A stretch of 64,000 bases of DNA, taken from positions 62,001-126,000 of the forward strand of contig JAMWBK010000007.1 in the NCBI GenBank assembly GCA_029953675.1, read 5' to 3'. The position numbers and the translations under genes are program-made. The notes under the pieces were generated by a model. That model did not search any database. It worked only from the letters and a program-made list of their open reading frames with translations, and was not told the DNA's origin. This document shows, one piece after another, positions 1-64,000 of the stretch (positions within the stretch are counted from its first letter, which is position 1; each line of letters opens with the position of its first letter). Source of the stretch: Rhodosorus marinus CCMP1338. Lineage: Eukaryota > Plantae > Rhodophyta.

Positions 1-46
1 AACCCCAATCCTCGACAACAACTACCCTAAAACGTCCGCAGTATAA

Positions 47-3000
47 CTCTACTAGCATAGCCTGAAGCGCTACGCAAGGCGTGAAGATGAAATAATAACT
101 AGGGAGGGAAGCATGCAACCCCAGGCGCCGATGGCGCGCCTCGGCAAGCATGCTGCTCTAATATCGCCACAGAGAGACACTTAAGCGCCGCAAAAGTTCC
201 AAGTATTCAACACGATGCTCAGTGGAACATTTCCGCAACCACTCCAAACCCGACTTCTCCACGTGACCAAAGCTTTCCACAATGAAAGGCTGGAACCGGT
301 GGGAGCGACCCTCAGCGCGAGGCAGGCTGGCCATACTCTCGGCATACCGTCGTTCCTTCACGCGGCGAAGGGCCGAAGCAGCTGCTCCCCGGCGACGGGC
401 GGCAGCTGTGAGATGGGCGCTTGCCACAGGGCATGTAATCGCGAGGTCAACATATGCTGAGCGCCTGGCGGCAGCATCGGAGACGAGGAGATCTGCGATA
501 CGGCGGGGCGGTGCCCTATCTGAGACCGATCTGGGTAGTTCCGATTCCACCTCAACCGTATGCCCTACCCGAGTCAGACATTCGCTGAGAATGTACTTGA
601 AGCGAGTGTGACGCCTCGTACGAAGACCTCTCAACAGTCCGCATGAACCTAAGAAATGGTAACCACATGCATCGATCCGACTCTCACATCCCTGACAGAA
701 AGACGGCCGATTAGAGTGCCAGGGAGCTTGTGGCAAACCCAGGTAAATCCGTGCGGCAAAGCGAAACTTGAAGGCATCCAGACGGTGACCCAGTGATGAC
801 GGCAGGGTCGTTAACCACAAATGTGAAAGATGGCCTCCCGTGCCGCGGAGGCGAGCGGCGATAGGCGGTGTGAGTGGAGAGTTGAGCAAGATTGCGTGAG
901 CGGCACTGTGTTGGCCCCAGGTGAGGCTATGTTGAATCACATCAGTGCGCGAGCTCCACAATCGGCTCAGACCCGGGTAATCGGCAACCGGTGACCCGGG
1001 GCTATCTTTCCCCTCGTCGGCGAGTACTCTGTCGACGGGAGAGTCCTCGAGCGCCTAAGTTCGTCCCCATAACAGCTGATTCCAGGAGCGAAATCTGGAT
1101 CGGCTCTCGTCCGGCACGGCGTTGCACTTGCTGAACGCCTGTTGCAGGGCATCATAGATACTCAAAAGCGGCGGCGGAAGGGTCACGGGGTTTGGGCTAG
1201 TCAGTGCTCTAGCCAAAAGGCAAGCACTTCGCATTCGAAAACTCACCAAGGTGCGAAGCGCGGTAGCCCAGGCGGGGACCGCCGCTGCCGAGCATCGATT
1301 CCACGGTCGGCCACTCCAAATCCGCCTAATCGTAAAGGTAGGGCAATCTGGCCACGAATTAGGTCCCTGTCAGGAGCCGCTTCCATATCCAGGGGTTCAT
1401 CCAGGAGCGTTCCCCAGTGCTTCAGCGTCGCCTCGTCCGCCTTGGCTGCCATCCACGAGCCCCAGTGCGGTGGAAGGCTTCGCAGCCAGTAATTCAGTCG
1501 GGGGCCGGCACAAAAGCGGGAGAGCAGGCAGGCCGATTGGAGCATGCAATCCGGTAGGCGCTCAATGGCGTCGGTGAGCTGCTTATGGCGCGCTAAAACT
1601 CGTTCGCAAGAGTCTTGGACAAAGTTGTCACTCCCCAAACCGACGCCATGGTGCTCGAGCCCCGCATGTTCACCAAGGGCCCGGAGACTAGGTGGCAGGG
1701 AGCCCCTCGAAACTTCACGCGAGAAAACGGCATTTTTCGGGTTCCACGGTTAGACCTACTCCACGTGCGATTGCTTCGATCTGGGTCACTCCCCGAGCCA
1801 AGTGCTCAGGAGTGCCCAGCAACGTCACGTCGTCATGGTAGGCACAGATGCGAAGCTCCGGCACCTCAGCCGCCAGTCGCTGGAGCACGAGCTGCAAGGC
1901 ACAGGCGTGAAGTACCAGCTCACAAGGATTACCCTGTTGGACGCCAGTACGTGCTGCAAAAACAGAGCCCTGCGTTGTCAAGTAAGGGAGGCTCCCCCCT
2001 CCGTAAATACCGGATAGGAACGGCCACGCCTCCGGGAATACCCTGCGAATCACCTCCAAAGCATGCGTCCGCGAGACGCTGTTGAACGCGTTACGGAAGT
2101 CAACTACCAAAACGCCCCAATCAGGCCTACTGGCTCGCTCGAGTTCGATCGTATGGGTGATTAGTTGGCTTGGCTTGGCTTTACTAGCATAGCCTGAAGC
2201 GCTACGCAAGGCGTGAAGATGAACTAATAACTAGGGAGGGAAGCATGCAACCCCAGGCGCCGATGGCGCGCCTCGGAAAGCATGTCGCTGGAATATCGCC
2301 GAAGGGAGACACTTAAACGCCTCAAGAGCGCCAAATATTCAGTAGGATGCTCAGCAAAACATTTCCGCAACCACTCTAAACCCGACTTATCGACGTGACC
2401 AAAGCTTTCCACAATGAATGGCTGGAACCCGTGAGAGCGACCCTCAGCGCAAGGCAGACTGGCCATGCTCTCAGCATACCGTCGTTCCTATGGGACGCGA
2501 CCCCCGAAAAATCCCACCCCTACCTGCCAAGGCGCCATAAAGGCGGTGACTCGCTGGCGTAGGTGCTGGCATAGCCATCTCCCGGCGAGTTTCCGTAGAC
2601 TCTCAACCATGCCGATTGGCCGGAGACGCGGGTGTGCCGGCTCGTGGTCGGGTTTCGTTAACAAGCAAAGCTGTGCCCGTCGCAGATGGTCCAGAGGGGC
2701 AGACGCACCCCCTGCACCCTGGAACAGCGTATTCAGGATCTTCACCAGGGCGCTATGGCCAGGCTTGCTCAAGGCCTGCATAATTCCGTTCGTAGCCCAG
2801 AGGGTCCAGCGCAGCGTCCACGACGGGAGGTCCGGAGCAAATCCTCCAGATCGGACTCACGGAGCGTCAGGTCGATGCAGAACCTGGCCAACTCTGGACG
2901 GTCTAAAAATGCGTCGAATTCGGGGAGCAAGTCTACGTCGGACGAGGGGAACAACGCCGACACAGTCTGGTCGAGGCTCTCGTCGTACGGGTGTACAGGA

Positions 3001-5113
3001 ATCTGACCCTCCAAGACCGTGCCGTTCGGCTCAGGTCGCCAGCCGCCATCAAATTTCTGCACTCGAGTCGTCCTAGGCGAGTCTGTCCCAGCACGAGTCC
3101 TCCGGCCGGATGCCTCGGATGACGCCAAGTAGCTCTGCTGCAACACCTCAAATTCCCCCTTCAGGAACATGGCCAGTCGTTCTCGGACGCGCCATCTGCG
3201 CTCCGATGTGTGAGTAGGTGCCAGAATCAGGCGCGGGATGACCCCCAAAAATTCCCACATAGCGACGTCCCGTTAATTACGCGCCAGACTCTGGAAAATA
3301 AAATCCAGGATTGTCCTGGCCATGGAGAGCTCTCCTCGAGGGAGGACCAGAGGCGGAATCCTGCCCCGGAGGGTTAGGGAGGCTCCTCCAAAGAAATTCA
3401 TCGTCGGAGCCAACTCCGCGGGCGCGTGCGCCAGATGCCCCAGTCTCCGGCCTCCTTCAGGACATAAGCCTGCAGGTCCATTGCTGCGACCTCGCATCCG
3501 TGCCCGGGGAGCTAATCTGTGCTTCTCCCCCTTAGACCCGGGGGAGTCGGTCCTCGCGCGCTTGCCTCCTAACCTCACCAAACTGGTCAACCGGCCACTC
3601 CGCGAGGCTCGCGGGATGGCTCCCCGCGGATTCAACAAAGTAATAGGGGCGTTCTCGACCGACATGACCTCCGGCTCCCCTTCCTCGCCACTCGCACTGG
3701 ACGCGGTGCTTGGAGCAAAGCCCTCTAATACTCCCAAACGCCGTAGCTCTGCCTTTTGACTTGAGGTCAGCACAAGGTGCCTCTGCCGGTCAAAAAAAGG
3801 TAGAGGCAGCTGCGCGTAGATGGCGTGGACACGACGCAAAACGCTCCAAAAGTATCCGCTCCATGCGATGAATGCGAGGCCAATGCATGGCTGCAGCTTT
3901 CACACTGGTCTCCTGCTCAGATAGCCCTGCTGTTTCTTCGGGAGAGAGGAAAGTGCCGGAAAAACGGTCGAACCCGAATGCAATACGACCTGGGGTTGAG
4001 AACGCAACCAGCGGGCGCTCTCAGGCCACTGCTCGGTAGGCTTCTCCAGCAGGGCCTGCAAGTACGTGGCCGCGGTCGGCGTGAGCACAAAGAGGACATC
4101 GCGACCCTCATAATTTGCGATAATGAAGTCTTCGCGGCTACACCCCAAAGACTCTGCAAAAGTATCCGGAAAATCTCTCATGGACGGGACCTGGCCACAT
4201 TTAGTCTGGGGCCGGACGTTGCCCACCCGGGGGAATTGCAAAGTGGTCTCCCCAGGTCCGTCCTGCTGCTCGCGAGAGGGCAAAAATCTTAACATAGCCG
4301 CCGTTCGTGCGGCTGTGGTACCCTTCCGCAAAACTGAGACGTAAGACCGGGCCCCCTTGGGACCACCGCGTGCCCCCGCCTTGGCTTGGAGCTGTCGCCC
4401 ACCTGAGGGCTGGCCCAGGATGGGAAAGTCCGCTCCCGCTGAGGGAACATTCGAAGGATTAGGCAGCTCTGCACCCCTCTCCGAAGAGCACCAGCTGCGG
4501 AACCACCTTTGTCACCTCCAGATCCCGGAGCTCCCCTCACCTGTCCCGGGACAGGTTGTTGATTGACCTGGAGAAATTGACTGTCTTCTGCCAACTTGGC
4601 CACCCGGCTGGAATTCAAATTCTCACCCGAATTTGAATTTTCCCTCGCCAGGAGACCCAATTCCGGCCCCCTTAGCTTCTGGGTGAGCTGAGGAATGACA
4701 CCTCGATTGCCCGCGGCCGTAATCAGGCTTGTTACAGCAGAGAGCAGGGCACGCACTTCCGTACTAGGCACTCCACCTGCGTGGAGAAAGGGCCCGCGCG
4801 AAGAGACACTCTGTGTCCACCCTCAGTAGACACCTCCGCCCTCGGGATCCCCGGATCCTCAGGAGTGGAGCGCGGAGGAACCCCGGTCATCACGGAAGAG
4901 TATGTTCAACAGGAGTTTCACGAAGGAACCATACCAAAATATCCCGCACAATCCAGCGCCGCAGACCGAAAACTCTGGATCGAACACACCCAAAGGGGGA
5001 GAATCCCCGATAATCAACCACGAAACCCCCAAAAGCGGGAGAAAAGACAGCGAGAGGATGCGCCTGCAACGAGGAAATCCTCTCGGACCGCAACACGACT
5101 CCAATCGCAATCC
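47..5113 (-). mobile_element. Family A non-LTR retrotransposon copy A1 (ORF1 + RT-RLE ORF2), frameshifted, interrupted by a short A insert
   Basis: Minus-strand ORF pieces give RT motifs (LRPIGMVE, VVDFRNAFNSVSR, TGVQQG, AYHDD), the CRE-like LPLRLGGFG motif, a CQGC..H..C knuckle, and RRH / IADLLV / YVDLAITCP / FQPFIVESFG endonuclease motifs. ORF1 pieces lie at 3273-4880. The 3' terminus CTATGCTAGT is at about 47-60. Confidence 0.92.
2167..2488 (-). mobile_element. 5'-truncated family A 3' fragment nested in the RT region of A1
   Basis: ORF 2224..2466 is the A C-terminus. It ends in TAGTAAAGCCAAGCCAAGCC and splits the A1 RT between GVGFFGG and LITHTIELE. Confidence 0.9.
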
Positions 5114-5189
5114 GGAACTAAGAACTAGGGAGGGAAGAGTGCAAACCCAGGCGCCGATGGCGCGCCTCGGCAAGCATGCTGCTAGAATA
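5114..5189 (-). mobile_element. 3' end of an older family A copy, split by A2 (continues at 9967-9984)
   Basis: Reverse complement of A 3' end CTAGCAGCATGCTTGCCGAGG...CTTAGTTCC. The adjoining sequence AGAATATCGCCACAGGGC resumes at 9967. Confidence 0.85.
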
Positions 5190-8100
5190 GGCTTTGTTAA
5201 TAAAACCACAAAGCGGGATCAGGAGCAAAAAGCCCTAGCAAAAGCATTCGTAAGGGTTTCCGGTGCTAGTTTTCGATGGTTTTTGCGTGGCAAGTGGGTT
5301 CTTCGGTGGGAGGTGCTTCTCTCTGCTGCCTTTTCCCCCGTTTTTTCGGGTTTTGTGGTTGGTAGTCGGATCATTCACCTTCTGGTTGTTGGGTCGTGAC
5401 GCGGAGTTTTCTCCTGTGGAGTTGGGTGGTGTGTGTTTTCGGCGGGGGATTTGGTGATTAAAGTATCGTCACTAAATTCTCTCGTGATGGTAGGGGTTTC
5501 CCCGCGCCCTGCTCCCTCGGGAGCGGAGCTCCCTGTCAACGAGGTGTCCTTTGGGGTTGGGCACCGGGTGTGTCTAAGTTCGGGCCCCTTCTCTACGCAG
5601 GTGGAGCTGCAGGGCGCCACTGGTATGGAGGTACGAGCCCTCATGTCAGCCGTCACCACCCTAATCACCGCCGCGGGGGACAAGGGCGTCCTGCCGCAGC
5701 TGACCCAACGCCTTGGTTTGCTGGAATCCAGCCTCCTGGCGCCTGCTCTAAAATCTAACATGGTGGCCACGGTGGCTACGCGGCCCCCAGGCAGTCAAAA
5801 TCAAGGGATCAGTCACTCTGCGACTGTTCCCGAACAGGTGCGGGCTGCCGAGCCCGCTGTTGGTCGTCCCTCGACTGGCACCTCTTCGGGGAGGGGTGCA
5901 GCTATCTCTACTCCTTTGCACGTCCCTACAACGGGAGCGGACTTTCCTGTGTGCTGGGCCAGCCCTCAGGTGGAGGACAGCTCCAGGTCAAGGCGGTGAC
6001 ACGTGGTGGCCCTAAGGGGGGCCCGTCGTACGTCTCGGTTTGACGGAAGGGTATCACAGCCGCCCATACGGCGGCTATGCTAGAATATTTTGCCCTTTCG
6101 CGAGCAGCAGGGCGGACTTGACGTGACTACTTTGCAATTCCTTTGGGTACGCAACGTTTGGCCCCAGACTACACGGGCAAGGTCCCATCCAAGCGTAATT
6201 TCCGGAATACTTTTGCGGAGTCCTTGGGCTGTTGCCGAGACGACTTCCTTTTTGCGAACTACGAGGGCCGGGATGTTCTTTTCGTGGTCACTGCAACAAC
6301 GGCCACGTACCTGCAGGCACTAGTGGGCAAGCCTACAGGGCAATGGCCTGAGCGTGCCCGCTGGTTGCGGTCTCATCCCCAGGTCGTTCTGCACTTTGAC
6401 TTTGACCGTTTCTCGGGCGCTTTCCTGTCTCCCGAAGAAACAGGGGGACTCTCTCAGCACGAAACCAGCGTGAAAGCCGCAGCCATCCATTGGCTACGCC
6501 TTCACCGCATTGAGCGTATACTTTTGGAGCGTTTCGCGTCCGGGCCACGCCACCTGCGTGCAGCCGTCTCTACCCTTTTCGACTGGGAGAGGCGCCTTGT
6601 GCTGAGCTCGAGTCAAACGGCGGAGTTACAGAGGTTGAGGGTAATAGAGGGCTCTGCTACCAACACCATTTCCAGTGAGAGTGGTAAGGAAGGGGAACAG
6701 AATGAGGGCATGTCGGTGGAGAACGCCCCTTTTACTTTGTTGAAGCCCGAGGGAGCTATCCCGCGAGCCTCGCGGAGTGGGCGGCTGACCACTCTGGTGA
6801 GGTTAGGCGGAAAACGTGCGAGGACCGACTCCCCCGGGTCTAAGGGGGAGAAGCACGATTAGCTCCCCGGGGTACGGCTGTGAGGTCGCAGCCGATGGAT
6901 TTGCAGTCTTATGTCATGAAGGAGGGCGGAGACTGGGGCATTTGGCGTACGCGTTTACGAAGTTGGCTCCGGCGTTGGATCTCTTTGGAAGGAGGCTTGC
7001 TTCCCCTCCGTGGCAGAATTCCGCCTGCCGTCCTACCTCGCGGCGAGCTCTTAGTGGCTGGGAACATCCTGGACTTCATCTTCACGAGCCTGGCGGTAAC
7101 CTTCGGGACACCGTCATTTGGGAATTTCTGGGGGTCATGCCGCGCCTGATTCTGGCCCCAATTCACACACCGGAGCGCAGATGGCGTGTCCGAGATCGGC
7201 TTGCCATGTTCCTGAAAGGGGAACTCGAGGTGTTGCAGGAAAGCTACTTGGCGTCGTTGGAACCAACCGTTCGTCGGACCCGGGCTGGAAGCGTCTCGCC
7301 CCTGACGGCTCGAGTACAGAAATTGGTAGCGGTGGGCGACTTGAGTCGAGCGGCGCGAGTTCTGGAGGGCCAGGCGCCTGTCCTCCCCTGCGAATAAAGT
7401 CACGCCCAGACGGTGTCATCTTTGTTCCCCTCGTCCGACGTGGACTTGCTACCCGAATCCGAGGCATTCTTGGACCGTCCGGAGTTTGCCCGGTTTCAAA
7501 TCGACCTGAGTCTCAACGAGTCTGATCTGGAGGATTTGCTTCGTACTTCGCGTCGTGGACGCTGTCCTGGACCCTCAGGGCTTCGAACCGAATTATTGCA
7601 GGCCTTGGGCAAGCCTGGCCGGAGCGCGCTGCTCAAGCTCCTGAACACACTGTTCCAGGGCACATCGGCTGCGTCTGCCAATGGGAACATCTCCGAAGGG
7701 CACAACTTTGCTTGCTCACGAAGCCTGGCCATCAGCCCGTCCACCCGCGTCTCCGACCGATCGGTATGGTCGAGAGCCTACGGAAGCTAGCTGGAAGGTG
7801 GCTATGCCAGCGCTTTCGCCAGCGGGTCACGGCTTTCATGGCGCCCTTGCAAGTTGGGGTGGGATTTTCCTGGGGTTGCGAATTGATCACCCACGGGATC
7901 GAGGTGGAGCGTGCCTGTAGGCCGGACTGGGGAGTTTTGGTGGTTGATTTTCGAAACTTATTCAACAGCGTCTCGCGGACGCATGCGTTGGAGGTGATCC
8001 GATGGGTTTTTCCGGAGGCGTTGCCCTTCCTCTCTGGTCTTTACGGAAGGGGGAGCCTCCCCTACTGCACCAGGGAGGGCAATGTTTTCCAAGCACATAC

Positions 8101-9966
8101 TAGAGTCCAACAAGGCGATCCTTGTGGGCCTCTACTTCATGCCTGTGCCTTGCAGCTCGTTCTCCTGCGGTTTTCCTGGTCTCGCGACTGAGGTGCCGGC
8201 TCTTCGTATCTACGCCTATCACGACGACGTGACCTTGCTGGGCGCCCCTGAAACCCTGGCTCAGGGGTTGACCCAGATCGAAGCGATTGCACGTGGAGTA
8301 GGTCTGACGGTGGAACCCAAAAAATGTCGTTTTCTCGCTCCAAGTGAAGTTTCGATGGCCTCTCTGCCATCTAATCTACGAACCATTGGCGAACGTGAGG
8401 GGTTGGAGCACCACGGCGTCGGTTTCTGGAGCAACAACTTCATCCAAGCCTCTTGCGAACGAATTTTGACTCGGCACAAGCAGCTCACTGACGCCATTGA
8501 GCGCCTTCCAGACAGCATGCTGCAATCGGCCTGCTTGTTTTCCCGCTTTTATGCCGGTCCCCGACTCAATTACTGGTTGCGTAGCCTACCACCCGACTGG
8601 GGTTCGTGGATCGCCGCCAAGGCCGACGAGATGACGCTGAACCACTGGGAAACGCTCTTGGATGAACCCCACGACCTTGAAGCGGCTCCCGACAGGGAAT
8701 TAATTCGTGCCCAGCTCGCTCTGCCGTTGCGCTTAGGGGGATTTGGTGTGGCAGATCGGGGACTCGTCTGCTCGCCTGCAGCGGTCGCCTCCTGGGCAAC
8801 CGCGCTCCGTACCTTGGTGACTTTCCGGATACAAAGTGCCTGCATTTTGGCCCGAGCACTGACTAGCGAGGACCCAGTGACCCTTTCGCCCCAGCTTTTG
8901 ACAATCTATGATGGTCTACAACAGGCGTTCCGGAAGTGCTAACGCCGTGCCGGACGAGAATCTATCCCGTTTTCGCTCCTGGCGGGAACTGCTATGGGGA
9001 CGAACTGAGGTGATTGAGGATTCACCCATTGACAGAGTTCTTGCCGATGAGGGAGAAGCTAGCCCCGGGTCACCTGTTGCAGATTACCCAGGTCTGAACC
9101 GATTGTGGAGCTCCCGCACTGATGTGATTCAACATAGCCTCACCTGGGGCCAACACAGTGCCGCTCACGCAATCCTGCTCAACTCTCCCCTCACACCGCC
9201 TACCACCGCCGATCGGCTCCGCGGCATGGGAGGCCATCTCTCGCACCTGTGGTTAACCACTCTACCTTCGTCGCCGAGTCACCGTCTCGATGCCTTCCAG
9301 TTCCGCTCCGCCGCACGGATCTGCTTAGGTTTGCCACAAGCCCCGTGGCACTCTAATCGGCCATCTTTCTGTCAGGGATGTGAGAGCCGGATTGACGCTT
9401 GTGGCTACCACTTCTTGGGTTCATGCGGACTGTTGCGAGGTCTCCGCACGTGGCGCCACACTCGTCTCAAGTACATCCTAAGCGAATGTTTAACTCGGGT
9501 AGGAGATACGGTTGAGGTGGAATCGGAACTACCCAGATCGGTCTCGGACACGGCGCCGGTCCGCTGTATCGCAGATCTTCTTGTATCAGACCCTGCCGCC
9601 CCCCGCCGAGGGGCACCCGCTTCGGCTCCTCGACGAGTAAAGGAACGACGATATACTGAGAGCATGGCTAGTCTGCCCTAGGCCGAGGCCCTACGCCGAG
9701 GGTCGCTCCCACCGGTTCCAGTCTTTCATTGTGGAAAGCTTTGGTCATGTGGATAAGCCGGGTTTAGAGTGGTTGCGGAAAAGTTTGGCTGAGCATCCTA
9801 CTGAGTACTTGGCGCTTTTACGGCGTTTGAGTGCTGCCCTGTGGCGATATTCTAGCAGCATGCTTGCCGAGGCGCGCCATCGGCGCCTGGGTTTGCACGC
9901 TTCCCTCCCTAGTTCTTAGTTCCTTTTCACGCCTTGCGTAGCACTTCAGGCTATGCTAGTAAAGCC
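5190..9966 (+). mobile_element. Family A copy A2, full length, multiply frameshifted
   Basis: ORF1 starts MVGVSP at 5487 and ends GEKHD* at 6862. ORF2 (MDLQSY...) has RT and RLE motifs in broken frames to 9919. Flanked by AGAATA at 5184-5189 and 9967-9972. Confidence 0.92.
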
Positions 9967-10139
9967 AGAATATCGCCACAGGGCGGCACACAATGCTGCT
10001 TTACTGGCTTTACTAGCTGCTTTACTAGCATAGGCCCTGCTGGCGGTGGTCTTCAATGATTGTATTTATTCGGAGAAAGTGAGGAAACGAAGAAGGACAC
10101 ATTTCCTATCATGAGTGAATGCGTGATTCGGGGCTGAGA

Positions 10140-11035
10140 AAAACGGGGGGTAAAAAGAACGATTGAAGGCGAAGCTCACGCGCTTCCAACATCAAACCGG
10201 CGTTCATATGCAATAACAGGAACACACCTATGACTCCCCGTTCCCTCTCATAGGACACCCACCCGAGTTAGTTTTCCAATAAATCAAACAGGCAACTCAA
10301 ACGGGTAAACGACGAGGAGATTCGCTCGGGGTGCTCACGGAACCCTTCGCGAAGCCAACGGGAACCAACTGGAGCCAACGGAATCCATAAATCCAAAACC
10401 CTCAATTACCAAGGACACCAGGCGATAGGCGGGGTGATTGATTTGGAACCTGCACGCTGTAGTGCTAAAGGAAGCTAACAGAAGTAGCGAGCGTAACTAG
10501 CCCCCTCAACGGGATAGTAAACCAGATTCTCAGGGAAAATACTCCTTGGAGACGAATCGCGCGCGATCACATTGAGCGCTTGAGCTTATAATTGATTCCT
10601 GCCCTGGCCGAAGTTAAAATCTCACCATTGCGCTCAATATTTGATGTTAAGTCCGCAGCATATTCCGTTGCCGCCTTCCCAAACCGTCCAAATACCTCCA
10701 CAACAGAAGGAACAGACATAAAGTCATTGTATAATCCATTGAATCTCGAGAATGTACCCGGTTCCCAACTTCCCCTGGGACCTCAATAACGAGCAGGACG
10801 ACGCGATGCGCTAGGGCTGATTAAAGTACCCTAGCGTCGGTAAGCAGTTTCATAGTAAACGTTCCGCTTAAGGCGGCGCATGATGGTGGCAGCAGCACCG
10901 CGGTGTGGCGACGGGGACAGGGAGTAGCCACGATTCGCCAGTGGACAGGGCTGGCAAGTCGTACGATATCAACATAAGTATTCCGCCGTCCATCAACATC
11001 CGCAACCACCAAATCAGCAACGCTCGGGCCCTTAA
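10140..11035 (-). mobile_element. Degenerate family B 3' region interrupted by a fragment of another RLE element
   Basis: B-like segments (VADVDGRRNTYVD; GGAATCCATAAATCCAAAACCCTC; reverse complement of TTTGATGTTGGAAGCGCG). The internal 10590-10920 segment encodes PSVVEVFGRFGKAATEY on the minus strand. Confidence 0.65.
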
Positions 11036-11109
11036 GACGGGTCTCAAGCCGCGTCTAGTATTGATTTAACCTCGTGTCTCTCCGGTTCGCAGGAATCTAT
11101 CGAAGAAGA

Positions 11110-11400
11110 AGATTGAAATCCAATCAATATACTTGTTGATTGATAAATATCTGACCTCAAGCTGTCGTTATCGGACACTTATCAGACGAACCCCATTTTT
11201 GCTTTCCAGTTCAGGCCCAGTGATTTCTTTTCGTACACGAGCCGAAAGAAACACTTTTCTTTTATTACATAATTCTGGTCTAGTAAACTTGTACGAACCA
11301 TCCGATATTTATCGGACCCTATCGGACGTTTTTATCCGACCCGTTGCGACATCCCCGAAAATACAATCATTAACTGAAAATAAAAAATACGAAAATAACT
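11110..11400. repeat. Probable fragment of the ATCGGAC/GTCCGAT-rich non-coding repeat also found at 50125 and 54050
   Basis: Clustered TTTATCGGAC/TATCGGAC/TTTATCCGAC motifs at 11325-11345 in an AT-rich context. Confidence 0.4.
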
Positions 11401-12111
11401 TGAAAAAAGCGTATCCATAAATTAAGAGAAAACGAAAACACTGGAGGTGCGTGATCGGTAAGCGGTTGTGAGCGTCTGCTCAGAGATACACTAGGCTGTG
11501 CAGGTAGTACCAGAGGCCAACGGATCTATGCGATTTTGCATGGTAGTGTGATCTGGACTGTCCTCACACACGGATCTGGAATCGAGGGTTGATAACCCAA
11601 ATGATCAACGCTTATACCTCGTCTTTGAGGGAAGTACTCGTGTGCTGACGGAGTCGTTGAAACAATCTAACACTGGCACAATGAATTTTCAGTCAACCTC
11701 TCTCCGAAAAGCTGCGCAGATCACTTTGCGAATAAAGTTCCTCCTCAAGATTGGAAGCCAAACAAGAAAAGAAGAAGTCGAGATTCTCGATATCCATCCA
11801 GAATCTTCGCTGCCGTCGTGAAAGAGACCCGCGAGAATCTGACGAAAGAGATTTCGAGCACCAAACCACTACAGCCCTTCAACCGGCAATTTCATTGAAA
11901 ACGGATCTATTGCGTTTTCGGGCGTTTTGCATGGGTTCGTGGAAGTGATTGGAATTTTCGGATCCGCTAGGAGCAGACTTGAGAAGTAGTTTGGTAGTCT
12001 TCTAACGCTCTACTAGGCCGCGGCTCGAATTCACCTGAGGTTGAACGTGAAACAGCGAGCTGAAACTAAAACTTGGTGCAGGCTTTTGGGTTGCTAAGCT
12101 TGGAACTTACT

Positions 12112-14213
<2,102 letters not shown>

Positions 14214-14689
14214 AGCATTCTTCCGAATCCAAAGAAAAATGAGCGAACGCAAACAAGTAGTAGGCAGTGACGAGCAACGTGTCTTCGCAACGGGCAGCCC
14301 TACTGACCCGTATCATCCCCATCGACTGTGGCCCAACTCACAAAAGGGCTAGTTCTGCCACCATCCGTCTCCGACCCGGCAAGAATCGGCTACATGTAGT
14401 CGAGAAAAGTGCCCATGACCATTTTCGATCGGATGCTAGACCTCCGGACGTGCGCGGATGCTAGATGTATCCTTATCACAGCGCGATCTCTGAGGGTTAA
14501 TCGCCGACCGTAACAACTGACTCTGCGGGTCCCCATCGACTGATAAGGTCACCAAGTTCTGTTTAGCACTGATAAGACGTCGGACTGCGCCGTACCTTTC
14601 CGAGATCATTCCCGACGTTGCCCAGAAGTTTTTGTGGTCAGTAAACTTGGGGTTTTTGTCGTTTGGTAGGATATTCCTTAGCTAGTTTG

Positions 14690-17072
14690 CTGCGGCTGTG
14701 AGTTGTTGTCGAGGATTGGGGTTTTGTTTCTTTTTCGGTCGCGAGCGTGTTCGTTTACGGGAAGCGCTTCCTCTGGTACGCCTTCCCCTCGATTTTCCGC
14801 GGGGCGTCGTTTGCATTTGCAACTACTTCTGTCTTCCGGGTGGGTGTGTTGCAGGGCCTTTCCTATTTGGGTTGGGTTTGGTCGATTATTCTCTCGGTGC
14901 GGTTTCATATTGGTGGTGCAACGTTTCCTTTGCGCATTCCCCCTCAGGATGGTAGGGATATCTCCGCGCTCGACGGAGCCTCCTCCCAAGGAGGCACTGC
15001 CAGGTGGGGGACTCCGTGTTCGCCTCAGCTGCGGCACGTTTTCTTCCGAGGTTGACTTGGAAGGCGCTTCTGGCACCCAGGCGCGTGCACTTATCTCCGC
15101 TGTCACCAGCCTGATCACGGCTGCGAGTGATCGTGGAGTGCTCCCTCAGCTGACCCAGAAGCTAGGTGGGCTGGAATCGGGATTGCTGGCCAGGTCAAAT
15201 TCAAATTCGGACGAGAACTTGAATTGCCCCAGAGTGGCAGCGTTGGCTGAAGGCAGTCAACATCAGGTCAATCAACATGAACCTGTCCCGGGACAGGCGA
15301 GGGCGGTTGCTTCTGCGCGGGACAGTACGACGTTGGGGAGCGGCAGGCCGGGCAAAACGCGCTTCAGCGCTCGGGGACTCGAGGCAATGGTGGTGGTGAC
15401 TGTGCGGCAACCGGTGTGGAGGAGACTGCAGCTGTGGACTTCCCTCTCTTGGACTAGCCATCAGGTGGTCACCAGCTCCTGGCTACTGCGGGGGCACGTG
15501 GTGGCCGCAAGGGGGGGGCTTCGTACGCCTCAGTCTTGCGGAAGGGCACCACTTCCACACGTACGGCGGCTATGCTCCGTTTCCTACCATCTCGCGAGCC
15601 TCAGGATGGACCTGTGGAGACCACCCTCCAATTTCTGTGGGTGCGAAATGTCCGGCCCCAGACTACAAGAGGCCAGGTTCCGTCTATGCGAGACTTCCGG
15701 GACACTTTTGCGGAATCGTTAGGGTGCAGCCGGGGTGATTTCTTCTTCGCAAACTATGAGGGCCGCGATGTGCTCTTTTTGGTCTCCGCAACCGCCGCCA
15801 AGTACCTGGAGGCCTTGCTGGCGAAGCCTACCGAGCAGTGGCCTGAGAGCGCCCGGTGGCTGCGCTGCAACCCGCAGGTGGTTTTGCACTTGGATTTTGA
15901 CCGTTTCTCCGGCAATTTCCCGTCTCCGGGAGAAACGGCAGGGCTCTCTGAGCATGAGAGCAGCGTGAAGGCGGCAGCGATCCATTGGCTACGGATTCAG
16001 CGCCTTGAGAGGATCTTGTTGGAGCGGTTCCGGTCGGGCCTTCGTCACCCGCGCATGGCGGTGTCCAGCTTCTTCGATCTGGAGAGGCGACTTGTGCTGA
16101 CTTCGCGCTACAAGACAGAGCTGCAGCGGTTGGGGATTTTGGAGGGCTCTGCTTCCAGCACTACTTCCAGCGAGAATGGTGAGGCAGGGGAGCAGACTGA
16201 GGGCATGGCGGTGGAGGACGACCAGGCTACTTTGCTGAAGCCCGCGGGATCCGTTCCGCGAGCCTCGCGGAGTGGGCGGCTCACGACTTTGGTGCGGATA
16301 GGAGGTAAGAAAGCGAGGACCGACTCCCCCGGTTCTAAGGGGGAGAAGCACGATTAGCGCTCCAGGCACGGCTGCGAGGTCGCAGCCTATGGATCTACAG
16401 TCTTATGTCCTGAAGGAGGGCGGAGACTGGGGCATTTGGCGTACGCGTTTTCGGAGTTGGCTCCGGCGGTGGATTTCTTTGGAAGGAGGCTCGCTTCCCC
16501 TCCGTGGGGGCATTCCCCCAGTCGTCCTCCCTCGTGGAGACCTTCTAGTAGCTGGAACCATTCTCGATTTCATCTTCACGAGCCTGGCCCGTAACATTCG
16601 GGACACAGTCATTTGGGTTTTTCTGGGGGTCATGCCGCGCTGATTCTGGCCCCCATTCACACATCGGAGCGCGTACGAGACCGACTGGCCCTGTTCTTGA
16701 AGGGAGACTTCGAAGTACTACAGCGCAGCTATTTGGCATCGTCAGCACCATCCGCCCGTCGGACTCGGCGTGGCACAGTGTCGCCCGTGCCGGCTCAGAA
16801 ATTGGTAGCAGTGGGCGATTTAAGTCGAGCGGCGCGGGTTTTGGAGGGCCAGGCGCCTGTCCTCCCCTACGATGATAGTCTCGCCCAGACGGTGTCGTCT
16901 TTGTTCCCTGAGACTTGTCCCCTGAATTCGAGGTATTCTTGGACCGTCCGGAGTTGGCCAGGTTTCGCATCGATTTGACGCTCAGTGAGTCTGACTTGGA
17001 GGATTTGCTTCGTACCTCGCGTCGGGGACGCTGTCCCGGACCCTCCGGACTAAGAACAGAGCTATTGCAGCC
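14690..17072 (+). mobile_element. Family A copy A4 (5' UTR, ORF1, start of ORF2), 3'-truncated
   Basis: ORF1 MVGISP starts at 14949 and ends GEKHD* at 16357. ORF2 MDLQSY starts at 16389 and breaks off after LRTELLQ. Start coordinate is approximate. Confidence 0.88.
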
Positions 17073-17127
17073 CGAACAGCATCCGCATGCTTCTGATCAT
17101 CTCAGCTCAGTTCAACGCCAGACCAAC

Positions 17128-20100
17128 GTAACCGTAAGCTTTACTGGGCAGCTGCCTACTGCAGCGCAACACTACGTCTAATCCTATCTAGGGAGAAACT
17201 TACTGGAACCCCGCTAGCGGGGTCTCATGCTACGTTCAAAAGAAAAAACAGGCACCAGCGGATTCTCCAACTGGTCCACGCGCAAAGCGCCTAGTGCTAT
17301 CTCTGCGTTACCTCGCCATAGTTGCCGGTTTATCTGCGATCTCAGGTCTCTCAGCTCCTCACTCCTCTGCAGTAAGTGTTTGCAGCTGTCGCGGAGGAAC
17401 TCTTGTGCCATTTGCCCCGTACGCCCAAACGTCTCTATCGCTATCGGGATGAACTTGTCATCCGGTTTCTCCATCACCATCGCTTCCTTGTAGTGAGCGA
17501 TTTTCCACTTCTCCGCAGCTCTCGCCGCGTATCCGCTATCATCTTGGCTCCGCCGCAAATATTTTCCCTGTAATGGTGACACCACGGTCACATCCAGCGC
17601 ATACCTTTGTTCGGTCCTCGGATGCCTGGCAACGATATCAGGTCGCAGTCCGTAGTTCTCGAAGTACCCCTCAGGTTCTTGCTCTACGTCCATGAAGTTC
17701 CATCGCCTCAGCCACCGTGCCAGCTCTCTGCAGATTTCGTCGTGCCTACGTTGCCACAGTCCAGTTGATGTTGGGCAGTGATGAAACCGTTGTACCCCAG
17801 TCCTTCCGTGTTTACTCCGGCAACTAGTGCACTTCTCGGTGGTCCGCAATCCCGTAATTGGCAGCCCCAGCAGTTGTCGAACGTTTACCTGCATCTCAAC
17901 CGCACTCAATTTTTTCGGTGTCAGCGTTAGTATTTCACGCAGCCAGACTCCCGACCCGGATCCCGCGGCGGACCGTATTCGAGCTCGGTTTTCAGGGGAG
18001 ATTCGTGGGGTTGATGACCAACCTTTGGAATGCACAATGGTGTGCCTCTCGAGAGAGGGTTTGTTGTATTGAACCATTATTCCAAGCTGCAGTCTCGCCC
18101 GGTGCGCTTCGAAGAGATGTTTCTCGCGGTTGTTGCAGGGTAGTCAGTGCCAAGATCCGCGGCGGGGTTTCTGGTCCGAGCCTCCGTTGTATTGCTCGCG
18201 ACGATGCACAGATCTGATCCGCCAGCTGTGCAGTCGACCAGCGTTGCTCCGTCGGCTCGTATGTGTCTGGTGAGCGTTCTGCCGAAACCTCCCGCTCTAG
18301 TTCAGTCAGGTATGGCCATTCATCTTCATTGTTCCGGAAGGTGTTTCTCCATGACAAGTAAAACGCGATGGGTTGGACGCGCTTTCGAGTAGCGAAACCC
18401 AACCCCCCCCCCCAGCGGCAGGGCAGAGCGATTTGGTCCGAGATCAGCTCTGCGTACTCGTCGTCCTCTACAGCTGCCGTAGCGAGGCCTCCGAATAGAA
18501 TTTCCAGATGATATCTGGTCATCACATCGGCCTCGCGTGCCAGAGTTCTTCCAAACTCGTATGCGAGGCATCGTAGAACATAATCTAGCCGCGCTTCCGC
18601 ACAGAACCTGAAGAGGGCAATTTGCGTCGTAAGCTCCGGTTGTGGGAGCTTGGCAATTTCCTCAAAGAGTTTCTCATGCTTATTTTGCAGCCCCCGGCAC
18701 TCCTGTTCGATATATTCTCGGCTGCCTATCGGTATCGAGTGGATGGTGACTCCGTCTCTGGTCACTTGGACTCCAGGAATCTCATGATTGACCACTCGCG
18801 TGGTAGTCAGTGTTCGCCCGTACACAGTGCACTTGCCGAGTTGCAGGCGTGCTCAAAGAGAGGGGAGCACAGTTTTTGCCCATGCCAGGGGTGCCTTCAA
18901 GGCTTGTAGCGGCCCGACAATCGTGATATCGTCGTGGATAGCAACAATCGTTTCGTTGGGGAACTTGGCTCGCAACGCTCTTAGAAAGGGCGCAACGCTC
19001 TTGGAAAGGGCGCCAGGGATAGTCCGTGCAGCACCGGCCCCAGTGGATCTCCCTGTTGGACTCCTGTAGCTCCTTGGAGGTCAGACGAGAGGTGTCGGTT
19101 TCGCTCTGTCCAGGGGCAGATCGCCAGCCACAGAGCGTCGGTGAGTCCGCGTTGTCGCTTCCATAGCCAAGTCTATACACTGGTGCAAGCTCCGGGAAGT
19201 GCTCGTCCACCAGTTTCTTGGCAAGGCGTCGGTCGATGCGATTAAAGGCATTCTTCAGGTCTAGCCGAAGGACCACCGAATCGGGTTCACATGACAAATG
19301 GGCCTGGATCGCGTGAAGTGAGCGTTCGCACCCGCCACTTACTCCAATACCCAGTTGTAAGGGCACCAGGAGCTCACGCACCCTGTCCATAACCGCGTGA
19401 AGAGTCCATGGCGTTGCTACCTTGCGCAAAACTTCTGGTACTCCGATAGGGCGAACTCCGGGATGTTCCGGCGGCACTGAACCCTTGTAAGGCTTCGCGA
19501 ACGGCAGGAGTCGACTGCTGCGAAGGGCGCGGGTCAGAGCCGTGGAAAATTTCTCTGGAGCGGTCGCCAGTTGTCGCAATACACGAATCAACGCCACTGC
19601 CTCTGTTGAGTTTCACCTTGGAGGTGTTCCGCTCCGAGACCGCTAGGGCCTGAGCTCTTGCCTTGAGGAAGACGTGCCACGATCGACATGAGGCCCTCGT
19701 CGGCCGCTTTTCTTGAATCCCACCGCCGCTTAAGTGTTTCGGTATTCAGAGCGAGCAAAGATTCCAGGGCTTGTGCAATCTCGTCTGGTAAGTCACCTCC
19801 CGCCGGGTCGGGAAAGAGCGCTTGAGGTTGTCTCCACGTAGCCGCGGTAAAAGGTGCCATATCGGTGGCCTGTAGGCTCCGAGCTGCATCTGAAAGGCGG
19901 CCAAGGTGTGCTAGTTTCAACGCTCGCTTGTGGCGCCCGAGATGTTGGCATCGAACCGCTTTAGCTCCTTGTGGTGCGGTAGTATGCGACAGCATAGACG
20001 CCTTGTCCTCTACAGCGCTCCAGACCGTAGAGAATTCTCCTTCAAGCACGTGCGATACCTGAATGCCAACATCAAGTGCAGAGTGTCCAAGGACAAGGCC

Positions 20101-21490
20101 TGGAAGTCCGACAAGAAGCAGGCTGGCGTTTGTTGGTGCGGTGCTCTCCATAGAGAGCTCTAATGCAGCACGGAAGAGGCAGCTCCATGTATGGACCTGG
20201 CCGCGTGGCACAAATCGCCGTGTGGGAACCGGGCAGAGTGTAAGGCGCGTCCACTGCCTGCCTCCTTCCGTGATGTCGTCGACGAAGACGCTCCACCGTC
20301 TGATCCAGTCTTGACGATCCGAGAAGAACAGAGGCTCGTCGCGGCGTCGTTTGATTCCCCTACGTCTGCTCGGCATTATTGCGCTGGGTTTTCCTGGCTC
20401 TCCTCGTGTCCATCGTGTGATGGTTGCCGTCAAGGGCAACCTGTGTCACAGTGGTATCCTGTGGAGTCTCCTCGGATGCCGGAGTCATCTCAGTATCCGG
20501 TGCGGTGCCATCGGCGGATACTCGCGAGCGCTTCTGTTGAGGTGGCTCCGGAAGGTTGCAGAGGAGCTCCGCATGGGGATTGTCCTCGTGTGCTGCGTGC
20601 TCAGGTACTTGGGAAGTCGCGCTGGTCTCAACCGGGGCGTCAACTGTCCCACGTTCTGCCTGTACATCCCCTGGAAGGGACGAGGCTTCAGGGTCTGCGT
20701 TCGAAGCGGCTGCAGGCCCCGGGGGTTCCGCGCACTCCCCGGGTACCTCAGGCGGATGTTGTCTGGCTTTTAGGAGCTCTAGTCGTCCCTCCAGATACTC
20801 GTAGAGCGCTGCGAGAGTGTGGAAGGAGAGTTGTCGCCTGCGGATCCTCGAACGAATGCGGAGAAGCTGCTCGATGGCCCGCTTCAGCGTGTGGGCAGCG
20901 ATATCCCCGGGAGCGATGGTCTGACGTTCGAGGTAACCCAGAAGGTTGTCTGGGTCCAGCACCTGGCCAGTGTAAAGGCTTACTTGTCGATCGTCGTGTC
21001 GTTGTGTGAAGGATCCGAAAATCCCAGTCCGGAAAACTCCTCGGGAGACGGCACTTTGGAGAATCGGAATTGCGTCTGGATGGCACAGCAGGCTTGCATG
21101 GGAGGCAATAAAGTCCACATGCGCCACATAAGAGCTGGGCATACCCATTGCTCTGCAAAGAACCGTTGTGAAGTCCGCAGGGGCCACCTCATCCAGCCTT
21201 GGGGGTCGGACATTCCGTAACGTCGCGAGGACTGGAGCAACATCGGGTCCCCAGCCAGACCCCCCGACCGTAGCGTGCAAATGCCGCAGGGCAGCCTGCT
21301 GGGTCTGGGGTCCGGGGAGTCCAGAAGTTCTGGAACGAGCATCTCCTCCTCTCCCTGGTTCTTTCTGAGCTGCAAACTCGGCGAAGGTTGGCTTTGTAGG
21401 GCCCTCCCCGATGGCTGGGAATGCCTCCGCATAGTGTCCTAGATCCCGGACACCTGTCCCTCCCTGGGGCGCAGGGGGCCGGGTTCCTAA
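17128..21490 (-). mobile_element. Family C non-LTR retrotransposon copy C1, near full length (ORF1 + RT-RLE), frameshifted
   Basis: ORF1 at 20360-21280 (LRNVRPP). ORF2 has VRPIGVPE, LRLDLKNAFNRIDR, TGVQQGDPLGP, AIHDD, ALPCRWGGGLG, CTSC..HHC, RRHDEI, RPDIV, LDVTVVSP and FIPIAIETFG. 3' end is CAGTAAAGCTTACGGTTAC. Confidence 0.92.
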
Positions 21491-22796
21491 ATCATGGACG
21501 TCATAACTTCCTGGCAGTCAACCGTTACGTAACCACACTCTGATCCAGCTCCGGCTCCAGCTGGGGACCGAATTCTGGCCCGGTCTTCAGCCAAATTTGC
21601 CCGTGGGATACCAGTTTTTGGAAAGCTGCATGGTGTGCCTCTCTGGAGAGGGTTTGTTGAATGGAACCATGTTTCCACGCTGGGGGATCGGCTTCTTCTG
21701 CGCCTGGGGCGGTTTCGGTTTTCTGCCCCAGGGTGGCCAGGTTCTTGATACGCTCGGGGGCATCTGGGCGCAGTCTGCGTTGCGTTGCTTGTGCAGAAGC
21801 GCGGATTTGGTCAGGAAGCTGGGCCGGTGACCTTTGAATTATCCTCTGTTTGTGGGTGTCTGCATGCACTTCCGAAGATGATTGCTCTTGTACCTCGGTG
21901 AGGTATGGCCATTCCCCGTGACTACCTTTGAAAGCTTAACACCAAGCCGAGTAGAAGGCAATGGGCTGGATCCGTTGTCTCGTAGCGAATCCCAGTCCTC
22001 CCCATCGACAGGGGAGTGGGATCTGGTCTAGTGTAGGGTTTTCGTAGTCAGGGCCCTCTATGGCCGTAAGTGTGAGGCCTCCAAATAGCGTATCTAGGTG
22101 ATAGCGCGTCAGGGCGTCCGCCTCCCGTGCAAGTGTTCTTCCAAAGGGGTAGGCGAGGCAGCGTAGAAAGTAGTCCACGCGGGGCTCAGAACAATACCGG
22201 AAGAGGGCCAGTTTCGTAGTCAGTTCCTCAGGGAACAGGTGAACTATCTCCTTAAATGGTTTCTCGTGGTTGTTTTGTAGCCGGCGGCACTCGCTTTGGA
22301 TGTAAGCGCGTGTTCCCATCGGAATGGAATGGATGGTAACTCCGTCTCGCGTCGCCGTGACTCAAGGCATGTCGCGGCTGAGCAGTCGGGGCGTGGTCAA
22401 CGTGATGCCGTAGAAGGTGCACTTGGCAAGCTGCAGTCGGGCTCCGAGTGAGGGAAGTGGAGTCTGACCCCAGTGTATTGAATCTTTCAGTAGTTGTAGC
22501 GGCCCTACGATGGTGATTTCATCGTGAATCGCCACCATGGCCAAAACAGGGGCTTTGTTGTGCAATGCTTCCAAGAAGAGCACCAGGGAGAGCGCATGTA
22601 GGATCGCTCCCAGGTCATCTCCTTGTTGAACTCCCGTTGTGGCCAGAAGCGTCAAGCGATGGGTGTCGTCTTGGTCTGGAACGTGGTTATCACGCAATCT
22701 GAAGAGTGTAGGAGCATCCGTGCTGTCATTTCCGTAGCCAAGCCGGTACACTGCTTCCAGCTCGGGGAAATGGTGGTCCAGTATTAACTCCAGCAT
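21490..22796 (-). mobile_element. Diverged, internally deleted family C fragment C3
   Basis: Encodes TTGVQQGDDLGAILHAL, VAIHDEITIVGP, LPCRWGGLGFAT and GSIQQTLSREAHH, homologous to C1 but clearly diverged. Confidence 0.85.
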
Positions 22797-22977
22797 AGAG
22801 CTGACGCAACTTTTCGTTCAGAGATCTCGTAAAGAACAAGACAGTGGACGTGCACCATCGTTCGACAAAAGAGATGGTAGCAGATTTTCTGACGAAACCC
22901 GCTACGAGAGGAATCCATCATTATGCGGCACCAAATGTCAAGTGGGAGATGCTGAAATTAATGGTTTGGGGGGGTTA

Positions 22978-25439
22978 GATTCGTGTATTGCGACAACTGG
23001 CGACCGCTCCGGAGAAATTTTCCCCGGCTCTGACCACGCCCTTCGCAGCAGTCGACTCCTGCCGTTCGCGAAGCCCAACAAGGGTTCAGTGCCGCCGGAA
23101 CATCCCGGAGTTCGCCCTATCGGAGTACCAGAAGTTTTGCGCAAGGTAGCAACGCCATGGACTCTTCACGCGGTTATGGACAGGGTGCGTGAGCTCCTGG
23201 TGCCCTTACAACTGGGTATTGGAGTAAGTGGCGGGTGCGAACGCTCACTTCACGCGATCCAGGCCCATTTGTCATGTGAACCCGATTCGGTGGTCCTTCG
23301 GCTAGACCTGAAGAATGCCTTTAATCGCATCGACCGACGCCTTGCCAAGAAACTGGTGGACGAGCACTTCCCGGAGCTTGCACCAGTGTATAGACTTGGC
23401 TATGGAAGCGACAACGCGGACTCACCGACGCTCTGTGGCTGGCGATCTGCCCCTGGACAGAGCGAAACCGACACCTCTCGTCTGACCTCCAAGGAGCTAC
23501 AGGAGTCCAACAGGGAGATCCACTGGGGCCGGTGCTGCACGGACTATCCCTGGCGCCCTTTCCAAGAGCGTTGCGCCCTTTCTAAGAGCGTTGCGAGCCA
23601 AGTTCCCCAACGAAACGATTGTTGCTATCCACGACGATATCACGATTGTCGGGCCGCTACAAGCCTTGAAGGCACCCCTGGCATGGGCAAAAACTGTGCT
23701 CCCCTCTCTTTGAGCACGCCTGCAACTCGGCAAGTGCACTGTGTACGGGCGAACACTGACTACCACGCGAGTGGTCAATCATGAGATTCCTGGAGTCCAA
23801 GTGACCAGAGACGGAGTCACCATCCACTCGATACCGATAGGCAGCCGAGAATATATCGAACAGGAGTGCCGGGGGCTGCAAAATAAGCATGAGAAACTCT
23901 TTGAGGAAATTGCCAAGCTCCCACAACCGGAGCTTACGACGCAAATTGCCCTCTTCAGGTTCTGTGCGGAAGCGCGGCTAGATTATGTTCTACGATGCCT
24001 CGCATACGAGTTTGGAAGAACTCTGGCACGCGAGGCCGATGTGATGACCAGATATCATCTGGAAATTCTATTCGGAGGCCTCGCTACGGCAGCTGTAGAG
24101 GACGACGAGTACGCAGAGCTGATCTCGGACCAAATCGCTCTGCCCTGCCGCTGGGGGGGGGGGTTGGGTTTCGCTACTCGAAAGCGCGTCCAACCCATCG
24201 CGTTTTACTTGTCATGGAGAAACACCTTCCGGAACAATGAAGATGAATGGCCATACCTGACTGAACTAGAGCGGGAGGTTTCGGCAGAACGCTCACCAGA
24301 CACATACGAGCCGACGGAGCAACGCTGGTCGACTGCACAGCTGGCGGATCAGATCTGTGCATCGTCGCGAGCAATACAACGGAGGCTCGGACCAGAAACC
24401 CCGCCGCGGATCTTGGCACTGACTACCCTGCAACAACCGCGAGAAACATCTCTTCGAAGCGCACCGGGCGAGACTGCAGCTTGGAATAATGGTTCAATAC
24501 AACAAACCCTCTCTCGAGAGGCACACCATTGTGCATTCCAAAGGTTGGTCATCAACCCCACGAATCTCCCCTGAAAACCGAGCTCGAATACGGTCCGCCG
24601 CGGGATCCGGGTCGGGAGTCTGGCTGCGTGAAATACTAACGCTGACACCGAAAAAATTGAGTGCGGTTGAGATGCAGGTAAACGTTCGACAACTGCTGGG
24701 GCTGCCAATTACGGGATTGCGGACCACCGAGAAGTGCACTAGTTGCCGGAGTAAACACGGAAGGACTGGGGTACAACGGTTTCATCACTGCCCAACATCA
24801 ACTGGACTGTGGCAACGTAGGCACGACGAAATCTGCAGAGAGCTGGCACGGTGGCTGAGGCGATGGAACTTCATGGACGTAGAGCAAGAACCTGAGGGGT
24901 ACTTCGAGAACTACGGACTGCGACCTGATATCGTTGCCAGGCATCCGAGGACCGAACAAAGGTATGCGCTGGATGTGACCGTGGTGTCACCATTACAGGG
25001 AAAATATTTGCGGCGGAGCCAAGATGATAGCGGATACGCGGCGAGAGCTGCGGAGAAGTGGAAAATCGCTCACTACAAGGAAGCGATGGTGATGGAGAAA
25101 CCGGATGACAAGTTCATCCCGATAGCGATAGAGACGTTTGGGCGTACGGGGCAAATGGCACAAGAGTTCCTCCGCGACAGCTGCAAACACTTACTGCAGA
25201 GGAGTGAGGAGCTGAGAGACCTGAGATCGCAGATAAACCGGCAACTATGGCGAGGTAACGCAGAGATAGCACTAGGCGCTTTGCGCGTTGGACCAGTTGG
25301 AGAATCCGCTGGTGCCTGTTTTTTCTTTTGAACGTAGCATGAGACCCCGCTAGCGGGGTTCCAGTAAGTTTCTCCCTAGATAGGATTAGACGTAGTGTTG
25401 CGCTGCAGTAGGCAGCTGCCCAGTAAAGCTTACGGTTAC
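22978..25439 (+). mobile_element. Family C copy C2, 5'-truncated, near-identical inverted twin of the C1 3' half
   Basis: ORF translations 23741..24574 and 17992..18825 are identical. It shares the same 3' terminus as C1. Confidence 0.92.
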
Positions 25440-25696
25440 CAAACAGACTGAAGTTTGAAGATTGACATCATTTACGTGGAGCTTCAGAGAAGCATTCCAC
25501 AGGTGCAGATCAGCTGCCATCTGTTCGCAGGATAACCCGCCTTCGAAGGCAGACTATTTGCGGGGTTGGAACTAAGGCGTTTATTCGCTAATTTGAGGAA
25601 AACAGCACAAATGGGAAACAAGACCGCCAAAGCCGAAGATCACGAGCCTCCAAAATACTACTGCAACAGAGAGAGTGCTGCGGGGTCGAAGGGCAT

Positions 25697-27001
25697 TTAC
25701 GTTAGTGGGCGAGTGCCGCATTGAATTTGAACAGTCCAGTCCCCCAACTCTCCGTCGAGCTCGATATCGCCTGTGAACACGAAACCTCCACCGTAGTCGT
25801 CACGACAGAATTTCACAAGTGTCGAGCCACCGTCATCGCTGTTATGGGAGAAGGTCCCGAGATCGAAAACTTCAGTGCCTCCGATTTCTAGCTGCAGATT
25901 TTCCACACTTACGATGGCTGAATTCCCCGGTCCACCTTCTGCTCTAATCAAGAGCTCACAGATTTCGTGATCCTTAACATCGCCAGTAACAGGGTCTATT
26001 ATAGCACCACTACGATTAATCCCAGTAGTAGAACTACCCGTAGCATAAACAAGACCCAGGCTGAGTCTGAGACGCTGTGACGACGGATCGTAGCTAAAGG
26101 TAAAAGGAGAAATCCGTTTCAGACCAGCTCGTCCAATCCTATTCGTAGAAGCATCTTCGGGATCCCCGACGTGAACAAGTATATCCAAAGCGTCCGAAAA
26201 AACCCTTCCTGTGCTGAAATATGCGCCGTTCAAGTCGATCTCGCAAGGTCGAGGGGGGGAAAGAAGGGCAATTCGGACGATACCCGCGGGCACTTTCTCG
26301 CATGTCGCGGCCTCTCCGGGTTTGCACAGTACCGTCAGTCGCTCGAATGATGACGAGATAAACTGGGCCTTTTTCCAGCTCGGAAGGCATCTCTGACAAT
26401 TGGGGGTCCTCTCGCTCAAGTACCAACCTCTGCACCTCAGATCGCGAGTGAGCTCGCAGGACTCCTCCGCAGATTCTACAGAAACTTGACGGGTACTGCA
26501 CTGCACGTCGACGGGAGCATCCCCGCACGAATCATCGTCAACCGTGGTGAGCACCGCATTATCGGGAAGCCGGTTCTCGAGTTCAGCCGCCCAGTCCGCG
26601 TTCCAGCCCTCGGGCTCTGAGCATTTAAACGCACAGCGAAGTTCTCCATCAACTTTGCAGCATTCCAAGTCGTAGGTCTCCGTCGACTCGTCCCCTCTGG
26701 GACCATCGTAGCATTGGTTGCATTGCTCGCCAGTGCAGTTTGGAAAGGTCTGCACGTTGTCGCAGCTTTCATCGCAGCACTGGGTGCAAATATCCTCTGG
26801 ATCGGGATTCGGCAGACCCATCTGCCCCCAATACAAATCGTCACATTCCTTGTTGAATTTCTGACTCAGCGGCTCGCACGAGTCGTTAAGAATGCAAACG
26901 TTCTCGCAGGTGAATTCGGTGCACGGGCGTGCACTTGTCCAAGTACCAGCCGCAAAAAGCGCAAACATCGGCAACACTAGCAAGAATCTTACCGGCAACA
27001 T
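25697..27001 (-). CDS. Secreted Cys-rich protein of unknown function with a C-terminal beta-rich domain (434 aa from the likely start)
   Basis: Uninterrupted ORF. Signal-peptide-like MLPVRFLLVLPMFALFAAGTWTSA starts at 27001. The N-terminal half is Cys-rich and acidic. Confidence 0.8.
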   Translation of the reverse strand: MLPVRFLLVLPMFALFAAGTWTSARPCTEFTCENVCILNDSCEPLSQKFNKECDDLYWGQMGLPNPDPEDICTQCCDESCDNVQTFPNCTGEQCNQCYDGPRGDESTETYDLECCKVDGELRCAFKCSEPEGWNADWAAELENRLPDNAVLTTVDDDSCGDAPVDVQCSTRQVSVESAEESCELTRDLRCRGWYLSERTPNCQRCLPSWKKAQFISSSFERLTVLCKPGEAATCEKVPAGIVRIALLSPPRPCEIDLNGAYFSTGRVFSDALDILVHVGDPEDASTNRIGRAGLKRISPFTFSYDPSSQRLRLSLGLVYATGSSTTGINRSGAIIDPVTGDVKDHEICELLIRAEGGPGNSAIVSVENLQLEIGGTEVFDLGTFSHNSDDGGSTLVKFCRDDYGGGFVFTGDIELDGELGDWTVQIQCGTRPLT

Positions 27002-27045
27002 GACGAACAGCGTTTCTGTACAACAACCTCCCAACCAAACCAGAT

Positions 27046-27176
27046 ACAGCTTGCTTCCTCTCCCGCCCTGCTCGCCCCCACCCGCTCGCGCTCTTAGGAT
27101 ATGGGCGCAAGGTACTATGTAACCCCACAGCAGCGCCGAACGCGCCCTGCTTTGATGCTTTGGAGGCGCGCGACCT
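27046..27176. repeat. About 130-bp block duplicated at about 29298-29440
   Basis: TACAGCTTGCTTCCTCTCCCGCCCTGCTCGCCCCCACCCGCTCGCGCTCTTAGGATATGGGCGCA...GGAGGCGCGCGACC is present in both places. Confidence 0.9.
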
Positions 27177-27369
27177 CCCGCTTGAAGCGTCTTTTTCGTT
27201 GAAAACCAAGTCAGTCAACATCTCAAATGATTGACCAAGGAGTCTCAGTCCATATCAGAGCAGTGGTCATTGAGATTACACCACCTCACCACCTGCCGGG
27301 CAAACGCCCGGATGCTAGTCTCGCATGCTAATCCGAGCGTTAGACCTTTCCATCCGAATGTAAGCGTGG

Positions 27370-28310
27370 CTTTCCGCCGTTTTCATGGTCGAGAATTTTG
27401 ACTACCACTGCTGAGATGAGCTCCTCAGTGTTTTGGTTCTGTCCGCCGTTTTCACGGTCCAGAATTTCGACTACCACCGGAAATGAGCTCAGATTTTTTG
27501 GCTGACAAACATTTAACAGTAGAAAAAAAAGGAAATATTTTAGGGTATTCGAAGGAGATCCTCGTCATTCATTGGTCGATAATATCGACTACCATTGGAG
27601 AACGAACGAATGGTTTAATCGGAGGCTGAAAAAAAAACCCCGAGGGGAAAAAAATTGGAGAAGAGCTCAGTTTGTTTTTCACGGATTCATCCGTGAAACA
27701 GAACTGCAACTACCACTGCCCGTTTCCCACATGAATGCCGCTTTGATGTAATCGTTGTTTACCCGCTTAAGTTTCCAGCTGTGGCGCATGAATGCCGCTT
27801 TGATGTTGGAGGCGCGAGTACTTCGCCGCGCTTAGTCTTTTTTTCCCCTCGGGGTTTTTTTTTTTCAGCCTCCGATTAAACCATTCGTTCGATGTTGGAG
27901 GCGCGAGTACTTCGCCGCGCTTAGTCTTTTTTTCCCCTGTTTTTTTTTTTTTTTCAGCCTCCGATTAAACCGTCGAAATTCTCCACCAGCGTATGACGAG
28001 GGTGTTCTTCGAGAATCTTATAAACGGATCATCAATGGCTAAAGAAAAACCGATGTGGGAAACGAACGAATGGTTTAACGAATGGTTTATTCGTTCGTTT
28101 CCCACATCGGTTTTTCTTTAGCCATTGATGATCCGTTTATAAGATTCTCGAAGAACACCCTCGTCATACGCTGGTGGAGAATTTCGACTACCACTGGAGA
28201 AGAGCATAGTTTTTCTTCACGGATTCATCATAGGGGTCGGCTGCCACTGCCCGTTCCCACAACTGTTTTAAGTTAGCCATTGATGATGACGTCATCAGTG
28301 AATCAAAAGC
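27370..28310. repeat. Imperfect tandem repeat containing GACTACCAC(T)GGAGAAGAGC, carrying stacked family B 3' ends and a 100-bp perfect inverted repeat
   Basis: GACTACCA motif at about 27400, 27468, 27587 and 28186, and again at 29550. CCACTGCCCGTT(T)CCCACA...TTAGCCATTGATGAT occurs twice. Inverted arms are 27972-28071 and 28089-28188. Confidence 0.8.
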
Positions 28311-28317
28311 CATTAGT

Positions 28318-28745
28318 GAATGAATGCGTTTAATCGGAGACTGAAAAAAAAAACCCTACGATCGGCGAAGATCGCGTGCCTCCACATCAAAACCGCGTTC
28401 ATACGCCACAGCAGAAAAGCTTGGTCGGGTAAACAACGAGCAGAGACAGACGGTCAGGGCGTGCTCGAAGAGCTCCCGAAGTCAACGAGAACCCATGGAA
28501 TCCACAAATCCAAAACACTCAATTATCAATAGGACCAGGCGATGAGCTAAGGCCGAAGCTCGAATTCCCGGGGATGACAAAGTCCTCGCATATTTCACTG
28601 CCTTGCTACGCTCATAGTGGCAGCGGCGAATCCACGGCGCTCTCCCGCAGCAAGCAGATAACGGTTAGCCTGAGGATTAGAAACGGCAGGATCAACGTAC
28701 CTAGTTCGGCGGCTATCGTCACAGGTAACCAAATCTGAGGATTCA
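28318..28745 (-). mobile_element. Degenerate family B 3' fragment
   Basis: Reverse complement aligns to the B RLE region and 3' UTR (TTTAATCGGAGACTGAAAAAA; GGGTAAACAACGA; GGATCAACGTA). Confidence 0.8.
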
Positions 28746-29873
28746 GTGGGATTGGGCACCGGAGTGGAGGGGGGGGGGGGTTGGGTGAAGGGCGGCCTCC
28801 ATATCGAGTTTTAGACCAGATCTATTTGATGGATTTATGGGTCTATAGCTCGATTAGGGTACTGTTCAGGTCTAAACGAATCTTTCCCACGCTCGAAACC
28901 CTTCCCCCGTCTCCCCCCCCTTCCCTCTACCTCACTTAGTACTCCCAGATGTCATAGTAGCTTGTACTAGTCCACCCATTGGTCCCCAGGCGTGCCATGT
29001 AAAAAAATACCATATTTCTAAATATTGCACAAACAGAATCTGATTGGCTTAAGTTGAGGACAGCGTGTCGACAAATTTGACCCTTTCGATATTAGTATCG
29101 CATACTGCTGTGTACTATATCCGAATGTATCGAGATCAAATCAGCTTATTCGGATCAGACAGGTTGACACTCTGTCCAAGACTATTTGGACGTTTGTGAA
29201 GAAAGTCAGCTGATCTGGCGAGGAAGGAGAGTTATCGTTTTTGTTCCTTTCGATGTTAGTTGCAGTTCCGCGAACGGAGGAGCTTGATGCGAGGCCAGAC
29301 GGGGGGGGTACAGCTTGCTTCCTCTCCCGCCCTGCTCGCCCCCACCCGCTCGCGCTCTTAGGATATGGGCGCAGCGTACTATGTAACCCCACAGCAGCGC
29401 CGAACGCGCGCTGCTTTGATGCTTTGGAGGCGCGCGACCGCTGGAAATGAGCTCAGTTTTTTTGGGCTCACAAACAATAATCAATAAAAAAAAGGAAATA
29501 TTTTAAGGTATTCGAAGGAGATCCTCGTCATTCATTGGTCGATAGCATCGACTACCACTCTAGAACGAACGAATGGTTTAATCGGAGGCTGAAAGAAAAA
29601 ACCCGGAGGGGAAAACCCCCACACGAGAGTTTTCGGTTTCGTGAGGGTGTATGGTGCTGGCTTTTGGTGGTTTTGAGTCGCAATTGTGTTCTTCGGTGGG
29701 AGGCGCTTCTTTCTGCAGCCTTTCCCCCGCATCTTCTAGTGGTGTGGTGCGTGCTGGGGGTTGCTAGCGCCCCTTGGAGGTCGTGGTGGTTTTCTTTGGT
29801 TGCAAACGTTGGGAACAAGTTCTCTTTTTGGGGGTTTCGTGGGGGAATCGGTTTTTCACACCTTCCAATCGTT

Positions 29874-31172
29874 ATGGTTGGGGTTTCCCCACCCATTCCG
29901 GAGGACGGAGCCGTTCTCTCAGCGCGTGTGGAGCTCAGCGTGGGCGGGTTTAGTACCGCGGCCACCCTCACGGACTGCGCTGACGAGTTGGCCCATGGGA
30001 TCTGCTCGAAACTGACGAGTCTTCTTGTGACTGCTTCCCAGGAACACCGCCTGCCCCTGCTGATCGCCTATTTGGAGCGCTTCTCCGCCTCCGCGCCTGC
30101 CCCATACCCCCCGGTGCCCGTCCCCGCGGATCCGCACGGTACAGCGGGGCCTGCCTCCACCCGACCCGAGCGCTCCGCTCCGGTCATTCCTGATTCCGAC
30201 TGGCCTACCCCTATTCAAGGACAGACGCCTCCTGGGCCCGCGTCGGGCCCGAATCCTGCTCCCTCCAGTGCCCCACGTGCGACCTATTCGCAGGTCCTGC
30301 GCAGGGGCTCTTCTGAACAACGCACGACGGCAATGGTGCGTATGATGCCACAACACATCCCTATTGACTCTTCTCGCCAACTATCTCCGTTCCACTTTGT
30401 TTGGATGACGAACGTGCGTCCCCAGACCCCCTCTCGTGGTCGGGGCCGCGCGCCCGTCCACTACCGCGATTTTCGCGACACCATGGCTTCCTCCCTTGGG
30501 GTCGCCCCATCTGAATTCCTATATGTGGACTTCACGGGCCCTCATGCCTGTTTTCTTGTTACTGACTCGGCTTACCAGTTCCTTCAATCCCTTGTAACCA
30601 CCCCCGCGCCCCAGCGCTCTGCTCTGGCCAACATGATACTGACTCGTCCTCATGTCTCTTTGTTTGTCGAGTTCGATCGTTTTGACGCCGGCTGGGTTCC
30701 TCCGTCGGCCTTGCAAAACCTGGATGCCTCGCAGGCTTCGGTTGTCGCGCTACACACTCATGCGGCGCGGCTCTCGCGCATACAGGCGAGCCTCTTCGCG
30801 CGTTTTCCTCCTCGCGGGGTCCTCCGCACCGCGCTAGAGGCCTTCCTCTCCACTGAGGCCACCCTGCTGGAAGCCCACCCTGCGTTTGACCTTCTGCCGC
30901 CGACTCTTGAGCACCCTTCCTCCCCTCGCCCTGTCTCCGAGGCTCGTGACACCGACATGGCAGGAGCACCATCGGCCTCTCCGAATCCGCTGGCTCTGGA
31001 CACCCTCAGTCAAGACTCCGCTGCTGAAAACCCTGTGTCTACTTTCTTCAGGTCTTTTAGTTCCTTCGTGCGCCCCCCACGTAAGCGTCGTGCGGCTCCT
31101 GAGCCTCCCTCCGAGGCACCTCCTCCGGATATTCGATCTGCCTTCCCGACTGAGGGGAGGCCCGATGTCTGA
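29874..31172 (+). CDS. Family B ORF1, putative RNA-binding (RRM-like) protein
   Basis: MVGVSP start matches family A ORF1 starts. Has a Pro-rich linker, the conserved FVWMTNVRP..RDFRDTMASSLG..EFLYVDFTG.HACFLV domain, and a basic RKRR motif near the C-terminus. Confidence 0.8.
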   Translation: MVGVSPPIPEDGAVLSARVELSVGGFSTAATLTDCADELAHGICSKLTSLLVTASQEHRLPLLIAYLERFSASAPAPYPPVPVPADPHGTAGPASTRPERSAPVIPDSDWPTPIQGQTPPGPASGPNPAPSSAPRATYSQVLRRGSSEQRTTAMVRMMPQHIPIDSSRQLSPFHFVWMTNVRPQTPSRGRGRAPVHYRDFRDTMASSLGVAPSEFLYVDFTGPHACFLVTDSAYQFLQSLVTTPAPQRSALANMILTRPHVSLFVEFDRFDAGWVPPSALQNLDASQASVVALHTHAARLSRIQASLFARFPPRGVLRTALEAFLSTEATLLEAHPAFDLLPPTLEHPSSPRPVSEARDTDMAGAPSASPNPLALDTLSQDSAAENPVSTFFRSFSSFVRPPRKRRAAPEPPSEAPPPDIRSAFPTEGRPDV

Positions 31173-34100
31173 GTCTTCCTCCTCCGCGTGCGTGTCGTCC
31201 CGGTTACCCCTGTTTACCAGTGACCGCTCAGCCTGGCATGAGCGTGTTCTCTCGTGGTTATCTCACCTTGTCGCCTCCTACCCGGACGGTTCCCTTCCCC
31301 TTTGTCGTCAGAGCACGGCCGTACGGCTCCCTCGTCGACTTCATAAGCCCCTAGGATTGGTGTTGGATTTTCTCTGGCAGCAGGTCGCCGCGAACCCTCA
31401 CTGCTCTCTTCGCTGGGAACTCTTGTTCTTTTTTCCCCGCCTCGTGCTCACCTCCTCTACCGTCCCCCTCAACCCACATCCTCGCCGGGTCCACCCTCGC
31501 CGAAAACTGCAAATGTTCCTTTCCGGCGACTTTGAGGACCTCGAACGTCTTTATTTCGCTTCTCTCTCTTCCTTTTCTCCTAGTGCTCCCTCAGCTTTTA
31601 GGTCTTCTCGACAGAATCGGGCGCGTCACGCGGTGGCAGGCGGTGATCTGCGGCGGGCAGCCGGGATCCTCCAGCAGCGGCAACCTGTGGTTCCATACTC
31701 CGATGATCTTTCTTCACCGCTCCGTTTGCTCTTTCCCTCGGAAGGCTCCCCTTGGGACTCCTCGTTTGAATCAGTGTTGGAAGAGTACCGCGCCGCGCCA
31801 CATCCCAGTGCGCGGTTAGTGGTCAATCTGGAGGCGGTGCGTGAGTTGGTTCATGATGCTCCGAAGGGCCGTTCCCCAGGGCCCTCGGGGCTGCGGGTGG
31901 AATATCTCCGTTTCTTAAGTGATGAAGGTTTGAAGGCGTTGGCGTGGGTGGTCGAAGCGCTTGTGAATGGTGATCCCCTGTGTGAGTGTGCGTGGTTCTT
32001 GGTCGGGCGTTCGCAGTTGTGTCTGCTTTCGAAGCCCAGCCACACGGCCTCGAGCCCTGCTATTCGCCCTATTGGCCTGGTTGAGGTGGTCCGCAAATTG
32101 GCGGCGCGATGGTTAGTGAAAATCCTGGTTCCCGAATCCCGCCGTTTCTTTGGGCACGTGCAGTTAGGCGTGGGCTATCGTGGTGGCTGTGAGTTGTTGT
32201 CTGTTTTACTCCGTTCGGAAATGGCGTACTCCCCAGATTCTGGGCTCCTCTCTGTAGATTTTACCAATGCGTTCAACCGCGTCTCTCGTCCGGCTCTCAT
32301 GCACGTGGTGCGCGAAGTCTTCCCTGTAGGCTTTCCCTTTGTTTGTAGACTTTATTCTCCGCTTGGTCGTGGGGCTACCTATGACACCCTTGGCGCTTCC
32401 TCACACACGTTTGCGGCGCGCACAGGGGTACAACAGGGTGATCCCTTGTCCCCTTTCCTACATGCCTGTGGACTACAACTCGTCTTGCTTTGTCTTCGCT
32501 CCGAATTCCCGCAGGTTCGTACGGTTGCATACCACGACGACGTGTGCCTCCTGTGCCCCCTGATACTCTAGCGCTCGCTTATGATCGTCTCCGCTCCTTG
32601 GCTTCGCGTTGACCTGGAGGTTAATCATCACAAATCGTTCTACTGGGGAGGTGTAGCTGCACAAGAGCAGCAGGTACCTGCGTCGTTCCAGGATATTTGG
32701 AGACCGGATGGTTTTGTCCACTTAGGCATCCCCTACGGGTCGCCGTCCTTCGTTGAAGGCGAGTTGCTGCAGCTCCTCGGTAAGCACAGACAGCTGGTTG
32801 CAGAGCTTCGACGGCTACCTCCGGGCTTTCTCCAGTGCTCGTTGTTGCTGTTTCGGTATTGTTGCAGTCAGCGGTTAACCTATTGGCTTCGCTCACTTCC
32901 AACTCATTGGGGCCGGTGGTTGGCCACTCGTGCGGATGCTGAAAGTTTCTGTGACCTGGGGTATTTTCTCGATGAAGAGCTGAGCGCTCTGCCGCGACCC
33001 ACCTGTGATGTTGTGCGCGCCCTGGTAGGCCTCCCATTGCGATTGGGGGGACTGGGCCTCTGCAATCGTGTTGTGGTCCAACCTGCAGCCGCAGTAGGGG
33101 CCTGGGGAACCGCACTTCCCACTTTGAGCAGCTTGGGTATCTCGAAGTTCCGCAATTTGATGGCGAGCCTCTCGCGGGGTGTCTTGCTTCCCAGCGTACC
33201 GGAAAGCGCCCAAGACTTGTTTCTGGAGCTCCAAACCGCCCTGAATTCCTGTACTAGTCTCCCCGAAACCGTTCAACCCCGTCTTCCTGACTGGCGAGCT
33301 GTATTTGACCGCTCTCGAGGCTCCGCCCCGGGGATTCGTCCTGCGCCTGAACCTGTTCTAGGGGAGATTGACCCAGTGGTTGCCGCAGAAGAAGAAGTTC
33401 CAGTTGATCCTCCTGATGATCCCCAGCGCGCTGGGAGCCGAGCTCAAGCACGCACGGATGCGCTGCAAAATATCCTTTCTTGGGACTTGCACCGTGCTGC
33501 ATATGGCCGACTCCTCGCGCAGATGGTCTCATCTTCTCGCGCTCGCGCCCGCCTACGTAGTCTTGGAGGGGTTCTTAGCTCTCAGTGGCTCATGACCGTA
33601 CCAGCCTTTCCGCCACTCACACTGTCGGATTTCGAAGTGCGTACTTCACTGCGCTTATACCTCGGCTTACATCAGCCCCCTTGGCCGTACGAGATGGGTT
33701 CGTCGTGCCCTCTCTGCTCTCAGACTGAAGACAACGCAGATTTTGGCGCCCACCTGCTCGCTAGTTGCCCGGCGGTGAAAGGTGCTCGAACCCGCCGCCA
33801 CACACGGATCTTGAACCTGTTATACCGGGAACTTCGGCCTATAGTCCGGCAAGCCGGTCTGGAAATCGAACGTGAGAAACCTTTACCCGTCGCGGACTTT
33901 CAAAATGATGAACGCCGTGTAGCCGACCTGGTGATCACCTGTGACGACAGCCGCCGTACCACATACGTTGATCTTGCTGTTCCTAACCCTCAAGCTAGTC
34001 GTTATCTCCCGGCTGCGGGGGAGCGCCGTGGATCTGCCGCCGCCAGCATGAGACGCCGCAAAGAGATCAAATACGCGGGGGCTTTGTCTTCCCCTGGTGT

Positions 34101-34305
34101 TCGTGCTTCGGCACTAGCACATCGCTTGGTACCCCTGATCATTGAGTGCTTTGGGTTCATGGACTCTGTTGGTTCTCGCTGGCTTCGGGAGTTGTTCCGC
34201 GAACGCCCTGACCGTCTTCAATCGTTGTTTACCCGCTTAAGTTTCCTGCTGTGGCGCATGAATGCCGCTTTGATGTTGGAGGCGCGAGTACTTCGCCGCG
34301 CTTAG
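31165..34305 (+). CDS. Family B ORF2: reverse transcriptase + CCHC knuckle + restriction-like endonuclease (one short frameshifted patch)
   Basis: ATG at 31165 (MSESSS). Motifs include IRPIGLVE, VDFTNAFNRVSR, TGVQQGDPLSP, AYHDD, LPLRLGGLG, CPLC..H..C, RTRRH, VADLVI, YVDLAVPNP and LIIECFG. The in-frame TAG at 32569-32571 lies in a compensated frameshift patch. Confidence 0.9.
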
Positions 34306-34360
34306 TCTTTTTTTCCCCTCGGGGTTTTTTTTTTTCAGCCTCCGATTAAACCATTCGTTC

Positions 34361-34488
34361 GAGGGGAAAAAAAGACTAAGTGCGGCGAAGAACTCGGGCC
34401 TCCAACATCAAAGCGGCATTCATGCGCCACAGCAGGAAACTTAAGCGGGTAAACAACGATTGAAGACGGTCAGGGCGTTCGCGGAACA
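34361..34488 (-). mobile_element. Remainder of an older family B copy whose tail is at 29563-29615
   Basis: Reverse complement of the B 3' region with substitutions relative to the full-length copy (GACTAAGTGCGGCGAAGAACTCGGGCC versus GACTAAGCGCGGCGAAGTACTCGCGCC). Confidence 0.85.
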
Positions 34489-37400
34489 GACTGGACTGGA
34501 CTTTGCTAGCAAACTGGACTTTACTAGCATAGCCTGAAGCGCTACGCAAGGCGTGAAGATGAACTAATAACTAGGGAGGGAAGCATGCAACCCCAGGCGC
34601 CGATGGCGCGCCTCGGAAAGCATGTCGCTGGAATATCGCCAAAGGGAGACACTTAAACGCCTCAAGAGCGCCAAATATGCAGTAGGATGCTCAGCAAAAC
34701 ATTTCCGCAACCACTCTAAACCCGACTTATCGACGTGACCAAAGCTTTCCACAATGAATGGCTGGAACCGGTGAGAGCGACCCTCAGCGCAAGGCAGACT
34801 GGCCATGCTCTCAGCATACCGTCGTTCCTTAACTCTTCGAAGGGCTGAAGCCGCGGCCCCCCAGCGGCGGGCGGCTGCGGTGAGGTGGGCGCTGGCCACG
34901 GGGCAGGTAATCGCAAGGTCCACATATGTTGAGCGTCTGGCAGCAGCGTCGGAGACGAGGAGATCGGCGATACAACGGGGCGGTGCAGAGTCCGAGATGG
35001 ATCTGGGCAGTTCCGACTCAACCTCAACCGTATGCCCTATCCGAGTCAAAAATTCGCTGAGGATGTACTTGAGGCGAGTGTGACGCCTCGTACGGAGACC
35101 TCGCAACAGTCCGCAGGAACCCAGGAAGTGGTAGCCACAAGCGTCAATCCGGCTCTCACATCCCTGACAAAAAGACGGCCGATTAGAGTGCCACGGAGCC
35201 TGTGGCAAACCGAGATAGATCCGTGCGGCAGAACGGAACTGGAAAGCATCGAGACGATGACTCAATGACGACGGTAGAGTGGTTAACCACAAGTGCGAGG
35301 TGGCCTCCCATGCCGCGGAGACGAGCGGCAGTGGTAGGCGGCGTGAGAGGAGAATTGAGCATGACTGTGTGAGCGGCACTGTGTTGGCCCCAGGTGAGGC
35401 TATGTTGAATCACATCAGTGCGGGAGCTCCACAATCGGCTCAAACCCGGGTAGTCTGCAACAGGGGACCCGGGGCTAGCCTCTCCGTCATCGGCAAGAAC
35501 TCGGTCGAGGGGACAATCCTCAATCGCTTCAGCTCGTCCCCATAACAGCTCCCTCCAGGAACGAAAGCGGGACCGATTTGCGTCCGGCACGGCGTTGCAC
35601 CTCCTGAACGCGTGTTGAAGACCATCATAAATTGTCAAAAGCGGGGGCGGCAGGGTCACTGGATCCTCGTTGGTCAAAGCTCGAGCCAAGAGGCAGGCAC
35701 TTCGCATCTGGAAGGTCACCAACGCTCGCAGCGCGGTAGCCCAGCAGGCAACCGCCGCTGGCGAGCATACAAGCCCACGGTCTGCGACGCCGAATCCCCC
35801 TAATCGCAACGGTAGAGCGATCTGTGCACGAATTAAGTCCCTGTCGGGAGCAGCTTCAAGATCGAGGGGCTCATCCAAGAGCGTTCCCCAGTGTTGCAGG
35901 GTCATTTCGTCGGCTTTAGCCGCGATCCACGAGCCCCACGCTGGAGGCAGGCTGCGCAACCAGTAGTTGAGTCTGGGACCGGCACAAAAGCGGGAAAGCA
36001 AGCAGGCCGATTGCAGCATGCTGTCGGGTAGGTGCTCAATGGCGTCGGTGAGTTGCTTGTGCCGTGCCAAAACTCGCTCGCAGGATGCTTGGACAAAGTT
36101 GTCAGTCCCCAATCCGACGCCGTGGTGTTCGAACCCTTCACGTTCGCTGATTAGTCGCAGAGTGGGTGGCAGAGAGTTCAGCGACACGTCCCTCGGGGAG
36201 AGAAAGCGACATTTTTCTGTTTCCACAGTCAAACCGACGCGACGTGCAATCGCTTCGATCGCGGTCAGTCCCCTAGCCAGGGTGTCAGGGGTGCCCAGCA
36301 ATGTTACGTCATCGTGGTACGCGCAGATTCGAAGATCCGAGACCTCAGTCGAAAGACGTAAAAGTACGAGCTGTAGGGCACAGGCATGAAGAAGAGGTCC
36401 GCAAGGGTCGCCTTGTTGGACGCCAGTATGTGCTTGAAAAACAGTGCCCTCCGTTGTCAAGTAGGGGAGGCTCTCCCCTCCGTAAATACCCGATAGAAAC
36501 GGCCACGCCTCCGGAAACACACGTCGGAGCACCTCTAGCGCATGCGTCCGCGACACGCTGTTGAATGCGTTCCGGAAATCAACCACCAAGACTCCCCACT
36601 CCGGCCTACTGGCGCGTTCTAGCTCGATCCCATGGGTGATCAGTTCACAACCCCCAGAGAATCCCACCCCGACTTGCAAGGGCGCCATAAAAGCTGTGAC
36701 GCGCTGGCGAAGGCGCTGGCATAGCCACCTCCCGGCTAACTTCCGTAGGCTCTCCACCATCCCGATCGGCCGGAGACGCGGGTGGGCCGGCTGGTGGTCA
36801 GGTTTCGTGAGCAAGCAAAGCTGTGCCTGCCGGAGATGTTCCCATGGCGCACCCGATACGCCCTGGAACAACTTGTTAAGGATCCTCAGAAGCGCGCTCT
36901 TGCCAGGCTGGCTCAGGGCCTGCAATAGCTCTGTTCTTAGTCCGGAGGGTCCGGGACAGCGTCCCCGACGCGAGGTACGAAGCAAATCCTCCAGGTCAGA
37001 CTCACTGAGCGTCAGATCGATGCGAAACCTGGCCAACTCCGGACGGTCCAAGAATACCTCGAATTCAGGGGACAAATCCACGTCGGACTCAGGGAACAAA
37101 GACGACACCGTCTGGGCGAGACTATCATCGTAGGGGAGGACAGGCGCCTGGCCCTCCAAAACCCGCGCCGCTCGACTTAAATCGCCCACTGCTACCAATT
37201 TCTGTACTCGAGCCGGCACGGGCGACACTGTGCCATGCCGAGTCCGACGGGCGGATGGTGCTGACGACGCCAAATAGCTGCGCTGTAGTACTTCGAAGTC
37301 TCCCTTCAAGAACAGGGCCAGTCGGTCTCGTACTCGCCATCTGCGCTCCGATGTGTGAATGGGGGCCAGAATCAGGCGCGGCATGACCCCCAGAAAAACC

Positions 37401-37692
37401 CAAATGACTGTGTCCCGAATGTTGCGAGCCAGGCTCGTGAAGATGAAATCGAGAATGGTTCCAGCTACTAGAAGGTCTCCACGAGGAAGGACGACTGGGG
37501 GAATGCCCCCACGGAGGGGAAGCGAGCCTCCTTCCAAAGAAATCCACCGCCGGAGCCAACTCCGAAAACGCGTACGCCAAATGCCCCAGTCTCCGCCCTC
37601 CTTCAGGACATAAGACTGTAGATCCATAGGCTGCGACCTCGCAGCCGTGCCTGGAGCGCTAGTCGTGCTTCTCCCCCTTAGACCCGGGTCAC
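34489..37692 (-). mobile_element. Family A copy A3, 5'-truncated in ORF1; ORF2 intact except for one frameshift
   Basis: ORF2 runs from MDLQSY (37627) through the complete RT (TGVQQGDPCGP, AYHDD). A 2-nt loss at about 35300 shifts it to the 34564..35379 frame with the knuckle and RLE. Confidence 0.93.
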
Positions 37693-38235
37693 CGTCTGGA
37701 TGCCTTCCAGTTTCGCTCCGCCGCACGGATTTACCTGGGTTTCCCACAAGCTCCTAGGCACTCTAATCGGCCGTCTTTCTGTCAGGGATGTGAGAGTCGG
37801 ATCGATTCTTGTGGTTACCACTTCTTAGGTTCACGCGGACTGTTAAGAGGTCTTTGTACGAGGCGTCACACTCGCTTCAAGTAGATTCTCAGCGAATGTT
37901 TGACTCGGGTAGGGCATACCGTTGAGGTGGAATCGGAACTACAAAGATCGGTCTCGGATAGGGCACCGCCCCGCTGTACCGCAGATCTCCTCGTCTCCGA
38001 TGCTGCCGCCAGACGCTCAGCATATGTTGACCTCGCGATTACATGCCCTGTGGCAAGCGCCCATCTCAAGGCTGATGCCCGCCGCCGGGAGCAGCTGCTT
38101 CGGCTCTTCGCCGCGTGAAGGAACGACGGTATGCTGAGAGTATGGCCACGCTGGGTTTGCACGCTTCCCTATCTAGTTCTTAGTTCCCTTCACGGTTTGC
38201 GTAGCGTTTTAGGCTATGCTAATAAAGCCTAAAGC
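37690..38235 (+). mobile_element. Family A 3' fragment (A5) joined in inverted orientation to the 5' break of A3
   Basis: Encodes HRLDAFQFRSAAR, GHTVEVESEL and YVDLAITCP, and ends CTATGCTAATAAAGCCTAAAGC. Confidence 0.88.
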
Positions 38236-38496
38236 ATTTGGCTCTGTTCATAGCGTTTTACGCTTTTTACACTTTTTTACTTGTGTTTAGCACTGGTTTT
38301 TCTTTTCCATGGGATAACCCTCCAGGTGGTAGTGCCGCCCCCTTGGCTGGTAGGTAGTGCCGAATAGAGGCTACGGAGTTGAGGGGGAGCTAGTGGGGAG
38401 CGGAGTGTGAGTTGGTGACCTGAACCGCTATCAGCCTATGCTCTTCACGCTTCACAACTACAAAGTCAGTTTTTAATACAATCCAAAAGCCTTATT

Positions 38497-40751
38497 TCAC
38501 TGGACCCAACTGGATGCGGTAGCGGCAACGTTTCTGACGATGGATGGGGGATCGCTGTACAGCATCGATCCTAAAGGTTCCGCAATTCCGAGTCTGTATA
38601 GGGTTCGTGGTATGAACAGGAGCAAGTTCCCTAGGATCGGATGGACGGTCTCAGTGAAGGTGGACGCGAGGACGTCGTCTACAACAATAGTCTCTTCCAG
38701 CGTATGCGGATTGTAGAGCCCTTGTCGAGTGACCCGTGTGAGTTTCTTCACCACCACAATCTCTCCGTCACCCAGTCGTACCCGATCTCCCTCAACAACC
38801 AGGCGTGCCGGCTTCACTCCGCCGTCTACAATGAGGTAGTGACTTGGAGATAGCTCAATCGTGGCCTTCCCGACTTCCACCTTGATAAACTCAGTCACGA
38901 TCTCCGCGTCTCTATGACCAAAGGCATAGACATCACTGTATGATCCGTTAGACACCAGTACGCGGTCCCCAGCCTTCAACTCGCTCATCGTCTTGTTGGA
39001 ATTGTCCTCAAGTTCAACCCTAGCGGCGCCTGGGAAGCATGCGGCGACCACGGGAATAGGGGGTGGATTGGAGACGTCTGGTGATTCACTCGGAGACGGT
39101 TCGGGTATTTCTGTGAAGAAGATCGGTTCGGTGGGCGTCGGAGTTCCCTCCGGAGCCGCCGTTGCCGTCTCAGCTGCCTCTGGCGTGCTTGTCGCGGTTT
39201 CTTCTGGGGCGCTTGTCGCCGTCTCCTCCGGCGCGCTCGTCGCCGTCTCTTCTGGTACGCTCGTCACCGTGACTTCTGGTACGCTCGTCACCGTGACTTC
39301 TGGTACGCTCGTCGCCGTCTCTTCTGGTATGCTCGTCGCCGTCTCCTCCGGTACGCTTGTTGCCGTCACCTCTGGTACGCTTGTTGCCGTCACCTCTGGT
39401 ACGCTCGTCGCCGTCTCCACTGGTACGCTCGTCGCCGTCTCCACTGGTACGCTCGTAGCTGTCTCCCCTGGTGCGCTCGTCGCTGTCTCCTCTGGTACCC
39501 TTGTCGCCGTCTCCTCTGGTACCCTTGTCGCCGTCTCCTCTGGTACCCTTGTTGGTGTCCCCTCTGGTACCCTTGTTGGTGTCCCCTCTGCAGGTTCTGT
39601 TGACGTGGAATCTGTCGAAGGAAGCGCGGATGGCGTTGGCAGAGTTGTTGGTGGAGTTGCTGGCGGAGGTGTTGGCGGAGGTGTTGGCGGAGGTGTTGGC
39701 AGAGGTGTTGGCGGAGATGTTGGCGGAGATGTTGGCGGAGGTGTTGGTGGTGCTGGCGACGGCGTTGGTGGGGGCCGCGATGGTGTTGGTGGTGCTGGCG
39801 ATGGTGTCGGTTGAAGCGTATCTGATACCTCGGGAATCAAACTCTGAAGCCAAATTCTATTGGTTTCGTGGTACATGTTCGCGTACACATCCTCTCCACT
39901 TCCATCACATCCTAGTTAGCCAACAACGAGGTACGTAAGCCACAGACTTGTGCGACCGGTGCTCAGCGAATATACTTACCAATGCCTCCAGTAAACTTTC
40001 CAAAGCTTAAGATTCCAATAGCTCGGTCATCTCGGGGCGTCTCTCCCTCCATGATCAGCGGACTGCCGCTGTCCCCATAACAAGTGACGGTGTTCAGCTC
40101 AGTGTTCATCGACGACGAGCAGATCAGCGTGGATGGGTCCTGAACCGGTATGAACCGAGGAAGTTCCCGCAGGAACTGACAGTTTTCCCATGAAATCGAC
40201 TGGGAATCGTAGCGGCGTAGCTTCCCGTCAACCTCCAGATGCTGCAAGCCAGTGTTGTTGTCGACGCCAAAGCCTATGGAGGTGGTTTGACCGCCGTATT
40301 CTGGTTCATCGTAACTGATTCGCAGGGCTGGAACGTCAAAGATCTGCTCGAAGAGTCTGAGAACCGCCAGATCAGATGCTACGTTCTCGTCGCGATTGAA
40401 TCCCGGATGCACGTGGACTGCGTGGACAGGCGAACAGAACCCCGGGTTGACGTTCTTGACCACTGTCCCAGCGCACGCTTGGACCTCATCGAGAGAAGTA
40501 AAATCCGCACAGTGAGCGACGGTCAAGACCGTGTCGGGACCCACGAGAACACCTGAGCATTTTACAAATCCGGATTCTGATATGTAAACCATGTACGGAT
40601 ACCTCGAGGCATCAGTCACCACGTCCCCGTCAATGATTCTCTGAGCCGTTTTGGTCCGCACTCGCTCTACAGGAAGCCCATAAACATGAGTAACAGTTAG
40701 TAAAATATACAGCAAAGCAGCCGCACCGCTGCTCGTCAAATAATGCCTCAT
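38497..40751 (-). CDS. Secreted S1 serine protease + Pro/Thr/Glu mucin-like stalk + Hedgehog-type Hint domain, two exons (40751-39980, 39911-38497), 728 aa
   Basis: Signal peptide MRHYLT..., activation site QR|IIDG, and triad motifs TVAHC, SDLAVLRL, GDSGSP. A 68-nt GTAAGT...CTAG intron joins in frame to GCDGSGEDVYANM. Hint motifs are ACFPG, ELKAGDRV, LSPSHYL and GLYNPHTLEETIVVDDVLAS. Confidence 0.85.
39180..39590 (-). repeat. Coding minisatellite: 17 units of 24 bp (consensus PEETATSV)
   Basis: Counted in the translation from AEGTPTRV to PEETATST; preceded by (CCTCCGCCAACA)-type PTPP repeats. Confidence 0.92.
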
Positions 40752-40753
40752 GG

Positions 40754-40756
<3 letters not shown>

Positions 40757-40785
<29 letters not shown>
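40757..40785. repeat. (CT)n/(AG)n microsatellite just upstream of the protease start codon
   Basis: Run of TC dinucleotides. Confidence 0.95.
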
Positions 40786-41177
40786 CGAAGACAAATCACT
40801 TTTCTGTTCTCTTGGGACCTCCCATGATCAATACCACAACTAAAAACTTCACTTCAAAACCAGACCGTACCTCAGCAGAAGCGTCCGAGCAATATCACTG
40901 CCTTTGAACGCCCTGTCCTTATATCCCACTACGTCGCACCGTGAGCAACCCAGTTTCCCTCTACACTCAAGATCCCAACCGTATCGAAACTTGTCATCAT
41001 TTCATCCTACAGAAAGCACAGCACGTTATGCTGTCAAAATGTGTCTCCTCAATACTCCTGTGTCCCAAGAGCACAGCCCATCCCCAACACCACACCCCCA
41101 ATTCTATCCCTGAGCTAGTATCTCGAAAAAACAGATCGAAAAACTACAGAAAACAAATTATACCCAATATCAGGAGA

Positions 41178-41671
41178 TACGTGAGAAACCTTTACCCGTC
41201 GCGGACTTTCAAAATGATGAACGCCGTGTAGCCGACCTGGTGATAACCTGTGACGACAGCCGCCGTACCACATACGTTGATCTTGCTGTTCCCAACCCTC
41301 AAGCTAGTCGTTATCTCCCGGCTGCGGGGGAGCGCCGTGGATCTGCCGCCGCCAGCATGAGACGCCGCAAAGAGATCAAATACGCGGGGGCTTTGTCTTC
41401 CCCTGGTGTTCGTGCTTCGGCACTAGCACATCGCTTGGTACCCCTGATCATTGAGTGCTTTGGGTTCATGGACTCTGTTGGTTCTCGCTGGCTTCGGGAG
41501 TTGTTCCGCGAACGCCCTGACCGTCTTCAATCGTTGTTTACCCGCTTAAGTTTCCTGCTGTGGCGCATGAATGCCGCTTTGATGTTGGAGGCGCGAGTAC
41601 TTCGCCGCGCTTAGTCTTTTTTTCCCCTCGGGGTTTTTTTTTTTTTCAGCCTCCGATTAAACCATTCATTC
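41178..41671 (+). mobile_element. 5'-truncated young family B copy
   Basis: Near-identical to the B 3' end. Flanked by ATATCAGGAGA at 41167-41177 and 41672-41682; tail is CCATTCATTC. Confidence 0.93.
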
Positions 41672-42077
41672 ATATCAGGAGAAGAGACCCCATTGTCACG
41701 ACATATTCATCAGGTTTTCCTCATCGAACGCCTTTCACGTGTACTTACTTTGTACCCATTTTTTTGCAGACGAACTTGTTCAGTTAGAGAAGGCCTACCC
41801 CAGCGCGCGACTTCAGAACTGTTACCAGCTCTTCTCGTTCCTACGCATCAATTTGAGCGAGCGCCCTCCCTCTAACTGTCGTTCGCTGTAGCTAGGATTT
41901 GCCGTCCTGTCGTGAACGCCTTTCTACCCGATAAATAATCCAAAACAAAATATCAGTTTAGCTCATTTAAGTAAAATAGTGAACTATATTAGGTATCTCG
42001 ACTCAAAAATATACTGTATCCTTAATTTATATTAAGTAAAACTATCTATTTAGAGACTATCCTTATGTAATAGGCAC

Positions 42078-43080
42078 AGTGTAATAGACGCAGTGGTTGC
42101 CGCAGAAGAAGAAGTTCCAGTTGATCCTCCTGATGATTCCCAGCGCGCTGGGAGCCGAGCTCAAGCACGCACGGATGCGCTGCAAAATATCCTTTCTTGG
42201 GACTTGCACCGTGCTGCATATGGCCGACTCCTCGCGCAGATGGTCTCATCTTCTCGCGCTCGCGCCCGCCTACGTAGTCTTGGAGGGGTTCTTAGCTCTC
42301 AGTGGCTCATGACCGTACCAGCCTTTCCGCCACTCACACTGTCGGATTTCGAAGTGCGTACTTCACTGCGCTTATACCTCGGCTTACATCAGCCCCCTTG
42401 GCCGTACGAGATGGGTTCGTCGTGCCCTCTCTGCTCTCAGACTGAAGACAACGCAGATTTTGGCGCCCACCTGCTCGCTAGTTGCCCGGCGGTGAAAGGT
42501 GCTCGAACCCGCCGCCACACACGGATCTTGAACCTGTTATACCGGGAACTTCGGCCTATAGTCCGGCAAGCCGGTCTGGAAATCGAACGTGAGAAACCTT
42601 TACCCGTCGCGGACTTTCAAAATGATGAACGCCGTGTAGCCGACCTGGTGATCACCTGTGACGACAGCCGCCGTACCACATACGTTGATCTTGCTGTTCC
42701 TAACCCTCAAGCTAGTCGTTATCTCCCGGCTGCGGGGGAGCGCCGTGGATCTGCCGCCGCCAGCATGAGACGCCGCAAAGAGATCAAATACGCGGGGGCT
42801 TTGTCTTCCCCTGGTGTTCGTGCTTCGGCACTAGCACATCGCTTGGTACCCCTGATCATTGAGTGCTTTGGGTTCATGGACTCTGTTGGTTCTCGCTGGC
42901 TTCGGGAGTTGTTCCGCGAACGCCCTGACCGTCTTCAATCGTTGTTTACCCGCTTAAGTTTCCTGCTGTGGCGCATGAATGCCGCTTTGATGTTGGAGGC
43001 GCGAGTACTTCGCCGCGCTTAGTTTTTTTTCCCCTCGGGGTTTTTTTTTTCAGCCTCCGATTAAACCATTCATTCATTCA
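42078..43080 (+). mobile_element. 5'-truncated young family B copy
   Basis: Near-identical to about 33375-34360. Flanked by TATGTAATAGGCAC at 42064-42077 and 43081-43094; tail is CCATTCATTCATTCA. Confidence 0.93.
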
Positions 43081-43144
43081 TATGTAATAGGCACTAGCTG
43101 GTCTGGTCAGATTCCTAATTAGGAATATATTGCGTGAATTTATA

Positions 43145-44290
43145 TGAACGAAAAAAACCCCGAGCGGAAAAAAAAGACTAGGCGCGGCGAACATTGCTCT
43201 CCTCCAACATCAAAGCAGCGCGTTCGTACGCCACAGCAAGAAACTTAAACGGGTAAACAACGAATGTGTTGAAAGAATTTATTTAATCGGAGGCTGAAAG
43301 AAAAAAAAACCGAGGGGAAAATAAAGACTAACCACGGCGAATCTCGCGCCCCTCGCCTGCAACATTAAAGCAGCGTTCGTGTGCCACAGCAAGAAACTTA
43401 AAACGGGTAAACAACGAGGACAGACGGTCTGGGCGTTCGCGGCACAATTCCCGAAGCCAACGAGAACCAACGGAATCCATAAACCCAAACCCCTCAATGA
43501 CCAGAGCTACCAGGCGATGAGCTAGAGCCGAAGCACGAATGCCTGGGAGAGACAAGGCCCCGGCATATTTCAACTCTTGGCGACGTCTCATACAGGCAGC
43601 GGCAAGTCCACGGCGCTCTCCCGCAGCCGGCAAATAGCGACTAGTCTGAGGATTAGGAACAACAAGATCAACGTACGTCGTACGGCGGTTATCGTCACAG
43701 ATCGCGCGGCGCTCATCGTTCTGGTGGTCTGCGACAAGAAGCGCTTCTCACGTTCAATTTCAAGAACGGCTTGCCGTACGATAGGTCGAAGTTCGCGGTA
43801 TAAGAGGTTCAAGATCAGGGTATGTCGTTGGGTTCGGGCGGCTATCGCAGCGGGGCATCTGGCGAGCAGGTGGACGCCAATATCCGCGGTATCTTCGTTC
43901 GTGAGGCTATAGAGGGCACGGCGAACCCATCTCGGAAGGCCACGGCGGCTGATACAAACCAAGGTATAAACGCCTAGAAGTGTGCACTTCGAAATCTGTG
44001 AGTGTGAGTGGCGGAAAGTCGGGGACGCTCATGAGCCACTGAGGTCTAATACACCCTCCAAGACTACACAGGAGGGAGCGATCCCGGGAAGATGAGACCA
44101 TCTGCGCGAGAGGTCGGCCGTAGGCAGCACGGTGCAAGTCCCAAGAGAGGATGTTTTGCAGTGCATCCGAGCGTGCGGAGACGCGACACCCAGATCCCGG
44201 TCTATCATCAGAAGGATCACGAGGTACCTCTGTTTCCCCAGCAACCACAGGATCAAGCGCGGCGCGTACAAGACCGGTGAGCCCTAGGCC
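43145..44290 (-). mobile_element. Two stacked, diverged family B 3' fragments
   Basis: Translations include DALQNILSWDLHRAAYGR, HLLARCPA, RTQRHTLILNLLYRELRP and LVIEGFGFMDSVGSRWLRE. Two separate 3' UTR copies occur at about 43150 and 43290. Confidence 0.88.
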
Positions 44291-45526
44291 AAGTGGCTTG
44301 AATTTATTTGTCTGCATGGATTTACGAAAAACGATACTTGTTCCAATGATGTATTCTGTTCACTGAAATCAGTCAATATAAACCTCCAATAAATTTGGAT
44401 ATGCTGCTGATACTCGTCAAAAACAATTGTTTTCGATCTCAATATTCCCTTTTTGCCCAGTAGTCCAATCATATCGTTTAAAATACTACGTCTTTGAATA
44501 TGGCTCTTTAATTTTCAATGCTGGCCGGTAAAGTTAAAAGTTTTATGAATAGATCCCTTGCTGACACTTGAGATCCCGGGCGATGGGCGCTCAGTTTCTC
44601 AAAGGGATTGCGCCGAGCAGAACTGTTGATGGAAGGGGAAGGGTTGAGTGCAGCGCAAGCAGCTGTTAGTGATGAGGGTTTGTCCGGTCTAAAATAAGGG
44701 TAGTAGCTGGTTATGTTTTCCTGACTCAGGTATTACCGTGCCTGACGCGCTGAAAGCTGTTGACAGTGTGTGCTTGTGATTTTTATTGGGTACCAGGCTA
44801 GGAGCCAACTTGGCGGAAACTTGGATGATGTTGGAAGACTGAGCCTCATTCTAAGAGTCGCCCCTGAATTTTCTTCAACCCTGATTAAGCATGCTGGTGA
44901 TTTTAAACTGCGTCTATTGATTTGCTAGAAGACATGACGGCAACGTAAACTTGACAAGCAGATGTGCAATGGGATAGCCCAATCAATGAGAGTCTACGAC
45001 TTCGGCAAGCAAGGAAAAAGGCCTCCTGGCTGTTGAGCTGCGGCTTTTTCCGTCTCCCGTTACTTGCAGTAAAAATCTTTGACGTAGATGTGAAGTCCGA
45101 GTTAATCAATTTTTCTATTATCTGCAGCCGGCGTTGCAGCCCTACCTCCGTGCCGTCTTCTCAGGATTATTGCAGACGTTTTTGAAAGGACGTGCTTGTA
45201 CGAGGTCCTGAGTATCTATTGTCATTGAATTAGGACATCCGAACCCTAAAAATTCGGGCTAAGCTTTCCTGCACAGCAGTTTGGAAATTCATCGCGAAAA
45301 GGCTCAACTCCGTCAAGTATTGGGCAAGAGTGTGGACTCAGTCGGAGGCGTCATACCACAGTCTCGTTCTGTCTATCCCAAGGTCACTTGTTCTCGCTGC
45401 ACTTCCGCCCCGCAAGAGAACACTGAGTGATACTATAAAACCCAGCGCGTCCTGGTTCCTGTTGTGCACAGATTGTCAACTCAACGTAGACACCATATGC
45501 AGAACATACAGTACATGAGCACAGAG

Positions 45527-47588
45527 ATGGGGAGAACGATTGGAGTTGTCTTAGCGTTGATACTACTTGTGACCTCGGGCAGGGGTGCTATTCTTAGAGA
45601 TTCATCTAAGCGGTGGCCCGTTGGAACGCCCATTGCGTTCGCCTTCGAAGGGTTTGTGGCACCCGGAGTTCGAGACGCAGTAACCAGGGCTTTGGAGGAG
45701 TACAGTGCAAAGACCTGTCTGGAATTCAAGCCTGCGGTGCGGGGCGTGGACCGTACTACAATAAGTTTTTCTTCGGATCACCTTGACCGATGTTACCAAA
45801 GCACTAGCGGGTTCCTTGGTGATGGGCACGATCATCCTATCTACATCCATCCCGACTGCCCCGGGGGGATAGACCTCTTCACCCAAGCTCTTCACGAGAC
45901 CGGTCGTGCACTGGGCCTTATCGACTTGCAAAGACGTCCAGACAGAGGACAGTTCTTGTCCGTAAAGAGAAGCAGAGTGCGAAACAACCCAGCAGAAAGG
46001 GAGATGTTTGAGAGGATGGAGTGGGAGGAGGTCAGCCTAGAAGGCGTCGAAGACTTCACATTGAGTTCTGTAATGCTTTACGGTGAATTCTTCCTCTCCC
46101 AGAATGGAGGGAGGACCATGTTCCCTAGGAAACCCGGCGCCACATTGAAATCCAGGAAATTCAAGCTCGGAAGGGGAGATATCACCGTCCTCAACAGAGC
46201 TTACAATTGTCCCGGACCGGCTACTCCCGGGAGGCTCACCCTCGACCTCGTGAAGAAAACCAATCTGCATCCTCCAGAGGTCATCGAGGTCATCGCCGAG
46301 GCCGTGGACACAGATGGATTGAGTACAGTTCAAACTTTGTTACTGTTCAACACTGGAAGCAGGGACATTGTAGACGCCTCCCTTGACTTTGGCAACGGCA
46401 GCTTCCAGTACGTCCGGATACAAGCGCGCAATGCCGCGGGGATCCAGACAGAAAAAATTCTTCTTTCGATGCTGGTTCCAGTTGTGGAAGGAAGAACGAA
46501 TAAGAAACTATGCGAGGAACCGAAGAAGTGTGCTAAAAACATCCGATTTCGTTTGAACCATGTGGAACCCTCTTCGACGGCAGTTTGTAACCAGAACGCC
46601 TGCGAGAATGATGGGATTTGTGACGCAACCGGAGGGGATTCAGTCATCTGCATCTGCAAGAGGGGCTTCGCCGGCAACAGATGCCAGCACCGGTATGGAG
46701 AGCTCAATGTCGTCGTTCTCAGAGGACAGAACCTTTTCAACCGAGATTCTGGAGCAGATGGGCTGAGCGACCCGTTCGTCAACTTCACCGCGCGGAATGC
46801 TGCAGGCAAGACCCCAACCAAACCGAGCCTTGTCAAAGTTAATACTCTAAATCCCGACTGGAAGCAGCAGCGTCTCAATTTCGGAAGTAGTACTTGGGTC
46901 GAACTCGACGCTCAAGTGTTGGACTTTTCTTCTTGGAAACGCCGCGGAACCGCTAACCCCAATCCGAACAAAGGACCTCCACGCGCCGAGCTTTGCCCTA
47001 CGTGCATCTGCCACAGCTCTGAGGGTACCGGTTTCCGATCGGCAGACCAAGTCGAGCTCCTTCCTCGTCTGTGGGGCGGGTTTTGATCCTCAATGCAGTG
47101 TAAGAGCTCATCTCAGAACTGAGTTCCGCCCGCTCAATGCACCGGTGAACTGCCCAATCGGACGAACGGGAGCCTTTTGTGAACTAGTCTTTGCATCTCT
47201 CGAGATCAAGGTGGTCCGAATGGTCAGACCCGGCGTCTCAATCTCTGCAAGTCGAATCGAGATCTCTACTGAGAACGAGAGCTGCGTTAAAAAGGTTGAA
47301 CGCACAAGCGCAAAATCAGGCTTTGGAGAGGTGAATTGGAACGAATCCGTCTCGTTTGGAAACGATGCGTTCAAATCGGTTGTCTTGAAGGAAATCTCAT
47401 CCCCGGCATTTCCCCGAGTCGGCTTGATTTTGCTACCAACATCGTCAGGATCAGCACCCATCAAACGCAGGGTCTGTCGGAACACGGTTCCCTGTGACGA
47501 GTTCATAGACCTGGAGGTAACCAATCAGTTAGCACCCGCGCCGGGGATCCATGACATCACAAATACAGAATTTTTGTGTCCAAGTTGA
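45527..47588 (+). CDS. Secreted astacin-like (M12A fold, Zn ligands lost) + EGF + C2 + EGF-like + C2-like protein; one +1 frameshift near 46930
   Basis: Signal peptide MGRTIGVVLALILLV, astacin-like RWP..I.F and KTCLEF, HETGRALGLIDLQRRPDR, SSVMLYG Met-turn, EGF CNQNAC..C..C.C..GFAGNRC, and C2 LSDPFV..NTLNPDW. The frame after TTTTCTTCTT stays open to the stop at 47588. Confidence 0.75.
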
Positions 47589-48774
47589 GACGCCAAAGTG
47601 AAAATAAAATTGTTCCGGAGACTTAAAATTCTTCTTCAACTCGGGTGTGAGGATGTTTCCGAAGCACTAACGACGGCGACACAGAGATGCCCTTTGTGCA
47701 AATGACTAGATTGTATCTGCGGGCGACTAAAAACTAACAAGGTATAAAAAAAAACCCAACCTCGCAGCGCCTGCAGACAGACTCCAATCACACAAGTCGG
47801 CGCTTGCGTCTCCGGTTTTTGTAATTTACATGGCAGGCTTGGGGCCTTGGTCTATACACAACCACTCCGCACAAGATCTGATCTGTAGCAGAACCTTCGA
47901 TTACGCCTTAAAAACTTACGACTACTTAGTCGAGCTGGATAGGATGCGAGCGAGTACACTGAGTACAGTCATGATGATGAGCATAGTCTCAATGAGATTC
48001 ATAAATAAGCAAAGTGGAATTCAATAGATAAAATCAGGATCGGATGGAGTACAGTAGGTAAAGTGTCAATAAGATCCACTACCAGCGCTGGTAGGAGTAC
48101 AGTCTCAATAAGATCTCCGTTACCCACAAAGTATTCTCAGCCGCGCGGAAGTTCATTGAGCTTTTTTGACTTTGCCTCAAAAATTGACAATGTTACCGTC
48201 AACAAACAACAATAATAAAAACCCCTTTTTTGTTCCGTACCATCAAATCACGGCAATATCCCCCTATAATTGATATAATTAATTCGTATTTTTATTCAAT
48301 ATATCCAAATAAAATCTGCAATATACCAGTAATATCGAAAGTACGCCCAAAAGTTGAATATAATTGGCTTTTAATTCAATCAATTCCTGGAGAAAGAATT
48401 TTTTGAAGATTATCTCCTTTCTGAAATGAAAACGGGTAATACAATCCTTGCGAAGAACTTTGGAGAAAGCAGGCCCGTCTCTCCGATTCCATTGATTCGA
48501 GTACTTTAGTCCAGGACAAGCAAACCTCCCCCCTTCCACCCTACCCCCTCCCCCAACCCCTGCCGAATGAACGAAGAGAGTTGTCGCTTCTGAGTCTCAT
48601 GGAAGCAGGCCTCAAGAAAACGCGGGTGAACTCCGCCAAAGTTGCCAGCCCATTTGTGACTCCCTTTCCACTGTGCTTAGGACACCGGTGGTTAGTTTTC
48701 CAGTAAACCAAAAGGGCTAATATAAACAGGGAAGAGGTTGTAAGCGCCGGCATCCAATAAATCGACAAGATGAA

Positions 48775-48830
48775 TGAATGTGGTTAATCGGAGACTGAAC
48801 GAAAAAAAAACCCGAGGAAAAAGAAAAGGC
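48775..48830 (-). mobile_element. Isolated degenerate family B tail
   Basis: GAATGAATG..TTAATCGGAGACTGAA..AAAAAAAACCCGAGG resembles the reverse-complemented B 3' end. Confidence 0.65.
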
Positions 48831-49241
48831 TCGAATGTGACCGCCATCCTCATTAAACCAGTCCACATATTTCACCAGTGCCACATACGTTTTTCATATT
48901 TTCATATTTTATGGGTTCAATCTCGACGTGGAAGAGAAGGGGGGAATCTTACAGATATGAAAGTGACCGCCAGTCAGTCTTGACACCAAAAAGTTTTTTG
49001 AAAACCACCACCATTGCCTTTACAGAAAGCGCTTTTGTCGCCGACAACTTGCACTGGAAGTCAGATGTGTGAATTAAACAAAGGTCACGATGGAAGCGGA
49101 TTGCAACTGTCGGGGACAGGTACCTGCTGCTAGCTATACAATCTTTCAGGATGGTGTCTTAGAACGAACTAGAGGGTGGGGAGTAATCCGCCAAGGCTTC
49201 TCGGCTGCTGCACAATCGGATCAACCATCAGAATGTGACGA

Positions 49242-49317
49242 ACGGGAACGATTCCTCAAGCGTTTGAACACGTTGATTGACGGGAACGATTCCTCAAGCG
49301 TTTGAACACGTTGATTG
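49242..49317. repeat. Exact 38-bp tandem duplication
   Basis: ACGGGAACGATTCCTCAAGCGTTTGAACACGTTGATTG occurs twice. Confidence 0.95.
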
Positions 49318-50124
49318 ATGGCATTCCACAAACGCAATCACGGCCAACGTCTGCGGGTTTCTATCTTTAGCAGACCTAATTTCGCAAGACTCGACTGTTT
49401 TCCATCCCGAGAAAATGTGGGTATGTCCCACACCCATGAAAAACGTTTAAAATTCCCCGATTCGTTCAGTCGATGTGTGTTGAAATCGACCCAGAAACTG
49501 ATTTTCTCTTGCTGGCAACAAATCGCGACGTCGCCTCATTCCCTTTCCTCAGAGCAAAAACTTCTGCTTCATCTGGTGACCCACACCAAAAAATTCCAAA
49601 GCAAACAGTCGAAAATCCCTATCACTGCTCGAAAACGAAAAGAGAAATTAAATTCCCAGTTTGGTACACCTCAAAAGGCAAAATATATCCCAAACCGTCA
49701 TCACCACTCTTCCAAACGACTCATCGAAAGCAGGCAAAACCCGGTGCCTCAAACAATCACCTTCGAACACAGTTATTGCACTCCGCAACGTCAAAAAAGG
49801 TATAAAGCCTTAAGGAGGGAGATGCTTGCATTGAGTCTCACTCCTTTTCCGTAGGAGCAAAAAACTAGAGGGTCCACGCAAGCAGCCCTGCCAGCCTGAA
49901 CGTCTATCAAAAACACGGAAACATGCTGGGTGCGCTCTACACGTTTCCATTCGGGCAATTCCATCATGAAAAGTAGCCCCAAAGTGATGATGATCTGTTT
50001 ATTCAGAGCTGAACTACTACCCTGCGAAGCGAGAAACAAGACACTGATGACGCGCGTTCAACAACAAAGCATAGCGTTGGAACACCACAAGGTCAAAGTA
50101 GAGTTGTCATGTTCCGTCTAATAA

Positions 50125-50640
50125 CGGTTATCGGGCGGTACCCGTGGATAGACTATTGAAACACAGTATAAAATCAGAAGATGACCGATTGCCCGTCCGA
50201 TAAACACATGTCCGATAAACCGTTCGATATTCAATCAAAATTAGTCTAATGATCAATCATCTCCAGTCCAGGTATTGAATCATGATTACTTCTTGGTATG
50301 ACAAGCTCTCTCGACCATATCGTGAATCATGATTACTTCTCAGCATGACAGACTGTCATAGCATTTGTTGATCAAGCCAAAAAAACCGCCTTTGGGATCC
50401 ACTGAAACGTAATAGTCGAGTCGGCAAACGACCATGCACCGAAAAAGATGAAAAAATCATTGAAAACTATCGGACGCAATCGGTCGTTATCGGACCATTT
50501 ATCGGACGAAGGTTGTTTTGTCTTTTATCTTCAGGTCCGATAAACTCATATCGGACGGGGGTCAAAAGAAGATACCTTTTATTATTTCTAGATACTGGTC
50601 CGATAAATGTTTACCCGACGCAAGCGGACGGAGATGACAA
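50125..50640. repeat. Non-coding repeat (MITE-like or conserved upstream block), copy 1
   Basis: Shares GATAGACTATTGA, GATATTCAATCAA, TTAGTCTAAT.ATCAATCATCTCC, doubled GAATCATGATTACTTCT and GGTCGTTATCGGACCATTTATC with 54050-54640. Contains many GTCCGATAAA/TTTATCGGAC motifs in both orientations. Confidence 0.8.
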
Positions 50641-51291
50641 CCCTAACCAATGCAACAAAACACCAAAAACCCTTCGGCTCCTTTGCCACTCTTCAAGATT
50701 CCAGACTTTCATGATAACAGGGAAAAAGGGGGTTTTTGTGAGGGGAGGGGAGAGGGGGGGGGGGGTTTGGACGGATTTGTGAATTGCGTGTAATTAAGCA
50801 AAAGGAGACACTAGCAACAGTTTGAGGGGGTAGATTGCTTACTGGGAAGTTTGGTGTAGCGGAATGTCGATTGAGTTTTTTAGAGGGGAGGGTAAGGTAC
50901 GAGACTCCGTAGAAGTATCTCCTTTCATGGAGAGAATTTACCTCCTTTGCAGAAACGAAATGTATGGCAGGAAATGTTTTCAAGTCGATAGAGGCAGAGG
51001 CTTTTCGTTCACCCCCGTCTCGAACGTTGAGTTTTCTAAGGTAACCCCAGTCCCAAACATCGGAGGATTTTTATCCTCCGATGCTTGAGACTGAACTGAC
51101 CGTCCAACTGAGTACAGTTCGCCGTACCTGGACTTTAAGATCGCATAAAAGTCCGTCGCTTGATGGATGTCATCGAGGGAGAGTGGTGGGGTCCGGCTAG
51201 CACTGCTTCAGAGGACGCAATACTCGGTCTGGAAACTCGTCACTGGCCTTGTAAGGAGAAGGACGCGTAGCCTTCGCTTTCGTTGAAGAAA

Positions 51292-53649
51292 ATGAGGACT
51301 TCAATGTTACTTGGCCTGTTCGCGCTGTGCGCTTCGTGCGCGTGGGCAGAAACGATTACGCTCAAGTGCGATGAGGAGCTGCGAGCTCAGGTCCAAGGTG
51401 CAGAAGCTGGCAACGTGCTACTCGCTGGTGGAGGTTGTATGTGGACAATCGACAAGCCTGTTCGGGTCTCAGTGCCATTAACAATACGTGGAGTACACGC
51501 TAGGGTCAAGAATGGCAAATTCATTCCCATTTTCGATGTCCGTGGAGACAACGTGACAATTACTGACTGCCGACTGGTTGGTAACTTTGGCACGATCTTC
51601 GAGACGAGGAGGAGGCCGCTCATCTACGCTCGCGGGAGCAATTTTGTAATGGAGAGGCTGAAGTTTTTCAAGGGTTCCAAGGATGGAATTGAAGTAGTCC
51701 CCCGGAATTCGCAGACCAACCCAATTAGGAACGGACTAATCAGAGACATTGTAGGCTACGATATGAACCGCGACGTTGTTGCGATTGATGGAAACGGCAG
51801 GGATGACGGCAGCGGAGGAGACTTCATCTCGAACATCACGATAGACAATGTCCGATCACACACAAGTCTGCAAGCAGGAGCGGTTGAAGTAAGCGACGGA
51901 GTATCCGACATATCAGTCCGCAACGTTTATGCTATCGACAGCATCTACGCGCTGACCATACAGGATCACTTGGCGGTGACGGAGGAAAACCGCCGTATTA
52001 TCGCCTCGAATATTGTCGCGGACTACTCCAACTACACGTTCTTTGCAGAGACAAACTTCACGGTGGCCCACAGAGACGTAGACATAAGAAGAGTGATGTC
52101 ATACAAGTGCCAGAAGAGCGTGTTCTTTAGTCACATTGATAACACGACGGCGACGGACGTGAGGTCTAGGCATTCGCTTAATCCCGAAAATGACGCAGAC
52201 GTCATTGACTGCAACCAGTTCACTGGCATCGACTGGAACTTCTTTGGCAATCCCCACCCGCGGGGCTATGTTGCCCTGAGGGCGTCGGGCAGTTTGGACG
52301 TGACCTTGAAGGGAATGATCATCAACCCAAAGAGCTTTTACAAAGGCGGTATTCTGTTCGTAGAAGACGTGGACGCCACGGAACCACAGCTTGACTTGAG
52401 CGAATCCGATTTATCGGACGCCCTGGTCTTTGAAACGAGTTTCGTTGAGGGGACACCGACTCCTACACCATCTCCAACTGCAACGGAGAGGCCCCCAACG
52501 CCCTCGCCAACCCTACCTCCGTCTCCCACGGCAACGCCGAGTCAAGCCCCAAACGTCGAACCGGAAGTTGAAATCAACTGCGCAATGGACTTGCAGGCGC
52601 AAATTGATGCGGCCCCTCCGTACACAACTCTGAAGGCTCCAGATGGAGAATGCTGCAACCTTTTCACGTCGGAGACCTTTGTGCTCGCTAAACCCCTCAC
52701 TATAGCTGGCCTGTGCGTTTCGCTAAATCCCGGGGTGGAGAGGAAGCCGATCTTTTTAATTCAAGCTCAGGAGGTTGTGATCCTTGACTCGGTCCTGACC
52801 GGAAATATTGGGACGGTAGATGTAAGAAAGGGTGCACCGCTCATCATCGCGCGGGATTCACACTTTGCGGTTAAGGGCAGTCGGCTGGACTTTTCTAGCA
52901 GCCACGCGATTCTGGTTCAAGGTAGCCCTCACAAGGCCGTACTCGAAGGGGGAGTACTTAGAAATATCACAGGAAAGGGCAACCTCGGGTCAATGGTCAA
53001 TGTACGTGGCGGCATGCATAGATTCGGTACGACTCGACACATCGTGGTTGAAAACATCTATGCAGAGGACAGCAAATACGGTGGGGCGTTGGAGATGGGC
53101 GATGGCGTTCAGGATATCTGGGCTGACTCGCTCTCCGCTCTGCGATGCGCACGTGCTGTAGCAGTATGGGACCATGGCCGTAGACGATTGCACGTGTTAC
53201 AGCGAATATTTGTCACCAACGTCCGAGCCGAAGACTGCAAGCTTGGTTTAGGGGTTCGAGGTAGCAAAAACGGCTTTGACTTTTCCGCGGAGGGTCTCGT
53301 TGCGAAGCACTGTGAAACAGCTCTAGCCATCAAGGGGGTTGACTATGCGAGGGTTTACGACATTGTCACCGAGAACGCTGAGTTTACGCGGAGCCAGATC
53401 CAGGTCGAAGACGCATTTGGGACAGCCCTGCGGCATTTGCACTTCGCTACCGGACGGGGGCAAGCCGCTATCTTCGTAAAGGCGTCCAACGACGTGATCA
53501 TTTCCGACGCCAGCCTCGCTCCCGGGACGCACTTCCAGTACGGCCTCGCCTTTGATGAGGACAACCAGCATCCGTGGTCGGCGATAATCTTCGATCCAAA
53601 TCTGTTGGACTTCAGCAACGCTGCTATTAGCCCCGTGGTTGTGTTCTGA
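51292..53649 (+). CDS. Secreted protein with two right-handed parallel beta-helix (pectin lyase-like) domains joined by a Pro/Thr linker
   Basis: Signal peptide MRTSMLLGLFALCASCAWA. Beta-helix-type spacing (NITIDNV, DISVRNV) and internal duplication (LKCDEELRAQV / INCAMDLQAQI; GAVEVSDGVSDI..QDH / GALEMGDGVQDI..WDH). No introns needed. Confidence 0.8.
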   Translation: MRTSMLLGLFALCASCAWAETITLKCDEELRAQVQGAEAGNVLLAGGGCMWTIDKPVRVSVPLTIRGVHARVKNGKFIPIFDVRGDNVTITDCRLVGNFGTIFETRRRPLIYARGSNFVMERLKFFKGSKDGIEVVPRNSQTNPIRNGLIRDIVGYDMNRDVVAIDGNGRDDGSGGDFISNITIDNVRSHTSLQAGAVEVSDGVSDISVRNVYAIDSIYALTIQDHLAVTEENRRIIASNIVADYSNYTFFAETNFTVAHRDVDIRRVMSYKCQKSVFFSHIDNTTATDVRSRHSLNPENDADVIDCNQFTGIDWNFFGNPHPRGYVALRASGSLDVTLKGMIINPKSFYKGGILFVEDVDATEPQLDLSESDLSDALVFETSFVEGTPTPTPSPTATERPPTPSPTLPPSPTATPSQAPNVEPEVEINCAMDLQAQIDAAPPYTTLKAPDGECCNLFTSETFVLAKPLTIAGLCVSLNPGVERKPIFLIQAQEVVILDSVLTGNIGTVDVRKGAPLIIARDSHFAVKGSRLDFSSSHAILVQGSPHKAVLEGGVLRNITGKGNLGSMVNVRGGMHRFGTTRHIVVENIYAEDSKYGGALEMGDGVQDIWADSLSALRCARAVAVWDHGRRRLHVLQRIFVTNVRAEDCKLGLGVRGSKNGFDFSAEGLVAKHCETALAIKGVDYARVYDIVTENAEFTRSQIQVEDAFGTALRHLHFATGRGQAAIFVKASNDVIISDASLAPGTHFQYGLAFDEDNQHPWSAIIFDPNLLDFSNAAISPVVVF

Positions 53650-54049
53650 TAGTCCAACTCCGTGCGTAAATTGGTTCGGACCTGTCCCCCCAGGTCCCAC
53701 CGAATCAATCACTGCGGCTTCAGATTTCAGTTCCACCGCCACTTCCATATCATAGAAAACAATTAAAAGAAAAGGGCACGAAATATTCAATCAACATCTA
53801 CGAAATATATTCAGTCAATGAAAACTAACTTCGAAAACTCGCAACACTTTTTGCCCCGCTGTAAAGCGGGGCAAAATTAATTTTTGGATTAAACCATGCG
53901 TTCGCTGTAAAGAAAGACGTGACTGGCGTGCGGGAAATGTCAGCAAAAAGGAAAAAAAAAACTGCCCCTTTTCGATCTCGATCGATTAACTTCTATCATA
54001 TTCCTTAATAAAAACCAATTAAAAGGGAGGGTTCTCGTAGGTTGTCATG

Positions 54050-54640
54050 GGGGCGTCCGATAAAACGCTTACCGGACGGTCCAATAGAATTTTTTTTTAA
54101 AGTAGATAGACTATTGAGAATCAGTATAAAGTGATGGGATGTCAGCTTGCCATTCATGAAAAAAAAAAAAAACACGTCCGGTTGCCCTCCTTAATTTATC
54201 GGACCCGTCCGATAAACGGGTCCGAAAAATCGTTCCGATATTCAATCAACGTTAGTCTAATCATCAATCATCTCCGGCCAAGGCATTGAATCATGATTAC
54301 TTCTAGGTGATAACAAACTTTCGCTCAGCATGAATCATGATTACTTCTCGGGATGAGAAGCAGCTGCTAGCCGAACTCGACAGGCTGTTATAGAATTGGT
54401 TGATTACAAAAACCAGCTTTGTTATCACCCCCACCCTTCCCCCCCCCCGGGCCCATCCATAGCAAAAGGTAATCATTCCTTGCCTGTTAGTCAACAAAAT
54501 CAAACTTTAGACCAGTCGGCTAAAATCGAGCAAGCATAGACAAAAAAATCATGAAAAATATCGCAATAGGTCGTTATCGGACCATTTATCCGACGAAGTA
54601 TATTATTTTCTTTTATATTCAGGTTCAATAGACTCATATT
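54050..54640. repeat. Non-coding repeat, copy 2, upstream of the second beta-helix gene
   Basis: Colinear similarity to 50125-50640. Confidence 0.8.
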
Positions 54641-55158
54641 GACAACCCTAGAATATATCACTAAACTCGGAACGTTAGGTAGGACGTTTCGGACGTTTCG
54701 GACGTTTGGTGAGTGGGCGTGTCTGTGAGAGAGTACACTCACTCTCAGACTTGGATTGGGATTTGGATTACACAATACGAAGGTGCCAATGTTTGCCCGG
54801 ATTTCGGACTTGACCGAGTTTTTGGAGGCGTTGGGAGGGGGGAGGAGGTGGATCTTTGTTTGGAGGCGACAATTGTACTCCTTTTGGATTGTTTTGGACG
54901 GCTAGTAAGTGCGTACAGTCGGACGATGGGATTGGGATTTGGTACGTCTGCAGGGCGGACTTCAGAGAGGTTTTGGAGGCGGACCAGTGTAAGGGCTTTC
55001 GCTTGCGTCCTCCTGCGCTTGGTTGGAGTGTAGATAGCGAGGGAGGTGAAGAAAAGGTATTGCGGTGGAGGACGGTAAGAGGGATGGATGAAAGATGAGA
55101 GCGTTAGATGTGAGATTTTGAACAAGGTTTTTGTTAGGGCGGAGAGGCAGGGGGGGAT

Positions 55159-57552
55159 ATGATGAAGGGAATAAATTTTGTTCTCGTTGCTGTCGTGTTG
55201 TCCGTGGTTTGTGGAGAGCGGATTGTACTGAACTGTAGGAAGGATCTCAAGTCGCAGATTGAGGATGCGGAGAACGGCTCGGAGATCCTGGCGCCATCCG
55301 GGGGTTGCGAGTTTGTTCTGCACAAGCACGTCAACGTGACGAGAGACGACATCACAATCCGAGGACTGCGCGCTAGGGTTAGGGATGGCTACCCTGAACC
55401 TATCCTCAACGTGACCGGCGATCGTTTTGTAATGACCGACTTCGAGCTCACTGGGAACGCCGACTCAATTTTGGACGGACTAAGAGAGACTTTGGTGTAT
55501 CTTCATGGCAACGATTTCGATATTCGAAGAGGAAAGGTTTCCTTGGCCAGCAGAGATGCCATCGGTATCCAACCGGTGTGGTTTTCCCCTAACAAGCGGA
55601 TTGACCGAGGCAGAGTATCCGACATCGTTGGCTACAGAAACAGCCGGGAGACTGTATCCCTAGGCAACTTTCCGCTTCTGGATTTCGATACTGGTGACTA
55701 TGGGACCGAGGAGGAGAGGAAAACGGTGTACGTGAGCAACGTCCACCTTGAGAACATTAGAGCGTACGGGAGCGAGTTGAAGGGCGCTCTGGAGGTCAGC
55801 GACGGCGTTGAGGATATAGTGGTTAAGAACATTTACGCCGAGGACTGTCGGTATGGAATCGCCATTCAAGACCACGGAGTGAGCGAATACGAGTCCAACA
55901 ATCGAGTTTCGGTGTCAAATCTTATCGTTTTCGATAGCGATTTCGCCGTTCTCAGTCAGACAAATCCCATTCCTCATTCTGATATCTCGTTCAAGAGGGT
56001 CTTGGCCACGGACTGTACAAGAGGTCTGAGAATGAGGCATATTGCGAGGCTTAGGATGGATGATGTTCGCGTATTGGAAAGTGGCGGATATTTTCTGGTG
56101 CAGAGAGGTCGTTCGCTGAACGAGTTCGAAGATTGTCCGTCGTTGAGGATCAGAGATCTGTTGATCTCCGGCGGAGGCGCACAGGCGGTAGCGATCCAGC
56201 AGTCTTCAGGCGTATCGCTGACGGGAATCTCGCTGGCGGAAGAGCCGAAAGTATCCAAGTTTGATGTCGGTGTCCAGTTCATGGAGGAGAAGGGCAAGAG
56301 CGCGAAGAATGAACTAGAGATCAAACAGTCGTTCCTCGACCCGGCGAGGGAAGATGATATCAAGATTGTCCCTGCAACCCCTGTCCCGGAACCCACCGAG
56401 GAAGCCACTGAACCCCCTGAAACCCCTCTGCCGGAGGTGGAGCCTCCGGCGTTTACCGAGGCACCGAAACCGGATCGGGGAGGTGATCCCATGGTTTTCC
56501 TCAGGTGCAGTAGAGATCTCGAGCAGCAGCTGGCTGAGGCGGAACCGTACGCGACACTGATCGGTCCGAGCTACTGCACGTTCAAGGTGCGAAGAACGAT
56601 CAAGTTGAGACAGCCGCAGATCTTGACTGGCTTGAAGGTCCAGCTGGTGGGAGACACGAGCACCCCTATCTTCTCCATTGAATCTGAGGACGTTAAGATC
56701 TTCCAGTTCTCGCTCAAAGGCAACGGGCGTGGAGCTCCGCTCATGGTCATCATCTCCGGAGGCAACTTCTTCATCGAGGACGGATCGTTCTCGTCGACTG
56801 ATGGCGACGCCGTGGCGCTTGAACCTAGAAATGATGCAACATCCCTGGAGGGTGGCCACTTCCGAAGGCTTCGTGGGAATAGGATAGGTGGATACCTGCT
56901 TTCTCTCAGAGCCGGTTCCAAACCCAAGGCCTTTGCAAAGAACTTTTTCATTGAAGATCTCTCACTGACGAAGGGAGGTGGCGTCCTGAAGATGAACGAC
57001 GGCGTAGAGAACGTGTTTGCGCATGATCTATCCGCTAGGGACTGCAAGACCGCGGTGTTGATCAAGCACAACGGGAGCAAGTCGCTGGTCAGCAGCGCCT
57101 TCGTGACTTCACTTAGCGCGAAGAACTGTAACCGGGGTGTCCAAGCCACCAACGGTTCCGACAGAAAAATGCACCTCTCAATGGCGGACATCAGCTTGAT
57201 CAACTGCGTGAGAGGGATCAGGCTAACGAACGTCAAGGGGCCACGAATCTATGGAGTACGCATCAAAAACTCACGCAGAGATCCCATAACGCTCACCAGC
57301 TGTGATTTTGCTGTCTTGAGGGTTGTCGATATCGACGGCACATCGCCCTTGGTTATCGATAGCGCCATCTACATCTACCGGTCGAAGAAAGTCATCGTGG
57401 CTACCCCAACCATCGGCGCTGAAACTCAGTTCAATTACGGACTCACATTCGACGAGGGCAACAAGACTCCACGCTGGGCACGTTTCCTGATGATTATCAA
57501 CGAGGATTTTGCTGCTGCAAAGAAATCGCCCATCCGTATTGTAGGTGGTTAA
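55159..57552 (+). CDS. Paralogous secreted double beta-helix protein
   Basis: Signal peptide MMKGINFVLVAVVLSVVCG, LNCRKDLKSQI, GALEVSDGVEDI..IQDHG, a Pro/Glu linker, and a second domain starting LRCSRDLEQQL. Confidence 0.8.
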   Translation: MMKGINFVLVAVVLSVVCGERIVLNCRKDLKSQIEDAENGSEILAPSGGCEFVLHKHVNVTRDDITIRGLRARVRDGYPEPILNVTGDRFVMTDFELTGNADSILDGLRETLVYLHGNDFDIRRGKVSLASRDAIGIQPVWFSPNKRIDRGRVSDIVGYRNSRETVSLGNFPLLDFDTGDYGTEEERKTVYVSNVHLENIRAYGSELKGALEVSDGVEDIVVKNIYAEDCRYGIAIQDHGVSEYESNNRVSVSNLIVFDSDFAVLSQTNPIPHSDISFKRVLATDCTRGLRMRHIARLRMDDVRVLESGGYFLVQRGRSLNEFEDCPSLRIRDLLISGGGAQAVAIQQSSGVSLTGISLAEEPKVSKFDVGVQFMEEKGKSAKNELEIKQSFLDPAREDDIKIVPATPVPEPTEEATEPPETPLPEVEPPAFTEAPKPDRGGDPMVFLRCSRDLEQQLAEAEPYATLIGPSYCTFKVRRTIKLRQPQILTGLKVQLVGDTSTPIFSIESEDVKIFQFSLKGNGRGAPLMVIISGGNFFIEDGSFSSTDGDAVALEPRNDATSLEGGHFRRLRGNRIGGYLLSLRAGSKPKAFAKNFFIEDLSLTKGGGVLKMNDGVENVFAHDLSARDCKTAVLIKHNGSKSLVSSAFVTSLSAKNCNRGVQATNGSDRKMHLSMADISLINCVRGIRLTNVKGPRIYGVRIKNSRRDPITLTSCDFAVLRVVDIDGTSPLVIDSAIYIYRSKKVIVATPTIGAETQFNYGLTFDEGNKTPRWARFLMIINEDFAAAKKSPIRIVGG

Positions 57553-58069
57553 ATTGATCCTTTCAACAAGCGCGTTGTTTGGCTTCCAGAGCTCTCCTTC
57601 CAAAGCCAAGGTGTGTACATATTGTAATAAATGATTCCAACGATCTGCCAGAGAGCTGTTAAAAGCCACACACTTTCTAGAAGTCAATGGCCGTGGCGGG
57701 TGTCGTACCGATGAAGATGCTGCGCAGCAGCAGCCTCATAGAAGTTGATCCGCCGGTTCTGAAACTAAACCACTAGCCGCACTTTCTGCGGCTGTGGAGC
57801 CGCAAAGCCGCTAGTCGCGGCGCTGTGGACAAGGCTGCAATAGTTCTCCCAGTCTCCTTAACCAGGTTCAATTCGCTGCTGACACCCATACTTCCATATG
57901 GAATGGCGTTCAAAAAGGCTGAGCCCAGGATCAATTCTACGATGTGCCGTCAACGCTTCACATCAGACTTTGGAAGCATTTGCAGTGTCTGAAGCTGATC
58001 TCTCAAACCAGATCACTCCCAAGATACCTCCCAGCAAAGTCCAACCCCGTTGGCTTGTCCATCGAAGCA

Positions 58070-58590
58070 TCAGCAAATGCACTCCATCCAAACGAAATTG
58101 ATCTTGTTCACGGTCGTCGCTGTGAACGAAAATTAGATCAAGCCTTGAATGAAGAATCAAGTTCTGCATATGTAGATCACTCGCTCAGCACGCCTCCCAA
58201 ACTTTCGAAACCAAGCCCACCTTAGCAGCATCGGACTGGAAACAGGGCCTTCGATTTTTTGGCACTTTTTCCTGCTTCCTGCTAGCAACAAAGTAAACGG
58301 AAAAAGCATCGCCACGAGATGTTGATCTTGTTCACCATCGTCGGTGTGCAAGCAGATCAAACCTTAAAATGAAGATGAAGAATCAAAGTGCTTCACGAGT
58401 AGATCACTCACTCACCACGCCTCCCAAACTTCAAAACCAAGCCCCGCTTTTGTAGCAAGAGGGTCTCTTCGGCTTTGCAACTTTTTTTCCGGCTTCTTCC
58501 TGCAAGGCGCGCAACATGGCAATCGGAAATGTATCATCGCCCACGAGATATAGATCTTGTTCCCGTCGGTGAACAAGTAGCTCATGTAGA
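58070..58590. repeat. Degenerate tandem triplication (about 230-bp period)
   Basis: GATCTTGTTC at about 58100, 58324 and 58553. GATGAAGAATCAA/AATGAAGAATCAA...GTAGATCACTC.CTCA.CACGCCTCCCAAACTT..AAACCAAGCCC occurs twice. Confidence 0.7.
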
Positions 58591-59025
58591 TGAAACGTTT
58601 TTGATGTAGAGAGGTGACGGTGTCAACGGTAACCTTTTCTTTGGGATGTTCTTGTTCCTTCTTTGCTGTTCTCGTTTCATCATTTCGTCTAGACGATTAG
58701 TAGTGGGACAACAAGAAGCTGCTTGCGAAAGCATTTGGAAGACAACCGGGGCGGGTCGAGTGTTAGAGGAGTGAATGGAGAGTTGGCGTGGTTTTCGGGT
58801 GGGAGGGTGAGGAAACTTGTTTGGGTGGGGGGGGTGGGGAAGAGATAAGAACAGGCTGCTGCGAAGCAGCAGCAGGATTGATCTTTTCGTGTACGGGTTT
58901 GTGAAGAAGGAAGTGGGGACGAAGAGGACAAGTTTTCTTGTCGAGAGGTTTTTGTTTGCGGGGGAGCGGGTTGTTTTGAAGGAGGGGCTTCTGGGAAGGG
59001 TGGGAAGCGACCGCGTTTTGCGGCG

Positions 59026-59671
59026 ATGATGAATATGATGAGTGGGTTTGTGGGATCTGGAGCTTGTGGTGGGAGGAAGAGGGGAGTTGGCGGGAGGTGT
59101 GTAGTGGTTCGGATGGGATTGGAGAATACATCTGTGGAAGGGTTTGCTGGGGCGTTGAGGATGATATTTAGTGGGAATGTAGATACTCAGTTGATGAAGG
59201 ATACGTTGTTGACGCCGCAGACGAACCAGATCATGTCTGCGTTTGCGGGAGGAACGGTGGGAGTGATGAGTTCGGTGCTTATATACGGCAAGCGAGTTCA
59301 AGAGGTGAGGTAGAAGAAAAAAGCACGGAACGGGAGCCTCAGATCGTCGATTTTTTCTAAAAAGCAACCATGATCCGTTTCTCTGATGCCCGGGTTCCTA
59401 GCTGAAAGAAAAGCAGCAGTGTTGCTACTGTCGTGGGGCGGGAACACTTCCATGTGGACAATGCTACACGATAGGCGCAGTTCCCACTGCTGGAATGCCG
59501 CTTGGAAAATCCAATTGCGAAGCCTGTGATCGACGAGGTTACATTACATGTGAACACTGCCGCGGAACGGGAAGAGCAGACCCCTTAGATTTCTCCAAGA
59601 AGACAAGAAGCCAGTTCTTTCTACCCGATGACGACGAATACTACGACGACAAAACCAACCCATTCATTTGA
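59026..59671 (+). CDS. ORANGE-like plastid DnaJ-type zinc-finger protein, two exons (59026-59304, 59402-59671)
   Basis: Transit-peptide-like N-terminus and TM segment SAFAGGTVGVMSSVLI. After a 97-nt GT-AG intron comes LKEKQQCCYCRGAGTLPCGQCYTIG..CEACDRRGYITCEHCRGTG, four CxxCx(G)xG-type repeats. Confidence 0.78.
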
Positions 59672-60110
59672 TCGATCCCGCTCTCTGTCGCTGCCCACCA
59701 GTAGAGAAGCAAAATTCGACCCCCTCGTGTCTCCTCCAGAAGCAATGACGCAACATAGCAAGCCAACAAAACAAAACCAAAAAAAATTGGCACCAACGCC
59801 ATTGCCGCCACCGATCGATCCCTGTCGGGAAGAACGTGAATGCCAAGCGCAGCCTCACCTCCGAATGAACAGCAACAACGCCATGGCGATGGCGAAGGTA
59901 TGGAAGAAAAGTTCGTTTGGATCGGAAGCTATGGACGAGCCGAAGCGCTTACTGGAGCAATGCCTACCCATGACTAGCCAAAGCCAACAGACTGGAGGAA
60001 GAACCTCTTCGGAACTGGAACTTTGGGGTCTATTTCCGTAGCGAAGGTCTACGGAAGCATAGAGTTGGGTGCCGAAGCTAGCTACTGGGAGCACAGAGTG
60101 CTTGGACAGC
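59641..60110 (-). CDS. Possible fragment of a spliced membrane-protein gene
   Basis: Hydrophobic stretches (FFHTFAIAMALLLFIRR; AMALVPIFFGFVLLACYVASLLL) can be joined through very short GT-AG introns. No family was recognised, and the predicted end overlaps the neighbouring CDS. Confidence 0.3.
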
Positions 60111-60996
60111 CGCAGGAGCTACTTGAGGGACTTGAAGGGAAGCTGAAGGCTTAACAGAACGAGATTGGAGCCGAGAGGGTATGCTGATACACTTTGGAAG
60201 GACAGACAAGGCGGGAGACGGGACAGATCAAACCTACTAGGACACAACAAACAAAAAAAAGTACAAAAGGTATCATGTAAAGAGCAGCGGGCTACCTTTA
60301 TTGGTCTTCTCCTAAGTTTTGTCCTGGTATTTTGTTGAAGACGGATAGTCGCAAGCCCCGGAGCAAAGATACGCAAGTTAGATCACAACCTTGTCTCAAG
60401 CATTCGCCCCTGTGGCTTGTCGAAGGATGTATCGTTAATAGCGTGAAGGGTAGCTAGATAAGCTCTTGCATGCAAAAAGGTCTCCAGAACCCCAAGGGCG
60501 TGGTGCAAAGTTTGTGGGGTCAACGGTTGCTATGGATTGTTACCTTGCCCTCCAGCTTCGATGGACGGAGCCATTCATTTCAAGAGCAGCTCCTCGTATA
60601 CAACGAGCCTACGGACGGAGAACGGGATAAGAGCCTTCGGAAAGAAGCGATGCCTGACCAATCTTCGCCCCAGACTAGCTTTGGTCCTAAACCATATATA
60701 CAAAAAGCGGTGCGCAAAGAAGCCTCGGTACAGTGACTCCATTCATCTCAGGCCCGAGGGAACCGCCACAGTCCTAAATGCAAGCTCGTGCTCGCAATTA
60801 ATCAGCGGCTCTGAACCGTATGGGAACCAGATTACCACGGCTTCTTGAAAGCTATCCATCCATCCTAGACGAGATTGGCCAGCCTATCAAACTGTTCGCG
60901 CCAGCCGATCAAGTTCACACACAGAGGAGCAGCTTGCGGCTGTGTCTCCATTGTCAAAGTCAGCGATCAGAAGGAGTCTTTGCGAGTTTGGTGTTT

Positions 60997-62532
60997 TCAG
61001 GGACACTTCCTATTGATTCCCATTGCCCCATGTTCATCATATTCCTGCTTTGACATCCACATCTGCTGGAAGGTTCCTAAAGACCCGAGGATGGAGCCTC
61101 CTACCCAAGGAGCAGAAGCTCTATCCTGACGAAGCGACGGTGAAACCATTCGTAGTTTGAACATCTGCGGGGTAATCGCAGCGACTTCCCTTTGGAACCT
61201 CTCCGCCACTCCGGGAAACAGCGAACAGCCTCCACTGAGCACTAGGCCTCCAAAAAGTTCCCTTCTGACGTCTATATCGCATGCTGAAGCGGCTTCGTAA
61301 GCTAGACGATGAAGCGATCGTGCGCTTTCGATTCCAGGAATCTTGGAATCTGATAAAAGTCTCGGATCAAACAGAGATTCTGGGATCCTTTCGCAGATTT
61401 CTTGGCCCATATCAAGCTCAGTACCATCTGGAAGAGTATATACCGTTGGTCGTGGTTCCCGCTTGACCTTTGAACCCGCCACGACAGCGGCGGCGGTTGC
61501 GGTCTGAGCAGGACCACCACCGTTGGCTTCTGGATCGGGAGTTTCTATGATCTCCCGAATCGAAAGCGCGCTCTGCTTCAGATCGTGAACGATCTGCATT
61601 CTATAGAACGCCTTTTTCGAGTCCAACGAGAAGGTTTTTGCAACCCCTTCCTTGGGTACGACTGCTCCGGGCGCAGGTGGCGGAGCCTCAACGGTCGTCG
61701 GTTTCACTTTACTCACTTCACCAGGTGGAGCAGCTGGAACAGCCTCCTCCTTTACCTCCATCTCGACATCCTGAGATCCATCCTTGGGCTTTTCCTTTTC
61801 CTCAGAACCGGCTGTGTCCTTGGATACGGCTGCGGTCGAATCTACGACTCCATTGCTCCCCTCTGCTTTCGATTCCTTCTCAGTCGTCGCTCCTGACATG
61901 CTTGGAAGTTCGTACCGAGCACGAATTCCATTCTGTCCAGCTTTCTCGTTAGCAACTTGATAAGTATAATCGGAGAGCGCTCTTCCTCCGAGCACGCTCG
62001 TCTGTTTAGACTTTTCCAACGCGTAGCCTTCGAAAACCGCCGTCGCAAAGGCTCCTTGGTGCCCCACATCGACCACCAAAGACGTGCTTCTTCCAGCTGA
62101 AAATGCTGCCATAACCGGCCCTCGAGCAATGAAGAAGGATTTCAACCCCATCCCTTCAAACACCAGCTCCGCAGCTGCTGCTCTTCCATTTACTCCCCAC
62201 ATATACGACGGTTCGACTAAGATTAGAGGCGTCTCCTTCGAGGAAACCATCAAATGCTTACTCAGGACGTGATCAACGACCTTCTTCATCACATCCCACT
62301 TGGGAATTGCCTGTAGTCCCGCCATGGGATCATAAACGTCCACAACCTGATCAACCAACTCAGGTAAACCCCAAAGAGAATGGCCAAGCACATCATTCTT
62401 CCCGGACCTCGTCCCGATCGCAGAAGGAACCAATGCACGTGGACTATCCTCACCAGCTAATCCCCCTCGAATCAAAAACGACCCGCAGTCAATCACAGCA
62501 GCTCCTACGTCAACTCCTCCACTCGTCGCCAT
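60997..62532 (-). CDS. ARP4: Nuclear actin-related protein 4 (ARP4/BAF53-like)
   Basis: VIDCGS..RGGLAGEDSPRALVPS, LILVEP, YTLPDG, CDIDVRRELFGGLVLSGGCSLFPG, and the ARP4-type end WVGGSILGSLGTFQQMWMSKQEYDEHG..INRKCP, with a long low-complexity insertion. Confidence 0.88.
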   Translation of the reverse strand: MATSGGVDVGAAVIDCGSFLIRGGLAGEDSPRALVPSAIGTRSGKNDVLGHSLWGLPELVDQVVDVYDPMAGLQAIPKWDVMKKVVDHVLSKHLMVSSKETPLILVEPSYMWGVNGRAAAAELVFEGMGLKSFFIARGPVMAAFSAGRSTSLVVDVGHQGAFATAVFEGYALEKSKQTSVLGGRALSDYTYQVANEKAGQNGIRARYELPSMSGATTEKESKAEGSNGVVDSTAAVSKDTAGSEEKEKPKDGSQDVEMEVKEEAVPAAPPGEVSKVKPTTVEAPPPAPGAVVPKEGVAKTFSLDSKKAFYRMQIVHDLKQSALSIREIIETPDPEANGGGPAQTATAAAVVAGSKVKREPRPTVYTLPDGTELDMGQEICERIPESLFDPRLLSDSKIPGIESARSLHRLAYEAASACDIDVRRELFGGLVLSGGCSLFPGVAERFQREVAAITPQMFKLRMVSPSLRQDRASAPWVGGSILGSLGTFQQMWMSKQEYDEHGAMGINRKCP

Positions 62533-62759
62533 ACTTTCCCGAAAACCTAACAATCAACAAAAAGCTCTCCAACCCCCACCGCCCCCCGGCGGCCTACCTC
62601 TCCAATCCACAAATTCTCAAACGCCCTTTCCCACGGTATCAGAAAAATACGTCTCTCTCCATCCACTCCGCTCGAGAGCTCATACCTTCTTGTGGAGATT
62701 CCCCACCTCCCTCTTAACCCCAAGCTCCGCTCGCCTTCAAACTTTACGACCTGTCCAGT

Positions 62760-63120
62760 GAACACGGGTTGTGAACGAAAAACGACAATCTAGTTGTGTC
62801 GAGATCTTCTCCTTACCCCTCCGAAGCAATCTGATCAATGCAATGGCAATGAGAGGATTCCCCCAACCTCCCCGAGCATCGAACTTATACAGAACGTCTC
62901 GTGAACGCGCTGGTGAACGAGACATACAATAATACTACTTCTCCTCCTCCCTCCGAGGCAATCTGATCAAAGCAATAGCGGTGTGTCGATTCACCTAGAC
63001 TCCGATTGCTTCAAACTTGACCCCTCCAGTCTCGTGCACAAGATCATGAACGAGAAAGACGTACTTGTCCTTTTTCTTCCTAGCAATCTGATCTCCAAGG
63101 CAATGGCGGTGAGAGGAGAA
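62760..63120. repeat. Degenerate tandem triplication (about 130-bp period), possibly a decayed coding repeat
   Basis: GCAATCTGATC..(A/T)GCAAT(G/A)GC occurs three times, at about 62826, 62958 and 63083. Confidence 0.7.
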
Positions 63121-64000
63121 TAGAGGAATTGTTCACTGACCCGTTTCCAACGGCGAGTTCATTGGTGACGCGCACTGGTCAGAATGACACTTGAGAAATG
63201 ACAACGTGCGTTGCGATCACTTTATCATGAGGTTTGTGTGCAAAATAACGAGCAGTCGACGATACTATGCCTTAATGGTTGGCTTCACAACTATCGCATG
63301 AGCAACACGAGTACGACAAAATCAAACTACTTCCGTCATCATTCAGAGACAACACAACAACCACCGTGAGAGGCTAAAAAAGACCAAACACAGAAAATGA
63401 ACGAGGTGGATGCAGCTGGACAGTTCTTGGACCCACACACCAGATACTCAACAAACACCACGTAAGGAATGCCGCACAGCGACCCTTTCCCGCAGCAAGG
63501 TAATCTGCTGAAGGTGATGAAGAAGGCCGTGTCGATCATGTCCTCAATAAGCAATTAATGGCTTCCAGGAAGGAAACGCCTCTGAAAGCACCAATGAGCG
63601 GATTTGCTCCTGACAAGCAGAAGAGTAGAATTGGTCATGGACACTTTGATGATTGAGTTCAGTTGCGAAGCGGACTCCTTCACAGGGGATGGAGCTTTCT
63701 CACGCCCGTGATCAAAAGCATCTGGCAATCGATAGCTCTCCGTGATCGTTATGTTCTGTGTCCTTCCGTGCCTGTTCGCCTATTGAGATCGGCGTCGACT
63801 CGGATTCTGTGGACTGGTTCGTCTGGAGCGGAGAACAGCTGAAGAATCCGTCCGCTATGTTTGCTTTTGATACCTGAAGCAGTCTTAAACCGTTTGTGAC
63901 CTTTTGGCCTTCCCTTGTTACCTGAGATGGTAAGCCTAGCTTGCCCTCTTCGAGATCAAAGCTGCGGCCCGCAGTAAGGGGTGCGTTAAGGTCTATCGTT

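Follow-up and report, generated by a model that had tools for sequence, protein, structure and literature searches.

Antisense nesting of two R2-like retrotransposon families in their own 3' ends in the red alga Rhodosorus marinus, with possible re-use of insertion sites

Two related two-ORF, R2-like, RLE-type non-LTR retrotransposon families, A and B, form a nest in Rhodosorus marinus, where the full-length elements A2 and B2 are each inserted antisense into the 3' end of a copy of their own family. In the window, i.e., the whole 64-kb stretch of DNA analysed (GCA_029953675.1; a single assembly), insertions cluster at earlier 3' junctions without a strand rule, and this clustering is nominally significant. 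Our main reading, which was given a probability of about 0.5, is that A2 and B2 arose by ordinary target-primed insertion, that hot spots were re-used and that the endonuclease has loose specificity. We infer that a preference for certain sites or regions (‘double insertion’), and not a recognition of element sequence, underlies the clustering.

The nest sits inside a 2.2-Mb contig, 62-126 kb from the contig end, with genes for a dehydroascorbate-reductase-like, a Hint-domain and an astacin protein around it. Repeats make up ~35 kb of the window's first 44 kb; a C1/C2 inverted pair and a truncated A copy lie at 14.7-27 kb. The 8.5 kb beyond the window (L001) are free of A and B copies. Neither Rfam families nor tRNA genes were found anywhere in the window, and a hidden specific target gene for the insertions was therefore rejected. 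The A locus contains the following features:

5190-9966, plus strand: A2, full-length A-family element of 4777 bp, defective
5184-5189, no strand: TSD copy 1 of A2, AGAATA, exact, 6 bp, directly adjoining A2
9967-9972, no strand: TSD copy 2 of A2, AGAATA, exact, 6 bp, directly adjoining A2
5114-5183, minus strand: A1 left piece, reverse complement of the A-family 3' coding end, equal to A2 positions 4665-4734
9973-9996, minus strand: A1 right piece, equal to A2 positions ~4636-4658
9997-10039, minus strand: CAGGGCCTATGCTAGTAAAGC, a minimal A 3' terminus, with the reiterated tail units AGCTAGTAAAGCC and AGTAAAGC, directly upstream of A1 on the minus strand
10111-10430, minus strand: D, 3' end of a B-like element, at a distance of 72 bp from the A mini-copy
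47-5113, minus strand: A0, near full-length older A copy, ~82% identical to A2, its 5' UTR adjoining A1

A preliminary description of this DNA had placed A2 antisense in the 3' end of its own family with a 6-bp TSD. This was confirmed: AGAATA is exact on both sides, and the joined flanks 5170-5189 and 9973-9984 read GCAAGCATGCTGCTAGAATATCGCCACAGGGC, the reverse complement of which is an exact 32-nt match to 9836-9867, within A2's own 3' coding end. The coordinates given there for the A locus were correct, except that A1 reaches ~9996 and not 9984. A1 is composed of the reverse complement of 9973-9996, the TSD and the reverse complement of 5114-5183 (~100 nt, equivalent to A2 positions ~4636-4734); its body is identical to A2 at 87/88 positions (1 mismatch) and loose at the first 12 nt only. 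The left piece stops 4 nt past the A stop codon, A1 is without its own last 43 nt, and on the minus strand it meets the A0 5' UTR directly, at a TTCC(GG) microhomology. The cut site of A2 lies within the codons for ...WRYS..., ~118 nt from the element end, ~30 nt from the earlier A tail and ~75 nt from the original flank junction. The tail units at 9997-10039 either stem from a previous use of this locus or were produced by template jumps.

The coding remnants of A2, ORF1-like and ORF2 (RT + RLE), are spread over at least four frames, and a ~60-bp deletion takes out the conserved nuclease motif YVDLA. The first ~43 nt of its 5' leader are built from motifs resembling the 3' tail, and its 3' terminus reads ...GCTATGCTAGTAAAGCC. 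Other A copies are 80-87% identical to A2. A0 itself is interrupted, at 2170-2495, by a further A copy that is 5'-truncated and sense-oriented and lacks a clear duplication.

The B locus and the A copies beside it are arranged as follows:

29616-34362, plus strand: B2, full-length B element of 4747 bp
29608-29615, no strand: TSD copy 1 of B2, GGGGAAAA, 8 bp
34363-34370, no strand: TSD copy 2 of B2, GGGGAAAA, 8 bp
29563-29607, minus strand: B1 3'-terminal piece, ending in local repeat U at ...CGACTACCACTCTAGAA, with the junction after the last of these letters
34371-34488, minus strand: B1 5' piece, 5'-truncated at ~B position 4625
34489-37688, minus strand: A-beta, 5'-truncated A copy, its reiterated tail adjoining the B1 5' end, head-to-head with A-alpha
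37684-38235, plus strand: A-alpha, 5'-truncated fragment, head-to-head with A-beta

The same pattern had been claimed for B at 29563-34488, and this span was found to be B1 plus B2, with B2 antisense in the older B1 and GGGGAAAA duplicated. The joined flanks 29563-29607 and 34371-34488 are the reverse complement of B1, which is 175 nt long and 5'-truncated and has a complete 3' end. B1 differs from B2 at ~6/170 positions, while the identity of other B copies to B2 is 99%; B1 is therefore older than B2 and the two derive from separate events. The B2 cut site lies past the stop codon, ~47 nt from the element end and ~50 nt from the site at which B1 had entered repeat U. ORF1 of B2 ends at 31172 and is overlapped by ORF2 (31165-34305; RT + CCHC/RLE), in which a single in-frame TAG at 32569-32571 leaves B2 one stop codon short of intact.

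Contiguous homology of 32-175 nt at the joined flanks, together with exact TSDs, is far beyond chance. The geometry of the duplications speaks against an assembly artefact, and the site is interior to the 2.2-Mb contig. Twin priming (LINE-1-type inversion) was rejected as well, the inverted sequence lying outside the TSDs and being continuous across them.

Further B and B-like insertions were reconstructed at these positions:

27750-27892, plus strand: 143-bp B copy, in sense orientation within the 3' end of another B fragment
27603-27654, minus strand: 52-bp B copy within repeat U, with TTGGAGAA on either side, at 27595-27602 and 27655-27662
41178-41673, plus strand: B copy in unique DNA, duplication ATCAGGAGA
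42078-43081, plus strand: B copy in unique DNA, duplication ATGTAATAGGCAC
43144-43274, minus strand: B-like copy, sense, within the 3' target duplication GAATTTAT of the copy at 43283-44299
43283-44299, minus strand: older B-like copy in unique DNA, duplication GAATTTAT at 43275-43282 and 44300-44307
53867-53904, plus strand: 38-bp B-like micro-copy in unique DNA, duplication CTGTAAAG

The host of the 143-bp copy comprises 27730-27749 and 27893-27971, the site being ...TTTGATGT^TGGAGG with a duplication of 3-5 bp. The 52-bp copy and the B1 3' junction occupy the identical position in two U repeats and carry different 5' truncations. At 43136-44307, GAATTTAT is present three times and separates two B-like copies, as in a textbook double insertion at a single site. 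The 42078-43081 copy and the copy at 43144-43274 lie tail-to-tail, with 41 bp between the end of the former's 3' duplication and the latter's 3' junction. About five insertions lie in an unrelated local repeat. A perfect palindrome with 100-nt arms occupies 27972-28188 and is centred on a B 3' micro-copy. A candidate old inverted junction, 27130-27175 / 29390-29439, was dropped, as no significant similarity to any 3' end was found. Head-to-head and tail-to-tail stacks, as had been described, are present in the window, and so are head-to-tail ones, in both orientations.

For assignment of the element type, ORF2 was searched against Pfam, giving RVT_1 at 4.5e-9 (B2) and 7.7e-16 (an A copy). Compared by sequence with solved structures, the ORF2 RT matched R2 proteins best (1.3e-11), with LINE-1 ORF2p behind. 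The last 249 aa of B2 ORF2 were modelled with AlphaFold (pLDDT 74.7, pTM 0.75) and the model was submitted to Foldseek. The top seven matches were all R2 proteins (E 1.2e-6 to 2.8e-4; TM 0.48-0.58 over ~230 columns); the next were restriction enzymes, and weak. According to this model, the C-terminal domain is predicted to fold like the R2 zinc-knuckle/restriction-like endonuclease, and R2 proteins as sole significant matches uphold the earlier assignment to the RLE type. In phmmer, ...HLLASCPAVKGARTRRH... (CCHC/RRH motif) aligns to R2 with an E of 0.0018, and C51, H82, E107, D124, D139 and K169 are invariant across a seven-sequence alignment. An apurinic/apyrimidinic endonuclease was not found upstream of the RT, RVT_1 being the only Pfam match in ORF2; a GIY-YIG endonuclease gave no Pfam match either. 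ORF1 and the ~340 aa upstream of the RT are without a Pfam domain, and no CCHH pattern of an N-terminal zinc-finger/Myb region is visible in the translation; a divergent domain may nevertheless be present.

Ten insertions in the window are reconstructable. They have unrelated targets and duplications of 0-13 bp, and alignment of the ten nick sites by eye gave no consensus for a shared cleavage motif. Unique DNA contains at least four of the B or B-like insertions, all cleanly duplicated at their targets. Unoccupied 3' ends comprise four other A ends and at least four B ends with identical target sequence. A2, B2 and the copy at 27750 lie within own-family sequence in a ~60-nt zone around the conserved ...GAGGCGCG... 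block; the antisense sites of A and B are at non-homologous positions. Three of the events in or beside earlier 3' ends are antisense and two are sense. Clustering was evaluated in this one 64-kb window with thresholds set after the data had been seen (post hoc): 19 3' junctions have six neighbour gaps <140 bp (P ~1.5e-4), and 5/10 reconstructable events are in, or ≤70 bp from, an earlier 3' end (nominal P 1e-4 to 2e-3; ~2e-3 when the null is limited to repeat DNA). For both youngest full-length copies, the strict antisense 3'-zone pattern has a joint chance of ~1e-4 under uniform insertion; any own-family landing in any orientation has a joint probability of ~0.01. Single-strand folding of the A and B 3' regions was no better than that of shuffles (z = 0.03 and 0.8).

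Under the main reading, the endonuclease would stagger nicks in a pre-existing short, inverted, 5'-truncated copy of its own family, by 6 bp for A2 and 8 bp for B2, and the old copy's sense-strand 3'-OH would prime cDNA synthesis; such priming would result in the antisense orientation and the duplication. Few loci would be re-used, and new copies, oriented either way, would arrive in or at earlier 3' junctions or no more than some tens of bp away. This reading is favoured by the exact duplications and by the empty sites that could be reconstituted, as well as by the R2-like RT and C-terminal domain, the greater age of B1, the varied targets, the insertions in unique DNA, the sense insertion into a B 3' end, the double insertion with three GAATTTAT, the two B copies at one U position and the clustering statistics of the 3' junctions. 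Site preference is known to produce non-LTR dimers with differing 5' truncations by double insertion, and inverted nested insertions occur (PMC5932611). However, no motif is common to the ten nick sites, hence the preference is unexplained at the sequence level, and the ~60-nt zone shared by A2, B2 and the 27750 copy is also predicted by element-directed targeting. The antisense orientation of both youngest full-length copies (joint chance ~1e-4 if insertion is uniform) weighs against re-use, too. The preliminary proposal, in which the antisense strand of a family's 3' region is a specific target of its own endonuclease, is backed by two independent cases in two related families, which involve the only young full-length copies in the window. 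Nevertheless, strand-specific recognition is highly improbable: the A and B positions are non-homologous, a sense case falls in the same zone, the orientation ratio is 3:2, many insertions are elsewhere, including in unique DNA, and identical 3' ends are unoccupied. The window holds one antisense case per family, one sense case and no fixed position, and the preliminary interpretation is partly supported overall.

A looser form of self-targeting, in which the RNP is drawn to resident own-family 3' ends and nicks nearby DNA on either strand, is possible though doubtful. The RNP could be guided by element RNA or cDNA that pairs with the copy, by a tether to a nascent 3' UTR transcript, or by a protein that binds the 3' end in its DNA form. 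Such homing would fit the three insertions in the ~60-nt zone, the others at 0-41 bp from earlier 3' junctions, the clustering statistics and the head-to-tail arrangement of relatives in Pyropia and a GC-rich metagenome contig; moreover, ORF2 has no recognisable N-terminal DNA-binding domain, which makes another route of target choice conceivable. Yet unique DNA received at least four insertions and an unrelated repeat about five, most 3' ends of identical sequence are unoccupied, the single-stranded 3' regions have no unusual fold (z as above), and site re-use explains the clustering equally. The broader notion of RLE elements without a recognisable DNA-binding domain being attracted to resident 3' ends on either strand, with inverted and direct stacks and palindromes as a by-product, is likewise rather doubtful. 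Chance would suffice if, in a gene-dense genome, only insertions into repeats survive. With most copies truncated at the 5' end, no repeat sequence is commoner than 3' ends, and some nested antisense cases are expected; repeats fill ~35 of the first 44 kb, and a probability of ~0.01 for own-family landing is hardly extreme when the pattern was spotted first and evaluated afterwards. Against this, the repeat-limited null still gives ~2e-3 for 5/10 and the strict antisense 3'-zone pattern ~1e-4, and we consider chance unlikely. It is very unlikely that the inverted fragment and the full-length copy were made together in a single complex event, by dual priming, template switching or snap-back synthesis. 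A1 is closer to the A2 3' end (87/88) than other A copies are (80-87%), and it is without the last 43 nt, although these should be present after a normal insertion; the enzyme seems prone to template jumping, to judge by the tail-like leader of A2 and the reiterated tails, the palindrome at 27972-28188 resembles a snap-back product, and inverted 5'-truncated copies beside Penelope-like elements are a precedent (PMC8557442). But a clean duplication divides the inverted fragment, which is the outcome to be expected had the fragment been in place beforehand as the target. B1 clearly predates B2 and possesses a flank of its own as well as a complete 3' end, and 87/88 over so short a stretch fails to separate 1% from 3-5% divergence.

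The two families are apparently previously undescribed two-ORF, R2-like elements of a stylonematophycean red alga. Database relatives outside Rhodosorus are distant (≤37% identity), and no annotated A or B proteins from GCA_029953675.1 were found in the protein index searched. Close fragments have 70-86% identity; of those looked up, one was an MMETSP transcript and the others were JGI/IMG or Logan contigs. When metagenomes were scanned with the 17-mer at the B 3' terminus, 22 chance matches with no further homology resulted. Among relatives, Pyropia vietnamensis L024 and L025 and the GC-rich contig L027 contain head-to-tail arrays only, and L026 a single copy. A break 153 bp from the 3' end of a Pyropia element proved to be an unrelated 864-bp terminal-inverted-repeat element.

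RLE elements are known for protein-guided site specificity. Like R2, R4, CRE/SLACS, NeSL and HERO, A and B carry an RT followed by a CCHC knuckle and a PD-(D/E)xK nuclease, and they share 5' truncation, variable duplications and 5' junction additions suggesting template jumping. Unlike R2-type elements, they have two overlapping ORFs, no recognisable N-terminal zinc-finger/Myb region, and 3' tails of the reiterated last 8-13 nt, not poly(A). Whereas site-specific RLE clades use rDNA, spliced-leader, snRNA gene or microsatellite targets, ten different targets were found here, and the clean, reconstructable insertion set shows that targets are chosen loosely and sites re-used. If resident 3' ends did attract new copies, RLE elements would have a mode of target selection that has not been described for them; it would explain retrotransposons confined to few nests, and inverted repeats, in a gene-dense algal genome, and, within a compact genome, would amount to a ‘safe haven’ strategy that is self-directed. 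Zepp (Chlorella), Cnl1 (Cryptococcus) and MoTeR (Magnaporthe) are LINEs forming self-nesting stacks that are telomere-associated and essentially head-to-tail. Arrays of Cnl1 have been reported (bioRxiv 10.1101/2021.08.11.455996). As in these systems, 5'-truncated copies of A and B pile up into arrays, but the Rhodosorus nest lies between ordinary genes and comprises both orientations. The dimers of McGurk and Barbash 2018 (PMC5932611) resemble 43136-44307 in that re-insertion leaves a target duplication between copies of differing 5' truncation, with inverted and nested arrangements as by-products, whereas three events in the window are inside an earlier copy's 3' end and not at a duplicated target. 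In Penelope-like units, a full-length copy has an inverted 5'-truncated copy beside its 5' end, yielding flanking inverted repeats (PMC8557442). The structure is similar, but the A/B nuclease is of the RLE type with no GIY-YIG found, and the inverted copy in Rhodosorus is probably a pre-existing target split by the duplication, B1 being demonstrably older and A1, at 87/88, compatible with either origin.

Two full-length copies of related non-LTR retrotransposon families, A2 (family A, 5190-9966) and B2 (family B, 29616-34362), lie antisense within 3' ends of their own families, as the preliminary description had claimed: exact target-site duplications bracket both, and the flanks rejoin into the short inverted 3'-end fragments A1 and B1, respectively. 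AGAATA is found on either side of A2 (5184-5189 and 9967-9972), and the reverse complement of the joined flanks is an exact 32-mer at 9836-9867, within the 3' end of A2 itself. The whole interrupted fragment A1 is about 100 nt long, with one mismatch to the A2 3' end in its 88-nt body, and was cut by A2 about 30 nt from an earlier A tail. B2 is bracketed by the duplication GGGGAAAA (29608-29615 and 34363-34370); when joined and reverse-complemented, its flanks give B1, a B copy of 175 nt that is truncated at the 5' end and complete at the 3' end. B1 is located in the local repeat U, and a further A copy (minus strand, 34489-37688) has its tail directly at the B1 5' end; B2 cut B1 some 50 nt away from the junction between B1 and U.

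Elements at the A2 locus, in minus-strand order
3' end of the B-like copy D, to 10111
72 bp
A terminus of 21 nt and its reiterated tail units, 10039-9997
A1
5' UTR of the older copy A0, with TTCC(GG) microhomology at the join

Since A1 is without its own final 43 nt, it may be a template-jump addition to the A0 5' junction and not an independent copy.

The elements are RLE-type non-LTR retrotransposons, as had been assumed, of an apparently undescribed two-ORF kind. This assignment is based on the Pfam domain RVT_1 in ORF2, on similarity to R2 proteins in sequence and fold, and on the absence of a detectable apurinic-type endonuclease (Pfam and translation). For an intact A-family ORF, the best sequence matches among solved structures were R2 proteins (1.3e-11). 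The B2 C-terminus can be aligned to the R2 CCHC/RRH motif, and a structure model of the 249 C-terminal residues of B2 ORF2 (pLDDT 74.7) gave significant matches only to R2 proteins (E 1e-6 to 3e-4, TM ~0.5-0.58), restriction enzymes ranking after these, weakly. An N-terminal zinc-finger or Myb domain was likewise not detected using Pfam and translation. The nearest proteins outside Rhodosorus are at most 37% identical; ORF2 identity between A and B is 35-48%, and both have a 5' UTR stretch in common. The 3'-terminal 16-18-mers are GCTATGCTAGTAAAGC and TCAGCCTCCGATTAAACC for families A and B, and CCCAGTAAAGCTTACGGTTAC for a third related family, C.

In B2, ORF1 ends at 31172 and ORF2 extends from 31165, where its ATG overlaps with the stop of ORF1, to 34305; its one in-frame TAG (32569-32571) is all that separates this copy from two intact ORFs. 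A2 is defective, with ORF2 pieces in at least four frames, and lacks (9590-9640) about 60 bp for the conserved nuclease motif YVDLA, which is present in A0 (400-470). Either A2 was mobilised by the enzyme of another copy or the segment was lost after insertion. Neither B2 nor A0 has an equivalent of the first ~43 nt of A2 (5190-5232). This stretch consists of motifs resembling A 3' tails (TTAATAAAACC, ACAAAGC, AAAAAGCC), as would result if the reverse transcriptase, on finishing the first strand, switched to the 3' termini of other RNAs. In several copies the 3' tail reiterates the terminal 8-13 nt, e.g. (AAGCC)3 at ~2170. Public fragments with 70-86% identity to A ORF2 (among P0035-P0048) comprise JGI/IMG and Logan contigs and one MMETSP transcript (P0040); on account of the latter, a related strain apparently transcribes A-like elements.

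Ten insertions, all in the window, could be reconstructed.

Census of reconstructable insertions
A2: antisense, within an A 3' end; duplication AGAATA
B2: antisense, within a B 3' end; duplication GGGGAAAA
27750-27892: B copy of 143 bp, sense, within a B 3' end at TTTGATGT^TGGAGG; duplication 3-5 bp
43144-43274: B-like copy, sense, within the GAATTTAT duplication of copy 43283-44299
42078-43081: B copy in unique DNA; 13-bp duplication
43283-44299: older B-like copy in unique DNA
41178-41673: copy in unique DNA; duplication ATCAGGAGA
53867-53904: micro-copy of 38 bp in unique DNA; duplication CTGTAAAG
27603-27654: copy in repeat U; duplication TTGGAGAA
2170-2495: A copy, sense, within the A0 RT region; no clear duplication

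The site of 27750-27892 and the position that corresponds by homology to the A2 site are 13 nt apart. Copies 43144-43274 and 43283-44299 are separated by three GAATTTAT copies in all, and 42078-43081 is tail-to-tail with 43144-43274, whose 3' junction is 41 bp away. Copy 27603-27654 occupies the identical U position as the B1 3' junction, with a different 5' truncation. No shared motif was found at the nick sites of the ten insertions; 3' ends are uninterrupted in four other A copies and in at least four B copies carrying the identical TTTTTTTCCCCTCGGGG site. A further B-like micro-copy of ~65 bp (48769-48832, minus strand) is located in unique DNA between host genes; no target-site duplication was found for it.

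Repeat U (27370-28290 and 29437-29565) is degenerate and local and has the motif TCGACTACCACTGGAGAAGAGC; some five B copies have inserted into it over 2 kb. Two segments are duplicated here (27045-27175 at 29309-29439; 27473-27651 at 29437-29615). A perfect palindrome at 27972-28188 has 100-nt arms, 100% complementary, and a 17-nt spacer; at its centre lies a micro-copy of the B 3' terminus, TTAAACCATTCGTTCG together with a 12-bp reiteration. B tail and U-repeat flank make up each arm, and the palindrome looks like the product of snap-back synthesis during abortive integration. Family C is represented by C1 (long, minus strand) and C2 (5'-truncated, plus strand), which form a 2.46-kb inverted repeat of 99.7% identity (17128-19589 and 22978-25439). 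The two are head-to-head, and the 3.4 kb between them contains an older C-like fragment. The C1 3' end adjoins a 3'-truncated A copy (14.7-17.1 kb).

Rhodosorus marinus is a unicellular red alga, and the contig, JAMWBK010000007.1, measures 2.2 Mb. The sequence at 1-11 kb and at 14.7-38.2 kb is mostly repeats, and copies are scattered as far as 54 kb.

Host genes in the window
~12.2-14.1 kb: dehydroascorbate-reductase-like gene
38497-39888, minus strand: Hint-domain ORF
45464-47086: astacin/EGF/C2 gene, with further host genes to its right
60997-62553, minus strand: actin-related ORF, with 92% identity to a transcript whose cluster includes a Rhodosorus marinus MMETSP entry

Tandem arrays of 24, 12 and 21 bp in the Hint-domain ORF (39187-39811) encode a proline-rich, cornifin-like stretch.

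All statistical thresholds were set post hoc, with the data already seen. The 3' junctions are clustered (19 in 44.3 kb, six neighbour gaps < 140 bp), which random placement matched in 0.015% of trials. Half of the ten insertions lie within the last 150 bp of an earlier 3' end or ≤ 70 bp downstream (binomial P = 1.2e-4 over the entire window and 2e-3 when restricted to repeat DNA), three antisense and two sense. For two full-length copies, the joint probability of landing antisense, in the own family and in the last 150 bp is ~1e-4, a figure unusable as a test because the same pattern had suggested the hypothesis; for landing anywhere in the own family it is ~0.01.

What looks unusual is the frequency of new copies at earlier 3' junctions; A2, B2 and the other insertions would each be ordinary target-primed events. 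The preliminary description had proposed that the elements recognise their own 3' region on the opposite strand. This interpretation is partly supported: the antisense insertions are real. Self-recognition rests on two post hoc cases, and its strand-specific form is contradicted within the window: 27750-27892 entered a B 3' end in sense, and the orientations are mixed. The most economical account would, in our judgement, be double insertion, in which preferred sites or regions are used repeatedly. It would explain the GAATTTAT triple, two insertions at one U position, the crowding of B copies in U and the position of A2 and B2 30-75 nt from previously used junctions, and it requires no strand rule; none is visible in the window. 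Double insertion is known for other elements, including non-LTR dimers of differing 5' truncation, and inverted nested insertions are also on record (PMC5932611).

Homing directed by the elements to 3' ends on either strand would fit three insertions in a ~60-nt zone around the conserved GAGGCGCG block, and is considered unlikely. The single-stranded 3' regions showed no unusual folding, being no better than shuffles. Inverted truncated copies adjoin Penelope-like elements (PMC8557442), and a single complex event of this kind could be envisaged for each fragment and its insertion. It may hold for family A; for family B it is contradicted, since ~6 differences in 170 nt are private to B1 and identity to B2 is 99% in the other B copies, which makes B1 and B2 separate events. 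The same 99% identity points to recent activity of family B. With site re-use as the preferred reading, R2-like RLE retrotransposons build a nest here via nested and double insertions.

Distant relatives were compared at three loci, two in Pyropia vietnamensis (GCA_042855435.1; L024 and L025) and one on a GC-rich metagenome contig. Inverted self-nesting was absent from all three, and, judged on these sequences, antisense nesting is probably not a group trait. L024 also contains an unrelated 864-bp element, 153 bp from the 3' end of a unit, with terminal inverted repeats (TGTAAGGGT...ACCCTTACA) and the duplication GGGTA; two inverted copies of it apparently mediated an inversion. The Pyropia vietnamensis relatives (33% identity; L024, L025 1-24397) form head-to-tail arrays of an 8053-bp unit, in which units are 98-99.6% identical and each 3' end passes directly into the 5' end of the following unit; a 3' truncation within ORF2 affects one unit. 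The metagenome contig carries two tandem copies of a relative. Given these head-to-tail and tandem arrangements, stacking as such may be a trait of the group.

Follow-up and report, generated by a model that had tools for sequence, protein, structure and literature searches.

The systems that most resemble the locus described here are R2 and the other RLE LINEs (R4, NeSL, CRE/SLACS/CZAR, HERO, Giardia GilM/GilT/Genie and MoTeR/FoTeR), which share a reverse transcriptase (RT), a CCHC motif and a C-terminal nuclease of the PD-(D/E)xK type and have no APE domain. R2 has a single ORF, and its integration at 28S typically gives a small deletion. Regarding inverted sequence at element ends, Burke and colleagues reportedly described in 2002 that Genie 2 of Giardia lamblia, an RLE-type LINE, bears inverted repeats as long as 172 bp in every copy. 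Inverted LINE sequence next to sense LINE sequence at one locus also arises around TPRT through the twin priming of L1, which Ostertag and Kazazian are said to have described in 2001 along with its 5' inversions. At the scale of whole islands, the L1-type element Zepp (Chlorella/Coccomyxa) and ZeppL (Chlamydomonas) form nested or adjoining LINEs in a discrete GC-rich island of a gene-dense algal genome. Coccomyxa holds strictly one such LINE cluster per chromosome, which has been proposed to be centromeric (PMC3446292).

The window analyzed here comprises 64 kb of the red alga Rhodosorus marinus (record positions 62001-126000 of contig JAMWBK010000007.1), of which about 28 kb are repeats, nearly all located within 1-44.3 kb. 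This island is similar to the Zepp clusters in its nested and adjoining LINEs and in being discrete and GC-rich amid otherwise gene-dense algal DNA, and differs from them in being of RLE type and in comprising three or more related families, A, B and D among them. The only structurally full-length B of the window is organized as follows.

29616-34360, plus strand: structurally full-length B, 4745 bp; RT recognized by Pfam RVT_1, with R2 and L1 reverse transcriptases as the best solved structures
29616-29873, plus strand: 5' UTR
29874-31172, plus strand: ORF1
31165-34305, plus strand: ORF2, with a premature TAG at 32569-32571
32059-32556, plus strand: predicted reverse-transcriptase domain of ORF2 (Pfam RVT_1, E = 4.5e-9; PDB R2/L1, E about 1e-9)
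33391-34305, plus strand: predicted C-terminal linker, CCHC zinc knuckle and restriction-like endonuclease of ORF2 (R2 match, conserved residues, AlphaFold model)
34306-34360, plus strand: 3' UTR, 55 nt

The CCHC stretch of B ORF2 matched R2 (E = 0.0018), and the residues C-x2-C...H...C, RH, E, D, D and K were kept in A, B, D and three distant homologues (P0001-3). The motif order in B, C-x2-C...H...C / RH / E / (R)AD / D, is the one published for MoTeR1, SLACS and CRE (PMC12857005). When the last 304 aa of ORF2 were modeled with AlphaFold (pLDDT 70) and the model was used in a fold search, the significant PDB matches were R2 proteins only (seven structures, E = 1.8e-7 to 4e-4, TM 0.50-0.61), the next matches being not significant. 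Besides RVT_1, neither an APE domain (Exo_endo_phos) nor any other family was matched in ORF2 at Pfam E <= 0.01, which for APE is a lack of a hit and no proof of absence, and no flanking direct repeats of LTR size were found at the B copies in the window. The B copies of 4745, 1004, 494, 141 and 52 nt all end at one 3' sequence and are bordered by duplications of 10, 13, 11, 5 and 8 bp, respectively, so that a common 3' end, variable 5' truncation (a trait of R2 and the other RLE LINEs too), duplications of unrelated sequence and the lack of LTRs, as expected of a LINE, are all present. Judged by its sequence, B is an R2-type (RLE/REL-ENDO) non-LTR retrotransposon with ORF1 and ORF2, and A is related to it, both being non-LTR retrotransposons that encode a reverse transcriptase and, at the C-terminus, a CCHC motif and a restriction-like endonuclease. 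B differs from R2 in its separate ORF1, which overlaps ORF2 at ATGTCTGA, and in its duplications of 5-13 bp.

Relatives of this element are scarce. Only three matches to the C-terminal ORF of B, at 25-34% identity, were obtained among 5.8 billion proteins, without a self-match; an exact look-up found no called gene for the 574-aa B ORF, an exact scan for the B tail in JGI metagenome contigs returned nothing, and the TE stretches are without called genes in the genome annotation. A literature search on LINEs or centromeres of Rhodosorus turned up nothing relevant.

On both sides of the full-length B we found pieces of an older B lying on the opposite strand, as listed below.

29566-29605, minus strand: 3'-terminal part of the older B (end of the 3' UTR), on the left side of the insertion; matches the B 3' end in reverse complement and is colinear with the right piece after joining
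29606-29615, no strand: left target-site duplication GAGGGGAAAA, which reads TTTTCCCCTC on the sense strand of the old B 3' UTR
34361-34370, no strand: right target-site duplication GAGGGGAAAA
34371-34488, minus strand: 5' part of the older B (end of the ORF2 coding sequence and first 3' UTR bases), forming a palindrome of about 128 bp with 34193-34360

The tail of a minus-strand B is split by the plus-strand, full-length copy, and the 10-mer GAGGGGAAAA borders that copy directly at either end. In reverse complement, the left piece (29566-29615) matches the last ~50 nt of B at 94% identity, and the right one (34361-34488) matches B 34193-34317 at about 97% in the aligning part. Once the flanks are joined and one 10-mer is removed, their reverse complement runs colinear with the B 3' end, unbroken over 172 nt, with 5 mismatches and 2 single-base gaps (about 96% identical), and the seven-T run ahead of CCCCTC is exactly regained. 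The 10/10 repeat at both junctions in combination with this regained colinearity is far beyond chance. In the older 5'-truncated copy, the duplicated 10-mer corresponds to nt 3-12 past the stop codon. The right-hand junction reads ...CATTCGTTC up to the break and GAGGGGAAAAAAAGAC beyond it, and the duplication spans 9 or 10 bp, given that a G may be the last base of B. The flanking pieces diverge by about 3-4% from B, whereas the other B copies match it at 99-99.4% and the young copies differ by about 1% among themselves, which indicates that the pieces are older and are not products of the same event.

Taken together, the locus is very probably a nested retrotransposon insertion, target-primed and antisense, within an older 5'-truncated B; taken by itself, it is an ordinary, routine nesting of one transposon in another. 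The earlier note had proposed this antisense insertion into the 3' UTR of an older B, with duplicated sequence beside the new copy, and both proposals agree with the rebuilt flanks, while some of its details shift: the old tail, placed there at 29563-29615, is present and most likely starts at 29566, its GAA belonging to the target TCTAGAA; the duplication, given as 10 bp, is real and may equally be 9 bp long; and the copy described as older and diverged is indeed older, and differs by just those few percent. The 5' end of B at 29616 is set only by the duplication, there being a single full-length B within the window. As to the history of the old copy, its tail and the tail at 27603-27654 have the same 3' junction, perhaps through two hits at one site or through a duplication followed by change.

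The following course of events would account for the locus. The sequence shows that a short 5'-truncated B of about 172 nt already stood on the minus strand and that a new B integrated there in the opposite orientation. Under the TPRT model, the first nick by the endonuclease would have fallen in the sense strand of the resident B, behind ...TTTTCCCCTC, and the freed 3'-OH would have primed reverse transcription of the B RNA from its very 3' end, ...CCATTCGTTC. In that model a downstream second-strand cut yields the duplication (PMC2881922), and here the other strand would have been cut 9-10 bp off, the fill-in then duplicating GAGGGGAAAA. The truncated B copies, with their common 3' end and their 11- and 13-bp duplications of unrelated sequence, carry the signature of TPRT, and the length of these duplications fits the 10 bp seen at the full-length copy. 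As a whole, the nested insertion together with these putative steps is quite probably the best explanation. The placement of the cut within a 3' UTR hairpin, as had been claimed, is not supported, since the B 3' region folds no better than shuffled sequences (z = -0.70); the supposed hairpin at the cut is a mere CCCC-TC-GGGG mini-palindrome.

The remaining copies relevant to the choice of insertion site are given below.

27603-27654, minus strand: paralogous 52-nt B tail with the 8-bp duplication TTGGAGAA (27595, 27655); it occupies the same site in the same repeat and has no adjoining B 5' end
27750-27890, plus strand: young 141-bp B 3' fragment, 99% identical to B, GATGT on both sides; sense nesting in a 96-nt B fragment (27729-27749 and 27896-27971)
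41178-41671, plus strand: young 5'-truncated B, 99%, in unique DNA, with the 11-bp duplication ATATCAGGAGA
42078-43081, plus strand: young 5'-truncated B, 99.4%, in AT-rich unique DNA, with the 13-bp duplication ATGTAATAGGCAC
34489-37688, minus strand: A3, a 5'-truncated family A copy (RT by Pfam and PDB R2 matches) whose 3' tail of GTCCA repeats abuts the old B
5190-9968, plus strand: full-length-looking A that splits a ~100-nt fragment of an old A 3' region on the minus strand (5115-5189 and 9973-9998)

Self-nesting recurs within this one island, where B lies in B twice (the second case, 27750-27890, being in sense orientation), A lies in A, and 3'-UTR units of 60-120 nt form head-to-tail arrays. 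Two of the four young B insertions fall within older B tails. Older same-family B makes up 320 nt of the pre-insertion window, and the probability of its having taken two of four is P = 1.8e-4 with the whole window and P = 4.2e-4 with the island alone as the available space; with all B-like sequence as the target it becomes P = 0.013-0.028 (0.028 with the island alone), and all these values are post hoc and come from one 64-kb window picked for this feature. We judge the chances to be about even that integration favours, in one orientation or the other, the 3' ends of copies already in place that belong to the element's own family or a sister family. The competing view, that the nesting is real and reflects no preference, B having hit an old B by chance in a tolerated TE graveyard, has a probability that falls somewhat short of one half. 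It draws on the crowding of repeats in 1-44.3 kb, on the two young B copies that lie in unique DNA, on the lack of a target consensus, and on the deletions and rearrangements of the island (such as the A copy at 15521-17073, which is truncated at its 3' end, and the family D inverted duplication); the probabilities above, the similar arrangement of the full-length A and the head-to-tail arrays of tails argue against it. For the shared self-targeting that had been proposed for A and B, the evidence of this window is suggestive: two of the four young B, the A in A and the tail arrays agree with it, while the two copies in unique DNA, the mixed rather than consistently antisense orientation of the nested ones and the post hoc nature of the count do not. 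The B at 42078-43081 is 64 bp from the tails of diverged B-like minus-strand copies (43145-43266 and 43282-44269).

No fixed target sequence was found at the B sites. The duplications GAGGGGAAAA, ATATCAGGAGA, ATGTAATAGGCAC, GATGT and TTGGAGAA have no common motif, and the three young copies with their three unrelated duplications separate B from the target specificity typical of R2, R4, NeSL and CRE. Inspection of six sites for a target consensus, or for microhomology between the primer and the 3' end of the B RNA, yielded just a pyrimidine-then-purine step at the first nick, which we judged too vague to claim as a target signal. RNA genes as hidden targets were likewise not detected by Rfam (gathering thresholds) and a tRNA scan of the window.

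Regarding the other families, AGAATA is repeated at 5184 and 9967 around the full-length-looking A, a family A parallel to B in B in which the inverted piece is internal and not terminal. Family D was considered as a third case of a full-length copy bearing an inverted 5' piece and rejected: its two arms share one 5' truncation point (19590 and 22975), which indicates an inverted duplication rather than a nested insertion. As for A3, the earlier claim that it inserted into the old B at 34488 is correct in that the A3 3' end (34489) abuts the old B (34488), and an insertion is unproven, as nothing B-like lies beyond A3; no duplication flanking the composite of old B and A3 was found, and on the right of A3 there is no further C repeat sequence. 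With equal likelihood the old B could be a 5'-truncated copy of ~172 nt abutting A3 or part of an A-B chimera formed via template jumping.

Other accounts dispute the nesting itself. The left and right pieces might derive from two older B copies joined by recombination or rearrangement, with the 10-mer as their common homology. The tail at 27603-27654, which has the same 3' junction, is 52 nt long and is closed by its own 8-bp duplication, so the left piece may once have been a 52-nt insert without a B body at its right. For this to happen, the two copies would have to be joined in perfect register inside a homology of about 13 nt, and the rebuilt 3' UTR has exactly the seven T of the family and is colinear throughout its 172 nt; we regard this origin as improbable.

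A still smaller probability attaches to the inverted pieces having been made in the same event as the full-length B, by twin priming, cDNA fold-back or template switching. Head-to-head and head-to-tail junctions are frequent in the island, and PMC2881922 cites Bibillo and Eickbush 2004 for R2-type reverse transcriptases that jump between templates. Twin priming would give one inverted, non-overlapping 5' segment next to the sense segment of the same RNA, within a single pair of duplications; here a complete element lies between two halves of an older copy, and the inverted pieces are found beyond the duplication at either end, repeat sequence of the sense copy, and overlap the element by exactly the duplicated 10-mer. 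Moreover, pieces copied in the same event would be identical to B, and these are 3-4% off.

We consider it very improbable that the inverted segments belong to B itself, making it a LINE with terminal inverted repeats of the Genie 2 type or an element with a Penelope-like inverted tail. The 53-bp inverted ends at B (29563-29615 versus 34308-34360) do resemble Genie 2, the left piece is the reverse complement of just the last ~50 nt of B, and there is a single full-length copy to compare. The resemblance is accounted for by the split resident copy, since an antisense B tail with the same left flank as the one at 29566 also exists at 27523-27654, without a B 5' end; the colinear joining of the left piece with the right sequence into one B 3' end is not predicted by terminal repeats; the duplications of truncated B copies, plain and 11 and 13 bp long, follow directly at their ends without inverted sequence; and, in addition to the internal position of the inverted piece in family A, the endonuclease is restriction-like and not GIY-YIG. 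Least credible of all is an assembly artefact, a palindromic chimera of long reads, for although the source is a long-read assembly (PMC10250338) and another inverted repeat of the window is perfect (2255 nt at 100% identity), fold-backs would give identical arms without duplication logic, and here the arms of the ~128-bp palindrome differ at several positions and the left piece sits 4.7 kb off in the register of the insertion.

Under nested insertion, neither inverted structure is a component of the element: the 53-bp 'terminal inverted repeat' is an insertion by-product, as had been suggested on first inspection and as agrees with the same tail 2 kb upstream lacking a B 5' end and with the rejoining flanks, and the 128-bp palindrome (34193-34488) is a result of the geometry of the insertion. 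This reading guards against annotating B as a TIR-bearing or foldback transposon. The complementary ends that had been expected of a read-through transcript were recovered in folding predictions, where 34185-34495 forms a hairpin of ~128 bp (-269.5 kcal/mol, z = -29.9) made of the end of ORF2 and the 3' UTR. In maize, hairpin-forming inverted transposon duplications such as Mu killer trigger silencing; the predicted B read-through RNA would be a hairpin of a similar kind, and the inverted pairs, if transcribed, would encode hairpin RNAs able to feed silencing.

A bias toward resident 3' ends, together with RT template jumping, would build the LINE island at window positions 1-44,300. As a candidate guide, read-through RNA from a nested master copy would bear GAGGGGAAAAAAAGACUAAG... 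past the element 3' end, a 20-nt extension that has its complement in the sense strand of every B 3' UTR and could position the primer; R2 is helped by 28S-derived 3' extensions. That the RLE-type LINEs of R. marinus home to resident 3' ends and so build one self-reinforcing island per chromosome is a broader proposition that we hold to be unlikely; if true, such islands would be the red-algal equivalent, of R2 type, to the Zepp clusters that have been proposed to be centromeres in green algae.

These observations document, in a stylonematophycean red alga, R2-type LINE families that look active (A, B and D) and possess ORF1 and ORF2, families with almost no relatives in a collection of 5.8 billion proteins. 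If the attraction to 3' ends holds genome-wide, R. marinus would offer a compact 31-Mb system in which to address how LINEs that bear an endonuclease and have no fixed target choose safe sites, and also whether LINE islands mark red-algal centromeres.

The locus at 29616-34360 is a nested antisense LINE insertion with a duplication of 9-10 bp, an arrangement that is ordinary in kind. The sequence GAGGGGAAAA is present at 29606-15 and again at 34361-70, in each case directly bordering B, the element under study. The left flank (29566-29615) corresponds, in reverse complement, to the final ~50 nt of B, and the right flank (34361-34488) to B 34193-34317; when both are joined minus one 10-mer, the reverse complement aligns unbroken over 172 nt with the B 3' end, with five mismatches and two one-base gaps, and the family's ...CTTAGTC-T7-CCCCTC... 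is exactly restored. Since the joined flanks rebuild a colinear B 3' end, the older copy was on the minus strand, and B entered it antisense, 3-12 nt past the resident stop codon. The divergence of this copy from B is ~3-4%, against 99-99.4% identity to B for the remaining B copies of the window; it is older, yet of the same family. These observations bear out the earlier note, which had proposed an antisense insertion of B into an older, diverged minus-strand B with a 10-bp duplication.

The old tail and a paralogous 52-nt tail (27603-27654) have a common 3' junction, both lying directly after the end ...CGACTACCA(C/T). Two histories would account for this: two B hits at a shared site of paralogous units, or derivation of one locus from the other followed by change. 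This leaves a small chance that the left and right pieces began as parts of different copies. An 8-bp duplication of its own, TTGGAGAA (27595 and 27655), closes the 52-nt tail, and the equivalent of its empty site is found at 28185-28210. The repeat sequence surrounding both tails is a head-to-tail array, each unit comprising the last 2-3 codons and 3' UTR of a B-related family with the end CGACTACCAC:

27340-27716, head-to-tail array of 60-120-nt units
28100-28250, head-to-tail array of 60-120-nt units
29436-29558, head-to-tail array of 60-120-nt units

A palindrome of the same material, with ~100-nt arms, is centred near 28075. Arrays and palindrome together suggest repeated template jumping, or insertion at resident 3' ends.

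The inverted ends only mimic terminal inverted repeats, as had been proposed: the tail occurs without the B 5' end, and truncated copies lack the inverted sequence. The antisense tail and its left flank recur 2 kb upstream, at 27523-27654 and with 92-96% identity, where no 5' end of B adjoins them, and the inverted sequence is absent next to two young copies:

41178-41671, young 5'-truncated B copy in unique DNA, 11-bp duplication ATATCAGGAGA immediately past the 3' end
42078-43081, young 5'-truncated B copy in unique DNA, 13-bp duplication ATGTAATAGGCAC immediately past the 3' end

These copies also show B making duplications of ~10 bp, in line with target-primed reverse transcription in which the second strand is cut downstream of the first (model in PMC2881922). 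Neither twin priming nor fold-back of the cDNA fits, as the inverted sequence flanks both sides of a complete element and the inverted pieces are diverged and overlap by exactly the duplicated 10-mer; an assembly fold-back would give identical arms.

A further insertion into the old copy had been attributed to A3, a 5'-truncated family A element. The A3 3' tail does abut it at 34488/34489, but nothing B-like was found on the far side of A3, and the proposal goes too far. The old copy may be no more than a 5'-truncated insert of 172 nt. Another reading would make A3 and old B parts of one chimeric insert, produced by a reverse transcriptase that switched from a short B template to an A RNA; for the R2 enzyme, end-to-end jumping is documented in a reference cited in PMC2881922. 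The truncated 5' end of A3 faces, head to head, a plus-strand A 3' fragment (37688-38229) that is 94% identical to the family A copy A1 and has an internal deletion.

The proposed location of the cut inside a 3' UTR hairpin found no support, as the predicted fold of the 131-nt 3' region does not surpass those of its shuffles (z = -0.70) and the 'hairpin' amounts to a CCCC-TC-GGGG mini-palindrome. The earlier note is right that read-through RNA would carry complementary ends: for 34185-34495 the predicted fold is a stem of ~128 bp, at -269.5 kcal/mol and z = -29.9.

The B element is organized as follows:

5' UTR, plus strand, 258 nt
29874-31172, plus strand, ORF1, 432 aa
31165-34305, plus strand, ORF2
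3' UTR, plus strand, 55 nt, terminating ...CAGCCTCCGATTAAACCATTCGTTC

ORF1 has no Pfam match. Its stop overlaps the ORF2 start, an ATG, in ATGTCTGA (31165-31172), which suggests termination-reinitiation coupling, and a single premature TAG at 32569-71 breaks ORF2 of this copy. ORF2 encodes a reverse transcriptase (Pfam RVT_1) whose best solved-structure matches are R2 and L1, and no APE domain was detected in B by Pfam search. The C-terminal module (C-x2-C...H...C, RH, E, D, D, K), common to the LINE families A, B and D and three distant database homologues, follows the order of the restriction-like endonuclease (REL-ENDO) pattern published for MoTeR1, SLACS and CRE (PMC12857005). Modelled with AlphaFold (pLDDT 70), the last 304 residues have significant PDB matches only to R2 retrotransposon proteins (n=7, E 1.8e-7 to 4e-4), all others being non-significant. 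Family A, with ORF2 35-48% identical to B (e.g. A3, 34489-37688, minus), also matches R2 best. These families are nearly orphan: three relatives, at 25-34% identity, were retrieved among 5.8 billion proteins. B belongs to an R2-type red-algal family that had not been described before.

The nuclear genome of Rhodosorus marinus CCMP1338 (GCA_029953675.1) comprises 31.2 Mb in 13 large contigs, with 15% repeats (PMC10250338); the window spans positions 62001-126000 of its contig JAMWBK010000007.1. Positions 1-44,300 of the window are occupied by an island of related retrotransposons, broken up by a few unique stretches and a single host gene, and deletions and duplications also occur in it; ordinary genes follow from 45 kb on, among them:

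45497-47086, host astacin/EGF/C2 gene, identical to a protein encoded on the 2.21-Mb contig JAMWBK010000007.1 of GCA_029953675.1

The transposon ORFs carry no gene calls in that annotation. A 728-aa annotated gene, 38497-40751 (minus) and 39105-39811, fuses a Hint-module ORF with a trypsin-like ORF, contains 24-nt and 12-nt coding tandem repeats, and has LINE copies on either side. Family D, a third RLE-type LINE, shows a 2.46-kb inverted duplication (17131-19590 and 22975-25437), its arms 100% identical across 2255 nt with one common 5' truncation point, and a further D-like reverse-transcriptase fragment (21942-22652, minus) in the 3.4-kb spacer; possible origins are a recent inverted segmental duplication, gene conversion and an assembly fold-back from long reads. 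Family A 3' tails end in copy-specific pentamer repeats (2166-2180, 34489-34500, 9960-10035), with (GCCAA)n in A2, (GTCCA)n in A3 and mixed CTTTACT(G/A)G units near 10000, and B tails vary as (CATTC)(G/A)TTC units; extension or slippage at integration seems to have shaped these tails. Another diverged B-like family is present as fragments at 10113-11021 (minus; tail ...CAGCCCCGAATCACGCATTCACTC), which run tail to tail toward the 3' end of the full-length-looking A copy at 5190-9968, ~150 bp away.

For the self-targeting behaviour put forward in the earlier note, the window gives evidence both for and against. Two of the four young B insertions lie inside older same-family sequence (320 nt), with P = 1.8e-4 across the whole window and 4.2e-4 within the island alone, post hoc values from a window chosen for its nesting feature; taking all B-like sequence as target gives P = 0.013-0.028, likewise post hoc. 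The second of these two is a young B fragment at 27750-27890 (99%), which sits in sense orientation within a B fragment of 96 nt, GATGT bordering it left and right. A full-length-looking A copy (5190-9968, plus) splits a ~100-nt old minus-strand A 3' fragment (5115-5189 and 9973-9998), antisense to it and with AGAATA at both junctions, and A2 sits within A1. The 5190-9968 copy has degraded reading frames, and its head-to-head neighbour is the 5' end of A1 (46 to ~5114, minus). Diverged B-like copies are arranged head to tail at 43145-44269, and the fourth young B copy ends 64 bp from their tails. Against a bias, the other two young copies are in unique DNA, insertion orientation is mixed, the insertion sites in the window share no target consensus, and the region has deletions and duplications as well. 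A genuine bias toward resident 3' ends has about even odds, and the broader self-targeting claim is plausible but unproven. Nested same-family LINE clusters are already known from green algae, where Zepp of Coccomyxa forms one cluster per chromosome, proposed to be centromeric (PMC3446292).

Follow-up and report, generated by a model that had tools for sequence, protein, structure and literature searches.

The covalent linking of cholesterol to a protein by a Hint domain and its sterol-recognition region (SRR) is commonly described as a speciality of animal Hedgehog ligands. Non-animal Hog domains were already known in 2008. Other described Hog proteins comprise choanoflagellate Hoglet, in which a Thr-rich stretch precedes Hog, nematode Warthog, Groundhog, Quahog and T-hog, and sequences known from red-alga and moss ESTs (PMC2362128). 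No protease cargo is described among the Hog proteins of this survey, from which the words 'protease' and 'trypsin' are absent. In Cyanidiales red algae, kelch is joined to Hint by a Thr/Pro/Ala linker in the so-called K+H genes (PMC9812998). We found no described protease-Hog fusion in the literature searched, which comprised papers outside subscription journals.

Here we analysed a window of 64,000 nucleotides from the unicellular red alga Rhodosorus marinus CCMP1338 (contig JAMWBK010000007.1 of assembly GCA_029953675.1, positions 62,001 to 126,000). It harbors a two-exon gene whose product consists, in this order, of signal peptide, propeptide, S1 protease, Pro/Thr/Glu stalk, Hedgehog-type Hint module and helix-loop-helix tail (Table 1). 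The gene is real, and it belongs to a multigene family.

Table 1. Positions in the window of the features of the protease-stalk-Hog gene
Feature	Position	Strand	Residues and remarks
Whole gene	38497..40751	minus	ATG 40751, stop TGA 38499-38497; two exons, 728-aa product
(GA)14 microsatellite	40757..40784	minus	directly upstream of ATG, presumed 5' UTR
Exon 1	39980..40751	minus	signal peptide, propeptide, S1 protease to first base of Gly258 codon
Signal peptide	40751-40677	minus	aa 1-25
Propeptide	40676-40638	minus	last residue Arg38
S1 protease start	exon 1		Ile39 (=Ile16); His57 (TVAHC), Asp102 (DLAVL), Ser195 (GDSGSP), Cys191
Spliceosomal intron	39912..39979	minus	68 nt, phase 1, GTAAGT...CTAG, in-frame TGA inside
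Exon 2	39911-38497	minus	starts with end of protease domain
Protease C-terminal part	39835..39911	minus	Cys220 (pairs with Cys191), Glu225, Asp226, strand VYANM, helix NRIWLQSLI; from family and trypsin alignments
Stalk	39046..39834	minus	aa 284-546, 263 aa
Hint module	38656..39039	minus	aa 549-676; starts A548|C549 (CFPG), Cys codon 39039-39037
Adduct/sterol-recognition-like region (ARR)	38500..38655	minus	aa 677-728; from phmmer, AlphaFold and family conservation

An earlier note on this DNA had treated the gene as hidden behind two separate ORFs; in fact, a 728-residue gene at exactly 38497-40751 is already present in the annotation of GCA_029953675.1. The proposal of the same note that an intron joins the two ORFs and restores the C-terminus of the protease is borne out by several observations. 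Excision of 39979-39912 leaves a single open frame of 728 codons and a stop. When all possible 68-nt deletions were checked, 21 kept the frame, and this is the only one of them with GT-AG ends. Because it is the sole canonical 68-nt intron that keeps the frame, we take the annotated product to be identical to the spliced model. Each of two annotated paralogues from this genome has a single phase-1 intron at this place: in P0004 (KAJ8900696.1) it interrupts the same codon before Cys220, and in P0005 (KAJ8902199.1) it lies four codons 5' of Cys220, at a distance of three codons from the position in our gene. The orthologue on Logan contig L003 is 84-90% identical, and its exons are under purifying selection whereas the intron has diverged with indels; it measures 72 nt and is about 65% identical to ours, with GT/AG kept and flanking exons conserved. 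Finally, exon 2 encodes Cys220 together with the final strand and helix of the protease, and only the spliced model gives a complete two-barrel fold with the Cys191-Cys220 pair and the C-terminal helix. A DNA pattern of the spliced junction that allowed for orthologue differences had 0 matches in the JGI contigs, and no transcript or protein data were found for the gene.

By profile, catalytic triad, zymogen elements and predicted fold, the N-terminal domain is an S1 (chymotrypsin-fold) serine peptidase, the activity of which is predicted. The Pfam Trypsin profile (PF00089) scores 74.7 bits over residues 39-257, the cut-off being 20.6, and trypsins in the PDB match at E about 3e-11. In the alignment with bovine trypsin, residues H57, D102, S195, I16 and D194 are all present and position 189 is occupied by Val, in agreement with the intact triad and Val189 read earlier. 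There are four Cys pairs, of which Cys191-Cys220 spans the intron. The segment R38|IIDG aligns with IVGG of trypsin and offers a putative Arg|Ile activation site; in 10 of 13 aligned family sequences, our protein and orthologue P0002 among them, Arg or Lys occupies P1 of this site. The AlphaFold model (pLDDT 82, pTM 0.85) was superposed by Foldseek over about 255 columns on enteropeptidase, prostasin and Fusarium trypsin, with target TM-scores of 0.75-0.82. Exon 1 of the protease shows dN/dS of 0.22 against L003 at dS 0.40.

The substrate pocket is more difficult to interpret. In place of the trypsin-type set (Asp189, Gly216, Gly226) we find Val189, Gly216 and Asp226, together with Glu225 (Asp226 and Glu225 being D265 and E264 of the precursor), and specificity is thus unreadable from sequence. 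An acidic residue at 226 can stand in for 189 in some S1 proteases, such as fiddler-crab collagenase. The earlier suggestion that specificity is not trypsin-like therefore retains Val189 in its favour and is weakened by Asp226; Glu225 and the putative Arg|Ile activation site add to the uncertainty.

The stalk following the protease is composed of Pro (26%), Thr (22%), Glu (13%), Ser (10%) and Ala (10%) and contains no Cys. Its PT/PS-rich block is succeeded by 16 eight-residue units PEETATS[VA] with degenerate flanking copies, and at the DNA level tandem repeats cover 39187-39590 (24-nt period) and 39626-39811 (12/21-nt period). The stalk is probably O-glycosylated and would serve as a rigid spacer.

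The C-terminal part matches the Pfam Hint profile of Hedgehog type (PF01079) with 76.2 bits (cut-off 29.7) over residues 547-695. Intein-type Hint profiles gave no significant match to the 728-aa protein. An intein was rejected: a C-extein is lacking, and by both profile and fold the domain is closest to Hint of Hedgehog type. The Hedge signalling domain has no Pfam match in the protein either, its N-terminal domain being Trypsin. With phmmer, Drosophila Hh-C was matched at E=2e-7, and the alignment enters the SRR, reaching residue 438 of 6td6_B. The AlphaFold model of Hog (pLDDT 91) has 6tyy and 1at0 as its top Foldseek matches, with an rmsd of 2.2 A. Its tail is a helix-loop-helix with predicted helices at 682-697 and 714-727, the stop following residue 728, and carries a conserved motif, LLxxPRxxYRLGxxEPLGS. 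A transmembrane anchor in the tail was rejected; outside the signal peptide no 19-residue segment is strongly hydrophobic, the tail helix scoring 1.26. The mucin-like stalk, the start of a Hedgehog-type Hint at A|CFPG and the SRR-like tail that the earlier note had recognised are all upheld.

Conservation within Hog was counted in an alignment of our protein with 89 relatives (n=90). The CF motif with the nucleophile Cys549, preceded by Ala548, is invariant, Cys and Phe each occurring in all 88 aligned sequences that cover the site. Ser612-Pro-Ser-His615 corresponds to the TxxH motif of Drosophila (T69/H72); His and S/T are each found in 90/90. His590 occupies the position of the general base, Asp46/D303 in Drosophila, and His is the residue there in 86 of the 90 sequences. 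The best PDB match to the domain is the Drosophila D303H mutant. This engineered variant (D46H) keeps cholesterolysis and has a widened sterol tolerance (PMC9163320). Thr675 is found at the position of Drosophila Cys143, and Asn686 at that of His374 in hSHH, where His is present in 56/90 sequences; in simulations, His374 touches cholesterol (PMC7906309). Compared with L003, the Hog domain has dN/dS of 0.12, and dS is 0.4-0.5 over both domains.

The earlier note knew of no such protease partner for Hint. The combination is nevertheless not unique: among the 149 Hog-domain representatives closest to ours, 11 have a trypsin domain, and several of these come from single transcripts. Trypsin and Hint occur together in at least 11 representative clusters, among them the two annotated paralogues P0004 and P0005, UniRef entries A0A7S2ZZT1 (P0152) and A0A7S2ZS30 (P0007), and MMETSP/JGI transcripts P0009, P0022, P0029, P0039 and P0057; some carry the UniProt name 'Peptidase S1 domain-containing protein'. 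Identity in Hog is 41-52% in these nine and 38-52% over all trypsin-bearing representatives. The relatives run from signal peptide through S1 protease to Hog like our protein; their protease domains likewise have Glu225, an extra Cys pair and no acidic residue at 189, and their Hog domains have His at the position of the general base as well as the tail motif. In most of them protease and Hog are separated by a Cys-rich module, with a short stalk or none, whereas our protein has the 263-aa repeat stalk and no Cys-rich module; it is also the sole one with Glu at a near-invariant Gly. The MMETSP/JGI transcript P0119, with a canonical trypsin pocket and without the extra Cys pair, looks like a second, independent fusion. 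Bangiopsis has Hog proteins without a trypsin domain. A word-index homologue search returned one protein each for the Hog and protease parts, both from short Logan contigs and uninformative on architecture; the relatives came from an exhaustive search.

We propose that the gene encodes a secreted zymogen, an S1 protease on a stalk, that is released from a self-cleaving Hog domain by Hedgehog-like chemistry; as a whole, we consider this model fairly probable. After removal of the signal peptide, the short propeptide would be cut off behind Arg38, which would expose Ile39 (=Ile16). Cys549 would then attack the carbonyl of Ala548 in an N-to-S acyl shift and form a thioester, as in Hedgehog. The thioester would be resolved by a nucleophile placed by the tail and activated by His590, whereby protease and stalk would be freed from Hog. 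By homology with Hedgehog, cleavage at Ala548|Cys549 is likely; it would leave a C-terminus of ...PPPIPVVA on the stalk.

The identity of the nucleophile is the least secure element of this model. If it is a 3-beta-hydroxysterol, as in Hedgehog, a lipid would be left at the end of the stalk and would hold the protease at the cell surface. Rhodosorus does make 3-beta-hydroxysterols (PMC12256458), its main sterol being 24-methylcholesta-5,22-dienol. By homology with Hedgehog a sterol adduct on the released protease is possible, and we suggest only tentatively that the Hog tail forms an ester between the stalk C-terminus and an algal 3-beta-hydroxysterol, so that the cell surface of this unicellular red alga would bear a sterol-anchored, stalk-mounted serine protease.

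Alternatively, Hog might do nothing more than cut itself off with water as nucleophile. Protease and stalk would then be soluble and lipid-free, and Hog would be a removable folding, sorting or quality-control module of the secretory pathway. Hh-C is known to undergo hydrolysis on the side (PMC9163320), and the residues replaced by Asn686 and Thr675 are important for sterol handling or catalysis in animal Hedgehog. Moreover, the literature searched contained no documented sterol adduct and no demonstration of sterol transfer for any non-animal Hog protein. On the other hand, the 52-aa tail is homologous to the Hedgehog SRR, is predicted to adopt its helix-loop-helix form and is conserved across the family under strong purifying selection, which is hard to explain if nothing is recognised by it; the general-base His, too, has been retained almost throughout the family. 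We regard release by water as a rather doubtful explanation.

Less probable still, and in our view improbable, is that Hog of this particular copy no longer processes. The protein would remain a single chain with an amphipathic tail that may associate with membrane, and the copy would perhaps be drifting from the function of its family. The idea rests on Glu664 (GAG, 38694-38692), which replaces Gly of the core motif (E)G(T/D)IVV. This Gly is present in 88/90 sequences, in Drosophila Hh and in the 90%-identical orthologue, where the codon is GGG. Glu664 occupies a tight turn of the Hint fold, where it could slow processing or even prevent it. The family does include a member with lost function, the MMETSP/JGI transcript P0018, which lacks both His57 and Ser195 of the protease, and the gene is surrounded by recently active retroelement copies. 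Every residue known to be catalytic is nonetheless intact, dN/dS of Hog is low, and the substitution may be a tolerated one in a turn or an error of assembly. AlphaFold confidence at the site is high, although this measure is insensitive to point changes. As for the highly improbable view that splicing does not take place and the two ORFs are separate genes or a pseudogene, we found no transcript evidence for the locus and L003 retains the intron, but that contig is apparently genomic DNA; exon 1 alone gives an incomplete protease in which the 226-230 strand, the C-terminal helix and Cys220 are missing, exon 2 by itself shows neither a plausible start nor a signal peptide, the intron position and phase are common to annotated paralogues, transcript-derived homologues cross the junction without indels, and exons are conserved where the intron is not, and two independent genes were accordingly rejected.

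Taken together, the family described here offers an easily assayed cargo and a compact, conserved Hog domain with a natural His as general base. With these features it lends itself to asking if sterols are transferred by Hog domains from organisms other than animals, and for what reason a unicellular alga would keep a protease tethered to its surface. Should the sterol reading be true, the released protease would represent the first protein sterylation demonstrated beyond the animals, and also the first in which the cargo is an enzyme, accomplished with a natural His general base in the manner of engineered D46H Hedgehog. Sterol-tethering of secreted proteins would, this suggests, be older than Hedgehog signalling. 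If Hog only cleaves itself, our finding is a modest addition to the known Hog architectures.

Comparison with known systems may begin at the protease. Structures of prostasin are among the best fold matches to its model. Lipid-anchored S1 proteases exist in animals, GPI-anchored prostasin being an example. Under the sterol model our protein would reach the same end state, a trypsin-fold protease fixed by a C-terminal lipid to the outer side of the membrane. Prostasin is anchored by GPI transamidase and our protein would be anchored by Hint autoprocessing; the likeness is a functional analogy, with homology limited to the protease fold. The K+H genes of Cyanidiales resemble ours in the red-alga host, an extracellular-type N-terminal domain, a Thr/Pro/Ala-rich linker to Hint and membership in a multicopy family. 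Judged by description and not by sequence, they differ in that their cargo is kelch (galactose-oxidase-like) instead of a protease and that they are subtelomeric duplicates. The remaining Hog proteins share with ours the arrangement of signal peptide, variable cargo and Hog, including Thr-rich stretches before Hog, and red-alga and moss Hog domains have Ser, Thr or Asp in place of the motif-J Cys, like Thr675 here (PMC2362128).

The closest comparison is with animal Hedgehog precursors (Hh-N and Hh-C; 1AT0, 6TYY). Instead of Gly before the Cys, Cys143 and His in the SRR, our protein has Ala, Thr and Asn, respectively, and its general base is His, like engineered D46H, in place of Asp. The cargo is an S1 protease with a stalk, whereas that of Hedgehog is the Hedge signalling domain. 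Both nevertheless carry a secreted N-terminal cargo with predicted release by cleavage before Cys, and share the C-terminal Hint with its CF-motif Cys nucleophile, S/T-x-x-H and an SRR-like helix-loop-helix. At 28-29% identity to Drosophila Hh-C, the algal Hog is predicted to adopt the same fold, with target TM-scores of 0.83-0.84.

The S1 protease, stalk, Hint module and C-terminal tail read from the minus strand at 38497-40751 belong to one gene, as an earlier note had claimed. Removal of the proposed 68-nt intron yields a single ORF of 728 codons. When every possible 68-nt deletion was tried, 21 kept the frame and only the intron listed in the Table has GT-AG ends. Because the same gene model is already deposited, the gene is not hidden, contrary to that note: the annotation of contig JAMWBK010000007.1 in GCA_029953675.1 calls it at exactly this range and strand with a 728-residue product, for which no Pfam hit is on record.

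Table. Features of the protease-Hog gene, residues of its Hog (Hint plus tail) domain and neighbouring elements
Feature	Position	Strand	Remark
First open frame	ATG at 40751 to 39980	-	ORF reading
Intron	39979-39912 (68 nt)	-	GTAAGTAT...AACTAG; in-frame TGA inside
Second open frame	39911 to TGA 38499-38497	-	ORF reading
Nucleophile	Cys549		Cys in 88/88 covering sequences
S/T-x-x-H motif	Ser612, His615		His 90/90; Ser 45, Thr 45
Drosophila general base Asp46/D303	His590		His 86/90
Drosophila Cys143 position	Thr675		Thr 71/90
Core Gly of HTLEGTIVV	Glu664		Gly 88/90
hSHH His374 position	Asn686		His 56/90
Direct repeats	33367-34169, 41179-41478, 42084-42886		99-100% identical
ORF with reverse-transcriptase domain	35183-37747	-	854 aa
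Inverted arms of the element with this ORF	34860-35261, 37688-38089		402 nt, 85% complementary
Secreted astacin (M12A) metalloprotease, then EGF-like, C2	45497-47086	+	annotated gene, 529 aa
Actin-related protein, ARP4/actin-like-6 type	60997-62529	-	511 aa; long acidic/Pro-rich insert
Run of overlapping 270-340-aa ORFs	14700-25300	both	GC-rich; e.g. 17214-21280 (-), 22942-25331 (+)

Evidence for the intron comes from relatives. The same genome contains two annotated paralogues that carry one phase-1 intron apiece in the same place: in KAJ8900696.1 it lies within the codon immediately before Cys220 (trypsin alignment), an exact match to the window gene, and in KAJ8902199.1 it is three codons away from the window gene's position and precedes Cys220 by four codons. 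Homologues derived from MMETSP transcripts have no indel across the junction, and both the Cys and the E-x-V-Y after it are preserved. Further, short Logan contigs of a related strain or species encode proteins 84-90% identical to the window protein, with exon DNA about 86% identical (dS 0.40-0.53; dN/dS 0.22 in the protease exon and 0.12 in Hog); the orthologous intron has 72 nt, is only about 65% identical with indels, and keeps GT and AG. A junction-spanning pattern for a transcript of the window locus found no match in JGI contigs. We regard gene model and architecture as secure, with very little room for doubt.

Splicing also restores the C-terminus of the protease. Exon 2 encodes strand 226-230, the C-terminal helix and the Cys aligned with Cys220, partner of exon-1 Cys191. 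The AlphaFold model of the spliced protease (pLDDT 82, pTM 0.85) aligns with complete S1 proteases over about 255 columns at a target TM-score near 0.8. Residues 1-25 resemble a signal peptide and form the sole strongly hydrophobic windows of the protein; residues 26-38 end in Arg, and the IIDG after it corresponds in the alignment to IVGG at the N-terminus of active trypsin. The domain scores 74.7 bits against Pfam Trypsin, has eight Cys placed for four pairs, and retains Asp194 and the intact triad His57, Asp102 and Ser195. The noted Val at the Asp189 position is indeed present, but the conclusion drawn from it, that specificity is probably not trypsin-like, is unsafe because the pocket also contains Glu225 and Asp226. 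An acidic residue 226 can give basic-P1 specificity with a non-acidic 189, for example in fiddler-crab collagenase. Glu225 occurs in 9 of 11 trypsin-bearing relatives (10 of 12 with the window protein), and the putative activation site is Arg or Lys in most family members.

The mucin-type stalk (residues 284-546) is composed of Pro 26%, Thr 22%, Glu 13%, Ser 10% and Ala 10%, with no Cys. A PT/PS block is followed by 16 eight-residue PEETATS[VA] units, encoded by a 24-nt tandem DNA repeat, and degenerate flanking copies. Between the PT block and Hint, the orthologous contig L002 shows only about three acidic 8-aa units against at least 16 in the window (39046-39834); either strains differ widely in the length of the stalk or the repeats were collapsed by short-read assembly.

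The Hint module (residues 549-676) is of Hedgehog type, matching PF01079 at 76.2 bits and Drosophila Hh-C at E=2e-7. For the tail (677-728), the alignment covers the sterol-recognition region of Drosophila Hh, reaching residue 438 of 6td6_B. AlphaFold models the last 200 residues (pLDDT 91) as a Hint beta-core followed by helices 682-697 and 714-727, and the closest PDB folds are the Drosophila Hh autoprocessing domains 6tyy and 1at0 (target TM-score 0.83-0.84, rmsd 2.2 A), with inteins ranking after them. Conservation was counted in an alignment of the window sequence and 89 relatives (n=90; Table). The best PDB match by both sequence and fold is an engineered D46H mutant; this variant is still active in cholesterolysis and tolerates a wider range of sterols (PMC9163320). 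Thr675 agrees with the replacement of the Cys143-position Cys in red-alga and moss Hog domains (PMC2362128). Two deviations stand out. Firstly, Glu664 is peculiar to the window copy; Drosophila Hh and the 90%-identical orthologue both have Gly there (GAG at 38694-38692 in the window, GGG in the orthologue). Secondly, Asn686 replaces the His that in hSHH touches cholesterol in simulations (PMC7906309). At Hint residue 7 of the orthologue, contigs L001 (SRR32518360) and L002 (SRR32518362) differ by TAA versus GAA (GAATV*LEDG versus GAATVELEDG), a difference that may stem from sequencing error or from a nonsense allele that is segregating.

Such a domain would be expected to cleave itself at Ala548|Cys549 through a thioester. 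We consider it fairly probable that the window copy does so; we do not rate this higher because of Glu664, which especially leaves room for impaired processing. That the tail is conserved and under selection, and that His is kept at the general-base position, speaks for a nucleophile being recognised. Rhodosorus sp. contains 3-beta-hydroxysterols, chiefly 24-methylcholesta-5,22E-dienol (PMC12256458). A sterol adduct on the window protein is nevertheless rather unlikely: the literature searched described no demonstrated non-animal case, and the cholesterol-contacting His of human SHH models is missing from this copy. Plain hydrolytic release is the main rival to such an adduct.

Retroelement copies flank the gene, and the reverse-transcriptase element (34860-38089) resembles a DIRS-like retrotransposon in layout. 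The astacin gene lies 4.7 kb away. The actin-related protein has a 100% identical counterpart in an NCBI assembly, which clusters with Rhodosorus marinus sequences, and is 92% identical to an MMETSP Rhodosorus marinus transcript, so the two "R. marinus" sources are quite divergent. The 14700-25300 region has the look of repeated or mobile DNA.

With the Hog part as query, exhaustive HMMER searching gave 4,920 representatives at E<=0.001. The top 150 share 33-52% identity with it, the 90%-identical orthologue excepted, and in every one the match lies at the C-terminal end. All 149 of these that were scanned match PF01079. Trypsin is their commonest recognisable partner (11/149), besides pentapeptide repeats (4), Spondin_N (4), fasciclin (3) and pectinacetylesterase (2); in most, the N-terminal region is merely Cys-rich. 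Three of the four closest non-orthologous relatives, plus the sixth closest, are trypsin+Hog proteins of R. marinus (two from the same genome, two MMETSP transcripts), named "Peptidase S1 domain-containing protein" in UniProt. In the family member P0018, from an MMETSP/JGI transcript, Leu replaces His57 and Val replaces Ser195, so that it is a pseudo-protease; its Hog general-base position is Lys, not His. In P0119 the trypsin pocket is canonical and the extra Cys pair of the family is absent; this member may therefore be an independent fusion.

Taken together, the original finding is real and was correctly read, and the window gene is one member of a protease-Hog family in stylonematophycean red algae, visible in databases yet undescribed. 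The protease partner is not unique to this gene; the full-text literature searched contained no description of such a fusion. Hog proteins were reported from red algae in 2008 without a protease partner (PMC2362128). Among published genes, those of Cyanidiales red algae that combine kelch, a Thr/Pro/Ala linker and Hint come closest to this arrangement of cargo domain, stalk and Hint (PMC9812998).

Follow-up and report, generated by a model that had tools for sequence, protein, structure and literature searches.

The window is the whole 64,000-nucleotide stretch that was analysed, from contig JAMWBK010000007.1 of Rhodosorus marinus CCMP1338. It contains two genes, A and B, that are tandem paralogues in the R. 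marinus nuclear genome. Each encodes a signal peptide, an N-terminal module (A-N or B-N), a Pro-rich linker and a C-terminal module (A-C or B-C) (Table 1). This is the layout that an earlier note on this DNA had described, and the motifs that it quoted are exact: GAVEVSDG...QDH (A-N), GALEMGDG...WDH (A-C), GALEVSDG...QDH (B-N) and GVLKMNDG...IKHN (B-C). The linkers are probably O-glycosylated. Genes of the trypsin-like and astacin protease families, types that are often secreted, share the window with genes A and B.

Table 1. Features of genes A and B, with positions in the window.
Feature	Position	Strand	Description
Gene A CDS	51292..53649	+	Single exon, 785 aa, secreted two-module beta-helix protein (predicted fold); deposited as hypothetical protein, contig JAMWBK010000007.1
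Gene A signal peptide MRTSMLLGLFALCASCAWA	51292..51348	+	19 aa; cleavage after AWA, before ET, judged by eye
Module A-N	51349..52449	+	Predicted beta-helix; 14/18 signature residues kept; putative catalytic module
A-N motif SKDG (K130, D131)	51676..51687	+	Coil 3 of the conserved ladder
A-N motif NRDVV (R160, D161)	51766..51780	+	Conservation in bacteria: R 97%, D 98%
A-N motif GAVEVSDG (E199, D202)	51877..51900	+	Each 97% in bacteria
A-N motif YALTIQDH (Y219, Q224, D225, H226)	51946..51969	+	92-99% in bacteria
A-N motif VAHRD (H260)	52063..52077	+	97% in bacteria
Gene A linker	52450..52566	+	Pro/Thr/Ser-rich, 39 aa: 14 P, 9 T, 4 S
Module A-C	52567..53646	+	Homologous predicted beta-helix; 6/18 signature residues (N, N, E, D, D, H); putatively non-catalytic or changed in function
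Gene B CDS	55159..57552	+	Single exon, 797 aa, gene A paralogue
Gene B signal peptide MMKGINFVLVAVVLSVVCG	55159..55215	+	19 aa; cleavage before ER, judged by eye
Module B-N	55216..56370	+	14/18 signature residues identical, plus conservative D->E and R->K; putative catalytic module
B-N motif SRDA	55549..55560	+	
B-N motif SRETV	55642..55656	+	
B-N motif GALEVSDG	55783..55806	+	
B-N motif YGIAIQDH	55852..55875	+	
B-N motif IPHSD	55969..55983	+	
Gene B linker	56371..56490	+	Pro/Glu/Thr-rich, 40 aa: 13 P, 8 E, 5 T
Module B-C	56491..57549	+	Degenerate, 4/18 signature residues kept; purifying selection
B-C motif GVLKMNDG	56980..57003	+	
B-C motif TAVLIKHN	57049..57072	+	

Gene A starts at the ATG at 51292, as in the deposited protein P0001; the TTG at 51283 gives a mere upstream extension. 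The two proteins are 30% identical end to end (E=2e-100). Each contains an internal duplication, with 24% identity between A-N and A-C (E=4e-21) and 22% between B-N and B-C (E=3e-17). The modules are about 370 aa long, and an alignment of all four has 26 invariant columns. A six-frame scan of the whole window with the family HMM found these four modules and no further ones. Strain orthologues of both genes were present in MMETSP transcripts from other R. marinus strains. The orthologue of gene A is P0003 (783 aa, two modules, full-length), and the representative of its cluster, P0002, shares 84% identity with gene A across 93% of it. The orthologue of gene B is P0159 (797 aa, two modules, full-length, 88% identical). 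Because the transcripts of both orthologues are full-length, genes A and B are real and expressed.

The AF2 model of A-N is an all-beta solenoid with regular strands (pLDDT 93, pTM 0.93). Foldseek matched it with probability 1.0 to dozens of beta-helix enzymes, including GH28, GH87, GH82, AlgE4, chondroitinase B, RbmB and tailspike depolymerases. The predicted fold of the module is a beta-helix that is parallel and right-handed, a three-sheet solenoid with coils of about 22-30 residues. Pfam PF13229 matches gene B at 27.5 bits (cutoff, 25.9) and 21 of 41 relatives. Members are named generically in UniRef and PGAP, as right-handed (parallel) beta-helix (repeat/domain)-containing proteins. The fold had been proposed in the earlier note, together with an unrecognised family that lacks the GH28 signatures, and both proposals stand. 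Beyond the generic beta-helix, profile searches of Pfam, NCBIfam and the PDB gave generic or marginal matches only, and no fitting family was found there. Single-sequence searches of Pfam and the PDB with gene A returned nothing useful.

The known beta-helix families were considered in turn. The GH28 profile PF00295 matches neither window protein and one of the 41 relatives (E=0.009). The GH28 motifs NTD, (G/Q)DD, G(H)G and RIK are absent on direct reading, and the PDB GH28 profile matches (E about 1e-5) span non-catalytic C-terminal coils only. For GH82 iota-carrageenase, the profile comparison with 1h80/3lmw gave E=0.06 over 50 residues, and the Foldseek TM was 0.33-0.48. No Pfam match specific to PL1, PL3, PL6, PL9 or PL31 was found in the window proteins or the 41 relatives. 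Among beta-helix lyases in the PDB, the profile reached only 3vmv (E=0.011), and structural similarity came with 9-14% identity. The signature of the AlgE/AlgG C5-epimerases is DPH(D/E); on direct reading it is absent from the modules, which contain (D)xQDH instead. PF05048 (NosD) matches 5 of the 41 relatives, as does PF12708. The NCBIfam NosD model TIGR04247 scored 15-64 bits against a cutoff of 300, over about 100 N-terminal positions only, and is thus below threshold. Characterised enzymes considered from the literature as possible equivalents (FdlA fucoidan lyase, GH141 fucanases, GH195 and GH110) had no sequence or structure match to the family. A weak PDB profile alignment to 5olp sets family residues D168 and E201 and the YAVDVQDH coil opposite apparent GDD, SIGSE and RIK-type coils. 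This chain was deposited as a pectate lyase, and we take its motifs to be GH28-like. Set apart by comparison with Pfam, NCBIfam and the PDB, the modules form a distinct, uncharacterised sequence family; CAZy and dbCAN lay outside this comparison, so the family may already carry a CAZy number.

An exhaustive search with the four-module profile retrieved 197 cluster representatives (50%-identity clusters), 73 of them at E<=1e-30. A word-indexed protein search with gene A had returned only P0001 itself and the strain orthologue. All named eukaryotic matches are from R. marinus. The remainder are bacterial and represent at least eight phyla; the hosts include Acidobacteriota, Planctomycetota, Verrucomicrobiota, Bacteroidota, Latescibacterota, Hydrogenedentes, KSB1, Lentisphaerota and a few Proteobacteria. 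The Acidobacteriota members include sponge-associated and soil bacteria. Most bacterial members are stand-alone secreted proteins of about 420 aa. At least nine copies are present in R. marinus; five of them are single-module paralogues that form another tandem array, on a different contig. The distribution and copy number fit one old transfer from bacteria, which would have been followed by expansion in the alga. A neighbor-joining tree was built from BLOSUM-score distances, as Kimura distances were saturated; it gave 57% bootstrap for Rhodosorus monophyly and did not resolve the donor. A bacterial origin had been suggested earlier because the genes are intronless. The distribution, with Rhodosorus as the sole named eukaryote against at least eight bacterial phyla, supports that origin. 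The absence of introns does not, since the adjoining astacin and actin genes are also single-exon.

In the bacterial members, 18 polar positions spread over seven coils (coils 2-8) are conserved and make up a signature, in the order N, R, K-D, R-D-x-x-S, N, R-G-x-x-E-x-x-D, Y-x-x-D-x-Q-D-H, R, H. The positions are 68-99% conserved (n=149 bacterial sequences). The N-terminal cap also has a conserved Cys pair. All four window modules score 278-355 bits against the family HMM. They differ in how much of the signature they keep (Table 1). Both algal N-modules lack three bacterial signature residues, R197, D224 and R253. A-C lacks the K/D and R/D pairs, the Tyr and the last His. The earlier note had taken three modules to be intact and one to be dead. 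B-C is degenerate, and A-N and B-N keep most of the signature, as that count implies; A-C, which it placed among the intact modules, is degenerate too. Given their signature counts, the C-modules are members of the family by descent and not by active site. In gene B, dN/dS against the strain orthologue was 0.20 for B-N and 0.26 for B-C, which indicates purifying selection on both modules.

Bacterial loci were retrieved with a 12-sequence bacterial alignment as the query. Bacterial members sit in polysaccharide-utilization-type loci, where they are accompanied by TonB-dependent transporters and most prominently by sulfatases. Sulfatase PF00884 is the largest neighbor cluster, with 37 proteins in 22 of the 82 bacterial loci. 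It is also the top family within two positions, where it accounts for 18 of 145 genes (48 non-Acidobacteriota loci). Sulfatases make up 11.5% of the neighbors at +-1 and 2-4% at +-5 or farther. A sulfatase lies within two genes in only 23 of the 82 loci, a count that misses some through detection. The neighbors are unrelated in many Acidobacteriota loci. In the one cultured genome, that of Membranihabitans maritimus (C281), the family gene has the full signature and is paired with phosphoesterases and not with sulfatases. Typical layouts are TonB-dependent receptor, family gene, sulfatase (L002) and SusC, SusD, two sulfatases, family gene (L058), with the SusC and SusD labels inferred from gene sizes.

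Three open reading frames (L011g, P0048 and L057g) encode a family module and a sulfatase together, and both orders occur; one beta-helix-sulfatase fusion is from Maribellus. L011g and L057g retain 18/18 signature residues; P0048 is outside the scored full-length set. Among solved structures, the fused sulfatase domains of L011g and L057g are closest to chains named carrageenan sulfatases (S1_19 and S1_16). That of P0048 is closest to S1_8A/B sulfatases. Unfused neighbor sulfatases resemble 6hhm or human ARSA. As a guide to substrate, the sulfatase subfamilies are mixed and are biased by which structures have been solved. The earlier note had proposed sulfated galactans as the substrate. Adjacency and fusion to sulfatases in the bacterial relatives bear out the link to sulfated glycans; the galactan part is only hinted at, by two of the three fused domains.

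The sulfatase adjacency and fusion and the type of locus suggest to us that members of the family cleave sulfated (anionic) glycans, probably mid-chain. We propose as the active cleft the ladder that the 18 polar residues would form along a single face of coils 2-8, a placement based on sequence periodicity and a DSSP string. Carboxylates are stacked on successive coils of the ladder (D of SKDG, D of RD and E of VEVSDG). This stack is reminiscent of how catalytic residues are arranged in inverting beta-helix glycoside hydrolases, which favors hydrolysis. By this analogy, the mechanism is reasonably likely to be hydrolysis. The chief alternative, which appears unlikely, is a lyase mechanism that relies on Tyr, His or Arg. 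GH88 and GH105 unsaturated-uronate hydrolases were absent from the 25 commonest neighbor families listed per batch, which weakens the lyase reading and does not prove hydrolysis.

A broader form of that alternative, which we consider rather improbable, is that the family comprises polysaccharide lyases or C5-epimerases on uronic acids, like AlgE/AlgG, PL6 or RbmB. The glucuronic acid-containing matrix of the alga would then be modified or cleaved but not hydrolyzed. The best superpositions are with such enzymes: the AlgE4 A-module (TM 0.68, rmsd 4.0), chondroitinase B (TM 0.62) and the RbmB lyase (E=4e-6). The identity to them is at most 14%, however, and their Foldseek E values (1e-6 to 1e-4) are no better than those of the hydrolases. 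In these enzymes, base and acid are supplied by residue types that the family conserves, namely Tyr, two His and several Arg. The residues of the fucoidan lyase FdlA (K141, R240 and Y242) are not matched, and the QDH of the family stands in a different context from the AlgE/AlgG signature. The matches of PF05048 and PF12708 to a few relatives are in keeping with a lyase or epimerase. So is the glucuronic acid in the extracellular polysaccharide of red microalgae (PMC9693049). It is hard to see what an epimerase would do in catabolic loci, alongside TonB-dependent transporters and sulfatases, and the absence of GH88 and GH105 from the 25 commonest neighbor families per batch tells against a lyase.

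The family may instead not be enzymatic. All four modules and their relatives would then be lectin- or adhesin-like binders of sulfated glycans, which in bacteria present substrate to sulfatases and transporters and in the alga organize or cross-link the capsule. We think this quite improbable. There is a precedent in the N-terminal beta-helix of the Akkermansia sulfatase Amuc0953, which binds colonic mucin and had no activity on several substrates (PMC13524802), and its layout of beta-helix plus S1 sulfatase is also found in the family. That domain was reported by PSI-BLAST to be restricted to Akkermansia (PMC13524802), so it is probably outside this family. The profile also weakly matches beta-solenoid adhesins (SRRP binding region 5ny0, E=0.006-0.01), and the degenerate C-modules, being under purifying selection, indicate that binding-type functions clearly exist within the family. 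Against these points, 18 near-invariant polar positions with six carboxylates across at least eight phyla are far above what is usual for carbohydrate-binding modules. A cluster of acids would be an odd means of binding polyanions. The C-modules have lost exactly the signature residues and kept the fold, which is the usual pattern of catalytic-site decay.

We return to the enzymatic reading for the algal proteins. The N-terminal modules of genes A and B keep the ladder and would be the catalysts. The C-modules have lost most of it and are still conserved, and so they most likely serve in substrate binding or targeting, as modules that arose from a dead enzyme. The likely substrate would be the alga's own cell-bound sulfated capsule or mucilage, remodeled during growth and division. 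Stylonematophyceae produce a cell-bound, highly sulfated polysaccharide (PMC9031348), which makes this substrate plausible. The complete account, in which an N-terminal depolymerase of sulfated glycans with a dead-enzyme binding module acts on the sulfated capsule of the alga, is the one toward which we lean.

The same molecular function could also be directed outward, at bacterial exopolysaccharide or biofilm or at foreign algal glycans, for defense or nutrition and not at the alga's own wall. The genes are bacterial-derived, secreted and multiplied, a pattern that is common for defense or niche genes, and the protease-family genes in the window would suit such a use. Linkers of the Pro/Thr kind and a second module of binding type would be equally suited to anchoring in the alga's own matrix, however, and a sulfated matrix is abundant on Stylonematophyceae cells (PMC9031348). 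Outward use seems very improbable.

A larger claim about the family is tentative, and we regard it as possible but doubtful. Its members would constitute a new family of glycoside hydrolases (or lyases) acting on sulfated glycans, in partnership with sulfatases across many bacterial phyla. The family would have been captured horizontally by a red microalga, expanded to at least nine genes and arranged as a tandem of catalytic module and pseudoenzyme, the dead module having turned into a novel type of carbohydrate-binding module that recognizes the sulfated capsule of the alga itself. If the reading of capture and repurposing is true, a eukaryotic tool for matrix remodeling was borrowed from matrix-degrading bacteria.

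The speed of marine carbon turnover, like the production of defined oligosaccharides, is limited by the enzymes that can open sulfated polysaccharides from algae and microbes. To our knowledge, many sulfatase-rich loci still have no identified backbone-cleaving enzyme. A wide, sulfatase-linked family with a mutable signature is a concrete candidate for that role. We know of very few matrix-remodeling enzymes from red algae. An acquired, expanded and partly pseudoenzyme family would show how a unicellular alga manages its sulfated capsule, and the C-modules would serve as ready-made probes for the capsule polymer. If the family is non-catalytic, it still defines a large new class of sulfated-glycan-binding proteins.

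Among known systems, the Amuc0953 N-terminal domain is like the family in being a parallel beta-helix of about 395 aa that lies N-terminal to an S1 sulfatase and recognizes sulfated glycans (PMC13524802). Weak NosD matches occur in both, and the domain was not among the PDB matches. Compared by description only, that domain is Akkermansia-restricted and non-catalytic (PMC13524802), whereas the family has a strong ladder of acidic and basic residues and is mostly stand-alone.

Polaribacter PbSulf1-GH195 is a bimodular endo-sulfatase/endo-mannanase and a precedent for a fusion of sulfatase and endo-glycanase (PMC13063451). It resembles L011g, L057g and P0048 in joining a sulfatase to an endo-acting glycan-cleaving module in a polysaccharide utilization locus. 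It differs in belonging to another family, GH195, described as a distant relative of the GH99 endo-mannanases, and in acting on a sulfated mannan from diatoms (PMC13063451).

The A-modules of AlgE4 and AlgE6 and the PL6 chondroitinase B give the best global superpositions. They are similar in module size (about 375 aa) and have Tyr, His and Asp in the presumed cleft. They have no detectable sequence relationship to the family and are absent from its PDB profile matches. Unlike the setting of AlgE4 and AlgE6, the bacterial context of the family is catabolic and sulfatase-linked and not one of alginate biosynthesis.

The hydrolases of clan GH-N type (GH28, GH87 alpha-1,3-glucanase and GH82) have the same predicted fold, with Foldseek E values of 1e-6 to 1e-4 (3jur, 6k0s and 1ktw). 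The family differs from GH28 in that NTD, GDD, GHG and RIK are replaced by SKDG, RD, VEVSDG and QDH, and the identity is at most 14%. It is like the GH-N type in its conserved carboxylates, which would lie on successive coils of one sheet, and the weak alignment places the coils in the same register as those of the GH28-like chain. GH-N-type hydrolases are secreted enzymes that act on anionic polysaccharides, a further likeness to what is proposed for the family.

Rhodosorus marinus is a single-celled red alga (class Stylonematophyceae). The window belongs to its nuclear genome (assembly GCA_029953675.1, contig JAMWBK010000007.1). Genes A and B form a tandem pair, and each protein carries two beta-helix modules. 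An earlier note had described this arrangement, which is confirmed by the ORFs, internal duplications, linkers, signal peptides, and strain orthologues; the motifs it quoted were exact on direct reading of the four modules. The two proteins share 30% identity end to end in pairwise alignment (E=2e-100). The N-terminal module of gene A (A-N) is 24% identical to its C-terminal module (A-C; E=4e-21), and B-N is 22% identical to B-C (E=3e-17). An alignment of all four contained 26 invariant columns. The first 19 aa of each protein read as a signal peptide. The linker is rich in Pro, Thr, and Ser in gene A and in Pro, Glu, and Thr in gene B. The TTG at 51283 chosen by the ORF caller for gene A is an upstream extension only; the deposited protein begins at the ATG. 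A six-frame HMM scan of the window retrieved no module beyond these four. Both genes have full-length orthologues with two modules in the transcriptomes of further R. marinus strains (P0003, 783 aa; P0159, 797 aa), so both are expressed and their architecture is conserved.

Features of the window and of related loci
Feature	Location	Strand	Remarks
RVT_1 ORF or fragment	8082-8942		
Inverted repeat, first arm	17278-19532		2,255 nt
Inverted repeat, second arm	23034-25288		2,255 nt
RVT_1 ORF or fragment	30886-32571	+	
RVT_1 ORF or fragment	35183-37747	-	
Hint-module protein	38497-39888	-	Pro-rich cornifin-like region
Trypsin-like serine protease	39963-40799	-	
Astacin-EGF-C2 metalloprotease	45464-47086	+	
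Gene A	51292-53649	+	long ORF, 785 aa from ATG
Gene B	55159-57552	+	long ORF, 797 aa
Actin-family ORF	60997-62553	-	517 aa; PF00022, E=8e-91
Five tandem paralogues (L086)	R. marinus contig JAMWBK010000003.1, 2992-17995 (~15 kb)	all the same	single-module, single-exon
Family gene in SusC/SusD locus (L019)	548-14262		Membranihabitans maritimus C281
Family-module fusion (L010)	7932-11072		
Family-module fusion (L026)	7890-11000		

The Hint-module, trypsin-like, and astacin ORFs are immediately upstream of the pair, giving this region several protease-family genes of frequently secreted types. The actin-family ORF may be an actin-related protein, as it is longer than conventional actin. The reverse-transcriptase (RVT_1) ORFs and fragments, found upstream of the pair where GC content is high (reaching 60%), resemble copies of retroelements. 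The inverted repeat is perfect, with arms 100% complementary and 3,501 nt apart, and the ORFs inside its arms had zero Pfam matches. A very recent inverted duplication could explain it, as could a foldback-type element or an error of assembly.

The modules are predicted to be right-handed beta-helices, as the earlier note had proposed. AlphaFold returned pLDDT 82 with an alignment of the four modules only. With a 41-sequence family alignment it returned pLDDT 93 and pTM 0.93, for an all-beta solenoid capped at its N-terminus by a helix. Foldseek against the PDB matched right-handed parallel beta-helix proteins only, at 14% identity or less and E no better than 1e-6; the fold call thus holds, and no single structurally characterised family stands out. 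The glycoside hydrolase matches were GH28 exo-polygalacturonase, GH87 alpha-1,3-glucanase, GH82 iota-carrageenase, and GH110. The best TM (0.68) was to AlgE4/AlgE6 epimerase modules. Chondroitinase B (TM 0.62), RbmB lyase, K1 and K5 capsule lyases, and phage tailspikes were also matched. It is possible but rather unlikely that the N-modules are lyases.

The earlier description of the family as unrecognised stands against Pfam, NCBIfam, and PDB. Gene A had zero Pfam matches. Gene B matched the generic PF13229 Beta_helix alone, barely over threshold. Among 41 relatives, Pfam matches were to the generic models Beta_helix, NosD, and Pect-lyase_RHGA_epim, and once to GH28 (E=0.009). NCBIfam NosD matches were far below threshold and confined to the N-terminal cap. 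The family profile against all PDB sequences reached 1e-5 at best, to GH28-type proteins over non-catalytic C-terminal coils, and only E=0.06 to GH82. UniRef and PGAP name members only as right-handed beta-helix protein. As those groups are defined, the proteins belong neither to GH28 or GH82 nor to the PL families with a beta-helix or the AlgE/AlgG epimerases. CAZy numbering extends at least to GH195 (PMC13063451).

The bacterial members share a signature of 18 polar positions, 68-99% conserved in 149 sequences. In coil order and HMM numbering these are N105, R114, K137, D138, R167, D168, S171, N188, R197, E201, D204, Y221, D224, Q226, D227, H228, R253, and H261. They recur at matching positions along seven consecutive coils (SSKDG, RDVVS, VENIR, RGAVEVSDG, YAVDVQDH, AVRT..GH) and, given the AlphaFold strand pattern, probably line one face of the solenoid. 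A-N keeps 14 of the 18 (changes S171A, R197A, D224T, and R253F). B-N also keeps 14, plus conservative D168E and R197K. A-C keeps six (N105, N188, E201, D204, D227, and H228) and has lost K137/D138, R167/D168, Y221, Q226, and H261. B-C keeps four. The earlier note had taken only the fourth module as degenerate; A-C is degenerate as well, and the motif quoted there covers four of its six kept residues (E201, D204, D227, and H228). Other Rhodosorus paralogues also contain degenerate modules (P0155, P0174, and P0175). Between two strains, gene B had a dN/dS of 0.20 over its N-module and 0.26 over its C-module, so B-C is kept by selection.

Inverting beta-helix hydrolases are typified by carboxylates stacked from one coil to the next, and the ladder of this family resembles that arrangement. 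A weak alignment to a GH28-like structure put D168, E201, and the QDH coil opposite apparent GDD, SIGSE, and RIK-type coils. Amuc0953 calls for most caution: the beta-helix appended to this sulfatase binds mucin and showed no activity (PMC13524802). Binding alone appears improbable, and we lean towards hydrolases for the N-modules.

Gene neighbourhoods link the family to sulfatases. ORFs were called around 82 bacterial members and the neighbours were clustered. Sulfatase PF00884 was by far the largest cluster (37 proteins at 22 loci, within three genes), followed by TonB-dependent receptors (TBDR). At 48 non-Acidobacteriota loci, sulfatases were the top family, with 18 of 145 genes within two positions, above other beta-helix proteins, TBDR parts, PA14, GH92, GH2, GH28, and GH30. 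These counts are lower bounds, since detection misses some cases. The sulfatase share was 11.5% at ±1 and 8.3% at ±2, dropping to 2-4% from ±5 outwards, and this fall serves as an internal control. Typical layouts were TBDR-family-sulfatase at L002, S-TBDR-family/sulfatase-fusion-S-x-S at Maribellus L011 (S, sulfatase; TBDR label inferred from gene size), and SusC-SusD-S-S-family at KSB1 L058 (SusC/SusD labels inferred from gene sizes). Six Acidobacteriota MAGs (Terriglobia/Bryobacterales; L050, L051, L052, L056, L066, and L068), several taken from isolate names to be sponge-derived, share a conserved block in which the family gene is followed by a sulfatase, a 933-aa receptor of TonB type, and one or two further sulfatases.

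In three proteins (L011g, P0048, and L057g) a single reading frame encodes the module fused with a sulfatase domain, in either order. The signature was 18/18 in L011g and L057g; the full-length scored set excluded P0048. The nearest solved chains to the L011g and L057g sulfatase domains are named iota-/kappa-carrageenan sulfatases (S1_19 and S1_16), and those to P0048 are S1_8A/B sulfatases. Unfused neighbour sulfatases resemble other subfamilies. Further fusions join the module to FG-GAP plus DUF1961, a GH127-like domain (Bryobacterales), or DUF6250 (L010, L026, P0037, and P0033). The earlier note had proposed galactan enzymes. The link to anionic-ester glycans is supported by the sulfatases, and galactan is a hint only, as their subfamilies are mixed. 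In M. maritimus C281, the only cultured bacterium found, the partners are a metallophosphoesterase-PA14 protein and a glycerophosphodiester phosphodiesterase in place of sulfatases. For some members this points to phosphorylated, not sulfated, glycans as the likely target. As a safe generalisation, the glycans are therefore ones bearing anionic esters, in most cases sulfate.

The profile built from the four modules, searched exhaustively by HMM against 1.84 billion cluster representatives, retrieved 197 proteins at E<=1e-3 (73 at E<=1e-30), mostly single-module and 350-450 aa. All eukaryote-named matches were R. marinus (genome and transcriptomes MMETSP0011 and MMETSP0315). A pattern scan of one genome per species, covering 185,579 species of prokaryotes, yielded 99 loci that were confirmed. 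These were from Acidobacteriota (many Bryobacterales, several from sponges), Planctomycetota, Verrucomicrobiota (Opitutales, Puniceicoccales, and Kiritimatiellales), Bacteroidota (Maribellus, Prolixibacteraceae, Cytophagales, and M. maritimus), Latescibacterota, Hydrogenedentes, KSB1, Lentisphaeria, and a few Proteobacteria.

In a distance tree every Rhodosorus sequence has other Rhodosorus sequences as nearest neighbours. The smallest clade with all 20 includes just two unnamed extras, and exact monophyly has 57% bootstrap. The L086 paralogues (403, 381, 386, 388, and 380 aa) all have N-terminal signal-like sequences. R. marinus contains further family loci, with at least one more two-module paralogue beyond the pair. 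The simplest reading is one old bacterial transfer into the Rhodosorus lineage, then tandem expansion. The proposed bacterial origin is thus consistent with the distribution, R. marinus being the sole named eukaryote. Intronlessness, also offered for it, was rejected as uninformative because the adjoining astacin and actin genes are single-exon too. A Cys pair in the N-terminal cap (module C8 and C31) is present in all four window modules and conserved in the algal clade, and on direct reading is absent from the bacterial sequences shown in the alignment. This would fit an adaptation to secretion in a eukaryotic cell.

We infer a distinct, uncharacterised, sulfatase-linked beta-helix family, whose Rhodosorus members appear to form an unusual branch in a eukaryote, where a tandem of enzyme and pseudoenzyme evolved. 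The N-modules would be putative catalysts that cleave a sulfated glycan. The C-modules would be pseudoenzymes with a binding or targeting role towards that polymer, and the Pro-rich linkers would give reach. Stylonematophyceae make a cell-bound, strongly sulfated polysaccharide (PMC9031348), so the alga's own matrix is a plausible substrate. The role may instead be outward, antibacterial or nutritional. The finding is unsurprising in kind, but it gives glycobiology, and the study of gene transfer into algae from other organisms, a well-defined lead that can be tested. In working mode the A and B proteins would resemble a beta-helix polysaccharide depolymerase. In PbSulf1-GH195 the fused endo-glycanase can cut only once an endo-sulfatase has acted, and the sulfatase fusions of this family fit that precedent (PMC13063451).
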